From an uncultured virus (IMG/VR IMGVR_UViG_2931768940_000002) (taxonomy: Duplodnaviria; Heunggongvirae; Uroviricota; Caudoviricetes): 64,000 nt of DNA. Every line of letters starts with the position of its first letter. Position 1 is the stretch's first letter. The notes under the pieces were generated by a model. That model saw only the letters and a program-made list of their open reading frames with translations, was not told the origin of the DNA and did not search any database. The position numbers were made by a program, and so were the translations under genes. Below are positions 1 to 64,000 of the stretch, piece after piece. Where the stretch lies: IMG/VR virus record IMGVR_UViG_2931768940_000002. One strand, written 5' to 3'.

Positions 1-438
1 TCAGGCGGCGTGGCGCAGCGGCGGGAGCCCATGCTCCGCGAGCACCTGGTCGAGAGCCTCCCCTACGGAACCGGCATCGAAGCCGAGCCGGGCCAGGCGC
101 ACCGAGTCGGCCGCATCCCGCTCGGCCGAGTTCAGTCGGGCGTCGCGGCGAAGCGCGCGCCAAAGGTAAAAAGCCTGCTCATACTCCCCCGCTGTCGGGT
201 AAGCAAAGCGGTGAGGTCCCGCTTCCCGGACGGCCAGCTCGTCCACGCTGTACGGGCGCGGGCTGTCGGTGTGAGCGGCGTCGTAGCCCCACGGGATCCG
301 GCAGGCCGCTCCGTGAAGACGACACCCGGCAACGAACACGGCTTCCTCCTCGGTGTGCCCCCGTCGACGGGGGAGGCGACGGGGGCACTGCCAGTGTGGC
401 AGGGCAGGCGCGGGCAGGGTGGGCGATACGCTGACACG

Positions 439-475
439 GCGACGCCCCGGCCACTTGTCCTGGCCGGGGCGTCGC
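439..475. terminator. GC-rich hairpin, probable intrinsic terminator
   Basis: Perfect 15-bp inverted repeat GCGACGCCCCGGCCA/TGGCCGGGGCGTCGC with a 7-nt loop, just downstream of the 487..1287 ORF. Confidence 0.6.
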
Positions 476-486
476 GCTGTGCCAGG

Positions 487-1287
487 TCAGGCCGCTGCGG
501 CAGCCAAGCACCAGCAGCCCTGCCCCGACCTGAGCTGCGGATGGTGACGAACCCAATTGGGATGTTGGACCAGATTCTCTTCGCGCCCATCGGCCACACA
601 GGCAGGGCTGGAGCATTCTCTGCTGCCGTCGTTGTGCTCCGTCAGAGTGTGAGGACAGTAGAGGAGACGTTCCCGGCCTGGCTCGGCCGCCGCCCAACGC
701 TTGTCGTAGGAGTCGAGGGAGCCGTAGCAGCCCCGGCGGGTGTGGAAGATTGCCGAACCGTCGCCCAGGTCGGGGCGGATCAGGTTGGCGCCCGGGAACG
801 TGAACGACTTCTGCCGATTACTGATGGGCTCCCGGCAGCCGTGACAGGTGCCGGGCAGGATCGCCATCTCCTTCTCCATGCGCTCCGAAGCGCGGTCCAT
901 GATGGCTTCGTTATGGACGTGCCTGCATGGAGGAACCTCCTGGCAGCGGCGGCACACCCAGTAGTGCTCCGGCAGGACATGCCAGTACGTGCTGTCCGGG
1001 CACTGGAGATGCAGCGGCTTGGCCTGGGGCTGGTCATCGTGGCGGACAACCACTACGCGGGGCCTGTAGTCCCAGGTGGCCGGGTCCGGCATGCCGTGCT
1101 TGACCCAGGCGTCCCGGTAGTCCTGGGGCCAGTCGGCCTGGTCACGTTCACGGACTTCGATGACGCGATAGGGCTGGCGATCCCAGACGACGATGCTGTC
1201 GGGTTCGAGGCGGCCCGTGGTGGCACGCGAGTAGGCTCCCCTGCCCTGGGCGGGGCGCCACTCGTCGGGATCGAAGCGGAAGTACAT
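487..1287 (-). CDS. Hypothetical Cys/His-rich (Zn-binding) protein
   Basis: 266-aa ORF with CxxC motifs (CRRC, CHGC); TGATG overlap with the upstream ORF. Confidence 0.65.
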   Translation of the reverse strand: MYFRFDPDEWRPAQGRGAYSRATTGRLEPDSIVVWDRQPYRVIEVRERDQADWPQDYRDAWVKHGMPDPATWDYRPRVVVVRHDDQPQAKPLHLQCPDSTYWHVLPEHYWVCRRCQEVPPCRHVHNEAIMDRASERMEKEMAILPGTCHGCREPISNRQKSFTFPGANLIRPDLGDGSAIFHTRRGCYGSLDSYDKRWAAAEPGRERLLYCPHTLTEHNDGSRECSSPACVADGREENLVQHPNWVRHHPQLRSGQGCWCLAAAAA

Positions 1288-1604
1288 CAGCGCTCCCTGT
1301 CCTTGTGGTGTCGGTTGACGTGGTTGGCGATGCTGGCGGGGGCCCCGGCGTAGCCGCAGCCCCGCGGACAGAGCTGCCAGCCGCCACGGTCGAGTGCGGC
1401 CTGGCGGACCGTGCCCTTGTCGCCGCCGGGTGCGTAGCCCTTGTCGTGCAGCAGATGGGCAACGGACCCGTCGTGATGGGCGGCCATGTAGGCGGCCTCA
1501 GCAGTCTTGTCGTGGCCGGGGGCGAACCGGCGTCCGTAGCCCGGGATCTCCGGGCAACCGCACCAGCAGGTGCCGTTGGGTTCGGGCAGGGACTTGGTGC
1601 TCAT
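1287..1604 (-). CDS. Small Zn-finger protein (CWCGC...FAPGHD; C2H2-like C-terminus)
   Basis: ATG after GAGGAG; motifs CWCGC, FAPGHD and CPRGC...H...H. Confidence 0.65.
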   Translation of the reverse strand: MSTKSLPEPNGTCWCGCPEIPGYGRRFAPGHDKTAEAAYMAAHHDGSVAHLLHDKGYAPGGDKGTVRQAALDRGGWQLCPRGCGYAGAPASIANHVNRHHKDRER

Positions 1605-1725
1605 GATGCTCCTCATCGCGCGGTGTGCTCCCACCGTAGCCACTCACAGAACCCTAGACAAGACTTGATAACTCAAGACTTTCCTTGAGTCGACCACTGC
1701 AGCACGGGCGGGAACACCATGGGCT

Positions 1726-1746
1726 TAGACTCGAACACGTGAACGA
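1726..1746 (+). promoter_or_regulatory. -10 box (TAGACT) of a leaderless gene overlapped by a LexA/SOS-box-like site
   Basis: TAGACT 1726-1731 lies 7 nt before GTG 1739; TCGAAC-ACGT-GAACGA 1731-1746 fits the actinobacterial TCGAAC-N4-GNNCGA pattern. Confidence 0.55.
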
Positions 1747-2071
1747 TTTGCCGCCGGACCTGCCACGCCTCCGCACCCTGGAGACCTGGCTCACCATGAC
1801 CCTCGAGCGAGTCCGCCAGCAGATCGCGGCGGCCAAGCAGCAGGAAGCCGAGCGGCAGCAAGGCGCGGAGCGGCGGCCACCCCCGCCCGGCTGGGTCCTC
1901 GAGCTCGGTATTGGTGTCGGCGCACCACCCGCCGAGGTCCATGCCGGGGACTGCTACGCCATCGGCCGGCGGCGGCGCCCCATCACCCGCGAGCAGGCGC
2001 TCGAAGCGCTTAGTGAAGGCGTCCGTGCCTGCACCCACTGCCGGCCAGACACCGAGCTCGGCGTGCTGTGA
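1739..2071 (+). CDS. DUF6233-like protein
   Basis: NDLPPDLPRLRTLE N-terminus and VHAGDC...ACTHCRPDTELG C-terminus, as recalled for this Streptomyces family. Confidence 0.7.
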   Translation: MNDLPPDLPRLRTLETWLTMTLERVRQQIAAAKQQEAERQQGAERRPPPPGWVLELGIGVGAPPAEVHAGDCYAIGRRRRPITREQALEALSEGVRACTHCRPDTELGVL

Positions 2072-2097
2072 CCACCACCCCGGCGCACGCTGGAACC

Positions 2098-2307
2098 ATG
2101 AGCGCGCCGATAGTCATCCACCGCCCCTCCCCCACCGGCGGCCGGCGAGTCACCATCCGCGGGCAGATTGCCGGACTCGCGACGGGCGACAGCGACGTCG
2201 TCGAGTTCCTGCGGCGGGCCGGGCTCCCGGATGCCGAGCAGCTGCTCGACCAGCCGGAGTGGGTGGAGTGGCGGGACGGGCGGGCGCACCGGTATGAGGC
2301 GGCGTGA
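2098..2307 (+). CDS. Small hypothetical protein
   Basis: PIVIHRPSPTGGRRVTIRGQIAGLA...DVVEFLRRAGL...VEWR, a pattern common in Streptomyces mobile elements. Confidence 0.6.
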   Translation: MSAPIVIHRPSPTGGRRVTIRGQIAGLATGDSDVVEFLRRAGLPDAEQLLDQPEWVEWRDGRAHRYEAA

Positions 2308-2356
2308 CCTGCAGAAACAGGGACCAGGGGCAACAATCGGCGAAACCCATGCCACT

Positions 2357-2572
2357 GTGAAGTCATGGACAAGCCGAAGCAGCGATATCCAGTCCGAGGC
2401 CAACCGATTGCGCGCCCAACCGTGCCCCGACTGCGGGCGGAAGAGTTTCCCAGACGTCCGCAAGGATGAGGGGGCCCAGACGAACCCACTCGATCCCGAG
2501 GTCAACGTCACCTGGTACTGCCCCAGCACCATCTGCGACCAGAACGACGGCTTCTGGATCGAGTCGCGATAG
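2357..2572 (+). CDS. Small zinc-ribbon hypothetical protein
   Basis: CPDC...CPSTIC motifs; start codon uncertain. Confidence 0.35.
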   Translation: MKSWTSRSSDIQSEANRLRAQPCPDCGRKSFPDVRKDEGAQTNPLDPEVNVTWYCPSTICDQNDGFWIESR

Positions 2573-2750
2573 GCGGGCCCGGGCAGCCGGCTAGCCTCCC
2601 GTGGGGAGCCGGGAGGTGCGGCAGGCCCCGCCCGCAACGGGGGCAGCAGGCAGGGCCTGAACGGGGGAACCGCCTGGTGGGCAAGCTCCGGCCGCGTGAT
2701 CAACGATGCACCCGAACCAGCCACATGGCTAGATGCGTGACGCTGGGGAC

Positions 2751-3077
2751 TTACCCTGCCGCGCGCCGTCGACGGTCTTGATCCTCGCCTGCGGTGATCA
2801 GGTGCTTGCACTCCCAGAGCTTCTTCCGCTCCTCGCGGGTCAGGTCGTCGGCCAGTCGACCGACCTCATCCCACGCCGCTGAGCGCGCAGCCCTCGCGGC
2901 TCGCCAGTCCCGCTTCTTCAATGCGGCTTCCAGCTCCCGCATCAGCTTGAGGACGGGCTTCCGAGCCTCCTTCTGCCGCTTCGTGAACTTGGCCTGCTGC
3001 GGCAGCTTGACCTTCCTCTGCTCCCAGGCCGGGCCGCCGGTCAGAAGGTGCACTCGCGGGCGTCCTCTGTGCGTCAC
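2751..3077 (-). CDS. Basic hypothetical protein coupled to the resolvase
   Basis: GTGA overlap with the resolvase stop; 108 aa, Lys/Arg-rich. Confidence 0.55.
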   Translation of the reverse strand: MTHRGRPRVHLLTGGPAWEQRKVKLPQQAKFTKRQKEARKPVLKLMRELEAALKKRDWRAARAARSAAWDEVGRLADDLTREERKKLWECKHLITAGEDQDRRRRAAG

Positions 3078-3688
3078 GTGGAGACCACCTCGGGCTGGAC
3101 GGCATCGTGCGCCCGCAGCGCTTGGGAGATGGCGCCGACGCTGGGGTTCTTCCCCTTACTCGCGCCGTCGGCAATGCGCAGGTGCGGCTGGATCTGCCGG
3201 ATCGTGAAGCCCTTGTCGCGCAGGGCAGCAGCCTGGATGGTGAGCGCCTCAGTCATGACGGGCTTGCGGCCACCGACCCGGCCGCGCTTCCGGGCAGCCT
3301 CGAGGCCGTCCTTCGTCTTCCGCACGATGTCCCGGCGACGATCCTCGGCAAGGGCCAGGGCGAGGTCGAGGATGAGCGAGCGCTCCCGGTGCTCGCCGGC
3401 GCCGATGCCCTCCAGCACCTTGACGGCGATGCCACGTTCGAAGAGGTCGTTGAGAACGATCAGCCCCTCGAGGAGGTTGCGGCCGAGGCGGTCTACCTCC
3501 TGCACGCAGAGCATGTCCCCTTCGCGCACGTACTCGACGGCGGCCATGAGAGCGGGGCGGTCTTCGGCGAGGAGCTTGCCGGAGACCTTCTCCTCGAAGA
3601 CCTTGAGGCAGATCGGTTCGAGGGCGTCCCGCTGCCGTTGGGTGTTCTGCTTGTCGGTGCTTACCCGGACGAGGCCGACTAGGGCCAT
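3074..3688 (-). CDS. Small serine recombinase (resolvase/invertase family)
   Basis: RVSTDKQ catalytic motif, EEKVSG, DRLGRN, GRVGGRKP and a C-terminal HTH; 204 aa. Confidence 0.92.
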   Translation of the reverse strand: MALVGLVRVSTDKQNTQRQRDALEPICLKVFEEKVSGKLLAEDRPALMAAVEYVREGDMLCVQEVDRLGRNLLEGLIVLNDLFERGIAVKVLEGIGAGEHRERSLILDLALALAEDRRRDIVRKTKDGLEAARKRGRVGGRKPVMTEALTIQAAALRDKGFTIRQIQPHLRIADGASKGKNPSVGAISQALRAHDAVQPEVVST

Positions 3689-3701
3689 GCGTCCCCCCTT
3701 C

Positions 3702-3832
3702 GTTCATCAAACGTGTCGCTGACTATCTGAACGCTAGCAGATAGGTGAACGAGTTGATGAACAAATGGCGCTGCATGGATGCGAGTTCGGCGGTGATCGC
3801 GTTCAGGTTCACGTTCCGACCGATTGATGAAC
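3702..3832. promoter_or_regulatory. res-like site upstream of the resolvase
   Basis: GTTCATCAA (3702) and its inverse TTGATGAAC (3754, 3824), plus several TGAAC/GTTCA half-sites in an AT-rich intergenic gap. Confidence 0.55.
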
Positions 3833-3881
3833 GACCTCAAACCACGGGCCCCCGTGTCGGCCGGCACATAGCCTGTCGCCC

Positions 3882-4253
3882 ATGACATCCGAACGGCGCC
3901 CCATAACCCGCGACGACTACGAGCGCGTCTACGCACTACTGCAGGCGTACCGCGTGCGGGACCTGGATAACAGCGAGTTGACATGGGAGATCCTGCACCG
4001 CATCCACGAGGACGACCTTGGCGGCAGAGTCCTTGCTCCGGAAGAGGTAGCCGGCGACGAGGGTCTGGCTCGCGAGTCCCACCATGCCGCCGTTGTGCTG
4101 GAGGCCCTACTGCACGGAAAGGCCACCATTCCTGCCGTGACCCGCCCACCGCTGGGAGTCTGCAGCACGCCTGGGTGCCCAGGTCTCACGCACGGTGCGC
4201 TGTGCCCCTCGTGCGAACTCAAGGCCGGCGACTCGCCATCAGGCGACGCATAG
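3882..4253 (+). CDS. Hypothetical protein with a C-terminal Cys cluster
   Basis: 123-aa ORF divergent from the resolvase; CSTPGC...CPSC. Confidence 0.5.
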   Translation: MTSERRPITRDDYERVYALLQAYRVRDLDNSELTWEILHRIHEDDLGGRVLAPEEVAGDEGLARESHHAAVVLEALLHGKATIPAVTRPPLGVCSTPGCPGLTHGALCPSCELKAGDSPSGDA

Positions 4254-4400
4254 GGCAACGTTATGCGCTAGCACCCGCGACGAAGCGCCCCGCCCTCGGA
4301 TGAGAGCAGGGCGCGGTCGTGTCACGACCTGGTGACAGTGCGAAACCGGGCGTCGACCATGGGTCTACCGTGTCGGGCACGTTCAACCTTGGGGGCATTC

Positions 4401-5030
4401 ATGCGCGTTCGCACCACTGCGGTCACAGCCGCAATTCTCCTCGCCACCCTCACAGCCTGCGGAGGCGGAGACGACGCCGGGGCTAAGCCGGCAGAGGCGA
4501 AGCCCTCATCCGCGGCGAAGGGCTCCCCGGACACCGAGCCGCCAGCTGGGACGGTCGAGCAGGGCATGGTGCTCGGTGAGCCCGCGCAGACCATCGGTGA
4601 CGGTGGCACGGGCGCACTGGAGATCACCCCGGACACCATCGTCTTCACGAAGGAAGGCTCGGGTGAGACCGCGGCGAACGGGGTCTTCGCCGTCGTCACT
4701 ATGAAGGACAAGGCGACCACCGCAGTCGCAGCTGACGAGCCGGCCCCGATCAGCGGCGGGGGCTGGAAGTGGATGGCCGCAGACGGCGAGATGATCGACA
4801 CCCAGGTCGGGAACGCGTTCAACGTCGTCATGGACAAGTACAACAACGCCGACCCCGTACAGCCCGGCGGGTTCCAGTGGCGAGCCCAGGTCTTCGATCT
4901 GACGGCGGCGCAGGCGAAGAGCGGCACGCTCATCTACATCGACGGCGAGGAGAAAGCGCACCGCTGGCAGATGCCGTCGACGGACAGCGGTCCGGCCGTG
5001 GCCGAGGTGAAGAAGCAGCTCGAGTTCTGA
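4401..5030 (+). CDS. Lipoprotein (Ig-like/DUF4352-like), antisense to the phage late genes
   Basis: Signal peptide ending in lipobox LTAC; GGGGG ribosome-binding site. Confidence 0.75.
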   Translation: MRVRTTAVTAAILLATLTACGGGDDAGAKPAEAKPSSAAKGSPDTEPPAGTVEQGMVLGEPAQTIGDGGTGALEITPDTIVFTKEGSGETAANGVFAVVTMKDKATTAVAADEPAPISGGGWKWMAADGEMIDTQVGNAFNVVMDKYNNADPVQPGGFQWRAQVFDLTAAQAKSGTLIYIDGEEKAHRWQMPSTDSGPAVAEVKKQLEF

Positions 5031-5037
5031 CAGCAGA

Positions 5038-5079
5038 GCGCCCCTGCAATCCCTGCTGTAGCAGGGGGTGCAGGGGCAC
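5038..5079. terminator. Bidirectional terminator hairpin
   Basis: Long inverted repeat GCCCCTGCA..CCCTGCT/AGCAGGG..TGCAGGGGC between the convergent lipoprotein and TROVE genes. Confidence 0.7.
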
Positions 5080-5088
5080 CGCCGGCGG

Positions 5089-6708
5089 TCAGGCGGGCTG
5101 GATCTCCCAAGGCCAGGCTGCGTCACGACCGACTTCGAGGAGCGGCACCATCCGGAACGCCTGGTCGGTGAGCCCTCCGAACGTGTGTCGCTGGCAGCTA
5201 CCGGACGGGGCGTGCCCGGCCTGGTAGCCGGCGAGGTTCCAGGTGTACATCGGAGTCGTCGCCGGGATGGCCTCGGTCACCTCGCGACCGTCGTGGCCGG
5301 CCTGCTCATCGGTGATGATGACGACCCTGTCGTGGCCCTTGAACTCCTGGCGCAGTGCCGCAGCGGTGTCGGTGCCGCCGCCGAGGAACCAGCCGCCGTC
5401 CTTCCACTTCCGCACGTCCCCGAGGAGCGATCCGCCGCAGGTGAGGGGGAACGCCTTCGTCTTCGCGCCGGGCCGGTCGGACATGTAGTAGCGGGCGGAG
5501 GAGAACGACACCACGTTGGCCTGCGCGCACCGGGTGCCGAGCGCGATCCCGAAGAGGGCTGCGGCGTCCCAGCGCATGAGGGAGCCGTCTCGGGAGAACG
5601 AGGCGTCCATGGAGCTGGACGTGTCGACAAGGATGAGCGTGCGCCCGTCGAGTCGAGGGATGTTCGCGAGGGAGGCGGTGAGCGCCTTGTCGAGTGCGTG
5701 GCCCCATCGGAGGGACGGGGCGGCGTTGAACGCGGAGTAGAACCGCATCGGCAGCTGCCGGGACCTGGCGACCTGCTCGGGGTCAGCGAGCCTCCGGGCA
5801 ACCGTCTCGGCGACGTCGTCGGACACCCCGGCCTCGTCGAAGTTCCGCAGGTTCCGCAGCAGCGCCATATAGCCCATCGACGGGATGACGGCCTCCCATG
5901 CTGCGGCGTCCATGGGGCCCTGGAGCCAGCCAGCCAGTGCTTCCCACGTCATGCCAGCCCGCTGGAGGAGGTCGCCGTGGTTGGCGAGTACGTCCCGGCG
6001 CTGGTCGACTGGTGTACTGGTGAGCTGTTCGCGCGCGAGTAGCATCGCCAGCTTGGCGGGGATCTCCTCGTCGCGCTTCTTCCGCCGGTCGAGGGCGTGC
6101 TTGAACAGGTCGCCCTGCCACGCCTTGTCGTCGGCCGGCGAGGGGTGGACGAGGTTGAGGACGTCGCCGAAGCGGTAGCCCTTGGAGTCGGTGTCGTACT
6201 TGAGGAGCGACCGCTCGTTGTACAGGCGCTGCACAGCGTCCGCGAGTCCGCGCTTCACCGGCTTGGGGAGCTTCCGCCCGTACTTGCTGGTCCAGTAGCC
6301 GAGGAACTCCCCTGGCTCGTCCGCCCGCTGGAGCACCGTGTCGATGACCTGGCGCGAGTGGCCGACCACGCCCGCTTCGAGGCGGGCCTTCGTGAACTCA
6401 GCTGCACCGACGAGGGACGCGGTGCGCATGTTGGCGTCCGAGCGGAGCCAGCGGAGGAAGCCGGTGCACCAGTCGGGGTCGATCAGGGCGATCTGGCGGA
6501 TCAGCTGGGTGTAGCGGTCGTCTCGCTGTCCGCCGGTCTCGTAGAAGGTGTCGGTGCCGACGAAGTTGCTGACCGCCAGCAAGAAGAGGGCGGACTTAGT
6601 GTCGCGCAGGTAGCCGGTGCCGCCCTCATGGGTGGTGGTGCGCTCCCCGGTCGTCGTCACAGGCGAGCTGACAGCGGGCCTGGCGCCGCGCTGGTTGAAA
6701 CGGGACAT
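5089..6708 (-). CDS. rsr: Ro60/Rsr TROVE-domain RNA-binding protein with C-terminal vWA domain
   Basis: QRADEPGE, KPVKRG, LLKYD, MALLRNLRN and vWA MIDAS motif DTSSSM...TDEQ; Y RNAs directly upstream. Confidence 0.93.
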   Translation of the reverse strand: MSRFNQRGARPAVSSPVTTTGERTTTHEGGTGYLRDTKSALFLLAVSNFVGTDTFYETGGQRDDRYTQLIRQIALIDPDWCTGFLRWLRSDANMRTASLVGAAEFTKARLEAGVVGHSRQVIDTVLQRADEPGEFLGYWTSKYGRKLPKPVKRGLADAVQRLYNERSLLKYDTDSKGYRFGDVLNLVHPSPADDKAWQGDLFKHALDRRKKRDEEIPAKLAMLLAREQLTSTPVDQRRDVLANHGDLLQRAGMTWEALAGWLQGPMDAAAWEAVIPSMGYMALLRNLRNFDEAGVSDDVAETVARRLADPEQVARSRQLPMRFYSAFNAAPSLRWGHALDKALTASLANIPRLDGRTLILVDTSSSMDASFSRDGSLMRWDAAALFGIALGTRCAQANVVSFSSARYYMSDRPGAKTKAFPLTCGGSLLGDVRKWKDGGWFLGGGTDTAAALRQEFKGHDRVVIITDEQAGHDGREVTEAIPATTPMYTWNLAGYQAGHAPSGSCQRHTFGGLTDQAFRMVPLLEVGRDAAWPWEIQPA

Positions 6709-6732
6709 AAAGAAACCCCTCACATGGAGGGG
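6709..6732 (-). terminator. Hairpin plus U-tract overlapping the rsr ribosome-binding site
   Basis: Minus strand CCCCTC-CATGT-GAGGGG-TTTCTTT-ATG. Confidence 0.45.
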
Positions 6733-6744
6733 AGGACCAGCAGT

Positions 6745-6887
6745 GGGGTGCCCGAGATCAAAGTCGGAGACGGGAACGTAGGCGCTCTACCAACTGAGCT
6801 ACCGACGCCGAAGCGCCGACCGGGACTCGAACCCGGGACCACCCCATTAGCAGTGGAAGTAACCGTCTCCTGCGCACCGGGCACCCC
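6745..6887 (-). ncRNA. yrlA: YrlA-like Y RNA (circularly permuted tRNA mimic)
   Basis: Terminal stem GGGGUGCCCG/CGGGCACCCC; Ro-binding-like GGUGCGCA/UUGAUCUC; T-arm CCGGG-UUCGAGU-CCCGG; acceptor stem closed by UUCG; D-arm GCUC-AGUUGGUA-GAGC. Confidence 0.88.
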
Positions 6888-6894
6888 CGATGCT

Positions 6895-6970
6895 GTGCCT
6901 CCCGAGATCAAGGACGGGGCCGCCAGTCTTTTCCAAAGAAGTAGGCGGACCCTGCGCACCGGGAGGTGCA
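6895..6970 (-). ncRNA. Second, short Y RNA (Ro-binding stem without the tRNA domain)
   Basis: Shares CCCGGUGCGCAGG, UACUUC and UUGAUCUCGGG with the YrlA copy; ends pair CCUCCCG/CGGGAGG. Confidence 0.75.
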
Positions 6971-6985
6971 TGAAGTTGTGCTGCC

Positions 6986-6991
6986 ACTGTA
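6986..6991 (-). promoter_or_regulatory. Putative -10 box (TACAGT) for the Y RNA-rsr operon
   Basis: TACAGT about 15 nt upstream of the short Y RNA and downstream of the late-operon terminator. Confidence 0.45.
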
Positions 6992-7047
6992 GCCGTCAAC
7001 GCCTGGTCCGTCGTTTCGATTTGGCGACACGCGGGGCCAACAGGAAG

Positions 7048-7075
7048 AACACCCCCTCCCGAAGGAGGGGGCGTT
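7048..7075 (-). terminator. Intrinsic terminator ending the late/lysis operon
   Basis: AACGCCCCCTCC-TTCG-GGAGGGGGTGTT hairpin followed by CTTCC. Confidence 0.75.
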
Positions 7076-7076
7076 G

Positions 7077-7244
7077 TCACGCGGGATCGTCGGCGGGCGG
7101 CATGTTCGGCTCCAGGAACAGGCCGGCGTACTGCGGTACCGGCTGCTCGTCGACGAGGCCCAACGCCTCGAGTGTCTCCATGTCGGCAGCACTGTCGTCG
7201 ACGCGGCGCTGCACGGGGCGGGGCGGGGTGTCGGGCACAGTCAC
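7077..7244 (-). CDS. 55-aa acidic hypothetical protein (not in the ORF track)
   Basis: GTGA overlap with the upstream stop; reads MTVPDTPPRPVQRRVDDSAADMETLEALGLVDEQ...; stop sits just before the terminator. Confidence 0.6.
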   Translation of the reverse strand: MTVPDTPPRPVQRRVDDSAADMETLEALGLVDEQPVPQYAGLFLEPNMPPADDPA

Positions 7245-7591
7245 ACTCCAGTTCGGTCGTACTCGGTCAGGCGATCCGGAGGTGCGGGTGGCTCGATACC
7301 GTGACCGCGCATCTGCGTTGTCAGATCGGTGACATAGCCGGCGAAGGACCGGACGAGAGACCGAAGGGACCGGAGTTCCGTCTTGGTCTCGTCGAGCTCG
7401 TCCTGCATGTCGTCCCGGATCGCCTGGAACGACGCAAGGTCCGCAGCCCGCTGATTCGGTTCGGCCTGCGCGACGGCCGCGGCTCGCGTGGCGTCAGCTG
7501 TGGCCTTGGACGCTGCCCGTGTAGCCCTAGCCGCGAAGGCACCTGCCAAGACCGTCCCCACCATCCCCAGCAGGGTTACCCAGTTGTTCAC
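7241..7591 (-). CDS. Lysis-cassette membrane protein (TM plus coiled coil)
   Basis: N-terminal TM helix and coiled coil; coupled to the preceding genes. Confidence 0.7.
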   Translation of the reverse strand: MNNWVTLLGMVGTVLAGAFAARATRAASKATADATRAAAVAQAEPNQRAADLASFQAIRDDMQDELDETKTELRSLRSLVRSFAGYVTDLTTQMRGHGIEPPAPPDRLTEYDRTGV

Positions 7592-8034
7592 GACGGCGCC
7601 TTACCTTTCCTGGCGCGCCGCGGAGCTGGGGGGACCGAATGTTCGGGCACCGTGGCCGCCCACAAGATGACCCCGACGTGCGAGGTGCAGTACCAGATTG
7701 CGACGAAGCCGCCGCGGGAGTACTCGCCGCTCAGGGCGGCTGAGGTGTAGGCGGTGGCCCACACTGCGGGGGGAATGAGCGCGGCTATGAAGCCGTACCG
7801 GTCGCGGCCGATGCGGAGCAGGGCGGATCCGAACGTGATGAGGCCGCAGGCGATCCAGAGCCAGGCCCAATGGCGCAGCGAGCACCACTGGGTGAGGAGC
7901 TGGAGGCCGGCGGTGCTGGGTGGGTCGACGAGGAAGCTGACGCCCCAGCACGTTTTGCCGATGCCGATGATGAGGAGGAACTCGCCGCGGCGGCCCAGCG
8001 TGCGATGCAGCCACCGGGCGGCACGGCACGGCAT
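7588..8034 (-). CDS. Multi-TM membrane protein of the lysis cassette
   Basis: About 4 hydrophobic segments; directly after the holin. Confidence 0.7.
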   Translation of the reverse strand: MPCRAARWLHRTLGRRGEFLLIIGIGKTCWGVSFLVDPPSTAGLQLLTQWCSLRHWAWLWIACGLITFGSALLRIGRDRYGFIAALIPPAVWATAYTSAALSGEYSRGGFVAIWYCTSHVGVILWAATVPEHSVPPAPRRARKGKAPS

Positions 8035-8391
8035 CTATACCACCGTGGGCTTGGTCGGAGCCGACGGGCTCGACGGGGTTACCTGTGCGCGGGTCAGGAG
8101 GGTCAGGCCGGTGAGGACGACGGTGTTGATGGCGCCGATGGTCTCCTGGGAGACCTCGTATCCGAACGTTCCGATCAGGACGGCGCCTGCGGCGACTACG
8201 GCGGTGAATGCCTGGGGTGCGATCGGGCGGGTCATGGCTGCCGCGACGGCGCCGAGGACTGCGGTGGCGACCGCGACGATGGCGCCCGCGGTCTCTGCGC
8301 TGAGGCTGGTCACGCCGAGGGACACGATGAGGCCCAGGACTGCGGCCAGGCTGTTCAGTACGACGACGGGTTCTCTGCCGAAGATCTTCAT
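8035..8391 (-). CDS. Holin
   Basis: MKIFGREP start, about 4 TM helices, ends RAQVTP; immediately after the endolysin. Confidence 0.75.
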   Translation of the reverse strand: MKIFGREPVVVLNSLAAVLGLIVSLGVTSLSAETAGAIVAVATAVLGAVAAAMTRPIAPQAFTAVVAAGAVLIGTFGYEVSQETIGAINTVVLTGLTLLTRAQVTPSSPSAPTKPTVV

Positions 8392-8424
8392 GATGGTCCG
8401 TTCTGACGGATGGATAGGGGCGGA

Positions 8425-9354
8425 TCAGGAGACGACGGTGAAGCCGTGCTTCTTGCCGAGGGCGGTGAGGCTGGCCTTGCCGGGGATGCCGTCGGCCTCC
8501 TTGCCGCGGTAGTTGCCACCCGCTGCGGACCGCTGCCAAGCGGCGTAGGCGGTGACGGTGGTCGTGCCGTAGTGCCCGTCGGAGTAGCGCTTGCTGAGCA
8601 GTCCTGCGTCGACGAGGGCAGCCTCGACGACCTTGACCCCGGAGTAGGTGACCGGAGTTCCGGCCGCTTTCGGGTTGGACTTGGCTGCGGCAACCAGCTG
8701 CGACAGGTCGACGACCGGGGCCTTGGGCGGAGGAGTCTGGGTGACCGGCTTTTCCGGCGCCTTCTTCCCGAGGCGCTTGTCGACGCGGGCCTGCATGGCA
8801 GGCCAGTCGATGCCACGGGGGTCGACCTTGCCGGGCTGCCAGTCGAGGTGGCGAATGACGGACTTCACGGACCAGCCGTGGGCGCGGCAGAGTGCGGCGG
8901 CGACCTTTTCGATAGCGAGGAGCTGGGCCTCGGGCCAGGGGTCCTGGCCGTCGCCGAGGTTCTCGCACTCGAACCCGTAGAAGTGCCGGTTGCCATCGAC
9001 CGTGGCCTCGTTGTCGGTGGGCGGGGTGCGTTCGGCGATGACGGCAGCGAGGACGAACGGATCGCCGAGGCCAGCGTGGTTTGCGCGCCCGTATCCGACC
9101 AGGTGTACCCGGCCGTCCTTTGCGATCATGCCGTGACAGAGGGGGCCGGGCAGCCCAGAGTAGCCGTCCTTCACGATGCGGACCGTGGTCGACGTCCCCT
9201 TCGTCACGGTGTGGTGCATCATCACGCCGTGGACGGGGCCCCAAGGGCCCTTGTGGTTGCGGTTGTGGGTGCGCCAGGACCCGGACTCGATGACGTCGAG
9301 ACCCTCGTCGAGGAGAGCGGTCAGGAATCTGTCGGCGGCGAGCGGTGTGGCCAT
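8425..9354 (-). CDS. Endolysin, N-acetylmuramoyl-L-alanine amidase with a peptidoglycan-binding domain
   Basis: HHT, GRANHAG, GFECEN, HLDW...KVDP; C-terminal DGHYG...ADGIPG. Confidence 0.9.
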   Translation of the reverse strand: MATPLAADRFLTALLDEGLDVIESGSWRTHNRNHKGPWGPVHGVMMHHTVTKGTSTTVRIVKDGYSGLPGPLCHGMIAKDGRVHLVGYGRANHAGLGDPFVLAAVIAERTPPTDNEATVDGNRHFYGFECENLGDGQDPWPEAQLLAIEKVAAALCRAHGWSVKSVIRHLDWQPGKVDPRGIDWPAMQARVDKRLGKKAPEKPVTQTPPPKAPVVDLSQLVAAAKSNPKAAGTPVTYSGVKVVEAALVDAGLLSKRYSDGHYGTTTVTAYAAWQRSAAGGNYRGKEADGIPGKASLTALGKKHGFTVVS

Positions 9355-9370
9355 GAGGGCCTCCAGACAT

Positions 9371-9399
9371 GCAAAAGGCCCCGGCCGTTGGCTCGGGGC
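9371..9399 (-). terminator. Hairpin plus T-tract between the tail and lysis genes
   Basis: GCCCCG...CGGGGCC-TTTTG on the minus strand. Confidence 0.5.
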
Positions 9400-9417
9400 A
9401 GGAGAGGTTCGGTGAGG

Positions 9418-9966
9418 TCAGGCGGTCGGTTCGGGCTCCGGCACGGTTACCGTCTGGGCCGCCCAGCGGCGGACGATGAGCTGCCCGTACCCGGCGTCGA
9501 CGGTCAGGACGTCGCTGCCGCCGTTCGCTTTCCAAGCAGTGGAGTGCGCGTCGCCGCGGAAGCAGATCGCCAGGCGATGCCCGGGCGGGTGGTCGTCGGG
9601 GACCCGGTGCAGGGTGCTGATGTGCAAAGGCATGTGGTGCCTCGTGGGGTCGACGTTGTCGCCCATCAACTGGGAGATCCGCCACCACGGGCCGGAGCTA
9701 CGGGCAGGGTCGGTGTAGGAGTACGCCCACAGATGCCATCCCACGCCGACCGTGTACCGGGTGCCGGACGGGTAGCCGGCGTTGTTCGAAACCCGTGCGT
9801 CTCCGGAGATGTCGAGGAGGTCGCCCGGGTACAGCGGCCCGGTGATCACCCGGTACAGCAGGCGGTACGTGTCCGACGGCAGGTCGATCGGGATGGATGC
9901 GGTCTGTACGTCGTCGGATGCCTGGACCCCGACCAGGGTCAGGCCAGTGCTCGCAAGGGTGGTCAC
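9418..9966 (-). CDS. Minor tail or hypothetical virion protein
   Basis: AGGAG ribosome-binding site; last gene of the tail cluster. Confidence 0.6.
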   Translation of the reverse strand: MTTLASTGLTLVGVQASDDVQTASIPIDLPSDTYRLLYRVITGPLYPGDLLDISGDARVSNNAGYPSGTRYTVGVGWHLWAYSYTDPARSSGPWWRISQLMGDNVDPTRHHMPLHISTLHRVPDDHPPGHRLAICFRGDAHSTAWKANGGSDVLTVDAGYGQLIVRRWAAQTVTVPEPEPTA

Positions 9967-9973
9967 GGTTCTC

Positions 9974-10609
9974 CTACTGCTCGTCGACGGTGAAAACTGC
10001 GGGGAAAGCTGCGCTGGCGGTGAGGTCGACGGTTCCGGAGCCGACCCCGTTGATCGTCACAACCCATGTCGTGGTGCCCGCACCAGGAGTGTCCACCCCG
10101 TAGGCGCTGGCCGTTTCCCCTGTGGAGACGACCTTCGTGAACAGGACGCCTCCGCCGACCTGGGTCCCTGACGTGGTGGTGCCCCGCCGGATGAGGAGGT
10201 CGATCCGGTCGTTGACGAGCGTCGACCGCAGCAGGCCGGACGCCTGCAGCAGGTACGTCGTCCCCGCCTTTGTTGGCATGGTGATGGACAGCCCGGTGAG
10301 GATCTCACCGCTCGTCGTCCCCGTGCTCGAGGTCAGCGTGGCGAAGGCCTTTGCCTTCAGCGGCACTTCCACCCAGATGCTGCCGTCGTACACGTACTTC
10401 TTGTTGACGTCCTGCAGCCAGGACTCCATCCCCTCAACCGGGGCGGCGACGCCGGCCAGGGCCGCGGTGCGGGCCGACGCTGAGGCGAAGCGCAGGTTCG
10501 ACCGGGAGACGATCGCGTTGGCGATGTTCTTCGCCAGGGTCTCCGCATCCGGCGGGTCAGTCAGTGTCGCTATGGACACGCCTTGCGAGTAGTCGTCCGT
10601 CGTGGACAC
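9974..10609 (-). CDS. Minor tail protein
   Basis: RFASASAR...PVEGMESWL...YVYDGS.W motif typical of actinophage minor tail proteins. Confidence 0.75.
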   Translation of the reverse strand: MSTTDDYSQGVSIATLTDPPDAETLAKNIANAIVSRSNLRFASASARTAALAGVAAPVEGMESWLQDVNKKYVYDGSIWVEVPLKAKAFATLTSSTGTTSGEILTGLSITMPTKAGTTYLLQASGLLRSTLVNDRIDLLIRRGTTTSGTQVGGGVLFTKVVSTGETASAYGVDTPGAGTTTWVVTINGVGSGTVDLTASAAFPAVFTVDEQ

Positions 10610-10637
10610 AGAGCCTCCTGACCAGCCTGCTTGAGGC

Positions 10638-11231
10638 TCAGAGAGTGGAGAATCGGGAGTTGAGCGTGATGAAGGTGACGGTTCCGGCGGGCAAGTTCAC
10701 GAAGCGCACCTGACCCAGGTTGTTGACCGTGAGCTGCCTGGTCACGTTGCCGTTCATGACCTGGCCGATCATCTGCGTGGCGGTCGGCCAGCAGCCGGAT
10801 GGCAGCGTGAAGACCGCGGACGTGCCGGTGACCGAGGTGGCTCCCGTACCGACGACGCCCTCGATACTGACGTCACCACACGCGTACAGGCGGTACCTGG
10901 CCGGCTGGTACCCCGAGCCGAAGTTTGCCCACGGGGAGGTAAGAGCCGGGGCGACCCAGCCGTCTCCGGTGGTGGGTACCAGGCGCCCTTCGGCGATCCA
11001 GCTACCCGCGCCGGACTGAGCGATCCGTATCTGATCACCGACGAGCGGCGCCTCGTAGGCGGCAGTACGGCGCGCAACAATGCCGTCCGTGGTGGTGATC
11101 GTGCCGTCCGCCCCGACAGTGGCGACGACGGCCATCCGCCAGTCCCCGCCGCGGACCGCCGGGGTAGCCGCCCCCTGCTCCACGGCCAGCTGTGCGATGG
11201 CGTCTGCCATCGACTGGGCTTGCCCCGCCAT
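10638..11231 (-). CDS. Minor tail protein
   Basis: N-terminal spike-like segment and C-terminal FTLPSGCWP beta domain; TGATG overlap. Confidence 0.7.
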   Translation of the reverse strand: MAGQAQSMADAIAQLAVEQGAATPAVRGGDWRMAVVATVGADGTITTTDGIVARRTAAYEAPLVGDQIRIAQSGAGSWIAEGRLVPTTGDGWVAPALTSPWANFGSGYQPARYRLYACGDVSIEGVVGTGATSVTGTSAVFTLPSGCWPTATQMIGQVMNGNVTRQLTVNNLGQVRFVNLPAGTVTFITLNSRFSTL

Positions 11232-12328
11232 CAGGCGTCCTCCTTCGCGCCGATCGTGGCGATCGGGAAGTCGCCGCCAGGCTCAAGCGGCACGGAGAAG
11301 GACGCGGCCTGGTGCAGTTCTCTGAGTCCGTCGGGATGGGCTACGCGCAAGACGTCACCGGCGTCGAGCGCCGGGTTGGGCAGCGAGCTGAAATCCCCGG
11401 TTGCGTTCGGCGCCTTGGCTGCTCTCAGCTTCAGGAGTGCGGCAGCCTGCGCCGACGCACCGTTGATGATCGTCGCCGATGAGTAGAACGTGGGCCGCCG
11501 GCCGAAAGGGCCACCCCAGTAGGTGGGCGACCCAGGGTCATCATCGGTAGCGAGGTAGGACACGGCGGCAGCCCCGGTCTCTGTGCCCTCACCTCGCGCC
11601 ACAACTCCGTTGAAAACGCCGGCCGAGGACATGCCGCGCTTGGCCTTGAGGTAGACGCCGCCCTCGCCCGCCTCGACCGACCAGACCGGCTCAGCCGTCG
11701 ACAGGTCCGGCAGGGTACTGATGACGAAAGCGCCGTCAGCGTTCGTGTAGCACTCGGCGCCGGCAGCGGCAGCGATCTCCTGGACGGCGGCCCACGGATC
11801 GCCCTCAACATCCCAGGTGCGGGCCCCGATCGCCATGTCAGTGATGAGGGACACCACCTGGGCATCAGGGATCGACCTGAGGATCAGAGCGGTAATCGCC
11901 CCGACAACCGTGCCGGTCGCCCGGTACGGGGTCGTGAACTTGTCGTCCTGGACGATGCACTCGATGGCCTGGCCGGACAGGGTCACCGGTCCGAGAGTCG
12001 GGTCGCCGTCCACGCTGTCGAGGCGAAACAAACCGAGCGGCACGAGCTCTTGGGTGCCGTCGCCGAAGTCGATGCCCCGCGAGATCCGCAAGCGGGCCCC
12101 GTACACGGCGAGCTGATCCGAAGGCGACGTCGGGATGAGCGACACGTCCGCGGAAGTGACCGAGCAGGTTCGGCGGATCGCGGCTTTACAGTCCACCGGA
12201 ACCGATCCGCCCGTGTGCGGCAGATCAACAACCTGCCCGTCCGTCCGGAACAGCTGCACCTGAGTCACGATCGTGTGGGCCTGCGGGAGAGTCGCCAAAA
12301 ACCGTTTTGAGACCGGGTACACGCTCAC
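11231..12328 (-). CDS. Minor tail protein (DUF5047-like baseplate hub)
   Basis: YPVSKRFL start, ELVPLGLFRLDS, PNPALDAGD; second gene after the tape measure. Confidence 0.78.
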   Translation of the reverse strand: MSVYPVSKRFLATLPQAHTIVTQVQLFRTDGQVVDLPHTGGSVPVDCKAAIRRTCSVTSADVSLIPTSPSDQLAVYGARLRISRGIDFGDGTQELVPLGLFRLDSVDGDPTLGPVTLSGQAIECIVQDDKFTTPYRATGTVVGAITALILRSIPDAQVVSLITDMAIGARTWDVEGDPWAAVQEIAAAAGAECYTNADGAFVISTLPDLSTAEPVWSVEAGEGGVYLKAKRGMSSAGVFNGVVARGEGTETGAAAVSYLATDDDPGSPTYWGGPFGRRPTFYSSATIINGASAQAAALLKLRAAKAPNATGDFSSLPNPALDAGDVLRVAHPDGLRELHQAASFSVPLEPGGDFPIATIGAKEDA

Positions 12329-14562
12329 CCCCGCCTGTTCAGGAAGACGTCCTCCCACGTGGCGAACTCATCCCGTACAGCAGCCCACGAGGTGAACTCC
12401 GTGAGGATGTCCTGCCAGGTCCGGCCCAGGCTGCCGTTCACCCCGACAGTCGTAGGCACGTCGACCTCAGTCAGTGGAAGCGACCACTCCCGCCACTGCT
12501 CGGTCGCAGGGCCGCCGACTCTTCCTTCCGTGGGCTGGCCGACAGAAACGTACATGTCATCGACGCCCAACCCGGGAGCGGCCTGCCACAGGACAACGTG
12601 TCCTGGGTCGAGCAGGTAGTGGAGGGCTTTCCGTTCCTCATCAGTTCGGGTCCAGATGACGAGATCGCCCTCCAGGCCGCCCAGGACGTCGGACAGGACT
12701 ACGGCGTTGCGGCGGCCGGCCACCCGGTACACGCCGCGCTCCGCAGTTCGCTGCCAGTTCGGGGCGGCCTTCACCAAGACTTTGGTGTTGCGCTGCGGAT
12801 TGCCCGGATCCTTCAGCCAGGCCTCGTTGATGTCCGCGTGCGGAACCGTCACGGCGCCCGCGGTGCGGGTCTCGAGGCTTCCGTCCACCGGGTCGATGAG
12901 CTCCACGCTGTACGAGACAGGCACCAGGAGTGGCGCTTCGGCGTCCTCGATGACCATCAGGTCCGAGGTCGTCGCGACCGTGCCGTCCAGCAGCCCGGAC
13001 GGGCCACGGACCAGGGACCGGGCGCCGTCAGCCGTCACCCGGTACACGCGGATCAGGTCGCCGATCGTCAGCTCCCGCAGCGTCAATGTGACGGATGCTG
13101 TCGCCTCCACCGCCGCCACGGTGACGAGCGGGAGCGCCTGCCACAGAGCGACCCGGTCCACGTTGATGACGGAACTTGCTGCTGTGGCCATCAGCGTCAG
13201 CTCCACCGCGGCCTGCGTCGCACCGGCCGGGGCAGTCTGGTCCGTGGAGAGCAGCCACCAGCCAGGAGCAGGGGCGGCGCCTGCTGAAGTCGCGGTGAGC
13301 CCCAGATCTGTGTTCGCGGCGTCATACCAGCGGATGCCGCGGGTCACGGTCCAGCCGCCAGCGGTGACGGTCTCCCCGAACTGCAGCCGGAACCCCAACC
13401 CTGCCGCGCCCGCTGACAGCGGGAACCTTGCTGACCTGATGGTGCTGGCCGTGGCCGTGGCCGAGGAGATGGTCAGGGCATACGCGGACTCGAGCGCGAC
13501 ACTCCCCCAGGGTGTCGACCTTGCGATCGTCGCCACACCGGCGGTCTTGGTCCAGCCTGCGACGCCTTGCTCGAAGCTGGCATCCGCCATGGGTACGACG
13601 GACCCGGCTTGCAGGGTCGGCGCTGCGGTGACGACCGCCTGTTCTACCCGCATGACCTGGGCGGCGGTGGCGCTGTCGATACCTACGGCCAGGCGGCAGG
13701 TGACTGCCCCGGCCGGAGCGGAGGCCGATACGCGTTGCCGCTGGAACCCGGTCGACGCCGGGGCGAGCGTGGAGCGTGTCGCCGAAAGCTGCGTGCCGCC
13801 AGCGTTGAAGAACCGCAGCTCAATCCAGGTGTTCGACCCGGTGGTCGGCGGTGACAGGTGGGCGTAGCCGTAGTACTCGATGCCCGCCACTACCGACGGG
13901 TTCTCCGCAGTCACCGCAGACGCTGTGCCCGCCCCCACGGCGGTGAGCGCCAGGACATGGGCGCCTGCCCAGTACCAGTCGACCGCCCAGGTAGACATGG
14001 GGGCCTGCCTGCTGATGGTGGTGTTCGTTCCCGCGGTCCACGCCGAGGTGTCAATCTCCGGGGTCTCCGTGGCGAACGAGAAGAGGTTCCCTGTAGTCCT
14101 GAACGGTGCACCCAGGTAGACGTTCTCCCAGTAGTGCGAGACTGCGGCACCTGCGGCAGTGGACGACAGGATGATCCGGACCCGGGCAGCCCCCGCCGGC
14201 GCCACCCCCGCGACCCCGACCCGGTGCCAGGATGCCGAGGCGGATGCCGTCGGCAGTGACCACAGAATCGATCCGACAGTGGCCCCCAGACTGGTCAGCC
14301 ACTCCAGACCGATCCGCTCCACCTCGGTCGCCGACGACGAGTCCGCGAACACCTGGTAGACCTGGCCGACCGTCACCGGATACGCAGTGACGGTCTCGGC
14401 CTGCGTCTCGCCAGCCGCAACACTCCTCACGGCCAGGCACTTCGGCCCGTTGCGGCCACCCGTCCCGGACAGGAGGGTGCAGTTCAGACGCACCCGCCAC
14501 CCGGTATACGTCGGGTCCATCGACTCCGTGGCAGCTGCCAGCAGGTTCCCAGGGATCGCCAC
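12325..14562 (-). CDS. Distal tail (Dit-like) protein with three carbohydrate-binding-like repeats
   Basis: First gene after the tape measure; three repeats ending APAGA; C-terminal WLKDPGNP domain. Confidence 0.75.
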   Translation of the reverse strand: MAIPGNLLAAATESMDPTYTGWRVRLNCTLLSGTGGRNGPKCLAVRSVAAGETQAETVTAYPVTVGQVYQVFADSSSATEVERIGLEWLTSLGATVGSILWSLPTASASASWHRVGVAGVAPAGAARVRIILSSTAAGAAVSHYWENVYLGAPFRTTGNLFSFATETPEIDTSAWTAGTNTTISRQAPMSTWAVDWYWAGAHVLALTAVGAGTASAVTAENPSVVAGIEYYGYAHLSPPTTGSNTWIELRFFNAGGTQLSATRSTLAPASTGFQRQRVSASAPAGAVTCRLAVGIDSATAAQVMRVEQAVVTAAPTLQAGSVVPMADASFEQGVAGWTKTAGVATIARSTPWGSVALESAYALTISSATATASTIRSARFPLSAGAAGLGFRLQFGETVTAGGWTVTRGIRWYDAANTDLGLTATSAGAAPAPGWWLLSTDQTAPAGATQAAVELTLMATAASSVINVDRVALWQALPLVTVAAVEATASVTLTLRELTIGDLIRVYRVTADGARSLVRGPSGLLDGTVATTSDLMVIEDAEAPLLVPVSYSVELIDPVDGSLETRTAGAVTVPHADINEAWLKDPGNPQRNTKVLVKAAPNWQRTAERGVYRVAGRRNAVVLSDVLGGLEGDLVIWTRTDEERKALHYLLDPGHVVLWQAAPGLGVDDMYVSVGQPTEGRVGGPATEQWREWSLPLTEVDVPTTVGVNGSLGRTWQDILTEFTSWAAVRDEFATWEDVFLNRRG

Positions 14563-14564
14563 TG

Positions 14565-17500
14565 CTACCTCCTCCCCGCACGCAGCGTCTGGATGAGCTC
14601 ACCGTTGGATGCCTGGATCCGCCCGTCAGCGAGCGACTCGATGTGCGCGTTGAAGGAGCGGCCGTCCTCCAAGACGAGCTGCATCTGCTGCCCGTCCAGC
14701 GACACCGTGCCGCCCATCGCCCCACGACTGAGCGCGTTGGCCTGCTGCGTCGTGAAGACGGGCTCCGGGCGGCCTGTGCCGTTGTAGGCGAGGTTCAGCC
14801 CGGGCTGGAGGTAGCCGCCGGAGTCGTAGGTGCCCTTGTAGGCGTACCGGTGCGTGAAAAGGCTGTCCTTGTAGGAGCGGGCCTTGGAGCCGATGACGAC
14901 ACCGTCGCCGCCGCGGCTTTCGACGTTGACGCCGTTCAGGGTGCCCGCCGTGTGGCCGACACCAGCATTCGTGATGCCGATCATGTACGGGGATTTGCCG
15001 TTCAGCTGCCACCCGGAGGGGGCTGTCTTCCCGGAGAAGCTGCCGGTCGCCCAACGGCGGTGAGGTTTCTGCCCGCGGATCACGGACTCGATCGCGGACA
15101 CCAGACCGGAGCAGTCCCAGGACGGGTTGCCGTTCCCACCCCATTGGTACGGCTTGCCGTGCTGGGTCTTGGCCCACTTCAGGCCGGACTTGAACCCGCC
15201 TCCGCCAATACCGGCAGCCTGCAGCTTGGTGTCAGCGTCCCCACCGAAGCCAACAATCGTCTTCACGATCTTCTTCGGGATGCCGGTCACCATGTTCCTG
15301 TACGCGGAGGCCGACCCCGAGATCTTGTCGAGCAGCGGCTTCACCACCTTGTTGAGACCAGCCTGCGCGGACGCCTTGATACCGTCCTTCATCCAGCTGA
15401 TCCCCGACTTCGCGAGGTCGACGGTCTTCGACGCGGCGTTGCCGACCCAGTCGAAGATGCCGCCCTTCGCGAACCCCTGATAGGGGGCGAGGGACTGGCC
15501 GCGCATCGCCGCCTGGTTGACGGCGTGAAGCCTGGCCCGCTCATACGGGTTCCGCATGGCCTCGGAGACGTAGACGCCCTCGCCGCGACGCATCGGCACC
15601 AGCTGGTCGTCACCGTTCCGATAGGACGAGGTTCCCGGCAGGATGCCACCGCGAGCCCAGCCCTCAGTCTCCATCTTCTTGATCTTCGGAGCGCCGAACA
15701 CGTCAGCGATCAGGTTCCACGTCGGCACGATGCCCGCGTTGTAGATCTTGTCGATGATGAACCGGACAGGCTTCTTCGCAATGTCCTGGACCTTCGACCA
15801 GGCCTTCCCGATGAAGTCCTTCGCGTCCTCGAAAGAGTCACCGACGCCCTTGATGCCCTTCTTGATCCAGTCGAAGGCGGGCTTCAGCGCCTTGTCGTAC
15901 AGCCACTTCGCCTTATCGCCGATCCAGTTGAAGACCGGGGAGACATAGGTGTTCCACAGGTCCTTGATCTTCGTTCCGACAAGACCGGCGCCGACCTTGA
16001 TGAAATCCCAAGCGGGCTTGATCTTCTTGTTCCACAGCCACGACGCCTTGTCACCGATCCACGTGAAGATCGGGCGAACGTAGGTGTTCCACAACTCGGC
16101 AATCTTCGCGCCGACCAGGATCGCACCAAGGCGAATGAAGTCCCACGCCGGCTTGATCCTCTGAGTCCACAGCCAGGAAGCCTTGTCCCCGATCCACGTG
16201 AAAACAGGCGACAGAACCTCAGCCCACAGCCACGACGCAATCGCAGCAATGGCCTTGAAACCGATGATCCAAGGACCGACCAACAGAAACGCGTAGATGG
16301 TGGCCAGGACCTTGATTGCGGTCCAGATGAAGCTGAACACCGGGCCCAAGACACCCCAGAGCCACGTAGCCCACGTGCCGATCACTTTGAGGCCGGCCCA
16401 CATGCCATCGAAAGCGGGCTTGATGAAAGCCCAGGCGGCAGCGATACCCGACTTGATCCCATTCCAGACCGCATCCACTGCAGTGCGGAACCAGGTGAAG
16501 TTCTTGTACGCATAGACGACAGCCGCAACAAGCGCGACAACACCAATGATGATCAGCGTGATCGGGTTCGCGGCCATGACCAGGTTGAAAGCGATCATTG
16601 CCAGGGTCCACAGCTTCGTGACAACCCACACCGCGTAAAACAACTGGATCAGCCATGGCAGATCACGGGCGATGTCCGCAATCGCACGGGCGACAGCACC
16701 CAGCACCTGCATCACCGGGCCGGAAAGCGGCGAGACAGCCTTCGCCATCTGGTAGAACGCAGAGCTGATGTCGCCGATCGCCTCAGCAAGCACCGGCCCC
16801 ATCCGGGACGAGTAGGCGAGGAACCCCTCGAACTTCTCCGACCCCTTCAGGTTCGTACCCCACGTCGCGAACCGGCCAGTGATCTCCTGCATCCGCCGAG
16901 AGATCGACTCCATGTGCGGCAGGAACGCCTGGATGATCCCGGCCATCCCCTTGAAAACGCGGCCAAAGGAAGCGCCCACACCGACGAGCGCGGGCTCCAC
17001 AGAGCCCGCCAGATCCTGCTTGAACTCCCGCCACCACGGCGACCTGAAGCCGGCCGACACCCGATCCTGAAGCGTGCCGATCGCCCGCGCCGCAGCCAGA
17101 ACGAACGGCGTCAGCCCAGGCAGACTGTTCTTGATGCCCTCGAGAGCCCGAGTGAACAGAGGCATCACCTGCGGCTGCAAAGCACGCGACCACTCCGTGA
17201 ACGCCGACTTCAGCGACACGAACGCGTTGAAAGTCCCCCTCGCCGCCGGCGTCAGCTTCGCCAGCTCAGCCTGATACTTCGCCTGCGCCAGGGCAGCCTG
17301 ATCCACACCCCCGGCCGCCGACTGCGACGCGGAGGCAATCTGACGCTGAGCCGACGCCACCGAGTCCGCCGCCGACTGCTGGGCCGCAGCCAGGGACTCC
17401 TGGGCACGCTGAACCGAACGAGCACCATCAGCCTGCGTCTTCGCAACGTTCCGCTGCGACTCGGCAACCTTCTCCTGCGCCGCAGCAATGTCCTGCTGGC

Positions 17501-19430
17501 TCTTCACCTGCTGCCGAGCAGCATCATCCCGAGCCTTCGCCAGAGCCTTGCCCTGATCAGCAACGCCCTTCTCCGCCTCAGCGATCCGCTCTTGGGCGGC
17601 CTTGACTGTCTCCGAGCCCTCGACGCCGGCCTTGTCAGCCTTCTTCTTCTCCGCAGAGAGGGCCTTCGTCTCGGCCTTCTGCTGCTTCAGGCGCTGCACC
17701 GCCTGGTCGTAGGCCAGCTGGGCACGCTGCTGCTCCACCAAGGACGCCAGAGCACCCTTGGCCTGCACCGCACGAAGCTTGGCAGCAGCCTCCTGCACGT
17801 CGAGGACGGCGTCCCGCTCCGACAGTTGGGCGTTCACCAGCTGGTCAGCCAGGTCCGCGAGTTCCTGTGCGGCATCCCGGCGGGCCTGCGTCAGATCCTG
17901 CTGCGCCTGGCGGGCTGTCCGCTGGGCGTCTGCCAGCGACTCCTCGGCCCGGGCCACCTGCTCAGCCGAATCCCGCTGCCGGTCCGCAGCCGACTGCACC
18001 GCATCCGCCAAAGACTGGCGGGCCTGCTTCACCTGCTGGGCGGCCTGCCGGTTCGCCTCCGCCGCCGAGCGCACCGCGTCGCCGACCGCCTGCTCAGCCT
18101 GACTGATCTGCCGGGCCGCATTACGGTGAGCCGTAGCCAACGACTGCTGGGCACCAGCCATCTGCAAAGCCTTCGACGCGCCCTGGCCGTTGGACTGGGC
18201 GCCCTTCAGTGTGGCTGCGGAAGCCGCATCCTGGGCGGCCTTCTGGGCCTGCAGAGCACCGGCAATGTTGATGATGGCCGGGGCCGCCACAGCGGCCAGA
18301 GCACCCAAGCCGACAGCCGCACTCGTCGCAGCAGCCGTGATGGCACCCAGGCCAGCAGCGGCAATCGGCAGGGCCGGGATGACTGCCAGGCCGGCGAATG
18401 CCGCCGTGAGGTGAAGGATCGCGCCGAGGGCACCCGTCGTGTTGACGTTGACGCGGGCCGTCTGGCCGTCCAGGCGGGTCACCATCGCCTGCACCACAGC
18501 CAGCTGAGCCATCGCGTTCGCGGCATCCACTCGCACGGCTACGTCCGCGTCGGACGCGGACAGCCGCTGGAGCCGCGCTTGAAGTTCGGTGATGCGGGCC
18601 AGAGCGGTGGCCGCGTCGATGTCGATGCCGACCCGCTGGTCCCCCAGAGCAGTCAGCTGCGCCCTCAGCGACGCAATCTCCGCCTGTGCCGGCGACGTGT
18701 CCGCACCGATGTTGATGTTCGGAAGGGACGCCTCAGCGGCCTGCACCTGCGCCCGCAGACGCTGCCCGAACGAGCCGTCCGTCTCCAGCCGAATATGCCC
18801 CGGGTTCGCGGAGATCCGGTCGATCTCCTCACGCACCGCGGCAAGCTCAGCCCGAGCCCTCGCCGTGTCCGCGCGCACCGTCACATCAGGGTGCGACGCA
18901 CCGAGGCGGCGCAACTGCTCCTCGATGTCGGTGATCTCCGCGCGGGCCGCAGCAGCGTCGATGTCAACGCCAATGCGCTTGCTGGCAAGGGTCTCCATGC
19001 GTGCCCGCAGGGCCTGCAGATCCGAGTCGGCTTCAGAGGTGTCCGCGCCGACCGTGACGTCCGGGAGGCTCCGGAAAGCGGCCTCAATCCGAGCGCGGGC
19101 CGCCCGGGCGAACGCCCCGCCCGTCTCCTCGCCCTGCCGCGTCGCCGCCGGACGGGCGGCTGCACCGCCCTGCCGGATGCCCTGTGTCAGGGACGTCCGG
19201 ATCTGGGCGGTGATCTGTGCTGCGATCTGCTGGCCGATCTGGCGGCCGATCTGCAGGCCGACGCCAGCGATCTGGGCCTGCATGGCCGGGCCGAACGCCC
19301 TGCCCGCCGCGTCACCGGCGTCGTTCCCGGCGCGGGTGGCAGCAGGGACCAGGGCGCCCTTCAGGCGCTGGTAGATGCCCCGGGTGTTCGGGATGACATC
19401 GACCTCGACCGAGCCGACACTGATCGCCAC
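14565..19430 (-). CDS. Tape measure protein with a C-terminal NlpC/P60 domain
   Basis: About 1620 aa, Ala-rich coiled coil, periodic W/F repeats; GKPYQWGG...DCSG...GHT; YDSGG...NGTGRPE. Confidence 0.93.
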   Translation of the reverse strand: MAISVGSVEVDVIPNTRGIYQRLKGALVPAATRAGNDAGDAAGRAFGPAMQAQIAGVGLQIGRQIGQQIAAQITAQIRTSLTQGIRQGGAAARPAATRQGEETGGAFARAARARIEAAFRSLPDVTVGADTSEADSDLQALRARMETLASKRIGVDIDAAAARAEITDIEEQLRRLGASHPDVTVRADTARARAELAAVREEIDRISANPGHIRLETDGSFGQRLRAQVQAAEASLPNINIGADTSPAQAEIASLRAQLTALGDQRVGIDIDAATALARITELQARLQRLSASDADVAVRVDAANAMAQLAVVQAMVTRLDGQTARVNVNTTGALGAILHLTAAFAGLAVIPALPIAAAGLGAITAAATSAAVGLGALAAVAAPAIINIAGALQAQKAAQDAASAATLKGAQSNGQGASKALQMAGAQQSLATAHRNAARQISQAEQAVGDAVRSAAEANRQAAQQVKQARQSLADAVQSAADRQRDSAEQVARAEESLADAQRTARQAQQDLTQARRDAAQELADLADQLVNAQLSERDAVLDVQEAAAKLRAVQAKGALASLVEQQRAQLAYDQAVQRLKQQKAETKALSAEKKKADKAGVEGSETVKAAQERIAEAEKGVADQGKALAKARDDAARQQVKSQQDIAAAQEKVAESQRNVAKTQADGARSVQRAQESLAAAQQSAADSVASAQRQIASASQSAAGGVDQAALAQAKYQAELAKLTPAARGTFNAFVSLKSAFTEWSRALQPQVMPLFTRALEGIKNSLPGLTPFVLAAARAIGTLQDRVSAGFRSPWWREFKQDLAGSVEPALVGVGASFGRVFKGMAGIIQAFLPHMESISRRMQEITGRFATWGTNLKGSEKFEGFLAYSSRMGPVLAEAIGDISSAFYQMAKAVSPLSGPVMQVLGAVARAIADIARDLPWLIQLFYAVWVVTKLWTLAMIAFNLVMAANPITLIIIGVVALVAAVVYAYKNFTWFRTAVDAVWNGIKSGIAAAWAFIKPAFDGMWAGLKVIGTWATWLWGVLGPVFSFIWTAIKVLATIYAFLLVGPWIIGFKAIAAIASWLWAEVLSPVFTWIGDKASWLWTQRIKPAWDFIRLGAILVGAKIAELWNTYVRPIFTWIGDKASWLWNKKIKPAWDFIKVGAGLVGTKIKDLWNTYVSPVFNWIGDKAKWLYDKALKPAFDWIKKGIKGVGDSFEDAKDFIGKAWSKVQDIAKKPVRFIIDKIYNAGIVPTWNLIADVFGAPKIKKMETEGWARGGILPGTSSYRNGDDQLVPMRRGEGVYVSEAMRNPYERARLHAVNQAAMRGQSLAPYQGFAKGGIFDWVGNAASKTVDLAKSGISWMKDGIKASAQAGLNKVVKPLLDKISGSASAYRNMVTGIPKKIVKTIVGFGGDADTKLQAAGIGGGGFKSGLKWAKTQHGKPYQWGGNGNPSWDCSGLVSAIESVIRGQKPHRRWATGSFSGKTAPSGWQLNGKSPYMIGITNAGVGHTAGTLNGVNVESRGGDGVVIGSKARSYKDSLFTHRYAYKGTYDSGGYLQPGLNLAYNGTGRPEPVFTTQQANALSRGAMGGTVSLDGQQMQLVLEDGRSFNAHIESLADGRIQASNGELIQTLRAGRR

Positions 19431-19449
19431 GGGAGCCTCCTCCCGCGCG

Positions 19450-19926
19450 TCAGGCCGCGCCACCACCGTTGATCATGTTGAACAGGAAGTCAGCGTGCTC
19501 GTCCGTCAGCGACTCGCGCTGCTTCGGAACCGCCGCACCCACACCCGGCCGGCGCATCGGCTCAGGCCTCTTCGGCTTCCGCCCCTTGCCGTCCGAGTTC
19601 GCGACGACGGTGATGTACTGCAGCTCCCGTACCGCGTCACCCAGACCCGCAACAAGTTGCTCGAGCATCGACCAGCGACCCTCTTCCGGCTTCCCGGTCC
19701 GAGCCTGCTCCTCGTACTCCTCCGCCGTCATAGCGTTCCGCAAGGCCGTCATCGTCAGCGACTCAGGCGGCAGGCCCTGAACCAGCACCCGCAGCCGGCG
19801 CGATGACATCTCGCCCAGCCAGTACGCGTCGATCTGGTCGCCATCACGCGGGTAGTAGTGGGCCAGATCGGCTTCTACCGCCTCCGCGTGCTCCGCGACG
19901 AGGTTCCGGGTCCACGCGACTTTCCC
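19450..19926 (-). CDS. Tail assembly chaperone, -1 frameshift extension (gpGT-like)
   Basis: The -1 frame from GGGAAAG reads KVAWTRNLVAEHAEAVEADLAHYY...EMSSRRLRVL, in frame with the 19450..19809 ORF. Confidence 0.8.
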   Translation of the reverse strand, partial: GKVAWTRNLVAEHAEAVEADLAHYYPRDGDQIDAYWLGEMSSRRLRVLVQGLPPESLTMTALRNAMTAEEYEEQARTGKPEEGRWSMLEQLVAGLGDAVRELQYITVVANSDGKGRKPKRPEPMRRPGVGAAVPKQRESLTDEHADFLFNMINGGGAA

Positions 19927-20291
19927 AGGCTCTCCCCCGCCCGGGATGCTGCGTCACCGATGAACTCACCGAACTCGTCGTTCGTCGGGTCGATCTCCAC
20001 GAACCGGTCGTAGTCCTCCGGCGGCATGACCGTCTCCGCGAACGCGTCGATCTGCCCCTCGTTGAGGAGCCGCTGCCAGGACTGCCTCCACGCCCCCGGC
20101 GGGATGATGCGAAGGTCTTCGTCGCACAGGAGCGCGACCACGTAGTGGCCCTCCGCCTCAAGCTCCTGCGCCTCGGCAGCGCTGGTCTCGGCGTCCTGAG
20201 GCTCGGCCGCGGGGGCCAGTTCGCGCGGGCTCCGCGACGGGCGGGCAGCGGTGGTCTTACGGGCAGGGGCATTGCGGCTGTTCGCGGCCAT
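19875..20291 (-). CDS. Tail assembly chaperone (gpG-like)
   Basis: Between the major tail and tape measure genes; ends ESLGKS with slippery G GGA AAG. Confidence 0.85.
   Translation of the reverse strand: MAANSRNAPARKTTAARPSRSPRELAPAAEPQDAETSAAEAQELEAEGHYVVALLCDEDLRIIPPGAWRQSWQRLLNEGQIDAFAETVMPPEDYDRFVEIDPTNDEFGEFIGDAASRAGESLGKSRGPGTSSRSTRRR
19920..19926 (-). other. Programmed -1 frameshift slippery site GGGAAAG
   Basis: Same heptamer as lambda G/GT, at the expected position. Confidence 0.82.
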
Positions 20292-20331
20292 GGGCGCGGG
20301 CCTCCTCAAATCGTGGCGCAGGCACAAGGGG

Positions 20332-20382
20332 AAAAAGGGTGGGCGGGCCGGGCCCGCGCCAGCAGTGAAGACCCGCCCACCC
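20332..20382 (-). terminator. Terminator-like hairpin after the major tail gene
   Basis: 11-bp stem GGGTGGGCGGG/CCCGCCCACCC followed by TTTTT. Confidence 0.7.
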
Positions 20383-20385
20383 AGC

Positions 20386-20973
20386 TCAGGACCCGGTGTA
20401 CGCAGGCGTCACCGGGAGCTTGTCGACGTGGTAGACCGTGTTACCGGCCTCGTCGGGGTACGTGGTGATCGTCCACTCGAAGCCGGACATCTCGTCCTGC
20501 TTGTACGTGACGTCGGAGCGGTCGTTGATCTCGCCCTGGGGGACGTAGAAGCCTCGGTAGGCGCCGCCGTCCACCACCAGGAACCAGAACGCCCTGCGGT
20601 CCGGGACCGGAGACGCGGTGTCGGCGAACTTGGTGATGCCCTCGCCGTCCGGTACCAGGTCCGCGGTGTCGATCCGGAACTGCAGCGACTGGACGGCGTC
20701 CCGGGACGTCTCCCACACCGTCAGCCCGAACGTGCGGACCGACTTGGTGATCTGCGTGCGGAACGGCGACGTCAGACCCCACGGGGTGAACTCCTGAGAG
20801 TCCTCGTCGAACCCGTAGGTCAGACCGTCGTCACTGATCGCACCGAGCGGCGCCCACGGGGCCACCGGCTGGTCCAGCGGCGAGTCAAGGGCAGGCGTGC
20901 CGACAGGCGCCACCCAGCCCCCGCCGTTCGCTCCGACAACCGTGAGATCCGCGGCGCGGGTGATGAGAACCAT
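20386..20973 (-). CDS. Major tail protein
   Basis: LGAISDDGL, PQGEINDRSDVTY, TITTYPD motifs; synteny. Confidence 0.88.
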   Translation of the reverse strand: MVLITRAADLTVVGANGGGWVAPVGTPALDSPLDQPVAPWAPLGAISDDGLTYGFDEDSQEFTPWGLTSPFRTQITKSVRTFGLTVWETSRDAVQSLQFRIDTADLVPDGEGITKFADTASPVPDRRAFWFLVVDGGAYRGFYVPQGEINDRSDVTYKQDEMSGFEWTITTYPDEAGNTVYHVDKLPVTPAYTGS

Positions 20974-21044
20974 GATGTGTCTCCAGACATGGAAGAGCCC
21001 GCGCTCGGGCGGGACAGGGGCACGGCGCGGGCCCAAAGAAACGG

Positions 21045-21437
21045 TCAGGAGACCGGATGAAGGAAGACCTCATAGGTGCCGCCAACACGGCGCAACCCGA
21101 GGTTCTCGTAGGGGCGGATAGCAGGCAGCGTCAGGCATCCCACACGGCCGATCACGGCGGTCGGGCTGGTACTGCCTCGAATCGTGCGGGTCAGCCAGTT
21201 GTGCACGTCGATGGCCAACGCGAACGCGTCAGCCCGAGTGGCCGCGTAGATGTTCGTGTCGACGAGGACGCGGGCCAACCGCAATCCGTCCTCACCGCCA
21301 CCAGGGATCTGCTCGAACTGAATCGTCGGCAGCTCAGACAGCAAGTTGTTGTCGAGCTCGTCGCGGACCACAGCATCAGGCCACACCGGGGTAGCCCTAC
21401 CGATCAGCTCGGCCTCGACGTCAAGCAGGGCGGACAT
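21045..21437 (-). CDS. Tail terminator
   Basis: DVEAEL start, about 130 aa, immediately before the major tail gene. Confidence 0.78.
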   Translation of the reverse strand: MSALLDVEAELIGRATPVWPDAVVRDELDNNLLSELPTIQFEQIPGGGEDGLRLARVLVDTNIYAATRADAFALAIDVHNWLTRTIRGSTSPTAVIGRVGCLTLPAIRPYENLGLRRVGGTYEVFLHPVS

Positions 21438-21612
21438 AGTCCTCCCCGGCGAACTCGCGGCCGTCGAGCGAAGCGTGCACGAAGGCCCAGGCGATCTGCC
21501 CGCCGATCTCAACCGGAACGGTCTGAGGGCCGCAGACACACGACGCTTCGTCGCTGTCGGTGTCATGCGCCACCAGGTCGTTGAGCGGAGTGACGTGGAT
21601 GGTCGCGGCCAC
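21421..21612 (-). CDS. Small His/Cys hypothetical protein inserted in the neck genes
   Basis: HVTPLNDLVAH...CVCGP...HASLDGRE; overlaps both neighbours. Confidence 0.6.
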   Translation of the reverse strand: MAATIHVTPLNDLVAHDTDSDEASCVCGPQTVPVEIGGQIAWAFVHASLDGREFAGEDYVRPA

Positions 21613-21947
21613 TAGCCACCACCTCCTGCTGCAGCGGCCCGCAGCATGACGTGATGCGCGGGGACCTTCTCCGTGCCGTACTCCACCCAGCGGGCGTAGT
21701 ACGCCGTGTTCGTGACCGTCGCCGTGGCACGGTCCTTACGCCGGCCGCCACGATTCGTGGTCGTGACCTTGAAGCTGGCCTTGTAGTGGCCCCGGTTGGT
21801 ATCCCACGCACCGGCGTAAACGGGGGCGATACCTACGGCCACGTCCTCGATGCGCTCAGCACGGGCGAGCATGTCCGCCTGGATCATCCGGGACTTCAGC
21901 AGTTGCCCGACGCCACGGTTGGACATCTTGAACTTCGCGGGCATCAT
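21612..21947 (-). CDS. HK97 gp10-like neck protein
   Basis: APV...GHYKAS...YARWVEYGT...LRAA. Confidence 0.85.
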   Translation of the reverse strand: MMPAKFKMSNRGVGQLLKSRMIQADMLARAERIEDVAVGIAPVYAGAWDTNRGHYKASFKVTTTNRGGRRKDRATATVTNTAYYARWVEYGTEKVPAHHVMLRAAAAGGGG

Positions 21948-21972
21948 GACCACCTACTCATCTGGGGGCAGC

Positions 21973-22293
21973 ATGGACGTCAAGGGCGTGCAGGGATCCA
22001 TCAACTTCGACGGCGACTGGATCACCATCACGAAGAAGGAAGTCGGCCAGCAGGCACGGCACTTCCGCATCAGGGCCGCAGACGTCACCGGCACCAGGCT
22101 CAAGCCCGGCACCCGCCTGTTCCACGGATACGTGCAGTTCCTGCTCCCCGGCAGCTCGGCCGCCACAGAGTCAAAGAGCCTGCTCGCCGGAGGCCGGCCA
22201 CCACAGTCCGACCCGCACAGCCTGTCCATCCGCCACAGCGCCAACGACGCCGCCGAAAAGCTCGTGGCAGCGGTTGAGCAGGCGCGCAGCTAG
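21973..22293 (+). CDS. DUF4429-like (PH-like) protein, antisense moron
   Basis: VKGVQGSINFDGDWITI...KPG...GYVQF; GGGGG ribosome-binding site; fills the gap between two head-tail genes. Confidence 0.72.
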   Translation: MDVKGVQGSINFDGDWITITKKEVGQQARHFRIRAADVTGTRLKPGTRLFHGYVQFLLPGSSAATESKSLLAGGRPPQSDPHSLSIRHSANDAAEKLVAAVEQARS

Positions 22294-22652
22294 CCCGTCA
22301 CCCGATCCGCAGCAAACTGGACCGGGCCCGGGGTGCCGGTGAACGGGGACTGGCCCCAATCACCCGGGAACCCGGTGATCTCGCACGTCTCGTCGCGGAT
22401 CCGGCACCGGTCCGTGGTCCGGACATTGCTGCCCGGCGGGGCGTACACCGTGTACCCGACGATGACCGTGTCCCGAGCCTGTTGCTGATCCCCGCCAACC
22501 GTCGGCGTCTCCGCCCGCGGGGCCACCACACAGCCCATCAGATCGAAGGACTCGTCCGGGCCCGGCAGAGGCTGACCACGTGGATCCCGGCCAGGAGAGG
22601 TACCAGTGCGCAGAATCCGCACCGTCTCCCCATACGGGTACGGGGCGGGCAC
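22290..22652 (-). CDS. Head-to-tail stopper
   Basis: GETVRILR...DPRGQP...W.SPFTG...RVTG; synteny. Confidence 0.78.
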   Translation of the reverse strand: MPAPYPYGETVRILRTGTSPGRDPRGQPLPGPDESFDLMGCVVAPRAETPTVGGDQQQARDTVIVGYTVYAPPGSNVRTTDRCRIRDETCEITGFPGDWGQSPFTGTPGPVQFAADRVTG

Positions 22653-23059
22653 TACGACCACCCCGGCTCGAAGTCGCCATCCCACGACAGGTCATCGAGC
22701 GGCCACGTCGGCGACGGATCCGCCGTCGCCGGCGTCGGGTCGACCGTGAAAGCGCCGCCCCGGCCGGCCAAGCTCTTCAGCGCAGCTTTGTCGGCCTTCG
22801 TCAGGTACAGGCCGCCCGAACCGCTCGGGCGCTGCACCGACATCGGGCCGATCGTCTCGTAGGAGACCTGCTGCGGATTCACATAGGCCCGCCCCGCCAC
22901 CGACAGGACGACTGCGGTCGCCTCGTCCGGGAGAGGCTTCACCACAGAGGTCGCTAGGGCGACGGCCTGCCGGATCAGCAGATCCGCCCGGTCCCCGTCG
23001 ATCTCCGCCATGCCCAGGTACATGCCGAGATCCTCAGCCGTGGGAGCCACGAACGTCAT
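22652..23059 (-). CDS. Head-to-tail adaptor
   Basis: RAYVNPQ...ETIGP...GGLYLT...GGAFTVD. Confidence 0.82.
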   Translation of the reverse strand: MTFVAPTAEDLGMYLGMAEIDGDRADLLIRQAVALATSVVKPLPDEATAVVLSVAGRAYVNPQQVSYETIGPMSVQRPSGSGGLYLTKADKAALKSLAGRGGAFTVDPTPATADPSPTWPLDDLSWDGDFEPGWS

Positions 23060-23068
23060 GCCGACCTC

Positions 23069-24100
23069 CTAGCGGGCCAGGCCCTCGATCGCAGTGCACC
23101 AGGTAGCCAGGTCAGCAGCAGGATCCAGCTCGGCAGACCGGGCCTTCGCCCGCTTCGACGCCAACCGGTACTCGGGTGGACTGAGGAGCTTGCGCAGGAC
23201 CGCTTCGTAACCGTCCAGATCCTCACGGTCCACGAAAATCCCGGCCTCACCGAGAGACTCCGTGAGCCCCGGCGTGGGGTGAGCCACGACGGGAATTCCG
23301 CTGGCCAACGCCTCAGCACCAGCCCGGCCCCACGACTCATAGGAGGACGGCATCAACAGCACCTTCGTGCGGCCGTACACCCGCTCCCGCATGTTCTCAC
23401 CGCGGACGTGCTCGACAACCTCCACGTTCGGCAGATCCGGGAGGATCTGCTCCCCGTAGGCGCCTCGCACCGCAAGGAACTGCTGGTCGGGCATGCGCTT
23501 CGCCAACGCGGCGAGCACCTTGCCGCCCTTCTCAGGGTTGCAGTTCACCAGCGTGATGGCCTTGCCGGGCCTCGTCGCGTACTCGTCGGCGAACACCGGC
23601 GGACGCACGATCAGCTCACTGGTCGGCCGGACACCCTTCGGATACTCGGCGAAGAACAGCTCCGCCTCCCGCTGCATCCACAAGCTGTTGTAGACCGCCA
23701 GAGCAGTCCCACCAGCCGCAGCATCACGGAACGTCGGGCGGTGCGTGTTGTGACACACCACCACCAACGGAGCCCCGTACCCGCGGGCCATCGCCGCCGC
23801 CGACGGAACCGTCTCCAGATGGGCAATCAGCGCATCCGCACGCTTCACCGCCGTCGGGAAATCCAGACGGGACTCCAGCGGCACCACGCGAATGCCCCGG
23901 TACTCGTACTCCTTGTGAGCCCTCCCGTACCGGGACAGCCACACCTGCACATCGTGGCCGCGCTCCACCAGAGGACGCAGCATGGACACGAGCATGTGCT
24001 CCGCCCCCGCGTTGTGCTCCGGCGGCATCGCATGGGCGCGGGCCACGATGCGCAGCGGCTTGGCGGTCCCGCCCGGCGCGGAAGCCGGGACCGCAGCCAT
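23069..24100 (-). CDS. GT4-like glycosyltransferase within the head module
   Basis: AGAE, KGG and MPSSYESWGRAGAEALASGIPVV (EX7E motif); coupled to the capsid gene stop. Confidence 0.88.
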   Translation of the reverse strand: MAAVPASAPGGTAKPLRIVARAHAMPPEHNAGAEHMLVSMLRPLVERGHDVQVWLSRYGRAHKEYEYRGIRVVPLESRLDFPTAVKRADALIAHLETVPSAAAMARGYGAPLVVVCHNTHRPTFRDAAAGGTALAVYNSLWMQREAELFFAEYPKGVRPTSELIVRPPVFADEYATRPGKAITLVNCNPEKGGKVLAALAKRMPDQQFLAVRGAYGEQILPDLPNVEVVEHVRGENMRERVYGRTKVLLMPSSYESWGRAGAEALASGIPVVAHPTPGLTESLGEAGIFVDREDLDGYEAVLRKLLSPPEYRLASKRAKARSAELDPAADLATWCTAIEGLAR

Positions 24101-25056
24101 CAGCTACCGCTCGGGGTGCCGGTGTACTTCACGAACGCATCCGCGTCACCCATCACGAAGCCGTAGTACGCCTCCGCGAGGATCAGCACCAGGTTCTCCT
24201 GGAACGCGCTGTGCACGCCGCCGTCCTCGTCGACGTAAGTCGCCTGGTCGGAGATCCGCACGGTGATGTCCATGCCCACGCCGTAGGCAGCCTGCGACCA
24301 GTCGCCGCCGAGCGCCCGCAGGCCCGTGTCGGTCGACGCGGACTGCCGGCGCTGCTTGCCCGACACCGACCGCGAGTACGCCAGCGGCTCGCCGATCAGC
24401 GTGCCCGCGCTCGCCATGTTCGTACCCGGGGTCTGCGTGTCGACCAGGATCGGCCGACCCGTCGTGTCCGTCGCGAGAAGCAGCTTCGGCTTCAGCCGGT
24501 GGTCGGCGACCGTACCGGTGTAGTCGTAGTCCTCGTCGACGACGAGGTCCATGCCCTTGACCAGGTCGGCCCAGATGCCGCCCTGCCCCTGCGCTGTGGT
24601 GCCCAGCGCGACGCTCTGAGAGGTCATCGCCAGGTACTCGGAGAAGGGGCCGGTGGCACCCTTCATCGTCTTGCCGTGGATCGCCGCGTGGTCGAAGGCC
24701 CGCGCGAACGCCGTCGGCAGGTCGTTCTGCAGCTGGCTGTAGAGGCCGGCCGTGTTCGTCCGGGCGACTTCCATGGCCACCGGGATGAGCACGGCGAGCT
24801 TCTTCGCCGTCATGTGCTTGACGTCGATGCCGCCGGTCGACAGGGGCTTCTTCTGCCCCTGTCCGACCCAGTCGGCCGTCGGCACGTCCATCGGGATCGG
24901 CACCGAAGTAGTGGCGTCCAGGGCCAGCGGCGCTTGGCGGGCAAGCGCCATGACCGCGGACTGCTCGACGCTCTTCTCGAAGATCGGTGCGGTGATGGTC
25001 CGCGGGAGGAGCTCCTCGGGCAGACCGGACGTAGTGATCGGGGCCGTAGCCACCAT
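24100..25056 (-). CDS. Major capsid protein (HK97 fold)
   Basis: LLPRTITAPIF, ADWVGQG, KKLAVLIP, GDWSQ, FQENLVLILAE. Confidence 0.92.
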   Translation of the reverse strand: MVATAPITTSGLPEELLPRTITAPIFEKSVEQSAVMALARQAPLALDATTSVPIPMDVPTADWVGQGQKKPLSTGGIDVKHMTAKKLAVLIPVAMEVARTNTAGLYSQLQNDLPTAFARAFDHAAIHGKTMKGATGPFSEYLAMTSQSVALGTTAQGQGGIWADLVKGMDLVVDEDYDYTGTVADHRLKPKLLLATDTTGRPILVDTQTPGTNMASAGTLIGEPLAYSRSVSGKQRRQSASTDTGLRALGGDWSQAAYGVGMDITVRISDQATYVDEDGGVHSAFQENLVLILAEAYYGFVMGDADAFVKYTGTPSGS

Positions 25057-25067
25057 GATTCCCTCTC

Positions 25068-25706
25068 TCAGCGGCCAGGAAGCCGCGACTTAAGCCATCC
25101 GGAGAACTCGTCCTCCGGGCTGGGGGCCTTCGTTCGGTTGGCGCCGGACGCCTGTGTGCGGTCCGGTGCGGGACGCCGCGGGCCCTCCTGGGGCTGGCTC
25201 TTCGCCCAGTGCGGCTTGCGCTCCAGGAGCGCGTCGAGGTCCGCCTTGATGGCCGCCTCGTCGATGTCGCCGTCAGAGTCGATGTATGTACCGAGATCCA
25301 GCGCGCCGACCGCGTCCTCCGGGTCCGCGAACCCGGCCATCGCCAGCGCCTGCACCTGGGAACGCACCAGCCGCTGACGCGTCTTGGTGATCTGCTCCTC
25401 GGCGCGGGTCAGCTGGTCGTTGAGACGGTCCGTGTCGGACTTCTCGGCGTCCTTGCGCTTCTGCAGCTCGGCGAGCAGAGGCTCCTGCTCCTTGAGCCGC
25501 TTGCGGAGGTTCGCGGCCTCGCTGTTCTTCTTCCGCAGCTCAGCCTCGAACTTCTTCCGGTCGAACGGCTTGCCCTCGGTCTCCGCCTCCTGGGCGGCCT
25601 CCGTGGACTCCGTACCGTCCTCCACCTCGGTTCCCGTCTCCTCGACGGTGTCCTCGGTGACGGTCTCGGCCTGCTGCTGCTCGGTGCTCTCGGTCTCTTC
25701 AGGCAT
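25068..25706 (-). CDS. Scaffolding protein
   Basis: Acidic N-terminus, coiled coil, FADPEDA, LLERKPH. Confidence 0.85.
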   Translation of the reverse strand: MPEETESTEQQQAETVTEDTVEETGTEVEDGTESTEAAQEAETEGKPFDRKKFEAELRKKNSEAANLRKRLKEQEPLLAELQKRKDAEKSDTDRLNDQLTRAEEQITKTRQRLVRSQVQALAMAGFADPEDAVGALDLGTYIDSDGDIDEAAIKADLDALLERKPHWAKSQPQEGPRRPAPDRTQASGANRTKAPSPEDEFSGWLKSRLPGR

Positions 25707-25785
25707 GACGAATCGGCCCTCCAGGGGCTGTGGAAATGAGAAAGGCCGCCACCAGGGCGACCAGGTCATTCAGTGAGCGACGGCC

Positions 25786-26562
25786 TCAGCCGTGCTCGGC
25801 GATCGCGCGCCGAAACCGGCGCAGCTGATCACCAGGAAACGGGGCGGCGTACTCGCGGTACAACCGATCCCACTCCTGCGCATGGGCGGACAGCTCGAAA
25901 CGCTGACCGCGGAAGACGGGGATGATCCCGCAGTGGCAGTCGTCGTGGAACTTCGCCACGGAGGCGTCCCCGGAGAACTTGTCGTTGGCGTCACGGCCGG
26001 CCGTTCCGGCCGACTTGTAGACCATGCCGCGGGAGGCCATCAAGCGGCAGAAGGCGCACGCCCCCAGCGCCGCAGCCCGGGCGTATCCGACGGCCTGACG
26101 GTCTTGGCGGACAGCCTGCCGAATCGTCTCCCGACCCTGGTCTGCGACCAGCTTCTGTGTGGCAGCTTCCGTGCGACGCTCAGCAACAGCGAGGCGGGCC
26201 GGCAGCGGCTCACGCCCTGCCTCTGCGTCCTGCGGCCACACGTCGTGGGCGGCCCAACGCAGAGACGACTCGATCTGGTCAGCCGGTGGTGAGTCCGCCA
26301 GCGGCACTCTGAACGTGTCGCGCGCATCGGCGTCGGCCCGTTGGGCGTCGTAGAACTCGGCGGCAAGGGAAGCCGACATGTCGCCGTACCTGGCCACCAC
26401 CTCGTTGGCGGACTCCAGCCAATCCGAGAACGACGCAGGCTGCGCCGGGCTGAACAGCCGCCACAGCCTCCCGACGTCCCGCAGCAGCAGCCGAGACAGG
26501 CCCCGCTGTGCTCGCCGGTAGCGGTCCGCGGCACCGTCTCCGTCAGAGACCGTCGATGCCAT
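25786..26562 (-). CDS. Minor capsid / MuF-like (VG15-like) protein
   Basis: ACAFCRLMASRG...FHDDCHC; between the portal and scaffold genes. Confidence 0.8.
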   Translation of the reverse strand: MASTVSDGDGAADRYRRAQRGLSRLLLRDVGRLWRLFSPAQPASFSDWLESANEVVARYGDMSASLAAEFYDAQRADADARDTFRVPLADSPPADQIESSLRWAAHDVWPQDAEAGREPLPARLAVAERRTEAATQKLVADQGRETIRQAVRQDRQAVGYARAAALGACAFCRLMASRGMVYKSAGTAGRDANDKFSGDASVAKFHDDCHCGIIPVFRGQRFELSAHAQEWDRLYREYAAPFPGDQLRRFRRAIAEHG

Positions 26563-27985
26563 CAGGCACCCCCGACGGTACGGCGTCCGCACCATCGTCG
26601 AGCTGGGCCAAGCGGTCCATCAGGCCAGAGCCAGCCGCAGACCGCCGCCGATCGGCGCGGACACGCTGCCGCTGCCCTTCAGACAGGCCCGCCATCTCCA
26701 GCGTGACATCCGAGTCGGCCGGGATAATCCCCGCCTGGACCAGCTTGACCGTGGCGTCCGCCTGTGCGGCCACCGTCGGTGTCGCCGGGTTTCGCCACAC
26801 CGTCTCGATGCGGCGCGTCGCAGCAGGCGGCTCACCGTCCCGCACCCACAGGGCGAGGCGCATGGCCTCCTCCCACCGGGATCCGAAGCGGCGGATGCGA
26901 CGCTCACTGCGCTTCACGAGCTTCGCTTCCGTCGACCGGATCGCGTCCGCGCTTGCGGGGTTGTCCGTGGTGTAGCCGAGCATGTGCGGCGGAAGCCCGA
27001 ACTGGGCCGACATGATCCTGGCGTACAGGTCAATGATCTTTGTCTGGCCGGACGGGTCGTGGGCCGGAAACTGGCCCACCGACGGGACCTGACCGTCCTC
27101 GTCCCGCTCCAGGGCGAGCACACGGCCGATGTACGTCTCCCAGGCGCTCTTGGCGTTACCCTCGGCGTCCTGGAACGCAGACTCCGACGCCCCCAAGATG
27201 TACCGCGCAGGGGCCCCGAAGAACTCCGCCGCCACCTCGATACCCATCATCCGCCGGCACGCCGCATCGGTGATGCTCATGACGTCCGGGGTGATCTCCG
27301 ACTTCCCGACCCGGTCCGCGGTCCGCTGCCGGTTCGCAAGCCTGACGATCGGCACGACACCCAGGTTGTGAATGTCCCGATCGACGACCTCCCAGCCACC
27401 AGACTTGCTCGGCAGTGCGGTCACCGTCTGGTCCGGCAGATACAGGACGATCATCCGGTCGTCCGCACCCGACTCGAGCAGCCCGTCCGTCTGGCACTCC
27501 CGCAGCCCCGCCACGCCCATCCGGATACGGGCATCCCACATCAAGGTCATGTCCAGCGGCGACTCCACGCTGATCAGCGGCGGATAGTCGTCGTCGTCAC
27601 CAGATCCGATGGTGATGTACTCCCGCCCGTAGAGCAGGGCATCCAGGTGGGCCAGGCTCGACTCGTCGAGAAGGTCGTTCGCAGTGACGATCTCCGCCAG
27701 CTCCGACGAATCGGACCCGTCAGCCCACCGGAACGCCTCCAAGTCGAGGCGCTCCTCCAAGGACTCGACACCCACCCGCGGCCAGCCGATCACCGTATGC
27801 AGGCCCCTGAGCTGCGGCGGGATCGAGATGCCCAAGTCACGGACCAGCTGCTCACCGTTGAAGTACGCGTCTCGCAGCTGCAGAGCCCACCGGTCCCGCA
27901 TCATGTCCGCACGCAGCACCTGAATCAGGGCCAGCTCATCGTCCGACAGATGCAGCAGCGGCAGCTCGGGGATGGACACGGTCAT
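26543..27985 (-). CDS. Portal protein (SPP1 gp6-like)
   Basis: HNLGVVP, GKSEIT, NPASADAI, WRNPATPT. Confidence 0.92.
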   Translation of the reverse strand: MTVSIPELPLLHLSDDELALIQVLRADMMRDRWALQLRDAYFNGEQLVRDLGISIPPQLRGLHTVIGWPRVGVESLEERLDLEAFRWADGSDSSELAEIVTANDLLDESSLAHLDALLYGREYITIGSGDDDDYPPLISVESPLDMTLMWDARIRMGVAGLRECQTDGLLESGADDRMIVLYLPDQTVTALPSKSGGWEVVDRDIHNLGVVPIVRLANRQRTADRVGKSEITPDVMSITDAACRRMMGIEVAAEFFGAPARYILGASESAFQDAEGNAKSAWETYIGRVLALERDEDGQVPSVGQFPAHDPSGQTKIIDLYARIMSAQFGLPPHMLGYTTDNPASADAIRSTEAKLVKRSERRIRRFGSRWEEAMRLALWVRDGEPPAATRRIETVWRNPATPTVAAQADATVKLVQAGIIPADSDVTLEMAGLSEGQRQRVRADRRRSAAGSGLMDRLAQLDDGADAVPSGVPDGIDGL

Positions 27986-29733
27986 CGCAGCACCACCACC
28001 CGCCCTTTGCCGCGCGCAGTTTTGCGCTTCTCGTTTTTCGGGCTGTTCAGGATGATGCGACGCAACATCCGGGCCCCGATCATGCAGATCGCAAGGTCGA
28101 TCTTCCGGGCCGACTCGCGGTGCTCTTTCCCGATCGTGATCCCCCAAGCGTTCGTCCGTCGCCGGGCATTGATCACGTGCATTCGCATCACCTTGTGCCC
28201 GTCGTGGACGAGCTGCCGCTGGAGAATGTCCTCCCGGGTCCGCTTCACCGCCTCGGTGAACTGCTCCTGGTTGCGGCGATCACGCATGTCCCAGCGGACC
28301 GCGTGAGCCTTCGGACCAGCGATCACAGCACGAAGCAGGAGCTTCTTGCCGTAGGCCTGCCCCCACCGATCCAAGAAGGCGTCCCAGTACATCTCGCCGT
28401 CCTCGTCCTGACCTGAGCCAGGGTCGGCAAAGAATGCCAGCACCTTGAACCGGTTGAAAGCGTTCTGCACGACGCCGTCGACATCCTCGCGCGGCACCCG
28501 GTACGGGGCATATCCAGGCGAGTCCGGCGACGGCCAGTTCGGCGGCTTCTGCCACACCCCTAGCGCCGACACCAACCCGTCCGACATGCGGCAAGCAGCA
28601 AGGCCAGTCGCATCGTCCGACTTCGAGCCGTCGAAAAACAGGACCACCTCGTCGCCGTCGGCCAGCGTCAGATCCTCGCGCTTGCAGGCTTCCCACTCGT
28701 GGCGGGCCATCCATGCATCCTCGGCCGCATCGATCTGGTTGTACCAGAACCGCCGACTGCGGCTTGGAGGGTTGCGGACGTCAAGAATTGACGCCTTCAG
28801 CCGCTCAATGTCCAGCCACGTCGAGTCCCCGCGGACCGCTCGAAGCGTCGGGACGATCCACGCCTCCGTCAGCTTCGCCTCAGGAGGAGCTTCCAAGCTG
28901 TCATAGAACAGCCCCGTGTCCGCTGCCTTGCCGGCCTCTGTCGCCTCATAAGCGTCCCGAGTCCGTTCCGCAACCGAGTCCTCGCCCGGCTCGAACGCGT
29001 TCGTGTTCGCCAGCGAGCGGGTCTGCCCGTCGGACGACTTGGTGGCGTTGCGCTCAATGACGGCTGCCATCTCGTGGCCGCCATTCGAGGCCAGCCAGTG
29101 ATGGGTCTCCCCCATATTGACTGCCGTTGGGCGCCCGCCCTCCAAGGCGCGCGGCGAACTCGTGACCGCCTCGATTCGGGCCCGCCCCTTGTCGGCGTAG
29201 ATGATCTCCTTGCCGAGATCGATCCGGTACTCCTCGATCGCCCGCTTCGTGAAGATCGAAGGAAACAGCGTCATCGTGTTCCGGGTCTGATCCTGCGACA
29301 CCGCGGCGATCTGAACCCAGGCTGCCGGATGCTGAGACCCCAACGGCTGCCCCGGCGGGACACCCCACTCATTGCCCTCGTCGGCTACCTGGCCAAAGCG
29401 GCACGGACCGACGAACTCAAAGGCCGAGTACGTGGCCACGAGCGGATCCTTGCCGTGCCCCTTGAGACGTTGGATGACGCCATCGCGGTACAGGAACCGG
29501 TTCGTCACCGGATCCATCGCGTACCACCACAACGTCAAACGAGCCTGCTCGGGCGTGTACTGCCATGGCCGGCCCACGTAGTGCTGCAGGTACGTCTTCG
29601 TCCAGGAAAGGCAATGCCAGCCCAACGTGTACTCCGGCAGCAGGAACCTGCCATCAGGGCCACGCTTCCAAGTGGGCCCCAGCGTGAAGGGTTCGACGAC
29701 GTCGGGGACCTGCTCGTCAGTCTCCTGAGCCAT
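27982..29733 (-). CDS. terL: Terminase large subunit
   Basis: RLKGHGKDP Walker A, AAVSQDQT, ETHHW, FDGSKSDDAT, KIDL. Confidence 0.95.
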   Translation of the reverse strand: MAQETDEQVPDVVEPFTLGPTWKRGPDGRFLLPEYTLGWHCLSWTKTYLQHYVGRPWQYTPEQARLTLWWYAMDPVTNRFLYRDGVIQRLKGHGKDPLVATYSAFEFVGPCRFGQVADEGNEWGVPPGQPLGSQHPAAWVQIAAVSQDQTRNTMTLFPSIFTKRAIEEYRIDLGKEIIYADKGRARIEAVTSSPRALEGGRPTAVNMGETHHWLASNGGHEMAAVIERNATKSSDGQTRSLANTNAFEPGEDSVAERTRDAYEATEAGKAADTGLFYDSLEAPPEAKLTEAWIVPTLRAVRGDSTWLDIERLKASILDVRNPPSRSRRFWYNQIDAAEDAWMARHEWEACKREDLTLADGDEVVLFFDGSKSDDATGLAACRMSDGLVSALGVWQKPPNWPSPDSPGYAPYRVPREDVDGVVQNAFNRFKVLAFFADPGSGQDEDGEMYWDAFLDRWGQAYGKKLLLRAVIAGPKAHAVRWDMRDRRNQEQFTEAVKRTREDILQRQLVHDGHKVMRMHVINARRRTNAWGITIGKEHRESARKIDLAICMIGARMLRRIILNSPKNEKRKTARGKGRVVVLR

Positions 29734-29968
29734 GACGGGTCACCAGCGGTGAGCGCCGCTTCAGTTCGTTTCTACGGAGACAGGCTTCGATCTCCTCCTG
29801 GTCAGCCCGGTCGAAGAAGCCCCGCAGCCGGACCACGGCAAAGTCACGTAGCCCCTCGATCATCCGCGTCGAGCTGGCGTACAAGCACTGCCGCGACGAG
29901 ATGCCATGCAGGCGGGCCCAGGCCTGCGCCTCAGCCTGACTGCCCGCACAGACGACGTACTTCAACAC
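29717..29968 (-). CDS. Small hypothetical protein between TerS and TerL
   Basis: Fills the gap and overlaps the TerL start. Confidence 0.55.
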   Translation of the reverse strand: MLKYVVCAGSQAEAQAWARLHGISSRQCLYASSTRMIEGLRDFAVVRLRGFFDRADQEEIEACLRRNELKRRSPLVTRHGSGD

Positions 29969-29969
29969 A

Positions 29970-30407
29970 TCAGCCCCCTGCGATATCGCGGTACGAGTCA
30001 AGCGGGCTCACCGACGCAAGCTTCGGACCGACAGGCTTCTTCCGCTCCAACTCCATGCGAGCACGCCGCCGGTCACCCTCGGTGGTCAACAGTGACGACA
30101 TCACAGAGTTCAGCGCTGCGACCAGTTGGCCGTTCGGGCCGCGGTCCGACAGCAGCACCTGCGACATCACGTGAGCCGCATACCGGGCCATCGCCCAGTC
30201 CGACGGCTCGTAGAACGCCGACTGCCCCGACTCCCGCAGAGAGAGGTACCAGTCAGCAGCGATCGGATGCCACAGCGCATCCGGCTCCGGAAGATCGGGC
30301 AAGTCCTCAGGGCCGCCGGATGGGGCCTGGATCATTTCAGGGCCGTCGTCCTTGTTGCGGCGACGGCGCTCCTCGGAACGCTTCGGGATAGGTCCGTGCG
30401 CGCCCAT
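29970..30407 (-). CDS. terS: Terminase small subunit
   Basis: GPIPKRSEERRRRN, WHPIA, SGQ..FYEPSDW, TEGDRRR. Confidence 0.9.
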   Translation of the reverse strand: MGAHGPIPKRSEERRRRNKDDGPEMIQAPSGGPEDLPDLPEPDALWHPIAADWYLSLRESGQSAFYEPSDWAMARYAAHVMSQVLLSDRGPNGQLVAALNSVMSSLLTTEGDRRRARMELERKKPVGPKLASVSPLDSYRDIAGG

Positions 30408-30493
30408 GACGACCTCCAGGGTCAGAGCACGCCACCAGGGCGCGCGAAGGGCTGGATCAACAACAGCGCCCCCTCAGGGACGCCGCCGGGGCG

Positions 30494-31132
30494 TCACACG
30501 AGCGAGGCAATCACACCGGCTGCATCAGGCAGCTCGGCAAGCTCAAGAGGCGTCCCGCTCACACGGTCGCCAATGATGATGTAGCGGCGGTCGGAGTAGA
30601 CCTCAACCGCCAACTCGTTCTTGCGGATCCGCCGGCCAGCAGGAACCTCACCGCGGAACCACAGATGCAGACCGGTACCGGACCGGCCGCGCTCCATATA
30701 CGTCGTAGGCAGGGCGTCCACGATCCGCTGCGCCCACGGCAGCACGCGCCCGTCCTCAACCGCACAATCCAGATCGATAACGACGATCCGGTCGTGCGGG
30801 GTGAGCACGAAGCCGATACCCTCGCCGACCGACGCGGTGACAACCGCGTCGAAGTCCGACCAGGACGACGGGTCGTTGACCGCAGCGAACCTGCCGTCTA
30901 CCCGAAGCGGCACCTTCCGTGAGCTGTAGCGCACCCACCTAGGGCGCGACGTCAGCTCGACTGGGACCCGGGCCGCCTGCTCAGACGCCACACGCTGGCG
31001 CCGGGCGGCCAGGCGCGACCTGTGCGCCCGCTTCCGGCACGTGTCACCGCAGAATCTGGCGTCGGCCCTGGCCATCAACGGCATCGGGCCGGCGCAGGAC
31101 TCGCAGCGAGTGCGGCGCGCGGTCATGGTCAT
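30494..31132 (-). CDS. Prim-pol (AEP-like) domain protein with an N-terminal Zn ribbon
   Basis: CESC...FCGDTCR; DPSSWSDF, GIGFVL, IDLD, SGTGLHLW, VEVYS; TAGACT -10 box 6 nt upstream (leaderless). Confidence 0.8.
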   Translation of the reverse strand: MTMTARRTRCESCAGPMPLMARADARFCGDTCRKRAHRSRLAARRQRVASEQAARVPVELTSRPRWVRYSSRKVPLRVDGRFAAVNDPSSWSDFDAVVTASVGEGIGFVLTPHDRIVVIDLDCAVEDGRVLPWAQRIVDALPTTYMERGRSGTGLHLWFRGEVPAGRRIRKNELAVEVYSDRRYIIIGDRVSGTPLELAELPDAAGVIASLV

Positions 31133-31254
31133 GGGTGGAGTCTACCGGATCGATGTCACGGCTACAGCCCTTTGACCTGCACTGATTCGAACTCTGCCGC
31201 CAAAGCGGGACGGAGACCTAAGCGGTTGGTCATGAGTCTCTGCAGGCCGGGGGC

Positions 31255-31480
31255 CTAGGGAACCCGTACAGAGGCTCAGGTGCTATACGGCCCCGATCTC
31301 CAAAAGATCATGATCATGGGTATCCCCCCAGGGTGATCATGGTCGCTTTGGATCAAGGAATCTCGTGATCGTCCGGATCATGGGCCGACCCGGCCGGCCA
31401 GCTCACAGCCCCTCACGACCGTCGTCGCGTTGACCTCATTGGCCTTGACCATCGAACCTTGATCACTCATCGAGCATCAC
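31255..31480. other. Putative cos/packaging-initiation region
   Basis: Non-coding gap between the HNH cluster and TerS; G-run GGGGGGATACCC and CGGGGCCGTATAGC on the minus strand; cluster of GATC motifs. Confidence 0.45.
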
Positions 31481-31649
31481 GTGATGCATGACCATCGCGA
31501 CCTCGCCATGCTTGCCTCGCCCGAGCCGTGCCTGGCCGGCCCGCGCCCACCCCGGTACGGGGCAGCGGCTCATGGGCGTTGATGCCTGCTCGCTGGTTGG
31601 CCTTCGTCGTTCGAGCTTCATTCGTTTGCTTGTTGATCGAAGACTTCGA

Positions 31650-31886
31650 CTACCTGCGGCGCCGGCCGACGTTGGCCCTACTCCCGGTGTATACACCTGT
31701 CGCTCGTCGGTGCATGAGCTGGCAGTAGCCCTTGGCCCTTGCCCCCATGTACTTGGAGAGCTGGCGGTTGCACCTGGTCCAGTCGCCTGGTGTTCCCCAT
31801 CGGATCTTGGCGGCGCCGGCTCCGCTGGTCCAGTAGCGGCGGAGGGTTTCGGCGTTACCGCGTTTGCTTCGGCCTCGGCTGGCCAC
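31650..31886 (-). CDS. Small basic phage protein
   Basis: LRRYW..GAGAAKIRWGTPGDWTRC...GYC...H motif recalled from actinophage proteins. Confidence 0.65.
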   Translation of the reverse strand: MASRGRSKRGNAETLRRYWTSGAGAAKIRWGTPGDWTRCNRQLSKYMGARAKGYCQLMHRRATGVYTGSRANVGRRRR

Positions 31887-31891
31887 AGTGA

Positions 31892-32089
31892 TCACTCCTT
31901 CTGCGGCGCGGGCTCTGCTTGGTGGTCTACCCGTTGGATCTGGGCTTCATTGGCGGGGAGGGCGAGGAAGGTGCCTTGGGTATCGCTGAAGACGGCCCAG
32001 TTCCCGTGGAAGGTGAGGGTGAGGTCTGGGTCCTCGATGACGAGGTCTTCGCTGCCCTTGCCGGGGTGGCGGATCAGGTAGGCGGGCAT
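31892..32089 (-). CDS. Hypothetical protein
   Basis: Co-oriented short ORF. Confidence 0.55.
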   Translation of the reverse strand: MPAYLIRHPGKGSEDLVIEDPDLTLTFHGNWAVFSDTQGTFLALPANEAQIQRVDHQAEPAPQKE

Positions 32090-32101
32090 GATCACCGCCT
32101 G

Positions 32102-32395
32102 TCAGAGGAGGCCGGGGTGTTGCTCGGGCGGCCTGGTGCGGCTGGGGCCGCCTTTCGCCTTGGCGGCGACTGCCCCTTCTCTGGCCGACTTCTGGTCGTG
32201 GCAGGGGCCGCAGAGGCCTTGGAGTCCGGTGTCGCTGTGGTCGTCGGCCTTGGCTACGATGTGGTCGCAGAAAGCGGAGGGCCGCACGTTGCAGATTTTG
32301 CAGATCGGGTCGCGTTCGAGAATGCGCGCCCGGATCGTGGCCCACCCGGAGGGGAGACGCTGGCGCCTGTTACTGCCTGCCCATCCTCCGGCCAT
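32102..32395 (-). CDS. HNH endonuclease (terminase-associated)
   Basis: ILERDPICKIC...DHI...LQGLCGPCHDQKS. Confidence 0.88.
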   Translation of the reverse strand: MAGGWAGSNRRQRLPSGWATIRARILERDPICKICNVRPSAFCDHIVAKADDHSDTGLQGLCGPCHDQKSAREGAVAAKAKGGPSRTRPPEQHPGLL

Positions 32396-32423
32396 GCGGT
32401 CCCCCTCGCTCTAGGCTGGGCGG

Positions 32424-32663
32424 GTGGGGATCTTCTCTTCGGCTAAGCCGCAAGCATTCGTTGAGTCTGCGCAGGTTCGTTTCGGTGCCGGGCATACCGT
32501 TTACACGATCGCCTGGGAGGGCCCGTCAGGGCGTATTGGTCCGCTTGATGAGTTCTCGAACTTGGTGGAGTTAGTGGAGGCCGAGGGGTGGCGTTTGGAT
32601 CGTGTGGAGCCGCTGGTGTTCACCGGCGGGCGGCCGACGATCCTTCTGGTGTTCCGGAGGTAG
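32424..32663 (+). CDS. Small antisense leaderless protein (DUF4177-like)
   Basis: TAGGCT 6 nt before GTG; EAEGWRL...LVFRR C-terminus. Confidence 0.55.
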   Translation: MGIFSSAKPQAFVESAQVRFGAGHTVYTIAWEGPSGRIGPLDEFSNLVELVEAEGWRLDRVEPLVFTGGRPTILLVFRR

Positions 32664-32717
32664 ACGTCCGGTTGCAGCCGGTACCTTCGGGGAGTTCGAG
32701 GATCTACAGGCGGGCCA

Positions 32718-32996
32718 TCAGCTGACCTTCCTGGGGAAGGGGACGACTGGGGCGAGGAAGATGCCGTGCTTGTCCCAGTAGTGGATCTCGTCCACTTCGG
32801 GCTGGCCGTTGACCTCCCGCAGGATCACTTCCATGGTCGCGGCCTGGTCGGGCGCGTCGCTCATTTCCATGTCGAGGATGGTGCAGGCGTCGCAGGTGGC
32901 GCTGGCCCGTCGCCCGGTCTCACGCCCGTTAAGCATGGGTCGGATCGCTTCGAAGTCGTCGAGGACTTCGTTGGCGATGTGCAGTTCGGTGGCCAT
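32718..32996 (-). CDS. Hypothetical protein
   Basis: MATELHIAN; TGATG coupling. Confidence 0.5.
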   Translation of the reverse strand: MATELHIANEVLDDFEAIRPMLNGRETGRRASATCDACTILDMEMSDAPDQAATMEVILREVNGQPEVDEIHYWDKHGIFLAPVVPFPRKVS

Positions 32997-33175
32997 CAGC
33001 TGGTTGCCGCCCCGTCGTGGATGAGGACGCTGCGGATGTTCGCGGTGGGGGCGAGGTAGATCGTCCGCTTCTGGGCATCCAGGACGAGGAAGACGCCTTC
33101 GGACCATTCGTGGCCGGGGGCGTTGGCGACGGTGTCAACGCTTCCGTCGAGGTAGTTGATCTCGTATCGGGCCAT
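32996..33175 (-). CDS. 59-aa hypothetical protein (not in the ORF track)
   Basis: MARYEINYLDG...; GGAG ribosome-binding site; coupled stop. Confidence 0.5.
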   Translation of the reverse strand: MARYEINYLDGSVDTVANAPGHEWSEGVFLVLDAQKRTIYLAPTANIRSVLIHDGAATS

Positions 33176-33193
33176 GGCGCGGGCTCCAGGGGG

Positions 33194-33424
33194 TCAGGTG
33201 TCTTCGTGGTGGATGGTGATGCGCCGGGCGAACATGGTGACCGTGACGGTCACGGCGTCGTCATCCGTGATGTCGTGGATCTTGATGGTGGATCCTGACG
33301 GGATTGGCACCTCGACGCCGTTGATGCGGACGGCGCTGGGGATGAGCACCTGGTCGCCGTTGTGCCGGTCGATGATCTCGATGTCAGCGCCGCGGCGGGG
33401 GCCCGGCTTGCGCATGTCGGTCAC
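33194..33424 (-). CDS. Hypothetical protein
   Basis: GTGA overlap; VRINGVEV...VTVTMFARRI. Confidence 0.5.
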   Translation of the reverse strand: MTDMRKPGPRRGADIEIIDRHNGDQVLIPSAVRINGVEVPIPSGSTIKIHDITDDDAVTVTVTMFARRITIHHEDT

Positions 33425-33708
33425 GGCGTCGACTCCGATTCGTCGGCGGCCGGCTCGGTTCCGCCCGTTCCGAAGAAGCTGTCGAGGATCTCTCCGAACG
33501 TCTTCAAGGACCGGTCGGCGAGCTGGTTCCCGCTGGCCTTCTGCACGTAGGAGCTGATCGCGGCGGCCTGGTTGCGGATGTCGGCGGGGACGTTGTTGAG
33601 GACCCCGTTCAGGCAGGGGTCGCTCTTTGCGTGGAGGTCCTCGTGGTGCTGCATGGCGATGATGAGGTTCCATACCCAGAGGGGGAGGTCGGGGACGGGG
33701 GAAGCCAT
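33421..33708 (-). CDS. Hypothetical protein
   Basis: Co-oriented ORF with a ribosome-binding site. Confidence 0.5.
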   Translation of the reverse strand: MASPVPDLPLWVWNLIIAMQHHEDLHAKSDPCLNGVLNNVPADIRNQAAAISSYVQKASGNQLADRSLKTFGEILDSFFGTGGTEPAADESESTP

Positions 33709-33914
33709 GGCGCGGGCCTTCCGTGAGGGTTAGTGCTGTCGCTGGTGGTGTTCGGCTTCAGCGATCAGCTCAGGTAGGGATGGGCTGTAGTCCTTGGGCC
33801 ACCAGCGCACATCGCCGCGCCCTGCGGTCTGCGAGCAGTGGTCGCAGGTGAGGGCGACGATCGGGGCGTCTGCGGACGGTTCGTCGGCTGAGATCCGGTA
33901 GCCGTCGAGGTCGC

Positions 33915-34454
33915 TCACGTCCGTGTCCACCACCAGCATCCGAGGGTTGACCCGCGGTAGGTGTCGACCTTGCCGCCGAGCCGGCCCATGACGGTGTCCA
34001 TGTCGTCCGGGTCCCATTGGTGGAGGTGGGCTTCGTGCGGGTTGCCGTCGACTTCGCCTTGGGGGCTGTCGACGATGGGGACGGAGGCGAGCAGGTTCCA
34101 GGCGCCGGCGGCCACGGCCCGTTCCAGGAGGGCGACGGCGTCTTCGCGGGGGAGGTGCTCAAGGACGTCGCCGAAGAGCACGAGGTCCCGGTGGAACAGG
34201 TGGTCTTCGGACTGCCGGATGTCCTCGACGTGGATCTCGTCGTACATGCGGCGGGTCTTCGTGGAACGCAGCTTGTACTTGGCCACGTAGGGCTTGTGGA
34301 TCTCCACCGCGGTCCACCAGACACCCTCATGTACCGGCCGGAACAGCTTGGCGTAGGTGCCCTCACCGGGCCCGACGTCGGTGACCGTGTGCGGCAGGTG
34401 GTAGCGGAACCGTTCGAGGGACCAGTCCTTGCCCTCGGCGTCACTCGTGGGCAT
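33915..34454 (-). CDS. Class I SAM-dependent methyltransferase
   Basis: DVGPGEG motif I; GDVLEHL; NPHEAH. Confidence 0.82.
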   Translation of the reverse strand: MPTSDAEGKDWSLERFRYHLPHTVTDVGPGEGTYAKLFRPVHEGVWWTAVEIHKPYVAKYKLRSTKTRRMYDEIHVEDIRQSEDHLFHRDLVLFGDVLEHLPREDAVALLERAVAAGAWNLLASVPIVDSPQGEVDGNPHEAHLHQWDPDDMDTVMGRLGGKVDTYRGSTLGCWWWTRT

Positions 34455-34483
34455 GGGGTCCTCCTGCAGCTGGGTGATGAGGG

Positions 34484-35611
34484 TCAGGCGGTGCGGGTGA
34501 GCCGTAGCCACGACCCGGCTTTGAGAACGGTGGGGGTGGCGGAGCTGGCGGCCTGGGCCCACTGGATGGTGAGAGTTCCGTCGGCCCCTGCGGTGAGCGC
34601 ACCGAGTGGGGCGACGATGAGGCCGGCGGCGGTGATGCCGACTCCGATGGACTGGCCGAGGTCGTAGCGGGTGAGCCGGATGGATCCGGTGCCGTCGGAT
34701 ACGCCGAGGGTGATGGCGCCGGGTGTCCAGTGTCCGGTGGAGCCGGGTGGTGCGGTCAGGGTGAGGAGGAGGTCGCCGGCGGGGTCGCCGATGGCGATGA
34801 GGCAGGCGTCGATGGTGTATCGGCTGCCTGCGGTGACGGGGAGGGTGAGGTGGTCGTCGGCTTGGAGGGTGACGCTGCTGGTGACTTGCTCGTCGGTGGG
34901 TTTGTCGACGGTGCGGGTGACTCCGGGCTGGTCGCCGGTCGGGGGGATTCCTGCGGGTCCTTGAGGGCCGGTTGCGCCGGTGTCGCCTTTGGGGCCTTGG
35001 CTTCCGGTGTCACCCTTCGGCCCAGTGGCTCCTGTGCTGCCTGCGGGACCGGCGGGTCCTTGTTCGCCGGTGGCGCCCGTTGCGCCGGCTGGCCCGGTGG
35101 GTCCTGTCGATCCGGGGTTCCCGGTGTCTCCCTTGGGTCCTGCTGGTCCTGTCGTACCGGCGGGGCCTGTTGCTCCTTGGGGGCCGGTTGTACCCGCGGT
35201 GCCTGCCGGTCCGGGTTCGCCTTTTGGTCCGGCGGGTCCGGTGACGATGACGTAGTCCCCGTCGTCGGGGTCGACGGGGGCGATGGCGGCAAACTTGACG
35301 ACGGGCGTGGCTTTGGGGAGCAGGACGGTGCGGGTCACGGTCGGGGCGTCGTAGGCGGTCAGGGTGAGCTGGTAGGTCCCACCTTGGGGGTTGATGCCGT
35401 CGGCGTCTGAGGCGATGACGGTGATGCTGTATTCGCCGGTGGCCGTGTCGTAAGCCTGTTCCGCGGTTCCTTGGACGTCGAGGCCGGTTTCGGCGTGGAC
35501 GAAGCGGCCGGCGGTGGGGGTGAGGCGAATGCTGCCGCGCATGGGGGTGCCGTTGGGGTGGGTGCGGCGGCCGGTGATGGTGACGGTTTGCAGCTCTTCG
35601 GGGAGTGCCAT
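34484..35611 (-). CDS. Collagen-like virion protein
   Basis: Long uninterrupted Gly-X-Y run (GPAGPKGEP...) flanked by beta-rich domains. Confidence 0.85.
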
Positions 35612-35791
35612 TGGGTCCTCCCGTCTTGGGTGCCCCGCCGCCTGCGGGGAAGTGCTGGCGGCGGGGCGTCGGGGCCGGAGCGGGTCCCCGAGTCTGTGTC
35701 CGCCCGGACCCTCGACCGGGCGGACAAGATGGGCCGAGCGCGGTGGCGCTGCGAGGCCCGGCCTGCGCCCACCAGCGCAGGGGTTCATGGG

Positions 35792-36073
35792 TTAAGCGGC
35801 GTGGGCGTGTGGGCCACGGCTGTTGGCGGCGGGGTCGGCGGGCTTGTGCTTGGCGCCGCCTGCCGCTGCTCGCTCGACGGTGGGGATGTGGAAGTAGGCG
35901 CCTGCTTCGCCGTCGAGGACGGGTTCGATCTTCCCTCGGGAGACCCAGACTCGGATGGTGCCGGGCTTCACGCCGACGGCCTGGGCGGCTTCCCAGAGGG
36001 TGCCGAGCTGTTCGTCGCCTTGGAGGCGCGCAAAGTGGATGTCGAGGGGGTCGGGGTTGGCGTAAGCGACCAT
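35792..36073 (-). CDS. MerR-like HTH DNA-binding protein
   Basis: EAAQAVGVKPGTIRVWVSRGKI; GGGAGG ribosome-binding site. Confidence 0.72.
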   Translation of the reverse strand: MVAYANPDPLDIHFARLQGDEQLGTLWEAAQAVGVKPGTIRVWVSRGKIEPVLDGEAGAYFHIPTVERAAAGGAKHKPADPAANSRGPHAHAA

Positions 36074-36216
36074 GACAACCTCCCGCTGGTACGCGAAAGC
36101 CCCCACCGGTGTGTTCACGGTGAGGGCTTCGGAAGCGTGGTGTGACATGTGTGCCACGATCAAGAACAGATTTACAGTTCGGGCCCACGTTCGTCAAGCA
36201 GGACACGCACGAGCGC

Positions 36217-36684
36217 TCACGGCCGCCACGCCTCCTGATAGTTGGGGTGGTCGGCGAAGGGTTGGGCGAGGATGCGGAGTCGCCGGTTGACGCGTGCGTC
36301 TCGGCCGCAGTCGCAGGGCCCAGGTGCCCGGCTTTCGTCGAAGCAGAGTGCCGCTCCGTCCTCGTCCTTGAGAGCGGCACAGAAGTACCAGTTGTCTTCC
36401 TCGAGCCGGTAGTGCTGGTCTGCGAGGAGGTCGTTGAGTAGGGCGAGCTTGGCGTCGAGGTCGGCGATGGCGTCGGGGTCAGGTGCGGGCGCAGTGGCGA
36501 TCTCGGTGTACTTCTCGGCGGGGCAGGGGTGCCCGTCGACGTACAGCGCTTCGGGTTCACCTATCGCGTAGCGCCACTCGACGTCACGCCCGTCGAAGAC
36601 GCTGGGGATGACCTTGCGCTTGCCGTGCTCGTTCTGGCGCGCCTCCTCGTATCGGGCGCGGAGGAAGCCGGCGAGGTCGGTCAT
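36217..36684 (-). CDS. DUF6221-like protein
   Basis: DLAGFLRAR...LAQPFADHPNYQEAWRP. Confidence 0.72.
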   Translation of the reverse strand: MTDLAGFLRARYEEARQNEHGKRKVIPSVFDGRDVEWRYAIGEPEALYVDGHPCPAEKYTEIATAPAPDPDAIADLDAKLALLNDLLADQHYRLEEDNWYFCAALKDEDGAALCFDESRAPGPCDCGRDARVNRRLRILAQPFADHPNYQEAWRP

Positions 36685-37466
36685 GATGCGGCCCCTCGCA
36701 GGGTCGGCAGCGCGGGGATCGTGGACGCGAGCCAACCGTCCGCCTCCGCTGTGAAGCGTGCAGCTGGCACGGTTTCCCACCACGATCGGACCGCTGTGGT
36801 CCGCACGGTCTCGAGGGTCCGCTTATCGGTGTACTCGACGGAACGCTCCCCGGTGCGGCGGATCGTGGTCTGGCCGCGCTTGCACTGGTCGGGGTAGTCG
36901 TTCCAGTTGACGCCCTTCTCCGCCCAGAGGAGTTCCTGCATTCCGTTGCTGGTGACCCCATGGAGCCGCTTGTGGGAGAAGTGGGCTTGGGCCGCCATGC
37001 TGATGCTGTTGCGGACGGCGTCGCGCTGCCGCCACAGGAAGTAGTTCGCGACTTCGACGGGGTCGCTGATGGTGAAGACGCGGGCGTCGAAGAGGGCCCG
37101 CTTGCCGGGGCGTCGTTCGTTGAGGACGGCGGTGGCGAGGGACGCGGACACGGTGAGCTGTTTGGCGACGACTCCGCCGAACCAGGGCTGGGTCTGTGGG
37201 GTGGCGAAGTCGGTGATCAGGATGCTGATCTCGTCGGACTGGTGGTAGGCGAAGACGGTTCCGCTGATCTCTTCGCAGAGCGCTTCGGCGACGGCGGCCA
37301 TGTCGGCAATGAACTGCATGTCGAAGGGTCTTTGGGCGTCTCGCAGGTAGGTGTGGAAGGCGCGGCCGTCGAGCCGGAGGATGGTGTAGGTGCGGCGGGG
37401 CAGCACAGTCCGGTGGGCGGCTTCGTGGGCTTTCATGCGGTCGCCGAGGGCGGTGGTGTCGCTCAT
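36681..37466 (-). CDS. tRNA(His) guanylyltransferase Thg1-like 3'-5' polymerase
   Basis: RLDGRAFH, YHQSDEISI, FDARV, YFLWRQRDAVRNSIS, KGVNWND...KRG. Confidence 0.92.
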   Translation of the reverse strand: MSDTTALGDRMKAHEAAHRTVLPRRTYTILRLDGRAFHTYLRDAQRPFDMQFIADMAAVAEALCEEISGTVFAYHQSDEISILITDFATPQTQPWFGGVVAKQLTVSASLATAVLNERRPGKRALFDARVFTISDPVEVANYFLWRQRDAVRNSISMAAQAHFSHKRLHGVTSNGMQELLWAEKGVNWNDYPDQCKRGQTTIRRTGERSVEYTDKRTLETVRTTAVRSWWETVPAARFTAEADGWLASTIPALPTLRGAAS

Positions 37467-38167
37467 GCCGCAACCCCGGCGTCTTCCCGCAGCACGGCGT
37501 CTTGCTGTTCCCGGAGTTGCTTCCACTCCCCCAGCGTCTCCCACCGTGCCCCGCACTGTCCGCACCGAACCCGGTGGCTGCTGGCGGTGGCGGTGAGGTC
37601 CGCCCGGCAGAGACCGTCGTCGGTACGGACGGGGCAGTGGCCGATCTTGACCCGGCCGGGCCGGTGCTCGTTCGCGGCGACGGCGACGCATTCGGCGTGG
37701 AGCTTGCGGATGTCGTCGATGTCCTGGCTGACGGAGTCGTAGGAGTCGACGGCCCACGGCAGGTTGTTGACCAGGAACTCGATGTGCTTGGGAACGGCTT
37801 GCGCCGGGCTCCCCCGCCATGGAGCGACGGTCCATCCGAGGGCGGCCCGCCACGCGTCTTCGATGTCGCGGAGCCGGGTTGCAACTCCCCCGTTGGCGGT
37901 GAGGGCGAGGACTTCGAGCCGGGGCGGGATGGGCGGGGTCTTGGATCCGCTGGTCGTTCCGCCGCCGCGGGTGGCCCCGCGCATGAGGGTTGCGGTCTCG
38001 CTGAGCCGGCGGAAAAGGGGCCCGAGCTCTGCGAGTCGTTTCGCTGTCTGGTCTTCGCAGGGGCGGCAGGCCAGCCGGCCAGCTTCGGCAACCCAGAGTT
38101 GGCGCCCGCAGTTCGGTGCTATGCAGGTAGGCCACTCGTAAGCCTGATCGTCAACGGGGTTGTGCAC
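37463..38167 (-). CDS. Zn-binding putative late-gene regulator
   Basis: CxxC clusters at both ends (CIAPNC, CRPC, CP...C, CGQC); position at the early/late boundary. Confidence 0.6.
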   Translation of the reverse strand: MHNPVDDQAYEWPTCIAPNCGRQLWVAEAGRLACRPCEDQTAKRLAELGPLFRRLSETATLMRGATRGGGTTSGSKTPPIPPRLEVLALTANGGVATRLRDIEDAWRAALGWTVAPWRGSPAQAVPKHIEFLVNNLPWAVDSYDSVSQDIDDIRKLHAECVAVAANEHRPGRVKIGHCPVRTDDGLCRADLTATASSHRVRCGQCGARWETLGEWKQLREQQDAVLREDAGVAA

Positions 38168-38331
38168 AGCTGGCTCCTCGGTGGTGGTACGAGAGCAAGG
38201 GGTGTCTCGGCCATTGTGCATAGGGGTGTCGACAACCCCGGATCGATATGCAGTGACACGCCACCGGCCCGCCCTGGCGCTGAGGGCGGGCCCGGCAACT
38301 GCGGGGGCGAAAGTGTCGGACTGCTTGGCGT

Positions 38332-38514
38332 TTACGTGGTCGGCTCGGGGGTGCAGGCGGGACAGTGGTCGGTGCCGTCGCCGCCCATGTCCCATCCGGC
38401 GTGGGTGGCGATGTCGATGGCTTCCGCCTCGTCGTCGGTGCTGGTGTTCAGGGATGCCTGGCAGAGTCCAGTGGGGCCGGATCGGTCGCAGCGGACGGTC
38501 AGGTGAAGGCTCAT
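38332..38514 (-). CDS. Small Cys-rich hypothetical protein
   Basis: VRCD...C...AGW...DHCPAC. Confidence 0.5.
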   Translation of the reverse strand: MSLHLTVRCDRSGPTGLCQASLNTSTDDEAEAIDIATHAGWDMGGDGTDHCPACTPEPTT

Positions 38515-38602
38515 CGGGTGGGCTCCTTGCGGTGGGTGTGGGTGATGGTGGCGGCAAGGACACGCAGGACGGGGACGGCCGCAGCGGCGAGCAGCAGGTA
38601 GG

Positions 38603-39190
38603 TCACGGGGTGCCCTCGTTGCCTTGTCGGTCGCGGAGCATCCGGCGGGCCGCCTCAGCGCCCGGACGCAGGTCGCGGGGAGCGGGGGCCGGGTAGTACT
38701 CCTCGTAGGTTCGGCCCGCCCCGTCCACGTCAGGCTCGGTGGCGTCGGCGAGCGTCGCCTCCAGCTCGGCGACTCGGTTGATCAGCCAGTCGACTGCCGG
38801 GGTCAGTGTCTCGCCCAGCTCGAACGGCACCTTGCTGGCCTCTCCATTCGGAGAGAGCGACCCGCGCATGCTCAGGGCGTCGTTCTGGAGCGCGACGAGG
38901 CGAACACGGCGACGCTCCCGCTGTGCCTCCAGCTGGGCCGCCTGGGCACGCAGCCGGGCGTTCTCGGTCTCGGCGTCCAGTAGGCGCTTCAGCACCGGGG
39001 CCGCCCGCTCGCCCATGTACGAGGTGAGGTTCATGCAGTACAGGTCCTCCCACGACGGGTGCTCGTGGTTCCGGACGCTCGCGACCGACTCGGCGAAGGT
39101 GCCGATTAGGGCGTCCGTTGCGGGCTGGACGTCGCCGATCTGCACGGCGATCGCCTTGCGCTGCTCTGGCGTCATCGGGGTGGTGGTCAT
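38603..39190 (-). CDS. Hypothetical coiled-coil protein
   Basis: MTTTPMTPEQ start after GAAGG; RVAELE repeats. Confidence 0.55.
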   Translation of the reverse strand: MTTTPMTPEQRKAIAVQIGDVQPATDALIGTFAESVASVRNHEHPSWEDLYCMNLTSYMGERAAPVLKRLLDAETENARLRAQAAQLEAQRERRRVRLVALQNDALSMRGSLSPNGEASKVPFELGETLTPAVDWLINRVAELEATLADATEPDVDGAGRTYEEYYPAPAPRDLRPGAEAARRMLRDRQGNEGTP

Positions 39191-39365
39191 GGTGTGTCCT
39201 TCCGGGTGTTGAGATGGGCTTCGCGGCGGGCTTGCATGCGGTCCTTGATCTGGGCCTGGGTTGGCGCGGTCCACTGGTGCCAGCCAATGGGGGGCTTCCA
39301 CCGCTGCATGTGCTCGGACGGGGTGATCCCGCAGTGCTGGCAGCCGCCTGGGGGCGTGGGCTCGG

Positions 39366-39749
39366 CTACCACGGTTCGGCACCCCACCGACCGGGCTTCG
39401 ACCTCGTGGGCGGGGTGAGCCCCCACCGGATCCGGTCCAGGCGCCACTGCACCCGAAGCCACGGGGCGCACCCAGTGGTGAGGCAGTCCGCGCAAAGGGG
39501 GACGCCTTCCTCTCCGTCGCTGTAGGCCACCAACCTGGTCGCTGCGTGGTAGACGGGTTCCACGGTCAGCCGGCGCTCGCGGCGGGCGCGCATGCGGGCG
39601 AGGATCTGGGCGGTGGTGGGCTCGACCCAGAAGTGCATGCCCTGGGAGCGGACGTAGCTGCTCCCGTGGTGGTGGCGGTCTGTGCCGCACCACCGGCAGC
39701 TGTACGGGTTCGGGGCGGCACGGTGCCGGATACGGGTGCCAGCGGGCAC
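39366..39749 (-). CDS. Small Cys/His-rich hypothetical protein
   Basis: CRWCG...H...EPTTAQILARMRARR; a similar motif recurs in the next ORF (APTQAQIKDRMQARR). Confidence 0.5.
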   Translation of the reverse strand: MPAGTRIRHRAAPNPYSCRWCGTDRHHHGSSYVRSQGMHFWVEPTTAQILARMRARRERRLTVEPVYHAATRLVAYSDGEEGVPLCADCLTTGCAPWLRVQWRLDRIRWGLTPPTRSKPGRWGAEPW

Positions 39750-40016
39750 GGCGGGGCCTTTCGGTGTGGTGGTGGGGCCGCGGTCCCGTGAGGGTCAGGA
39801 CCGCGGCCAGGCGGGGCAGGGAGTGTCAGGCGGTGCGCAGGTTGCGCTTCCAGGCGTTGCGCTCGCTGCGCTTGACCTGCCGGCGGGATGCCTTGCGGGT
39901 CTTGCCGGGGGCCTGACCGCAGCAGTGGCAGTCCCGTCCTCCGGGGCCATCGGGGCAGGTGCGGCCGATCATGCGGGCCATGAGTTCCTCCGGGGTTGTG
40001 TCGGTGGGGCCGGCGA

Positions 40017-40235
40017 TCAGGCTGCGGCCTGGTTGGCGAGGTAGGTGCGGTGCCACTCCTGGGCGGCGTCCAGCCAGTCATCACTGTCGGCGTACTCCGG
40101 GGCGTTGGTCGCCCACAGCTGGTACGCGGCGGTAAGCCGCGGGGCCCTGTACTCGGTCAGGCCGAACATTTCGATGAGGTCCTGCCACGACTGTCGGACG
40201 GTGGCGTAGTTGGCCTGGGTGTAGCGGTTGGCCAT
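40017..40235 (-). CDS. Hypothetical protein
   Basis: GAAGG ribosome-binding site; co-oriented. Confidence 0.55.
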   Translation of the reverse strand: MANRYTQANYATVRQSWQDLIEMFGLTEYRAPRLTAAYQLWATNAPEYADSDDWLDAAQEWHRTYLANQAAA

Positions 40236-40289
40236 GAAAGTCCTTCCGGAGGCGGTGCGGGTAGTTGTCTGCTGCGCCGTGAAGTTGGT

Positions 40290-40685
40290 TCAGGCAGCCT
40301 CCGTGTACGCGGCCTGGAAGAACGCGGGCTGGGCGAGGAACGCGGTCTGCTTGTACGTGGCGAGCCCGATGTACAGCGACAGATCGAAGGGGCTGTACGC
40401 GGCGACGTGGATCCACTTGCCGGTGGTGCGGTGCTGGGCCCAAACCATGACCGGGGGGCGGTCGTTCGCGGCGATGTATGCCTTCTTGACGTGCCGGCCG
40501 TACCAGGACTTGAAGCCGTCCTTGAGGTCGTCTGCGCCGAGCCGCTCCAGGAGGTCGCCGGTGCGAATGAGGGTGCCCGTGTCGACGGCGACGGCGATGT
40601 CACCGGAGAGGCACCGGTAGCGGAGGGCCTTGACCATGTGGCGGGCGGCGCGGTGGGTGCGGGCGATGTGGCGGGCGGCGTTCAT
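40290..40685 (-). CDS. Hypothetical protein, first gene of a leftward operon
   Basis: GAGGGGG ribosome-binding site; downstream of the TTGCGG-18-TAAGGT promoter. Confidence 0.6.
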   Translation of the reverse strand: MNAARHIARTHRAARHMVKALRYRCLSGDIAVAVDTGTLIRTGDLLERLGADDLKDGFKSWYGRHVKKAYIAANDRPPVMVWAQHRTTGKWIHVAAYSPFDLSLYIGLATYKQTAFLAQPAFFQAAYTEAA

Positions 40686-40721
40686 GTGGGTCCCCCTCGG
40701 GTGGCTCGACCCCTTGCTCGG

Positions 40722-40826
40722 GGTGTAGCTACACCTTAGACTCGGGTGTAGCTACACCGCAAGCTCTTCACTCAAGAATCTGTAGCTACACCCGAGAGGA
40801 CACGAGATGACGCAGGTAGCTACACC
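40722..40826. promoter_or_regulatory. Four palindromic operators (GGTGTAGCTACACC) over divergent promoters
   Basis: Copies at 40722, 40745, 40781 and 40816; leftward TTGCGG-18-TAAGGT and rightward TACGGT. Confidence 0.8.
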
Positions 40827-40842
40827 TGGATACGGTCAGGGC

Positions 40843-41070
40843 ATGTCGCCGAACATGCCCAAGACCCCGCCCCGCCAGATCCGCATCGGCGATACCTGGT
40901 ACGACTTCGACGCCGCAGCCAAGGCCATGGGAACCGAGCGCGCAGCTGTGATCCGCGAGCTCATCGACTGGTACATCCGCGAACCTGGGGCCAAGCTGCC
41001 GGAGCGCCCGAACCGGAGCATCGTCGAAGCCGCACGTGTGGTGCGAAGGAACGAAGAGGACACCGCGTGA
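40843..41070 (+). CDS. Ribbon-helix-helix repressor (leaderless)
   Basis: KTPPRQIRI...ERAAVIRELIDWY...KLPERP; TACGGT 6 nt upstream. Confidence 0.72.
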   Translation: MSPNMPKTPPRQIRIGDTWYDFDAAAKAMGTERAAVIRELIDWYIREPGAKLPERPNRSIVEAARVVRRNEEDTA

Positions 41071-41648
41071 CTGGCCCAATCGATCCCCGCCGCCTCACCA
41101 CCCTCTACCGACTGTTCGACGGCGATGACCAACTGCTGTACGTCGGCACGTCAGTCGACCCGCAGAACCGTTGGGAGCAGCACGCCCGGGAAAAGCTCTG
41201 GTGGTCAGCGGTGGCGCGGGCCACCGTCGAGTGGCACCCCGATCGCACGTCCGCGATGGCCGCCGAGCGTGCCGCCATCAAAGCTGAGGAGCCCCTGCAC
41301 AACGACAAAGCCACGCCTGACGAAGCCGTATTCCCCTATCGGGGGGCCCGGGGGCCGAGCGTCGACTCGCGCCTTCGCCGCGCTGTCGTCGAGCATCGCT
41401 CATCCCTCGACCGCCTCGCCGTTGCCGTGAACCGGGCCGCCTTGAGCGGGTTGGCTGTGGCAGAGATCGCCGAGACAGCCGGGCTGGACGAGGGGGACGT
41501 GTCGTATCTGGCCAAGCGAATGGAAGACGGTGGCGGATCAAGCGCCCTCGCCAAGCACACGCCCTACAGCCGAGAGTGGGCGAGGAAGATCGCCGACCGC
41601 ATCGACAAGGAGCGAGCCGCCAAGCAGGCCGAGGTGGAGCAGGCGTGA
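41067..41648 (+). CDS. GIY-YIG nuclease-like domain plus HTH
   Basis: LYRLFD...LLYVG...R..QH...AE..AI..E.PLHN; C-terminal EIAETAGL HTH. Confidence 0.7.
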   Translation: MTGPIDPRRLTTLYRLFDGDDQLLYVGTSVDPQNRWEQHAREKLWWSAVARATVEWHPDRTSAMAAERAAIKAEEPLHNDKATPDEAVFPYRGARGPSVDSRLRRAVVEHRSSLDRLAVAVNRAALSGLAVAEIAETAGLDEGDVSYLAKRMEDGGGSSALAKHTPYSREWARKIADRIDKERAAKQAEVEQA

Positions 41649-42172
41649 AAAACGTCAACGAGGTGGACGCCCTCGCCGCAGCCGCGCACGCCGGCCAGTT
41701 CGACAAGATCGGCGTGCCGTACATCGAGCACGTCCGCTCCGTGGCCGCCGGGCTCGCCCCGTTCGGTGATCACCTGGTGATGGCAGGGCTGCTGCACGAC
41801 GTCATCGAGGACACCGACTGGACTGCCGAGCAGCTGCGCAAGGCGGGCGTCCCGTATTACGTGGTCGCTCTCGTCGTGGCCGTCACGAATGAGCGGGGCA
41901 TCCCCTACGAGACGAAGGTGGCTCGCATCACGGGGCGCGGGCGTGACGCGGTGCTGCTGAAGGTCGCGGACAACGCGCACAACAGCCGTCCTGACCGGGC
42001 CGCGCAGCTTCCTGAAGAGAAGCGGACGCGGCTCGCCGCGAAGTACCGGACGGCCCGGGACATCCTCTGGCCCGCCGTCGAGGACCGGGACATCGAGACC
42101 ATCGTCAGGATCGTCAACCCGTCGCTGCTCGACGAACTCCGCGAGCGGCAGAACCCCGGGAGCCCCTCATGA
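41645..42172 (+). CDS. HD-domain small alarmone hydrolase-like protein (RelA/SpoT hydrolase, Mesh1-like)
   Basis: AHAGQFDKIGVPYIEH, LLHDVIEDT, KVADNAHN. Confidence 0.82.
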   Translation: MKNVNEVDALAAAAHAGQFDKIGVPYIEHVRSVAAGLAPFGDHLVMAGLLHDVIEDTDWTAEQLRKAGVPYYVVALVVAVTNERGIPYETKVARITGRGRDAVLLKVADNAHNSRPDRAAQLPEEKRTRLAAKYRTARDILWPAVEDRDIETIVRIVNPSLLDELRERQNPGSPS

Positions 42173-42576
42173 GCGACGCCTTGGTGGCCTTCCTCAAGAC
42201 CCGACTCGACGAGGACGAGCGGGTGGCGCGGGCCTGCGCGGGCGATGGGACGTGGACCGTCGAGGGCCTGGAGGTCTACGGGCCCGACCTGTCCGGCGAG
42301 GTTCGGGCCCACGCCGCCCGCCAGGACCCAGCCCGCACCCTGCGGGAGGTCGAGGCGAAGCGTGCCCTCCTCGCGGAGTATGGCGCGGCCGTAGCTGCAC
42401 GCGAGGAGGCGTCGACCGTGCTACAGAAGACGCGTGCCAGTGGATGGGATCCGATCATGGCCGAGCTCGAGGAGGCGTCCGCCATTCATAAGCGGGACGC
42501 ACTCCTTGGGGTGCTGCGCCTGCTCGCTACCGTGTACACCGACCACCCGGACTATCTGCCGGAGTGGCGGCCATGA
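42169..42576 (+). CDS. DUF6221-like protein
   Basis: LVAFLKTRLDEDE...DPARTLREVEAKR...YTDHPDYLPEWRP. Confidence 0.78.
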   Translation: MSDALVAFLKTRLDEDERVARACAGDGTWTVEGLEVYGPDLSGEVRAHAARQDPARTLREVEAKRALLAEYGAAVAAREEASTVLQKTRASGWDPIMAELEEASAIHKRDALLGVLRLLATVYTDHPDYLPEWRP

Positions 42577-42821
42577 CGCCGGACGAGGAGGCCCGATTCT
42601 TCGCGCAGATCATCGGTGACGCCCGGCGCACCATCCTGTGCGAACCACACCGGGTCGACGAGATCCAGGATGTCGTTGAACGACTCGGCATGGCGGGCAT
42701 CCTGACAGTGAAGGCCAGCCAGGTATGCCCAGAGGGGAAGCTGCTGGTGCTCGACGAGCAGGCCATGGAAGCGACGTTCCGGCAGGCCGCGTCAAGGCTG
42801 ATCCGGTTCCGTATGGGGTAG
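42573..42821 (+). CDS. Hypothetical protein
   Basis: ATGA overlap with the upstream gene. Confidence 0.55.
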   Translation: MTPDEEARFFAQIIGDARRTILCEPHRVDEIQDVVERLGMAGILTVKASQVCPEGKLLVLDEQAMEATFRQAASRLIRFRMG

Positions 42822-42874
42822 CGCTTCACCGGTTCGACCACCAGCACCCCTACTCCCCCGCCAGACTGTCCCTC

Positions 42875-43060
42875 ATGGCGAGGTTCACGGTTCACGGCAA
42901 GTCGCAGGCGGAGTGCCAGCGGGCGTTGGATGAGCTGTGCCTGCGTCTCGATGCTGCTGTGACGCTCCTCCCGACGGACCGGCTGGGTGGCAGCTGGATT
43001 GCGCGTGCTGAACGTGTCGAAGCCCCGGACCGGGCGGTCCGGGGCTTCGCTGTGCGGTGA
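42875..43060 (+). CDS. Small leaderless hypothetical protein
   Basis: CAGACT 7 nt before ATG. Confidence 0.45.
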   Translation: MARFTVHGKSQAECQRALDELCLRLDAAVTLLPTDRLGGSWIARAERVEAPDRAVRGFAVR

Positions 43061-43621
43061 CTAGCTGCGGGGCTTGAGGGGTTCGCAGCCGCTGATGCTA
43101 ACGACGCCGTCGGCCTTCTCGAGGGTGATGATGATGCGTTCGTCGGCGTTGGACGTTTTGATCTTCGGCATGGTGGTGTCGCCGGTGGGTTCGGTGGTGA
43201 TGGTGCAGAGCTCGAAGATGCCCTTCTCGGCACCGTTGCTGGTGTAGGTGCCGGCGGGGATGTCTTCGCCGACGATGTAGTCGCCGGACGGGTACTCGGT
43301 GGTCTTCTTCGGCTCGGCCGGCTTCGGCTTCTCGGGTGCCTTCTCTGCAGGCTTGGCGGGTGTGTCTGCCGCGGATTCGCTGGGCGACGCGGTGACTTCG
43401 AGGACCGAAGCGTTGTCTTCCGACTGGCTGGAGTCGTCGCTGACGGCGAACCCGATGATGAGCAGGAGGAGGAAGAGTCCGCCGAGGACGCTGCCGATGA
43501 CGATGGCGACGATGGCGCCACCGGACATTTTCTTCTTCGGGGGCGGCGGGTAGCCGGTGCCGCCGGGGTAGGTCTGGTGCGGCTGGCCGTAGGGCTGCTG
43601 CGGCGGGTACTGGTTACTCAT
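43061..43621 (-). CDS. Membrane-anchored extracellular protein
   Basis: PQQPYG-rich N-terminus, TM helix, G.YIVGEDIPAGTY domain. Confidence 0.7.
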   Translation of the reverse strand: MSNQYPPQQPYGQPHQTYPGGTGYPPPPKKKMSGGAIVAIVIGSVLGGLFLLLLIIGFAVSDDSSQSEDNASVLEVTASPSESAADTPAKPAEKAPEKPKPAEPKKTTEYPSGDYIVGEDIPAGTYTSNGAEKGIFELCTITTEPTGDTTMPKIKTSNADERIIITLEKADGVVSISGCEPLKPRS

Positions 43622-43704
43622 GGTCCCCCCAGGGATCGTGCGTGAGATCGGGATGGTGTTGCTCGCAGTGCAGCCTCTGATTGAGTTTTGCACTGCATCA
43701 CGGG

Positions 43705-44259
43705 TTAGCCGAGAGTGGCCGCGAATTCGCCCTTTTCGGCTTCTCGCGCCGCTACCTTGATGTTCCCGCGGTGTGACACCTCGACCTGGTAGAACTTTTC
43801 GCCCTTTGGCACGTCGTCGACGGACACCTTGAAGAGGCAGAGTCCTGCGGCGTAGGTCGACTTGCCCAGGTTGCCGGTTGCCACCACGTCCCCTGCTGCG
43901 TCGTAGACGGTGACGGAGGTTCCCTCGGCGATGTCGTCGAAGCCACCGCTTCCCAGGCATCCGCCGTCATCCGATTTGAGGGCCCCGTCCGTGAGGGTGA
44001 AGGTGCCCTTCAGGGTGAACATGGGTGGCGCTTCAGGGGTTCTGTTCGCGGTGTAGGCCCAGATTCCGCCGACGAGCCCAGCTCCGACTGCGAGACCGAG
44101 TAGGCCAGCGACGAGCGGGTTGGTGCGCTTCCCGGGTGCCGCGACGGGTGCCGCGACGGGCGGCTCGGCGGGGGGCGGAGGGGGTGTCATGGAGAGGCTT
44201 GGAGCGACTTCGGCGGGCGTCGGGCGTTCGGCTGGTGGCGGTGGAGTTTCGGTGGTCAT
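43705..44259 (-). CDS. Membrane-anchored extracellular protein
   Basis: Pro-rich N-terminus, TM helix, C.GSGGFDDIAEGT.VTV...C.F...FYQVEVSHRG. Confidence 0.7.
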   Translation of the reverse strand: MTTETPPPPAERPTPAEVAPSLSMTPPPPPAEPPVAAPVAAPGKRTNPLVAGLLGLAVGAGLVGGIWAYTANRTPEAPPMFTLKGTFTLTDGALKSDDGGCLGSGGFDDIAEGTSVTVYDAAGDVVATGNLGKSTYAAGLCLFKVSVDDVPKGEKFYQVEVSHRGNIKVAAREAEKGEFAATLG

Positions 44260-44407
44260 GGTCCCCCCTGGGATCTATGTGAGAGCGGGATCGTATACGC
44301 GATTTGGTGCAGGTGCGGCATGAGCTCATGAACTGGCCGATCGCGGAATAGCGCGCGCGACAGCGGCCCCCGGCCTTGTGGTCGAGGGCCGCGGCGGGAA
44401 GTGGCGG

Positions 44408-44872
44408 TCAGAGATTCGTCGTGGATCGCCCGAATCCGCGGACGTGATTGTGGACCTCGGTGTGATGGCTCGTCGTGGCGCCCCCGCGACCGAGCGCCGG
44501 GACCTTCGTGGCGAGGAGCAGGAGGGCGATGGCTGCGATGCCCGCGGCGCCGCCCATGGTGGCGATCCCGGCGAAGGCCTGGCCGATGCCCCAGCCGACG
44601 CCGGCTCCGGCTGCTCCGGCACCGATGCCTGCTCCGGCCATGCGGGCGGCGAGCGGGTCGATGAGCGGGAGGGGGGTGAGGTCGCGGGGCTGCATGGCGG
44701 CCATGGGTCCAGGGGCCTGGGATTTCCGCATGGGCACCATCTCCCCGTAGGCGTTGGGTACGTAGACGATCGGCTCGCGTTCTCCGTAGAGCTCGACGTG
44801 GGCGGGCTGGGTGTAGGTGGACAGGGACTGCCCGACCTGGGCGTGCTGCTGGTACGGCTCGGGCAGCTGCAT
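44408..44872 (-). CDS. Membrane protein, possibly Spd-like
   Basis: Gly/Ala TM segments and a His-rich C-terminus; downstream of the TraB-like gene. Confidence 0.5.
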   Translation of the reverse strand: MQLPEPYQQHAQVGQSLSTYTQPAHVELYGEREPIVYVPNAYGEMVPMRKSQAPGPMAAMQPRDLTPLPLIDPLAARMAGAGIGAGAAGAGVGWGIGQAFAGIATMGGAAGIAAIALLLLATKVPALGRGGATTSHHTEVHNHVRGFGRSTTNL

Positions 44873-45022
44873 GACGGTGGTCTCCTTAGCTGGCGCGGAC
44901 TTTGGGGCGGCGGGTGATGCGCTGGATGGCGGGTGTTCCCTGGCCGCTCTCGGGGTTCCAGCGGCCGGGGCCGGAGCCGGACGGGTTGACGGGGCCGGTG
45001 GTGCCGCGGCCGGTGTCGGGCA

Positions 45023-45226
45023 TCAGCCCTCCCTGTTGCGGCGGGTGGTGGTGCGCCGCCATCCGAGGGGGCCGGGGAGGTCGAGGGATGTGGTGCGGCG
45101 GCCGGTGGAGCTGATCGTGTGGTGGGGGCCGTTGCCGGCGCCCAACGTGATGGACCAGGACCGGCGGTTGATGTTCAACCGGACTCCGGGGAGGATCCGG
45201 AAGCTCTTGCGGAAGGTCAGTGGCAT
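45023..45226 (-). CDS. DUF4236-like protein
   Basis: FRKSFRILPGVRLNINRRSWSITLG. Confidence 0.72.
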   Translation of the reverse strand: MPLTFRKSFRILPGVRLNINRRSWSITLGAGNGPHHTISSTGRRTTSLDLPGPLGWRRTTTRRNREG

Positions 45227-45247
45227 GTAGGGCTCCTAGGTGGTGGG

Positions 45248-46138
45248 TTACTTCTTGCGCAGCGAGTAGCGGACGAGGACGACGTCGTCGACGGGGATGC
45301 CGCATTCCTTGGCGTGGATGTTGCGGAGTCCGTCAAGGAGTTGGCCGACGGTGGCCCCGGGCGGGGGTGTGTAGCTGCCGGTGCGGTCTTTGGCGGGGTT
45401 CGATCCGGCCTTGGCGGGGCCGAGGGTGAGGGTGGCGCTCCACGCGTATTCGCCCTCGGGGAGGGGGGTGGTGGGGTCGTTGAAGTCGAGGCTGCTCGCG
45501 TCGCTCATGATTCCGTCCTCTGTGGTGGGCTGGCTTGTCTTTCTGCTGCTGGCGGGCTTGCGGCGAGGGGTGCGTGTCTGCGGCTCGGCCGGTGTGGTGG
45601 CTGTGGCGTCGGCGCCTTGCCCGTACCAGGCGCCGCCGACGCTCTTGCCGCCGTGCTTCTGCTTCTCGTGCTCGCGGAGGGCTTTGGTGGCTTCCTTGGC
45701 GTCGCGGAACTTAGGCTTCTCCTTCTTGCCGCAGGGGCAGGTCCAGCCGACGAGGCCGGTGCGCTTGTCGGGGCTGAATCGGGCGGCCATGGCGACCTTG
45801 ATGCGGCCGGCCTTGGCTTTGGTGGGCTTGGCGGGGCAGGGTTTGGATCCGCTGAATGCGCCGGTCTTCTTGTCCTTGGTGAAGATCTGGCCGTTGCCGT
45901 GGCAGGTGGGGCAGCCTTCGTGGGTCATGCGGAGGATCGCGGCGTCCTTGCGGGACATGACGGTGCTCTTGTGGGCGTCCATCTGGGCGGCGGCCTGGAG
46001 GGCGAACCACATGCCCACTCGGGCGGCCAGCGGGACGTTCTTGGGGACCTTGAGGCCTTTGCCGACGCGGGCGCGCGGGACAGGCTTCCGGCGGCGGGTA
46101 GCCGGCTTCCGGGTGGCGGTGGTCGTCTTCGCGGTCAT
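45248..46138 (-). CDS. Basic Zn-finger protein
   Basis: CPTCHGNG, CPCG...HEKQKH; possible internal start at MSDASS. Confidence 0.6.
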   Translation of the reverse strand: MTAKTTTATRKPATRRRKPVPRARVGKGLKVPKNVPLAARVGMWFALQAAAQMDAHKSTVMSRKDAAILRMTHEGCPTCHGNGQIFTKDKKTGAFSGSKPCPAKPTKAKAGRIKVAMAARFSPDKRTGLVGWTCPCGKKEKPKFRDAKEATKALREHEKQKHGGKSVGGAWYGQGADATATTPAEPQTRTPRRKPASSRKTSQPTTEDGIMSDASSLDFNDPTTPLPEGEYAWSATLTLGPAKAGSNPAKDRTGSYTPPPGATVGQLLDGLRNIHAKECGIPVDDVVLVRYSLRKK

Positions 46139-46185
46139 GGTCGGCGGATCCTTCCGGGTGATCAGTTTGTGGCGGTATGCGAGGT

Positions 46186-46335
46186 GCTCAAAGGGTGCTC
46201 AGCCCTGCTCCGCCGCAGGTCAGGGCCGCTCAGCCGAGTGCTCAGGGGGTGCTCACGGTTTCGTTGAGCAGGCGGCTGAGCAGGCTCTTGAGCGGCTGTG
46301 ACCTGCGGTTGAGCAGTCGTGAGCACCCCTTGAGC
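46186..46335. repeat. Inverted array of 7+7 phased GCTCA/TGAGC repeats (clt-like)
   Basis: GCTCA-like at 46186, 46197, 46207, 46218, 46228, 46240, 46251; TGAGC-like at 46265, 46277, 46289, 46299, 46310, 46320, 46331. Confidence 0.85.
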
Positions 46336-46345
46336 GGGGGGCAAA

Positions 46346-48364
46346 TCAGGAGATAGCAGTCAGAGCTTCGAGCTTGTAGCCGCGGGGGTTCTTCATCCCG
46401 TCGAGGGCTCCGAGCGTGACCGCGGCCCCCACCCCGGCCTCCCGCAGAAGGCCTTGCAGATCGGTGAGCTCCAGCAGGCCGTAGGCCTCGTGGTCGTGCC
46501 GCTTCAGGGCATCGGCAAGTACCTCGCTGCGCATCCGGTCGACCCCGGCTTCCGCCATCACTGCGATGGAGTCGGCGACGACCTGGCTGCTTGCGACGAC
46601 GCGCTCGGATCCTCCGTCCGCCAGGTGCAGCAGCCCGGCGGCGGCGAGGGTGTCCCGGTCGAACCACGGGCGGCCCGCGGTCTTACGGTCGGCGACTGCC
46701 TGCTTGATGGCCTGGTTGCTGTGCTCGTTCCACCCGTACAGCAACGGCCGGTTGAGGCCGGGGCCCTTGATGTACGACTGGCCGGCGTCGTTCTTGAGGT
46801 CCTTCGTCTGGGCGGGTACAAGCCGGTCGGGCCGGTACCCCTCGGTGATAGCGCCGCGGCCGAGAACGAGAGGGATGTCGTCCCACCGGGAGGCGAGCAT
46901 GATCCGGAGGGTGAACGTGTCAGCGATGGCGTCACCCATGGCGTCCGAGGTGGCGTCCTGCCCGGCAGCAATGGGGTAGATCCCGGACTGCTTGCCGAGG
47001 CGCAGCAGCTCGATGAAGCTCTCCTTGGCCGTTTTGCTGAGGTAGATGAACTCGTCGACGAACGGGAAGATCGCCGGGTGCTGCCGGGTCGCGATCCAGG
47101 TGTCGCCCATGTTGAGCCGGTTCCGGACGACCTGTCGGCCGCGGGCCATCTTGACCAGGTGATCGAGCCACTTCTCGCAGTCCTTGTTGCCGCGGATCGG
47201 TGGGGCGGCCATGACGCCTTCGAACTCGCGGAGCCCGTCCTTGACGGGGTCGAGGTCGAGGGCGATGGCGTTGTGGCAGGCGGTGATGGCTTCGGCGAGG
47301 TCTCGCAGGACACCGGTGGTCTTCGCGGCACCGGAGACACCGATGGCGAGGATGCGGAGGCCTTCGAGGATCAGGTTGAGGTCGCTGCCGTCCATGCAGC
47401 GGCCGAAGTTGTGTGGGGCGGAGATGTCTAGGCTGTTCGGGGCGTGCGGGGTGGGCTTCGGCATGCTCTCGAAGGGGTTGGCCTGGACGAGGCGCAGCGT
47501 GAGGTGGGCGGACTCTTGCGGGTCCGGGTCGATGAGTGTCCCGCCTCGCTTCACGTTGAAGTGGGAGTCGAGCTGGTCGGCGACGGCGTTGACCTTGCCG
47601 ACGGTGGAGCCCTTGAGGACGACGTCGACTTCCCAGCCCCATGCTTGGTGGCCGATGGCGCGGACTGCTCGGGTGCCGATGCCTTCGGCGGCGAGGGCGC
47701 GGGATACGCATTCGGCGACCTGCTCGCCGCTGGTGCAGTGTCCGAGGGGGAACGGCTCGTCGCTGTTCGGGTCGTCCTGGTCGGCGATGACCTGGTCGGG
47801 GGCGATGTCGGGGGTGTTGAGCCGGTACCTGCCGTAGAGGGCGGTCGTTGTCATGGCGAGGAGCCCGGTGGTGGTGGGCGGGATGGCCCAGGAGTAGTCA
47901 AGGGCGGTCATGCCGGCTCCGGCGACGAGGGCGATCCAGCCGGCGAGGTTGAGGGCGGCGGTGGTTGCCGCGGCGTAGCCGAGGAACCGCCACCTCGAGC
48001 GGCGTACCTGCTGGACCTTGTTCCAGTCGGCGCCCTTGGTGACTCCACCGAGAACTTCTTGGAGGTCGTGGGCGCGGACGTACCGGTAGCCGAGCCGGCT
48101 GCCTGCCTTGAGACCGGCCCAGAACCAGCCGCCGAACACGAGCCCGCCGTAGGCGCTGAGGCCGACGGCCCGCCCGGTGACGGACGCAACGACCATGGCC
48201 GCGGACCCGGCGTTACGGAGGACGGGGCGACGGTCGGGGAACGGCTCGAGAACGCCGGGGGCGATGTCCTCGACGATGCCGTCGTGGGCGATGGCCTGGC
48301 CGGAGATGACCTTGGTCATGTCCCAGCCGGCAGGGATCGTCAGCGGCTCGGCTTCGGTGCTCAC
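46346..48364 (-). CDS. TraB-like FtsK/SpoIIIE conjugative DNA translocase
   Basis: N-terminal TM helices; Walker A-like GVSGAAKT; Walker B FVDEF; LLRLGKQSGI...AGQDAT; LVLGRGA..EGYRPDRL; small C-terminal domain. Confidence 0.78.
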   Translation of the reverse strand: MSTEAEPLTIPAGWDMTKVISGQAIAHDGIVEDIAPGVLEPFPDRRPVLRNAGSAAMVVASVTGRAVGLSAYGGLVFGGWFWAGLKAGSRLGYRYVRAHDLQEVLGGVTKGADWNKVQQVRRSRWRFLGYAAATTAALNLAGWIALVAGAGMTALDYSWAIPPTTTGLLAMTTTALYGRYRLNTPDIAPDQVIADQDDPNSDEPFPLGHCTSGEQVAECVSRALAAEGIGTRAVRAIGHQAWGWEVDVVLKGSTVGKVNAVADQLDSHFNVKRGGTLIDPDPQESAHLTLRLVQANPFESMPKPTPHAPNSLDISAPHNFGRCMDGSDLNLILEGLRILAIGVSGAAKTTGVLRDLAEAITACHNAIALDLDPVKDGLREFEGVMAAPPIRGNKDCEKWLDHLVKMARGRQVVRNRLNMGDTWIATRQHPAIFPFVDEFIYLSKTAKESFIELLRLGKQSGIYPIAAGQDATSDAMGDAIADTFTLRIMLASRWDDIPLVLGRGAITEGYRPDRLVPAQTKDLKNDAGQSYIKGPGLNRPLLYGWNEHSNQAIKQAVADRKTAGRPWFDRDTLAAAGLLHLADGGSERVVASSQVVADSIAVMAEAGVDRMRSEVLADALKRHDHEAYGLLELTDLQGLLREAGVGAAVTLGALDGMKNPRGYKLEALTAIS

Positions 48365-49659
48365 TTCTGCTCCTCGGTGGAGGTCCGCTCAATGCGTGCC
48401 TGGTTGCGTGCGATGGGGCTCGGCGGCTGCGTGTCGCCGGCTCGGCGACGGGGCGGTGTGCCCCCGTTTCCGCGACGCCCGTCAGGGGCGTTCGGGTCCT
48501 TCTTCGGCTTGGGGGGTCGATGGGAATTGATCAGGGAAAACTCACCGAAAATCGGGGTCTTCGTAGCGGTCTGCATCCGGCTCTCTGCATCCCGTGACTG
48601 TGCTTCCATTTCGGCGGTGATCCCGACCAGCTTCGAGCCAGTCACGCGCAGCCAGGCCTCGGCCCAAATCTGCTCGGTGACGTACTGCGAACCGCGGGCC
48701 GAACGGAGGGCTTCGGCGACCTCCCACACCTTGGGGTGACCGTCCTTTCGGTCGGCGTCGCGGCGCTTCTGCTCTTCCCGCGCACGGGCCTCGGCGAGCT
48801 GCCGGTCGGCCTCTGCGGCGTGCTCTGCGTCGCGCTTCGCCTGCTGCTCCTTCTTCGCTGCTGCGTCGACCTCGGCCTGGGCTCGGGCGGTGGACCTACG
48901 CTCACGCCACGAAGGAATACCGTCGGCTTTCTGGGCCATGCCGTGCTCGTAGGCCATGAGGACGATCGGGCCGCCGAGGGAGGCGATGGCCCCGATGAGG
49001 CCGGCGTTGAGGCCGATGCGCGCATCAGACAAGCCGCCGTAGAGGTTGACGGCTGCCGCGATGACCGCACCGAACATGATCCCGACCCGGTAAGGGGCGA
49101 CATCCCGACGGTTGGCGACCGCCCACGTGGCCCCGAACGCCAGGACGAGGGCGAACCCTTCCAGCAGGGCGGGGGCAGCTACGAGGAACGGGCGCCGAGG
49201 GTCCCAGAAGTGCATGAACTGCACAGGCCCCGCGATGATCAGCCCGATGGCGTAGATGCTGCGGGCACCCCACTTCCACCAGAACTCGGACCGTTGCTGC
49301 TCGGCCTCACGCTTGGCCTCGGCTGCTTCCCGGTCGGCGTTGGCTTGTTCGGCCTTTTCCTTCTCTGCGTTCGCCTTGGCGGCTTCGGCTTCCTTCTTGG
49401 CGACGTAGGCGTCGTGGTCGACCTGCTTGCGTTCCTGGGTCAGCCGTGCCCGCTCGTTGGCGAGGCGCAGCTTTTCTGCCTCCTCGGCAGCTAGGGCTCG
49501 GGCGGCGTCGGCTTCGCCCTCGGCCTTGATGCGGGCAGCCTCAGCGGATGCCTGGGCCTTCGTGCGGATGGCGTCCGCCTCGGCGAGCGCGACCGGGTCG
49601 AACCGCGGCTCTGTGGCCAGGGCGTGCCCGTTGACCTTCTCGATGGCGGAGGTACTCAC
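48361..49659 (-). CDS. Coiled-coil plus 4-TM protein (SpdB/DUF2637-like)
   Basis: Ala/Glu coiled coil, four TM segments, second coiled coil; GTGA-coupled to the translocase. Confidence 0.62.
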   Translation of the reverse strand: MSTSAIEKVNGHALATEPRFDPVALAEADAIRTKAQASAEAARIKAEGEADAARALAAEEAEKLRLANERARLTQERKQVDHDAYVAKKEAEAAKANAEKEKAEQANADREAAEAKREAEQQRSEFWWKWGARSIYAIGLIIAGPVQFMHFWDPRRPFLVAAPALLEGFALVLAFGATWAVANRRDVAPYRVGIMFGAVIAAAVNLYGGLSDARIGLNAGLIGAIASLGGPIVLMAYEHGMAQKADGIPSWRERRSTARAQAEVDAAAKKEQQAKRDAEHAAEADRQLAEARAREEQKRRDADRKDGHPKVWEVAEALRSARGSQYVTEQIWAEAWLRVTGSKLVGITAEMEAQSRDAESRMQTATKTPIFGEFSLINSHRPPKPKKDPNAPDGRRGNGGTPPRRRAGDTQPPSPIARNQARIERTSTEEQK

Positions 49660-49680
49660 GTGGATCAGTCCCTTTCTGGA

Positions 49681-50103
49681 TCAGCGGGTGGTCGGCTGGC
49701 CGTTGAGCCAGGTCTGGATGTCGTGGTCGGTGATGGTGAGGCCGAGTCCGTCGTCGCCGGTGGGGTCGTCGGGCTCGTCTTCGTCGTCGTAGCCGTCGTC
49801 GTCCGGGCCGCCGCAGCATTCGCATTCGGTGTCCTGCCAGATCCGGCCGGACTTCCAGAACCCGTGGGCGAGGGTGCCGAGGATGTCGAGGGCCCAGCTG
49901 GGGCCGGCGATCAGGAGGGCAAAGATCTGGGATCCGGCGTTGAAGCCCGGCACCTGGACAGTGACAAGCACGGCGATCAGCGCGATGAACCCGGCGCCGC
50001 GCCACTGGTGGTGACAGCGGTTGAGGAGGACCTCGCGCGGGTGGAAGATCAGTCCGCGCCAGAGGCAGATCAGGTCGGCGATCGGCAGGGGCAGGTGGCT
50101 CAT
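49681..50103 (-). CDS. Membrane protein with an acidic tail
   Basis: Two TM segments, CECC and a Asp-rich C-terminus. Confidence 0.55.
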   Translation of the reverse strand: MSHLPLPIADLICLWRGLIFHPREVLLNRCHHQWRGAGFIALIAVLVTVQVPGFNAGSQIFALLIAGPSWALDILGTLAHGFWKSGRIWQDTECECCGGPDDDGYDDEDEPDDPTGDDGLGLTITDHDIQTWLNGQPTTR

Positions 50104-50408
50104 CGGGGGCTCCCGGCGGTAGCGGTCCGGCGTGCACGGTGGAATTCGGCGACGAACTCGGCGGTGATCCCGGCTCCGACCAGTCCGCTGACCGGGGGTC
50201 GGCCTATGCGTTGGGCGGCCCACAGTTCGAGGTAGATCGCCCGGGTGGCCAGGTAGTTGATGAGGGGCCGGGCGCAGCGGACCAGGAGGACTGCTGCGCC
50301 GAGCAGGGTCATGACGGTGAAGGCGAGGATCCGTACCGACCACACGCGGATCGCGGTCAGTGTCCGGCGGATCCGGCCCGGCTTCGCAGTGATCAGGTAC
50401 GGGTGCAC
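50100..50408 (-). CDS. Small membrane protein
   Basis: GAGGA ribosome-binding site; TM segment; ATGA coupling. Confidence 0.5.
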   Translation of the reverse strand: MHPYLITAKPGRIRRTLTAIRVWSVRILAFTVMTLLGAAVLLVRCARPLINYLATRAIYLELWAAQRIGRPPVSGLVGAGITAEFVAEFHRARRTATAGSPR

Positions 50409-50561
50409 GGTGTGGTCCTCTCTGTTCAGACCTCGTCGAGGGGGATGCGGGTGGTGGTCTGCTCGTCGCTCATCGGGCCTCCCTTCGGTTCGGGCTCCGG
50501 TTGGTCCGGGCCTCTCTGCCGCCACCAGCTGTGGGGGCTGGGGGCGACAGAGCGGCCCGGG

Positions 50562-50774
50562 TCAGAGCTGGTTGGGCTCGAGGGAGAAGTAGAGAACCGT
50601 GATGACCTGCGTCTCGTACTCGTCCTTGAGCTGGTCGAGGAGGTACTCGAAGAGCTGGGCCCGGGTATAGCTGGCGGGAACGGTGAGGATTCCGTCGCGG
50701 GTGTTCATCACGCCGCTGGGGATCTGGATCGTGGTGACGTAGTGGTATTCGGTGGTCTCGGTCTGTGTGGTCAT
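50562..50774 (-). CDS. Hypothetical protein
   Basis: AAGGA ribosome-binding site; ends VLYFSLEPNQL. Confidence 0.55.
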   Translation of the reverse strand: MTTQTETTEYHYVTTIQIPSGVMNTRDGILTVPASYTRAQLFEYLLDQLKDEYETQVITVLYFSLEPNQL

Positions 50775-50795
50775 GGCGGGTCCTTGTCGTTGAGG

Positions 50796-50975
50796 TCAGC
50801 GGTGGCTGGCCTTGTGCTTGCGGAGTGTGTTCTTGCAGTCGGTGCACTTGCGGGTGGGGCCGTTGCCGACGACCGGCGGCGGGATGATCGCCCCGCAGAT
50901 CGCCGGGGTGGTGCCCCGCTCGAGCACCGGGTGGCAGGCGGGGCAGTGGAAGTGCATCCCCGCCGGCTCAGCCAT
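50796..50975 (-). CDS. 59-aa Cys-rich protein (not in the ORF track)
   Basis: HFHCPAC...ICG...CTDC; TGATG coupling. Confidence 0.5.
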   Translation of the reverse strand: MAEPAGMHFHCPACHPVLERGTTPAICGAIIPPPVVGNGPTRKCTDCKNTLRKHKASHR

Positions 50976-51286
50976 CAGGCGGCGGCCTGGTAGCGGATGC
51001 CGCGGATCTCGTCCATCAGGCGGGGGGCGTCGGGGGTGGCGTGGTCGAGGTCGATCGCGGCGAGCATCACGGCGGCCATCTGGTCGTGGTTGCCGGTGGA
51101 CCAGGCGGCCCGGAACTCGTTCAGCAGGTTCACGCTCAGCCGGTCGGGGTCGGCGATGGTGGCGGCCTGCTCGGCCTGGGCGACGGTGATCGTGGCCCGG
51201 CGGCGGGCTGCCAGCTCGTCGGTGACGGCACTGTCGGCGTCGGAGAGGGCGGTGAGAGCGGACGCGGTCATCAGGTACGGAGACAT
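50975..51286 (-). CDS. Hypothetical protein
   Basis: Co-oriented ORF in the transfer operon. Confidence 0.55.
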   Translation of the reverse strand: MSPYLMTASALTALSDADSAVTDELAARRRATITVAQAEQAATIADPDRLSVNLLNEFRAAWSTGNHDQMAAVMLAAIDLDHATPDAPRLMDEIRGIRYQAAA

Positions 51287-51524
51287 GGGGGTGCCTATCT
51301 GTGAGGTGAGTGGGGTGCTGCGATGGGGTGGGGAGCCGCGGCCGGCCGACCGGGGGTGGTGCCGGCGGGCCGCGGCGGACTAGGGGTTAGCGGGACGCCT
51401 TGGAGGCGGTCTCACGCCTGGTGCGAGCGGCCTCGGCCTGCTTCGCCGCCTGCTTGGCGCGGTGGAGGCTGTCCTTCGTCGCCCGGTCTGCAGAGGTCAG
51501 GTCACCGGTTCCGAACATGGCCGG

Positions 51525-51713
51525 TCACCAGCCGCGCTGGGCGACGAACCGGCGGCGGGCGGCCGGCTCGGACGGGACGGTCGGGGACTCCTGGGCCGGG
51601 ACGACCACGGGGCGGCGGACGTAGGACGCTGCCTGGTGGGCGGCGACGTCGGCCGGCGCGAGGGCCGGGGCGGTGAGCTCGGGGCGCTCGACGGTAGAGT
51701 TCTGCACAGCCAT
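51525..51713 (-). CDS. Small hypothetical protein, first gene of the leftward operon
   Basis: AAGGAG ribosome-binding site before ATG. Confidence 0.45.
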   Translation of the reverse strand: MAVQNSTVERPELTAPALAPADVAAHQAASYVRRPVVVPAQESPTVPSEPAARRRFVAQRGW

Positions 51714-51823
51714 CGGGGTCTCCTTAGGACCTTGGCGGTGAGGCCTCGTCTTGGTGTGTGGAAGCCCAGGACGGGGCCGTTTGCATGCCGGGATGAGGGT
51801 TAGCGGTGGAAGACGCCTTCCCG

Positions 51824-51886
51824 AGTGGCACTCCACTAACGTAGCGCCTTCTCTGGACCGTGGCAATCCACTGTGGGACGATTCCT
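51824..51886. promoter_or_regulatory. Divergent promoters with GTGGCA(C/A)TCCAC operators
   Basis: Operators at 51825 and 51860 overlap a leftward TTGCCA-17-TACGTT promoter; rightward GACGAT lies 6 nt before ATG 51889. Confidence 0.65.
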
Positions 51887-51888
51887 TC

Positions 51889-52074
51889 ATGCCAGCCGGA
51901 ATCCACCTCAGAAAAGCCCGCACGTACCGGCCCGACCCGGACGTATACGAGCGCGCCAAGTCCGCCGTCGAAGAGGTGGACTCCGACATGAACAAGCACC
52001 TCAATGGCTTCCTGCTGTGGCTCGTCCACGACACAGACGAACTGCCGGCGCGTCCGCCCAGGAAGTCGAAGTAG
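51889..52074 (+). CDS. Small RHH-like repressor (Kor-like position)
   Basis: RTYRPD..VYERAK...MNKHLNGFLLWL...ELPARP; resembles the 40843 protein. Confidence 0.62.
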   Translation: MPAGIHLRKARTYRPDPDVYERAKSAVEEVDSDMNKHLNGFLLWLVHDTDELPARPPRKSK

Positions 52075-52241
52075 GTGATCGGCGTGTTGGTCATGTCCTC
52101 CATTCAAGGCCCGCGCGCCCTGCGTCACGAGGACCCCGCCGAGCCGCGAACACGCCACAACGCCGCTGTCACGCCACTGATGTGACACGGCAGCGACACC
52201 ACAGAGACTTGCCCGAGCACAGCCAGCACGGGAGCTGCACA

Positions 52242-52883
52242 GTGGAGATCGTCCAGACCTGGACCGGTCGCACCGCCTGCGTACTGCAGGCGGCCTTGCG
52301 GCTGACGAACGAACAGTTCGCCGAGCACCTCGGCATCTCGACGCGCACGATCGTCCGCTGGCATGCCAGACCCGACCTCGCCCCCCGCACCGAGATGCAG
52401 CAGCTGCTCGACACGACCTACGAGAAAGCTGGTGATGCGGTGCGGAGGCGCTTCGAACTGCTCTCAAGACCTGCCACGGTGGAGCCGACCCCTCAGGCGC
52501 AGGCCTTGCGGGTGGCGATCGCCGTGGTCCTGCGGGGCGACGAGGTGCTCCTGGTCTGCCGCCGCGGCGACGACTCGCTGTCCTGGCAGTTCCCGGCTGG
52601 CATGTGCAAGCCGGGCGCGGCAGTGACGTCGGTGGCGGTGCAGGAGACGCACGCCGAGACCGGGGTTCACTGCGCGGTCCGGGAGGAGCTGGGCTCGAGA
52701 GTGCACCCGAAAACGGGGGTGCTGGCCCACTACGTGCTCTGCGACTATCTGGCCGGCGAGGCTACGAACCGGGATGCCGTCGAGAACACGGACGTCACCT
52801 GGGTTCCTCTCGCGGCCCTGACCCGCTTCATCCCGACCGAGAACATCTTCCCGCCCATCTTGAGCGCCTTGGAGGCCGCGTGA
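52242..52883 (+). CDS. XRE-HTH fused to a degenerate Nudix domain
   Basis: LTNEQFAEHLGISTRTIVRW HTH; WQFPAGMCKPG...AVQETHAETG. Confidence 0.8.
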   Translation: MEIVQTWTGRTACVLQAALRLTNEQFAEHLGISTRTIVRWHARPDLAPRTEMQQLLDTTYEKAGDAVRRRFELLSRPATVEPTPQAQALRVAIAVVLRGDEVLLVCRRGDDSLSWQFPAGMCKPGAAVTSVAVQETHAETGVHCAVREELGSRVHPKTGVLAHYVLCDYLAGEATNRDAVENTDVTWVPLAALTRFIPTENIFPPILSALEAA

Positions 52884-53287
52884 CCGAGCAAACTGAGCAG
52901 CCCCCCGTGTCGACGGCGATCATCGTGGACGACGGGCGGGTGCTGATGATCCGGCGACGGCAGCGGGAGGGGAAGCTGTTGTGGGCGTTCCCTGGCGGCG
53001 GCATCGAGGCCGGCGAGTCCCCGGAGCAGGCCGCGGTACGGGAGACCGACGAGGAGGTCCGGCTCGAGGTCAAGGCGGTCCGGGTCCTGGGTAACCGGGT
53101 CCACCCGAACACGGGGGTGCACATGACGTATGTGGCGTGCGAGCCGATCTCCGGGACCGCGGTTGTGGGCGACGCGGAGGAGATCGCGGAGGTTGCCTGG
53201 GTTGCGCACGGGGAAATCCCGGAGCGGGTGCCCTACGGCCTGTTCCCGCAAGTGCAGGAGTACCTCGACGAGGCGCTCCCCCGCTGA
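52880..53287 (+). CDS. Nudix hydrolase (MutT/Pif-like)
   Basis: Near-canonical Nudix box GGIEAGESPEQAAVRETDEEV; GTGA coupling. Confidence 0.88.
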   Translation: MTEQTEQPPVSTAIIVDDGRVLMIRRRQREGKLLWAFPGGGIEAGESPEQAAVRETDEEVRLEVKAVRVLGNRVHPNTGVHMTYVACEPISGTAVVGDAEEIAEVAWVAHGEIPERVPYGLFPQVQEYLDEALPR

Positions 53288-53304
53288 CCGCCTCCGCACC
53301 CAAC

Positions 53305-53338
53305 GAAGCCCCTCACCCCGTTCAGGGTGAGGGGCTTC
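53305..53338. terminator. Bidirectional terminator
   Basis: Perfect 14-bp inverted repeat GAAGCCCCTCACCC/GGGTGAGGGGCTTC between convergent genes. Confidence 0.8.
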
Positions 53339-53353
53339 AGCGCGGATCTGCGA

Positions 53354-53932
53354 TCAGGAGTCTTCAGCGAGGAGCTTGGCCAGCTGCGCCACAGCTTCGG
53401 GGTCCATGTTCCGCCGAATCGCCTTCGCGATGTTCTCAGGCTTGTCCACGGGCACGGAGACGAGCTTCCGGCGGAAGCCAGCCTGCACCATAGCTGCATG
53501 TGTGGAGAGGTTGCCGGCGAGCACCTCTGCGTGCAGATCCGGTCGATCCTTACGGAGCCGGCGCAGCCCGGCTTCTTTTGAGGTCCCATCCGGTTTGGCC
53601 ACCTCGTTGATATTATCAACGAGGTCTGTTCGTTCACCCGCGCGCCCAACCAGGGCTTGATCCAAAAGATCCGCCGCCACTGGGTCGTCAGCCACGATTC
53701 TCTTGAGCAGGTCGACACTCGCCCCCAATCCGGCTGTCGGGGGCGTGACCACGAAATCGACGAAACGCCTATGCTCGATCAGCTTCCCCACCGGGGTGAC
53801 GAATTCCCGCCACGCTTCCTCCTCCATCACGCGACGAAGAAGGGCGGGAATGTCAGCCAGCCCATTGCCCGTAGACCGGATACCGCTACCCAGTGCCTGC
53901 ACCAGCACAGCGTTAGCCTTCGGTGATCGCAT
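53354..53932 (-). CDS. Hypothetical partner of the HNH-helicase (C-terminal HTH-like)
   Basis: TGATG coupling; GTSKEAGLRRLRKDRPDL...LSTHAAMVQAGFR. Confidence 0.72.
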   Translation of the reverse strand: MRSPKANAVLVQALGSGIRSTGNGLADIPALLRRVMEEEAWREFVTPVGKLIEHRRFVDFVVTPPTAGLGASVDLLKRIVADDPVAADLLDQALVGRAGERTDLVDNINEVAKPDGTSKEAGLRRLRKDRPDLHAEVLAGNLSTHAAMVQAGFRRKLVSVPVDKPENIAKAIRRNMDPEAVAQLAKLLAEDS

Positions 53933-55806
53933 CACGCGTCCGCGATCCACCGGTCGAGGATGACGAGCCGCTCGCTAAGCGTCTCAGCAGTCGCCTGGTC
54001 GATCGATCGTTCACCAAACGCCTTGTTGAGCTCACTGTGGATGTGACTGTGCGGCTTTCGTGTCATGCGGCTGAACTGGCCAACCTTACGCTTGATCAAG
54101 TTTCGGATTTCCTTCTTCCGCTCTGACAGTGTCTGCTCAACCTGCGGTTCGGGCGTCGCCCCAGGCTTGGCGGAGGAGCCAGTAAGGCGGAGCAGTCGCG
54201 CAATGGCCGACGCTTCCGTTCCTGGGGGCAGGCCAGCCTGCTGCCCCAGGCGACGCGCGTGCAGGAGTTCCTCTTCGTCGAAGGCGTCACCGCTGTTGAT
54301 CGTGAAGGCGTGGGCGGCAGCGGAGGAGCCGATGACCTCCGGGATCCTCGGCTTCGCACGGTCCGTCCCCTCCCCCTCTCCAGTTGAGCGGCGGACCTTG
54401 CTCTCCTCATCGGCGAGTACCGCGTCCACCGTCCGCTCAACGGCGGCAGCGAACGCGAGCAGTTGGCTGATCGACGGAATGAACACGCGGGCGCACATAT
54501 CGTCTTCGTCGCCCTGCTTGCGGACGCACCTGCCGACGACCTGTCGAAAGAACATCTCGGTTCGGATCCGGGTTGCGTACACGATGACGCCGATACGAGG
54601 GATGTCGACCCCCTCGGAGACCATTTGTACGGCGACGAGCCAGTGCGAGTCACCCTTCCCGAAAGCCTTGATCACATCAGATGCTGCTGGGTCGTCGGAC
54701 ACCGCAATGTCCACCCGCTCGCCAGTCTGGCGGCGAAGGATCTCGGCGTATGCATGGGCGGATGCCTGGTCGGTGGCTACAACAAGTCCGCCGCAGTCAG
54801 GCTTGTCCATGCGCATGAGTTCAAGTTCTTCATGCGCACGGAGGAGAACGGAAGGGATCCATTCACCCGTGGGCGCCAGGGCAGCCTTGAGGGCGGCAGC
54901 AATCGTGGTGGGGTCGGTTTCCGACAGCTTCTGGGCAACCGGGTGCTCTGACGCGAAGCGCCACCGGGCTTCGCCGTCCATGGCCGGGAAGGCAACAGGC
55001 CGGACAACCTCTTGGTCCTGCAGCGCCATCCCGTAGTCGTAGTTGATGTCCGGTACGACCCTGCGGGCGGCATCGTAGTTGAGGAACGGGATTGCCTTCC
55101 CGTCGCTGCGGAAGGGCGTGCCAGAGAGTGAGAGCCGACGGTAGGCGTCACCGAAGGCCGTGCCGAGCGCCGTCCCCCAGGCCAGGTTCTCGGCGTCGCC
55201 GGCGTGGTGCACCTCGTCCAAGATGACGAGCGTCGGTTTCCTGGGGTCGCAGGCGAGCTTTCGCCAGAGGATCGGACTGGCGGCAACAGACTGGTAGGTG
55301 GCGACGACGCCGTCGTAGTCCCGGGCTACCTGCTGGTTCTTGTTCACGAAGTTCGAGTCAAGCTTGATGCCCTCTCGGCTCGCAGCCGACTCCCACTGGC
55401 CGCGAAGGTGTGCGGTAGGGACGATGACGATGATGTTGGAGATTTCGCTCCTGTCAAACATTGCCTTTGCCGCCTGAACGGCGAAGGTCGTCTTGCCGGC
55501 GCCGGGGGTTGCGACGACGAGAAAGTCTCCCTGTGCGCCGAGGAACCTACGCAGGCCGTCTTCCTGCCACTTGCGGAGCCGCATGTAGGTGGAGCCCTTC
55601 TGGAGATTGCAAGGAGGGCAGAGTGCCTGCCCGTTGATGACATCGGTGGGGCCGCCTGCGGAGTACGGCTGAATGTGGTCGCCGTGCCAGCTGGGCTGGA
55701 GGGCGGTTCCGCATCGCTCGCATCGCCCGTCAGCCGCCAGCCAGAGAGCGGTACGTTCTGCGGAGTTGAAAAGGCGCCGTTGGGCGCTTGAAGGTTCAGC
55801 AGGCAT
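53932..55806 (-). CDS. HNH endonuclease fused to an SF2 (DEAD/ResIII-like) helicase
   Basis: CERC...DHIQPYSAGG...NGQALCPPCN; TPGAGKT; DEVHH; SGTP; EGVDIP; QVVGR. Confidence 0.88.
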   Translation of the reverse strand: MPAEPSSAQRRLFNSAERTALWLAADGRCERCGTALQPSWHGDHIQPYSAGGPTDVINGQALCPPCNLQKGSTYMRLRKWQEDGLRRFLGAQGDFLVVATPGAGKTTFAVQAAKAMFDRSEISNIIVIVPTAHLRGQWESAASREGIKLDSNFVNKNQQVARDYDGVVATYQSVAASPILWRKLACDPRKPTLVILDEVHHAGDAENLAWGTALGTAFGDAYRRLSLSGTPFRSDGKAIPFLNYDAARRVVPDINYDYGMALQDQEVVRPVAFPAMDGEARWRFASEHPVAQKLSETDPTTIAAALKAALAPTGEWIPSVLLRAHEELELMRMDKPDCGGLVVATDQASAHAYAEILRRQTGERVDIAVSDDPAASDVIKAFGKGDSHWLVAVQMVSEGVDIPRIGVIVYATRIRTEMFFRQVVGRCVRKQGDEDDMCARVFIPSISQLLAFAAAVERTVDAVLADEESKVRRSTGEGEGTDRAKPRIPEVIGSSAAAHAFTINSGDAFDEEELLHARRLGQQAGLPPGTEASAIARLLRLTGSSAKPGATPEPQVEQTLSERKKEIRNLIKRKVGQFSRMTRKPHSHIHSELNKAFGERSIDQATAETLSERLVILDRWIADA

Positions 55807-55942
55807 GAGGGGGCCGCCTCTTGGGTCAGATTGACCAGATGCTCACATGATATTCACCAACTCGGACCGTGGTGGCCGGATGTCAGGAAAGATCCACCCT
55901 CAAGACTTTTACTGCTGAGTAACAGGACATTCGGCTTGGGCC

Positions 55943-55993
55943 CGCGCACGGAGAGCCCCGCCCCATCAGGGCCGGGACTCTCTGCCGTGCGGG
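55943..55993. terminator. Hairpin separating the early operon from the helicase island
   Basis: CGCACGG-AGAG-CCCCG...CGGGACTCT-CCGTGCG imperfect inverted repeat. Confidence 0.5.
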
Positions 55994-56623
55994 TTAGGAG
56001 GCTGCTGACGGATGGCACGGGCAACTGCACGGCTTCCCGGTGAACGTGTTGTTGAGCCGGCACTGCTGGTGCATCCGGTCCCGCCACCTGGGGAGGTTGT
56101 CGTGCTCCGGGTTTCGGATGATCGCCCCGTCGATGAGGCGTGCAGTTTCGCAGGCGGTCGACAGGTACGTGCGATGGGCGAGGAGTTCCAGGACGTCGGC
56201 GGGGAGCTGCTCGGGGGTGGAGCCGGGCGAGTTGCTGGTCTTTTGCACTCCAGGGCACTGCCTCGAGGCCCGGCCGCGCATGAACTTGTGGGCAGGGTGC
56301 GGCTTCTCCCGCCCGCACGGCTGGGTGGACCAGGCGTCGGCCGGAACGCTGCTGTACCCCTCGCAGTACACGCGCTTCATGCCCGGCTGGGGCTCCCAGG
56401 AGTGGCCCGGGTGGGCTTGGCGGCAGTACGCCAGGCTGCACTGGAGAAGCTGCTGGTGGAGTTCGGGGTGGGCGCAGCAGGTATCAAATCCGCCGTGGCA
56501 GTCGGACTCGGTGTCGCCTGCGGTTGGGCAGTAGTAGACGGTGGCGCCGGGCCTGCAGACGTGGTTGTCCGGCGCGTCGCCGCTGGCCACCGGGTTGTCT
56601 GGGGTTGTCCGGGCGTTGTTCAC
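55994..56623 (-). CDS. Cys/His-rich hypothetical protein
   Basis: Many C/H clusters; YLSTAC...CSCPCH. Confidence 0.55.
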   Translation of the reverse strand: MNNARTTPDNPVASGDAPDNHVCRPGATVYYCPTAGDTESDCHGGFDTCCAHPELHQQLLQCSLAYCRQAHPGHSWEPQPGMKRVYCEGYSSVPADAWSTQPCGREKPHPAHKFMRGRASRQCPGVQKTSNSPGSTPEQLPADVLELLAHRTYLSTACETARLIDGAIIRNPEHDNLPRWRDRMHQQCRLNNTFTGKPCSCPCHPSAAS

Positions 56624-56907
56624 GCTCCGGCTCCGATCGCAGCCAGGTCGAGTGCGGGCCGCGGTACGTCGTCGGCGAGGCGGGCGACGGTGGCCTCGTC
56701 GACGGCCAGCTGGTGCCCGCACGGGGTCAGGGCGATGGTGTGGGTGAGGACGGCCAGGCCTGCGGTGGTGAGCTCGGCGCCGGTCACCTCTCCCCCGCAG
56801 GCGTAGCAGGGCGGGTAGTCGTCGAGCGGGGCACCGGCCTGGTGCTGGCGAAGGCGGGCGGCCTCGACCAGGGCGTAGGCGAGGACCTGGGCGTAGGTAG
56901 GAATCAT
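56620..56907 (-). CDS. Hypothetical protein
   Basis: CYAC...PCGH; coupled overlaps. Confidence 0.5.
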   Translation of the reverse strand: MIPTYAQVLAYALVEAARLRQHQAGAPLDDYPPCYACGGEVTGAELTTAGLAVLTHTIALTPCGHQLAVDEATVARLADDVPRPALDLAAIGAGA

Positions 56908-57302
56908 CGCTGCTGCTCCAGGGAGTGAGCTCGGTCGGCCGCGGCCTCGAGGAGGTGGGCGAGTTGCTGTTCGGTGTGGGTAGCTGCCCATCCCGCGACG
57001 ACCTGGTGCGCATGGCCGACGCGCTGCGAGAACTGGGTGGCGCCCCAGCTGGCATTAGGCCAGCCCTGATCGGTGACCTCGGGGTCGACTAGACCGCCGA
57101 GGACGATGAGGGCGACGCCTTCCGCGATGGCGTGCTCGGGGGTAATCACGGCGGCGAAGTCCTCGAACATGGTGGCGCCGAACAGGCTGCGTCGCAGGGC
57201 GCCAAACGGGCCCTGGCCGGCGTAGGCGGCGGCTTCACGGAGGCTTCGGGAGATCGTGGGGGCAGTGGGGAGCTCGGCAAGCTCCGTGGCGGACATGCTC
57301 AC
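56904..57302 (-). CDS. Hypothetical protein
   Basis: Coupled overlaps with neighbours. Confidence 0.5.
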   Translation of the reverse strand: MSMSATELAELPTAPTISRSLREAAAYAGQGPFGALRRSLFGATMFEDFAAVITPEHAIAEGVALIVLGGLVDPEVTDQGWPNASWGATQFSQRVGHAHQVVAGWAATHTEQQLAHLLEAAADRAHSLEQQR

Positions 57303-57729
57303 TTCTTCCTCCTGGCGAGTGCTCGTCGGGTGGCCCTGTTGGGGCGGGGGTCGGGGGCGTCGTCGGCTATGAGGCGCTCCCCGGTGGTTCCAAGGGTGGT
57401 TTCCCAGCGGGTGCCGGGGCGGCCGTTGTGTTCGCCGCGGGGGCTGCTCGATGGTCTAGTCACGACCGGCCTCCGTTGCGTCCGGCCCGGGGCCGCCCGG
57501 TGGTGTCGAGGTGGCCGTCGGCGGTGGCGAGCATGCGGAGGGCGCGCTCGAGGACGTGGGCGGGCTGCTGCCCGGGGTAGCAGCGGCGGAGGACGCCCGC
57601 GGTCCAGGCGGTGGCGGCCAGGCACATCGGGCGGTTGAGAGGGGCGCTCATGGTGAGCCTCTTTCGACGGGGCGGGTACAGGAAGTTGCCGGGCGGCCGG
57701 CGGCGCAGGGCCGCCGGCCGCGGGGCGGG

Positions 57730-58125
57730 TCAGACCGTGTCGGGGTCGACGCTGGGGTGCGTGAACGTGATCGGCTTGCCCAACCTGCGGGCGTAGGCGA
57801 TCTCGCTGCGGGTGCTGTCACCGATGTAGTCACCGACGACGATCACCCGGTTGGCGAGGCGGATCTTCTGCTCGTGCTGCTGTGCGAGACGGGCCGCCAG
57901 GGCTTCGGCGTCAGCCGGATCAGCCCACAAGGGGTGCGGCAGCTTCAGGTTGCACTGGGGCTTGAGGACCAAGGCGCCGGCCATGGCCTCCTGCTCGACC
58001 GCGACTTCCGCCATCAGGTCAGCGAACCGCAGTGATCCGCAGAGGACGACGACGTCCTTGATGCCGAGGTCGGCTTTCGCTTCGGTGAGCTTCTCCATCG
58101 TGCTCGAGGGTGTGGGGTACGGCAT
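57730..58125 (-). CDS. Nucleoside deoxyribosyltransferase-like (flavodoxin-fold) protein
   Basis: VVLCGSLRF...H.QKIRLA...YIGDSTRSEIAYA...GKPI. Confidence 0.65.
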   Translation of the reverse strand: MPYPTPSSTMEKLTEAKADLGIKDVVVLCGSLRFADLMAEVAVEQEAMAGALVLKPQCNLKLPHPLWADPADAEALAARLAQQHEQKIRLANRVIVVGDYIGDSTRSEIAYARRLGKPITFTHPSVDPDTV

Positions 58126-58198
58126 GTGGATCTCCTTCGGGTTGTGTGATGTGGTGTCAGCACGCCCGCCCGGATAAGCCCCGGGCGGGCGGCCTGGT

Positions 58199-58660
58199 TC
58201 ACGGGGTGGGCTGGTGGGTGGGCTGCCCGGCGGTGAGCTCGGCGACCCGCTGCTCCAGCTCCCTGACGTGCTCGTCGCGGACGCCGAGGATCAGGTTGGC
58301 GATGTGGTCGGCGGTGTGCCGGAGGTCGGGGTACGCGTCGGTGAGGGCGGCTACGTGCCGGGCGTGCAGGGGACGCCGGTCCACCTCGGGGGCGGAGGCC
58401 TCCAACTCCCGGACGCGGGCCTCAGCCGTGGCACGGTGCTTCTGCTCGTACTTCCATGCCTGCCGGTAGGACTCGCGCTCGCCGCAGATGGTGCGGAAGT
58501 GTCGGGCCTGCTGCTCGGCGTCAAGCTCGGCCTGCTCGATGGCGGCCTCTCGCTCTCCGACGAGCGTGGCGAGGGCTTCCCCTTCGTCGGGGAGGATGAC
58601 GCCGCGCCTTGCCCGGTCGAGGAGGTGGTGGAGGCGGTCGGGCTCGGGCTGGGTGGTCAC
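58199..58660 (-). CDS. Hypothetical coiled-coil protein
   Basis: GTGA coupling; RVRELE repeats. Confidence 0.5.
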   Translation of the reverse strand: MTTQPEPDRLHHLLDRARRGVILPDEGEALATLVGEREAAIEQAELDAEQQARHFRTICGERESYRQAWKYEQKHRATAEARVRELEASAPEVDRRPLHARHVAALTDAYPDLRHTADHIANLILGVRDEHVRELEQRVAELTAGQPTHQPTP

Positions 58661-58938
58661 CGGGCCCCCTCGGCTCGGCGCTGCATCGCGGCGCGCTCGA
58701 TCTCGCACCACCGGTCGGGGTCGAAGCCCCACCTGCTGGCGTCCCATTCGGTGGCCTGGTCGCGGATGCTGAGCCACTCGTCGAGGAGTTCGTTGCGGCG
58801 GTCGGGGTCGGTGGTGGCGGCGAGGGCGTCCGCGATGCGCTGAAACGCCTTGGGGTGAGCGGGCACGTCGTTGTGTTCCTTCCGGGTGGGGTGGCCGCCC
58901 CGGGGTGGGGCGGCCACGAGACGGGGTGGGCGCGAGGG

Positions 58939-59415
58939 TCAGGCGGCAGGGACGATCCTCGGGATCGGCCCGGTGGTGACGGTGGTGGTGCGCCAGGTGA
59001 TGCGGTGCTCGCACTCCGGGTGCTTGGCCTGCTTCACGAAGAGCTGCTGCTGGATGTACGCCGGGTCGGGCGAGGAACTGCTGCCCTGCACCCACGTCCC
59101 GTCGGGCTGCTGGACCTCGATGAGGTACTCCAGCGTGCTGGTGGTGGTCTGCTCGTCGATGGCGCCGATGGCCGGGTACAGGTCGGGGGCTGCGAGGCAG
59201 GCGTCGACGACGAGGTGGAGTACGGCGGCGTCCTTTGGGTGGTCCTCGTCGCGCGGGTGTCGGCGGCCGTGGACGTAGCCCATGACGGCGGCTTCGCGGA
59301 TCAGGGTGCGCTCGCGGTCGGTGAGGTTGCCGAGGAACTTGGTGACGGCGTCGGCACGTTCTGCGCTCCGCTGGACGAAGTAGTCAACGAGTGCGTCGGG
59401 CAGGGGCTGGGCCAT
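58939..59415 (-). CDS. Hypothetical protein
   Basis: AAGGAG ribosome-binding site; LIREAAVMGYV. Confidence 0.55.
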   Translation of the reverse strand: MAQPLPDALVDYFVQRSAERADAVTKFLGNLTDRERTLIREAAVMGYVHGRRHPRDEDHPKDAAVLHLVVDACLAAPDLYPAIGAIDEQTTTSTLEYLIEVQQPDGTWVQGSSSSPDPAYIQQQLFVKQAKHPECEHRITWRTTTVTTGPIPRIVPAA

Positions 59416-60053
59416 CGGGTGCTCCTTCGGTCGTGGTGCGGCTGGTTGCGGTGTGCTGTGTGCCTGTGTCCGGGCCTGTGCCGTCCGTGGTGGAGCAGGA
59501 GTGCGGCTGTGGTCCCGAGGGCGGTGCACAGGGCCACGTGCAGGACGGCATGCGCAGGGGTCACGAGGCGGGGGTGGGCCAGGCTTGGCGGCATCCGTTG
59601 CTGCGGCAGCGAAGCCGGGCCGGGGCGTCGGTGGGCCGCCAGGGGTTCGTGTGGTCTAGGACGGACCGGCCGCAGCGCGACATGGTGCCGCCGTAGCCGG
59701 GGCTGCCTGCCATGTGCAGGACGGTGGCGGCGTGGACGTTGGGGCGGGAGTACCAGGACGCGTCACGGCTCGCGGCCCACGGCTCGGTGTCCGGCTGCTG
59801 TGTCACTTCGGCTCCTCGGTGGCGTGCAGCGCTGCGGCAAGTCGGGTGTACGCCTCCGCCTGGCGGGCGTTCAGGTCGCGGAGGGTTCGGCAGGCCGCCC
59901 GGAGCCCGGCAATGTGCTGCTCGCGGCGGGCGTCCAGCCAGTCGAGGATGTCCTCGGTGCCGAAGTGGGCGATCTGGTCGACCGTGAGGGTCAGCAGCCA
60001 GGCGGTACGGGCCTCGCGCTCGTCCTCTTCGCTGATCTCGGCTACCTGCGTGC

Positions 60054-60953
60054 TCACGGGGTCGGCTCCTCGGTCACGGCGGGGGCGGCCGGGTGCGGCG
60101 CGTGGTGCGGGCAGTCCAGGCCCCGTTCCCATCCGCTGATCTGGTCGACGGTGTCTCCGGGGCCGAGGAGCCGGGGAGTGCCGCCCTGTCGGGTCCAGGG
60201 GATGCAGGTGCAATCCGGCGAGCCGAACGCCGTCTCGGTCTCGGCGGGGGCGGGCTGCTGCGCCTCGGCGGCAACCCCGTCGGCCACGTCGCGGAGCTCG
60301 GCAGCGGCGGCGCGCACAGCCTGGTCCCAGACCTCGTCGCGCTCGCTGGCTGCCGGGGCGACGGAGTGGATAAGCGCCTGCTCGATGAGGTCTGCGCCCT
60401 CGCGCAGGGTCGTGGCCCGGCGCCCGTCCTGTTTCGCGAGCACAGCGCGGTGCAGGTGGGCGATCATCTCCCGGGCCGCCTCGGGCACCAGGTAGTCACC
60501 GCAGTCGCATACCTGGCAGTCGTCCTCGAAGTGCTGCGCCTCGGTGTGCCCGCAGATGCAGACCGGGGCGGGCGCCTCGGTCTCCGGCTGCCCGGTGGTG
60601 GTGCCGAGAACCCGGCGGGCCACCGCGAGGGCGTGCTGCGCGTCCTCGGGCATCGGCCCGTGCTCGGCCAGGTCCACGCCGGTCCAGCTCTCCAGCCAGG
60701 CAGCGACGGCGAGGCCGGTGGCCGGGCCGACAAGCGCGAGGTATGCGTTCACCCGCTCAAGGCGGGTGGCGTAGGTCTCGATGAGGACAGAGGGCTGCTC
60801 CTGGTCGTCGACGACGACGGGGCTCTTGCTGCCGAGCGTGTGGCCGGTAGACCAGGTGGTGCGGCCCTCGTGGATCGCGGCGGTTGCCCGGTCACGCAGC
60901 AGGCTCGCGGCCTCCCGGAGCAGGGCGGCAGGGTTGGTGGGTGTGGGTGACAT
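60054..60953 (-). CDS. Mosaic hypothetical phage protein
   Basis: GGAGG ribosome-binding site; CICGH...C motif. Confidence 0.5.
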   Translation of the reverse strand: MSPTPTNPAALLREAASLLRDRATAAIHEGRTTWSTGHTLGSKSPVVVDDQEQPSVLIETYATRLERVNAYLALVGPATGLAVAAWLESWTGVDLAEHGPMPEDAQHALAVARRVLGTTTGQPETEAPAPVCICGHTEAQHFEDDCQVCDCGDYLVPEAAREMIAHLHRAVLAKQDGRRATTLREGADLIEQALIHSVAPAASERDEVWDQAVRAAAAELRDVADGVAAEAQQPAPAETETAFGSPDCTCIPWTRQGGTPRLLGPGDTVDQISGWERGLDCPHHAPHPAAPAVTEEPTP

Positions 60954-61030
60954 GGGGCCCTCCAGGGCGGGGTGCGTGGGTAGGGTGGTGGGGCGCCCGC
61001 CGGTCTCGACCCGGCGGGCGCACTGCGTGG

Positions 61031-61468
61031 TCACGCGGCGTCGTCGCGCTTCCACTGCTCCTCGCGCTCACGGAGCTGGAGGTTGAGCTCGGCCGCGCCT
61101 TCGTGGTCCCGGTCCTGCTCTGCCTGTGCGGCCAGTGCCGAGTACGACTGGCGGATCTCGTTGCGCCGCACCTCGGGGTCGGGGTGCTTCGCGACCCACG
61201 CGCGGACTGCCTGCTCGATCTCCAGCAGAGCGGCGTTCCCGCGGGCCTGCGCGGCGTCGTTCTCCGGGCTGTCGGTGAGGGTCTGGGATGCGCGGCGGAC
61301 GGCGCGGTTGTAGCAGGCGGACGGCTTCTCGATGTCGCGCATGAGGGCCATCAGGTCGAGGATTCGGGGGCTGGTCACGGTGTGCTCCTTCAGGTCGAGT
61401 TGTCCGGGGATGGGCGGGGTGGGTGGGGTGTCGAGGAGACGGCGGGTGTGGTCCAGGGCGGGGGTCAC
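61031..61468 (-). CDS. Hypothetical protein
   Basis: Co-oriented; start uncertain. Confidence 0.45.
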   Translation of the reverse strand: MTPALDHTRRLLDTPPTPPIPGQLDLKEHTVTSPRILDLMALMRDIEKPSACYNRAVRRASQTLTDSPENDAAQARGNAALLEIEQAVRAWVAKHPDPEVRRNEIRQSYSALAAQAEQDRDHEGAAELNLQLREREEQWKRDDAA

Positions 61469-61789
61469 GCGGGCTCCGTTCCGTGAGGGGCTGTACGGCT
61501 CTCTGCGGGCCTGGGGAGCCTTCCGGGTTCCCGGGCCCCGCCTGAGGGGCTGTTAGCCCCACACGCGGCCACAGAGGCGGCACGGGCGCGCACACCCCAA
61601 CGACCGGTCCCCCGGACGACGGCAGGCAATAGGCGCATCACGCCGCCTCCCCGTAGAACCGAACGTCCCGGTTCGTCGACCACACGTGGCCGCACCGGTC
61701 GCACCGGTACAGGTGGCTGACCTCGGTGCCGGAGTCGTGCTCGGCGGCCGGCTGGACGTTCTCCCGCGGGCAGCGGGGGCAGTTGTCGT

Positions 61790-62019
61790 TCACGGGGTTC
61801 CTCCGTTCTGGCAGTCGGTGCACGGCGGCGGTGTCGGCCCGGTGGCCGCGGTCCCGCACGGCCAGGCCCCGGGGCGGCGGATGTGGTAGCAGGGCTTCTC
61901 GGGCTCGGCTTGTCGCTGCTTCGGTGCGGTCGGCGTGACGCCGGCGGCCATGAGCAGCAGCGCGGCCAGGTCGCCCTGCTCGCGGGCGGCGACGATGTCC
62001 TCGACGGACGGCTCCCAGC

Positions 62020-62023
<4 letters not shown>
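61790..62023 (-). CDS. Small hypothetical protein after DnaB
   Basis: ATGA overlap; RPGAWP.G motif. Confidence 0.5.
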
Positions 62024-63386
<1,363 letters not shown>

Positions 63387-63390
<4 letters not shown>

Positions 63391-64000
63391 GCGGCGACAC
63401 CGCCCTTGCGCCGGTCGTCGCCCTCGAGGAGGAGAACCCCGCCGCGGCACATCTCGCCGAGCCGGGAGGAGACCCGGTCGCCGACGATGTGGCTGATCTG
63501 GCCGGGCAGCACGTCGCAGGTAATGAGCACGGGCCGGCGGTTGATGTACCGCTCGTCGAAGATTTCGTAGAGGCGTTCCTGGGTCCATCCGGTCGGGGAG
63601 ACGCGGGCGGCGGCCAGGTCGTCGACGTACAGGAGGTCGGCTCGCTGGAGGGTGCCGGTCAGGGCCTTGGCGTCGTAGTCGCGGTTGTCGGGCCGCAGGG
63701 CGTCGAACAAGGCGGTGGACCTCCAGGTCTCGATGGACGGCACGCGGCCGAAGCGGTCGACGGTGGTAGACAGCCACTGACGGGAGGCCTGCCAGGCGGT
63801 GTGCGTCTTGCCGACGCCGATCGGGCCGGTGAGGAAGAGGCTGGGCGGGGCGTCGTCCCGGCGGCGGGACCAGTCATCGGCCTCGGGGTGGATGCGGATG
63901 GCGCCGCGGTAGATGGCAGGGGTCCGCTCGAGGTGGCCGCTGACCGCGGCGTCGCGGCGTTCGCGGAGCACCGACTGGCGCGGGTCGGGGATGTCATCCG
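63387..64000 (-). CDS. DnaC/IstB-like AAA+ helicase loader (5' truncated by the window)
   Basis: GPIGVGKT, YVDDL, ERY..RRPVLITC, DRV.SRL. Confidence 0.85.

Follow-up and report, generated by a model that had tools for sequence, protein, structure and literature searches.

A mirror-symmetric array of short, helically phased repeats, located at positions 46186..46335 directly behind the gene of a TraB-like translocase, is probably a clt-type cis-acting site at which the element's own TraB-like pump would be loaded on double-stranded DNA. The array was analysed within its window, that is the whole stretch of 64,000 nucleotides of viral DNA under study, and was compared with related loci from genomes, plasmids and viral contigs. 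A clt-like role had been put forward in the original prediction and is the reading best supported by these comparisons, which point to a motor gene of the FtsK/TraB type upstream of the array and to a repeat word that co-varies with the C-terminal domain of this motor.

Background

Motors of the FtsK type are oriented on DNA by polar 8-mers. The KOPS of FtsK and the SRS of SpoIIIE are polar 8-bp words read by a C-terminal winged-helix (gamma) domain, and their orientation sets the direction of pumping. These words are dispersed over the chromosome, with a switch of polarity at dif or at the terminus.

The site described here bears on the question of how the ring of a TraB pump recognises the DNA of its own element and transports a circular duplex that has not been cut (Choufa et al.). 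The clt locus of the Streptomyces plasmid pWTY27 is bound by its translocase in EMSA and footprinting and is needed in cis for transfer, the TraA footprint covering four 7-bp direct repeats together with inverted repeats within a site of 175 bp, which overlaps traA at its 3' end (PMC3583192). According to the passages of this account that deal with other plasmids, the clt of pJV1 consists of nine direct repeats and two inverted pairs, and the 8-bp repeats of the pSVH1 clt (TRS) are read by helix alpha3 of a C-terminal wHTH (PMC3583192). As summarised in the literature on pSVH1, pJV1 and pIJ101, the reader of the words of pSVH1 (8 bp) and pJV1 (9 bp) is the C-terminal winged helix of an FtsK-like TraB hexamer, the clt of pJV1 and pIJ101 also hold imperfect inverted repeats, and specificity differs between the plasmids (PMC3583192, PMC4447253, PMC4170104).

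Results

Architecture of the array

Seven GCTCA-type pentamers followed by seven inverted TGAGC-type pentamers, 10 to 12 bp apart, had been predicted from the sequence, and the start positions of the units bear this out. On the + strand, the distal arm (46186..46255, itself unstranded) comprises five GCTCA units starting at 46186, 46197, 46228, 46240 and 46251, one GCTCC variant at 46207 and one GGTCA variant at 46218, with successive spacings of 11, 10, 11, 10, 12 and 11 bp. The traB-proximal arm (46265..46335, also unstranded) comprises, on the same strand, six TGAGC units starting at 46265, 46277, 46289, 46310, 46320 and 46331 and one TGACC variant at 46299, with spacings of 12, 12, 10, 11, 10 and 11 bp; viewed on the sense strand of traB, this arm is of the GCTCA type. 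The array totals 14 phased pentamers (7+7), made of 11 exact and 3 variant units. Its centre of symmetry is an unstranded 9-bp spacer (46256..46264), and the axis near 46260 is the best palindrome centre (z = 10). When the whole window was scanned for the pentamers, the best 160-bp segment contained 11 exact copies, and at least 4 copies were reached in only 214 of the 63,841 segments of this length, which is about the number that overlaps the array (compared as a total, not segment by segment).

The array had also been placed directly downstream of the TraB-like gene. It begins 10 bp past the translocase stop codon and fills the gap that separates the stop of this gene (46346..48364, −) from the start codon at 46138 (ATG) of the following gene, which is encoded on the same strand.

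The window was aligned without gaps to its 90% and 82% relatives. In this three-genome alignment 1 of the 70 columns forming the pentamer cores is variable, compared with 29 of the 80 spacer columns (Fisher 1.4e-8), and selection thus appears to act on the words of the array rather than on its spacers. A logo built from 42 units reads sTGCTCA, with a firm TGCTCA, an S at position -2 and positions -3 and -4 that are G/C-rich but variable, so that the conserved word measures 6-7 bp (sTGCTCA) and no clear 8-mer emerges from these units. The stretch is spanned by sequencing contigs of one isolate and of one soil metagenome, the only change being at 46336, beside the array, and two other soil runs provided fragments only over the array stretch.

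The translocase gene

The gene upstream of the array (46346..48364, −) encodes P0001, a 672-aa protein that PHROG, profile and structure comparisons predict to be a divergent DNA translocase with an FtsK/TraB-type motor. Taken by itself, P0001 had no match in Pfam or NCBIfam, even at E 10, and a single-sequence search of the PDB was empty. It nevertheless matches PHROG 12531 (FtsK/SpoIIIE-like) with an E of 1e-67 and is 34-37% identical to Streptomyces plasmid genes, some of which are annotated as DNA translocase FtsK. A profile built from 30 homologues matches FtsK 2ius (E 1.8e-7), and 7 of these 30 family members reach Pfam FtsK_SpoIIIE (PF01580). The model of residues 180-672 has a pLDDT of 89.8 and finds its best structural match in the same FtsK motor, 2ius (E 2.9e-15, TM 0.69 on the target). 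The Walker A lysine (K169) and the Walker B pair (D258-E259) are invariant in the translocase family, and two long hydrophobic stretches, near residues 55-85 and 120-150, which may be an N-terminal membrane anchor, are visible in the translation.

The C-terminal domain (residues 575-672), proposed here as the reader of the repeats, is encoded at 46349..46642 (−). Its model has a pLDDT of 81.6, and its top structural matches are all winged-helix proteins, at weak scores (Foldseek E 0.24 or worse; VIA Z 5.0-6.2), FtsK gamma not being among the structural matches listed; the model thus weakly suggests a winged-helix-like C-terminus. A comparison of the GIY-YIG nuclease encoded at 41067..41648 with the TraB C-terminus revealed no similarity.

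Layout across the translocase family

The 401 genomes of the genus of genome G001 were searched with P0001, and 29 of them had a match at E 1e-20 or better. The genome loci, four plasmid loci and the window constitute a set of 35 loci, L001 having been dropped beforehand as a duplicate of L003. An array was considered two-armed when the sequence after the stop codon held at least 3 copies of a k-mer in one orientation, followed by at least 3 copies in the opposite orientation. Such a 3+3 array is found directly past the stop codon in 25 of the 35 genomic or plasmid loci, against 2/35 control regions inside traB and 4/34 at 500 bp downstream, and in 36 of 70 IMG/VR viral loci; true plasmids such as pFP1 also carry it. 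The two-armed inverted layout, which the original prediction had regarded as unusual, is with these counts the rule in this family of translocases and no oddity. The position of the array behind traB is maintained across plasmids, integrated elements and phages that differ in their other modules.

The helical phasing is likewise a property of the family: 120 of 160 spacings of up to 45 bp lie within 1.3 bp of a multiple of 10.8 (binomial p 4e-41), compared with 12/40 and 10/48 in the phasing controls, and the best period of the array spacings across the family is 10.5 bp. A clear 3+3 array is missing in 10 of the 35 loci; an ORF lies directly past the translocase gene, instead of an array, in L017 and L018, and short or degenerate arrays are present in L015, L022, L023, L025, L026, L031 and L035. 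A scan of genome contigs yielded one true relative only.

The decamer pair

The fourth unit of each arm had been described as one and the same variant of the repeat, forming a perfect inverted pair. The pair is indeed perfect in the window, where the distal decamer CCGCAGGTCA (46213..46222, +), in phase with the repeats, has the proximal decamer TGACCTGCGG (46299..46308, +) as its inverted partner. Its description as a repeat variant does not hold, since the decamers remain constant in loci built on unrelated words, for example GTGACG, GGAAC and CTCTAC; as judged from these sequences, the fourth unit is a family-wide invariant element, separate from the repeat.

The family was scanned for the pair as a GCAGGT hexamer followed, 70-115 bp further on, by ACCTGC, behind traB. 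Both hexamers are present in 21 of the 35 loci, only one of them in 11 and neither in 3, and the pair is found in 34 of the 70 viral loci. The flanks of the hexamers are mostly CCGCAGGTCA and TGACCTGC(G/A), regardless of the repeat word. The distance from hexamer to hexamer is 86-90, 98 or 108 bp and therefore changes in steps of about one helical turn. A single central CCGCAGGT is present in L005-L007.

Searched over whole genomes, the pair pattern occurs in 168 of the 401 genomes against about 142 of 401 for a backwards control, so that the decamer pair alone is not diagnostic; a TraB homologue adjoins 3 of the 30 pattern loci examined, all three of which were already in the locus set. The fixed place of the pair behind traB is far beyond chance. 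A literature search with the decamer strings gave no Streptomyces paper among the matches listed. A specificity domain that varies does not explain a decamer that is invariant, and the reader of the decamer must itself be conserved across specificity classes.

Repeat words and the translocase C-terminus

The words of the arrays fall into several types. TGCTCA is used in the window, L003 and L004, and the words CTGCTCA, TGCTCG, GGGTGCT and TGCTA are used in L012-L014, L016 and L019-L022. The arrays of L005-L008 are made of CGTCT, CGTCC and CCGGC, those of L009-L011 of GTGACG, those of L027-L030 and L036 of GGAAC, those of L032-L034, including plasmid pFP1, of CTCTAC, and those of L024 and L026 of TGCGTC.

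The two parts of the window translocase have different closest relatives. Its motor (residues 200-570) is closest to L005 (75% identity), L006 (59%), L007 (58%) and L008 (44%) and shares 31-37% identity with the remaining loci. Its last 98 residues are closest to L022, L020, L019, L021, L014, L013, L012 and L016 (38-49%, E 1e-14 to 1e-19), and match L005-L008 at an E of 0.001 or worse. The eight loci closest by their C-terminus are exactly those with TGCTCA-like words. Among these, L021 and L014 have motors that are 92% identical and C-termini that are 53% identical, with the words TGCTA and CTGCTC, respectively, and L016 and L012 have motors at 83% and C-termini at 61%, with the words TGCTA and GGGTGCT. 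The co-variation of repeat and C-terminal domain among homologues, which had been proposed as a check, thus came out in favour of the original prediction: the word follows the C-terminus, while the motor is nearest to L005-L008.

The proteins encoded on either side behave differently. The downstream gene (45248..46138, −) encodes P0002, a protein of 296 aa whose N-terminus is very basic and whose two Cys pairs, CPTC and CPCG, suggest a zinc ribbon; the family searches gave no match for P0002, and it is conserved only in the group formed by the window and L003-L008. Over its first ~180 aa, P0002 shares 54-70% identity with the orthologues of L005-L008, whose arrays use other words, and it therefore does not track the repeat. 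Upstream of the translocase gene, P0003 (48361..49659, −), a 432-aa coiled-coil/basic protein with hydrophobic segments, takes the place of the DUF2637 genes of related plasmids. Its identities form a mosaic, reaching 64-69% with distant loci (68% with L005; 64-68% with L010, L012, L013 and L020) but only 38% with the genes of the closest TraB relatives, L003 and L004. This similarity pattern is unrelated to the repeat word, and the mosaic indicates that recombination inside the transfer module is frequent.

Since neither P0002 nor P0003 tracks the word, the C-terminus of the translocase alone does so, and in these alignments the word goes with this domain and with neither the motor nor the neighbouring genes. 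The combination of a motor near CGTCT-type relatives with a C-terminus and a word that both match a distant clade suggests that domain and array were exchanged as a unit, so that the C-terminal codons and the array would pass between elements as one specificity cassette. As these codons adjoin the array, one recombination moves both, and co-inheritance by such a single event would give co-variation even without a functional link.

Short soil contigs (runs X5, X7 and X9), compared over 46190-46330, match only the decamer-containing parts of the array and then continue with other words, of the CTGCTCA and TGCTA types, which suggests that sister elements of other specificities are present in the same soils.

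Leader and transcription

The leader of the downstream gene (46139..46185, −) contains, on the sense strand, an A/C-rich box, CATACCGCCACAAAC, and a GGAAGGA ribosome-binding site, the box being located between the array and the ribosome-binding site. An A/C-rich box of the ACCACCACAAAC type also occurs behind the same-class arrays of L012-L014, L016 and L019-L022, as well as in L029, and is absent behind the arrays of L005-L008, where CCCTATTGATCCATATTTGT is found instead; the box goes with the TGCTCA class. A scan of 45900-46600 revealed neither a promoter nor a terminator consensus at the array and leader, and no intrinsic terminator (a G+C-rich stem followed by a T-run) was found over the same interval. 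Because there is no promoter consensus between the array and the next gene, the array is probably transcribed together with the operon.

Discussion

Alternative explanations

The symmetry of the array raises the question of a long hairpin, acting in mRNA as a terminator, attenuator, processing site or 3' stabiliser, or in DNA as a cruciform or single-strand origin, in which case the repeats would be incidental. The predicted fold is strong, both as RNA (-108.2 kcal/mol, z -12.4) and as DNA (-59.5, z -9.8), arm-to-arm palindromy is significant in most loci, and the probable transcription of the array with its operon would make a role in RNA possible. A hairpin, however, requires neither direct repeats within each arm nor a 10.5-bp phase, and the positions conserved are those of the words and not of the stem as such. 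The three-genome alignment contains 0 compensatory pairs, the spacer changes losing 8 pairs and altering 3 on one side, and the pairing observed equals that of shuffled controls; there is also no U-tract and no terminator call. The cruciform named as an alternative in the original prediction thus finds no support from covariation, and we regard a hairpin function as quite unlikely. The same prediction had mentioned a translated repeat ORF (46162..46344, −), to which a second frame (46177..46356, +) can be added. Each strand has one open frame in all three sequences, those of the window and its two close relatives, but open frames are expected in a palindrome of 68% G+C whose six TGA triplets happen to miss one frame. 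The variable columns are distributed 12/8/14 over the codon positions, with no third-position bias, against 35/23/97 in the last 600 nt of traB; pentamers placed every 10-12 bp hit all three frames, and the frames have no family match. Translation of the array is therefore extremely improbable.

Proteins other than the translocase could also read the repeats. The array might be an operator or a centromere-like site for a Kor/TraR-type repressor, a ParR-like adaptor or a host factor, and would then control the downstream spread genes or partition. Two clusters of repeats phased at ~11 bp are reminiscent of plasmid centromeres, for example parC of R1, the array immediately precedes the next gene, and the invariant decamer needs a reader conserved across specificity classes. 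Against this stand the word, which tracks the translocase C-terminus and neither flanking gene, and the constant position of the array behind traB in elements with differing modules. In addition, no partition gene of the parC/ParR type or GntR-type gene is annotated among the 67 ORFs of the window compared with PHROGs or among the ORFs scanned with Pfam and NCBIfam, and the genes that flank the array are those of the translocase and P0002. The centromere that the original prediction had considered thus loses ground, and we hold this explanation as a whole to be unlikely. An iteron-type replication origin of the element would be consistent with the fact that long inverted repeats bound by Rep can be origins, IR2 of pWTY27 being an example in the published account (PMC3583192). 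The array nevertheless travels with traB rather than with genes of replication, and the DnaB-like helicase and primase genes are 15 kb off on either side; the array has no AT-rich unwinding stretch, and the same layout recurs in elements of very different size and type, which makes an origin very unlikely.

Proposed function as a loading site

The preferred reading remains a clt-type loading site for the TraB-like pump. The array shares with such sites its place next to a tra gene and its clustering of short direct and inverted repeats. In the mechanism that we infer, the six sTGCTCA words of each arm would all face the same side of the helix (period of about 10.5-11 bp), and each arm would also hold one invariant decamer. 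The winged-helix-like C-terminal domains of a translocase hexamer would bind and read the words, six domains docking on the six words of one arm, and the decamer would be a common assembly element. Owing to its inverted arms, the site equals its reverse complement, and such a mirror site might load two rings in opposite orientation, or one ring either way. Directionality would then follow from the loading, with both arms of the closed, uncut circular genome pumped away from the site, or towards it, and the prophage DNA could be transferred in this way.

By analogy, the window site would be of the same kind as the published clt sites, which are clusters of repeats beside tra that are bound by the translocase. 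The clt of pWTY27 resembles it by its size of ~175 bp, its position at or just behind the 3' end of tra and its short direct and inverted repeats. It differs, in the account of PMC3583192, by having four TGACACC together with CCCGCCC repeats where the window has a 7+7 mirror, and the description given there includes no invariant CCGCAGGTCA pair, which the window array has; binding was demonstrated experimentally for pWTY27, whereas it is inferred for the window. The sites of pSVH1, pJV1 and pIJ101, as summarised in these publications, are clusters of direct repeats, in contrast to the two equal, phased and inverted arms of the window, and the summaries mention no family-wide invariant element. 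A comparison of the window translocase with PLSDB matched no classical small plasmid. The FtsK motor fold is common to the KOPS and SRS systems and to the window; unlike these dispersed words, the 14 words of the window lie within 150 bp, and their polarity switches in the middle of the array.

The pWTY27 account and the summaries on pSVH1, pJV1 and pIJ101, in the parts that concern these sites, describe neither the 7+7 mirror plan as a family trait, nor the invariant decamer pair, nor the exchange of a domain together with its site, parts of which may already be in print. The large TraB family would share a common blueprint for its sites, associating variable phased words with an invariant decamer pair. 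The natural swaps of domain plus site predict which residues read which bases, and the family offers many matched pairs of translocase and array.

The prophage-like element and related phages

The translocase gene is located inside a tailed-prophage-like element of roughly 60 kb with synteny to two Streptomyces genomes. At 7.5-31 kb of the window are found genes for terminase, portal, protease, capsid, tape measure, tail and lysis, and the siphovirus module (7588-31132, −), with terminase, portal, protease, scaffold, capsid, connectors, major tail, endolysin and holin genes and a tape measure of 1633 aa, looks complete. A primase-like gene is present at 30.5 kb, and a helicase region extends over 53932-63777, with an HNH-helicase at 54-56 kb and a DnaB-like helicase at 62-63.8 kb. 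The position of the TraB module between replication and packaging genes indicates that the whole window is one prophage-like element. The same gene order, at 66-88% DNA identity, is found in Streptomyces chromosomes behind L004 (G312) and L003 (G001), and relatives of the translocase are encoded on 70 IMG/VR viral contigs. A megablast of 40-56 kb gave no phage match, and plasmids matched in short patches only.

The virion-independent spread that this mechanism would imply for the prophage has a precedent in the Streptomyces plasmid-phage pZL12 (phage ZL12, NC_013420), a tailed-phage genome that also has an FtsK/SpoIIIE-like tra gene and whose transfer requirement is quoted in PMC3583192; its tra region is differently built. 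Among phage DNA, its endolysin gene matches the window best (75.7%), the rest of the genome showing no DNA relationship to the window. The tra gene of pZL12, gp071, is a different FtsK-like gene, followed by a short ORF and a simple hairpin, with no phased mirror array and no decamers.

The presence of the module inside tailed prophages, including the 70 IMG/VR contigs, bears on the question of whether temperate actinophages may spread in a conjugation-like manner. We tentatively combine these elements into a wider proposal, which we consider possible rather than probable: the array would be a bipartite and bidirectional platform, common to a whole family of TraB pumps of actinomycetes and associating a universal decamer with a private cassette of word and C-terminal domain, on which two opposed rings would serve the virion-free spread of a 60-kb phage. 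The decamer would act there as a nucleation or assembly element, its reader being either a host factor or a conserved portion of the pump, and the phased variable words around the decamers would be the private address of the element. If this is true, a 60-kb temperate phage could spread through the mycelium without virions.

The 130-kb lytic Streptomyces phages Samisti12 (L037) and Coruscant (L038) encode an FtsK-like translocase, at 30-38% identity, among tRNA genes. In these two phages and in 12 IMG/VR contigs of 121-136 kb the next gene abuts the translocase gene, with no array and no decamer; among the IMG/VR loci, 17 have neither hexamer, of which 12 are on the 121-136-kb contigs. With its gene abutted in this way and no array, the lytic-phage translocase would have its DNA target, if any, elsewhere.

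Elsewhere in the window, a gene at 51873-52883 (+), transcribed against the transfer genes, encodes a protein of 336 aa that has an HTH-like stretch at its N-terminus and a NUDIX domain (Pfam E 6e-13) at its C-terminus, and that may resemble Pif, the NUDIX transfer-immunity protein of pSAM2. A tRNA-His guanylyltransferase-like protein is encoded at 36681-38135 (−; PHROG 4717, E 1e-72). The guanylyltransferase-like gene is adjoined by a small + strand island (41067-42576), with genes for a GIY-YIG nuclease, an HD phosphohydrolase and a DUF6221 protein, in an element otherwise encoded on the − strand.
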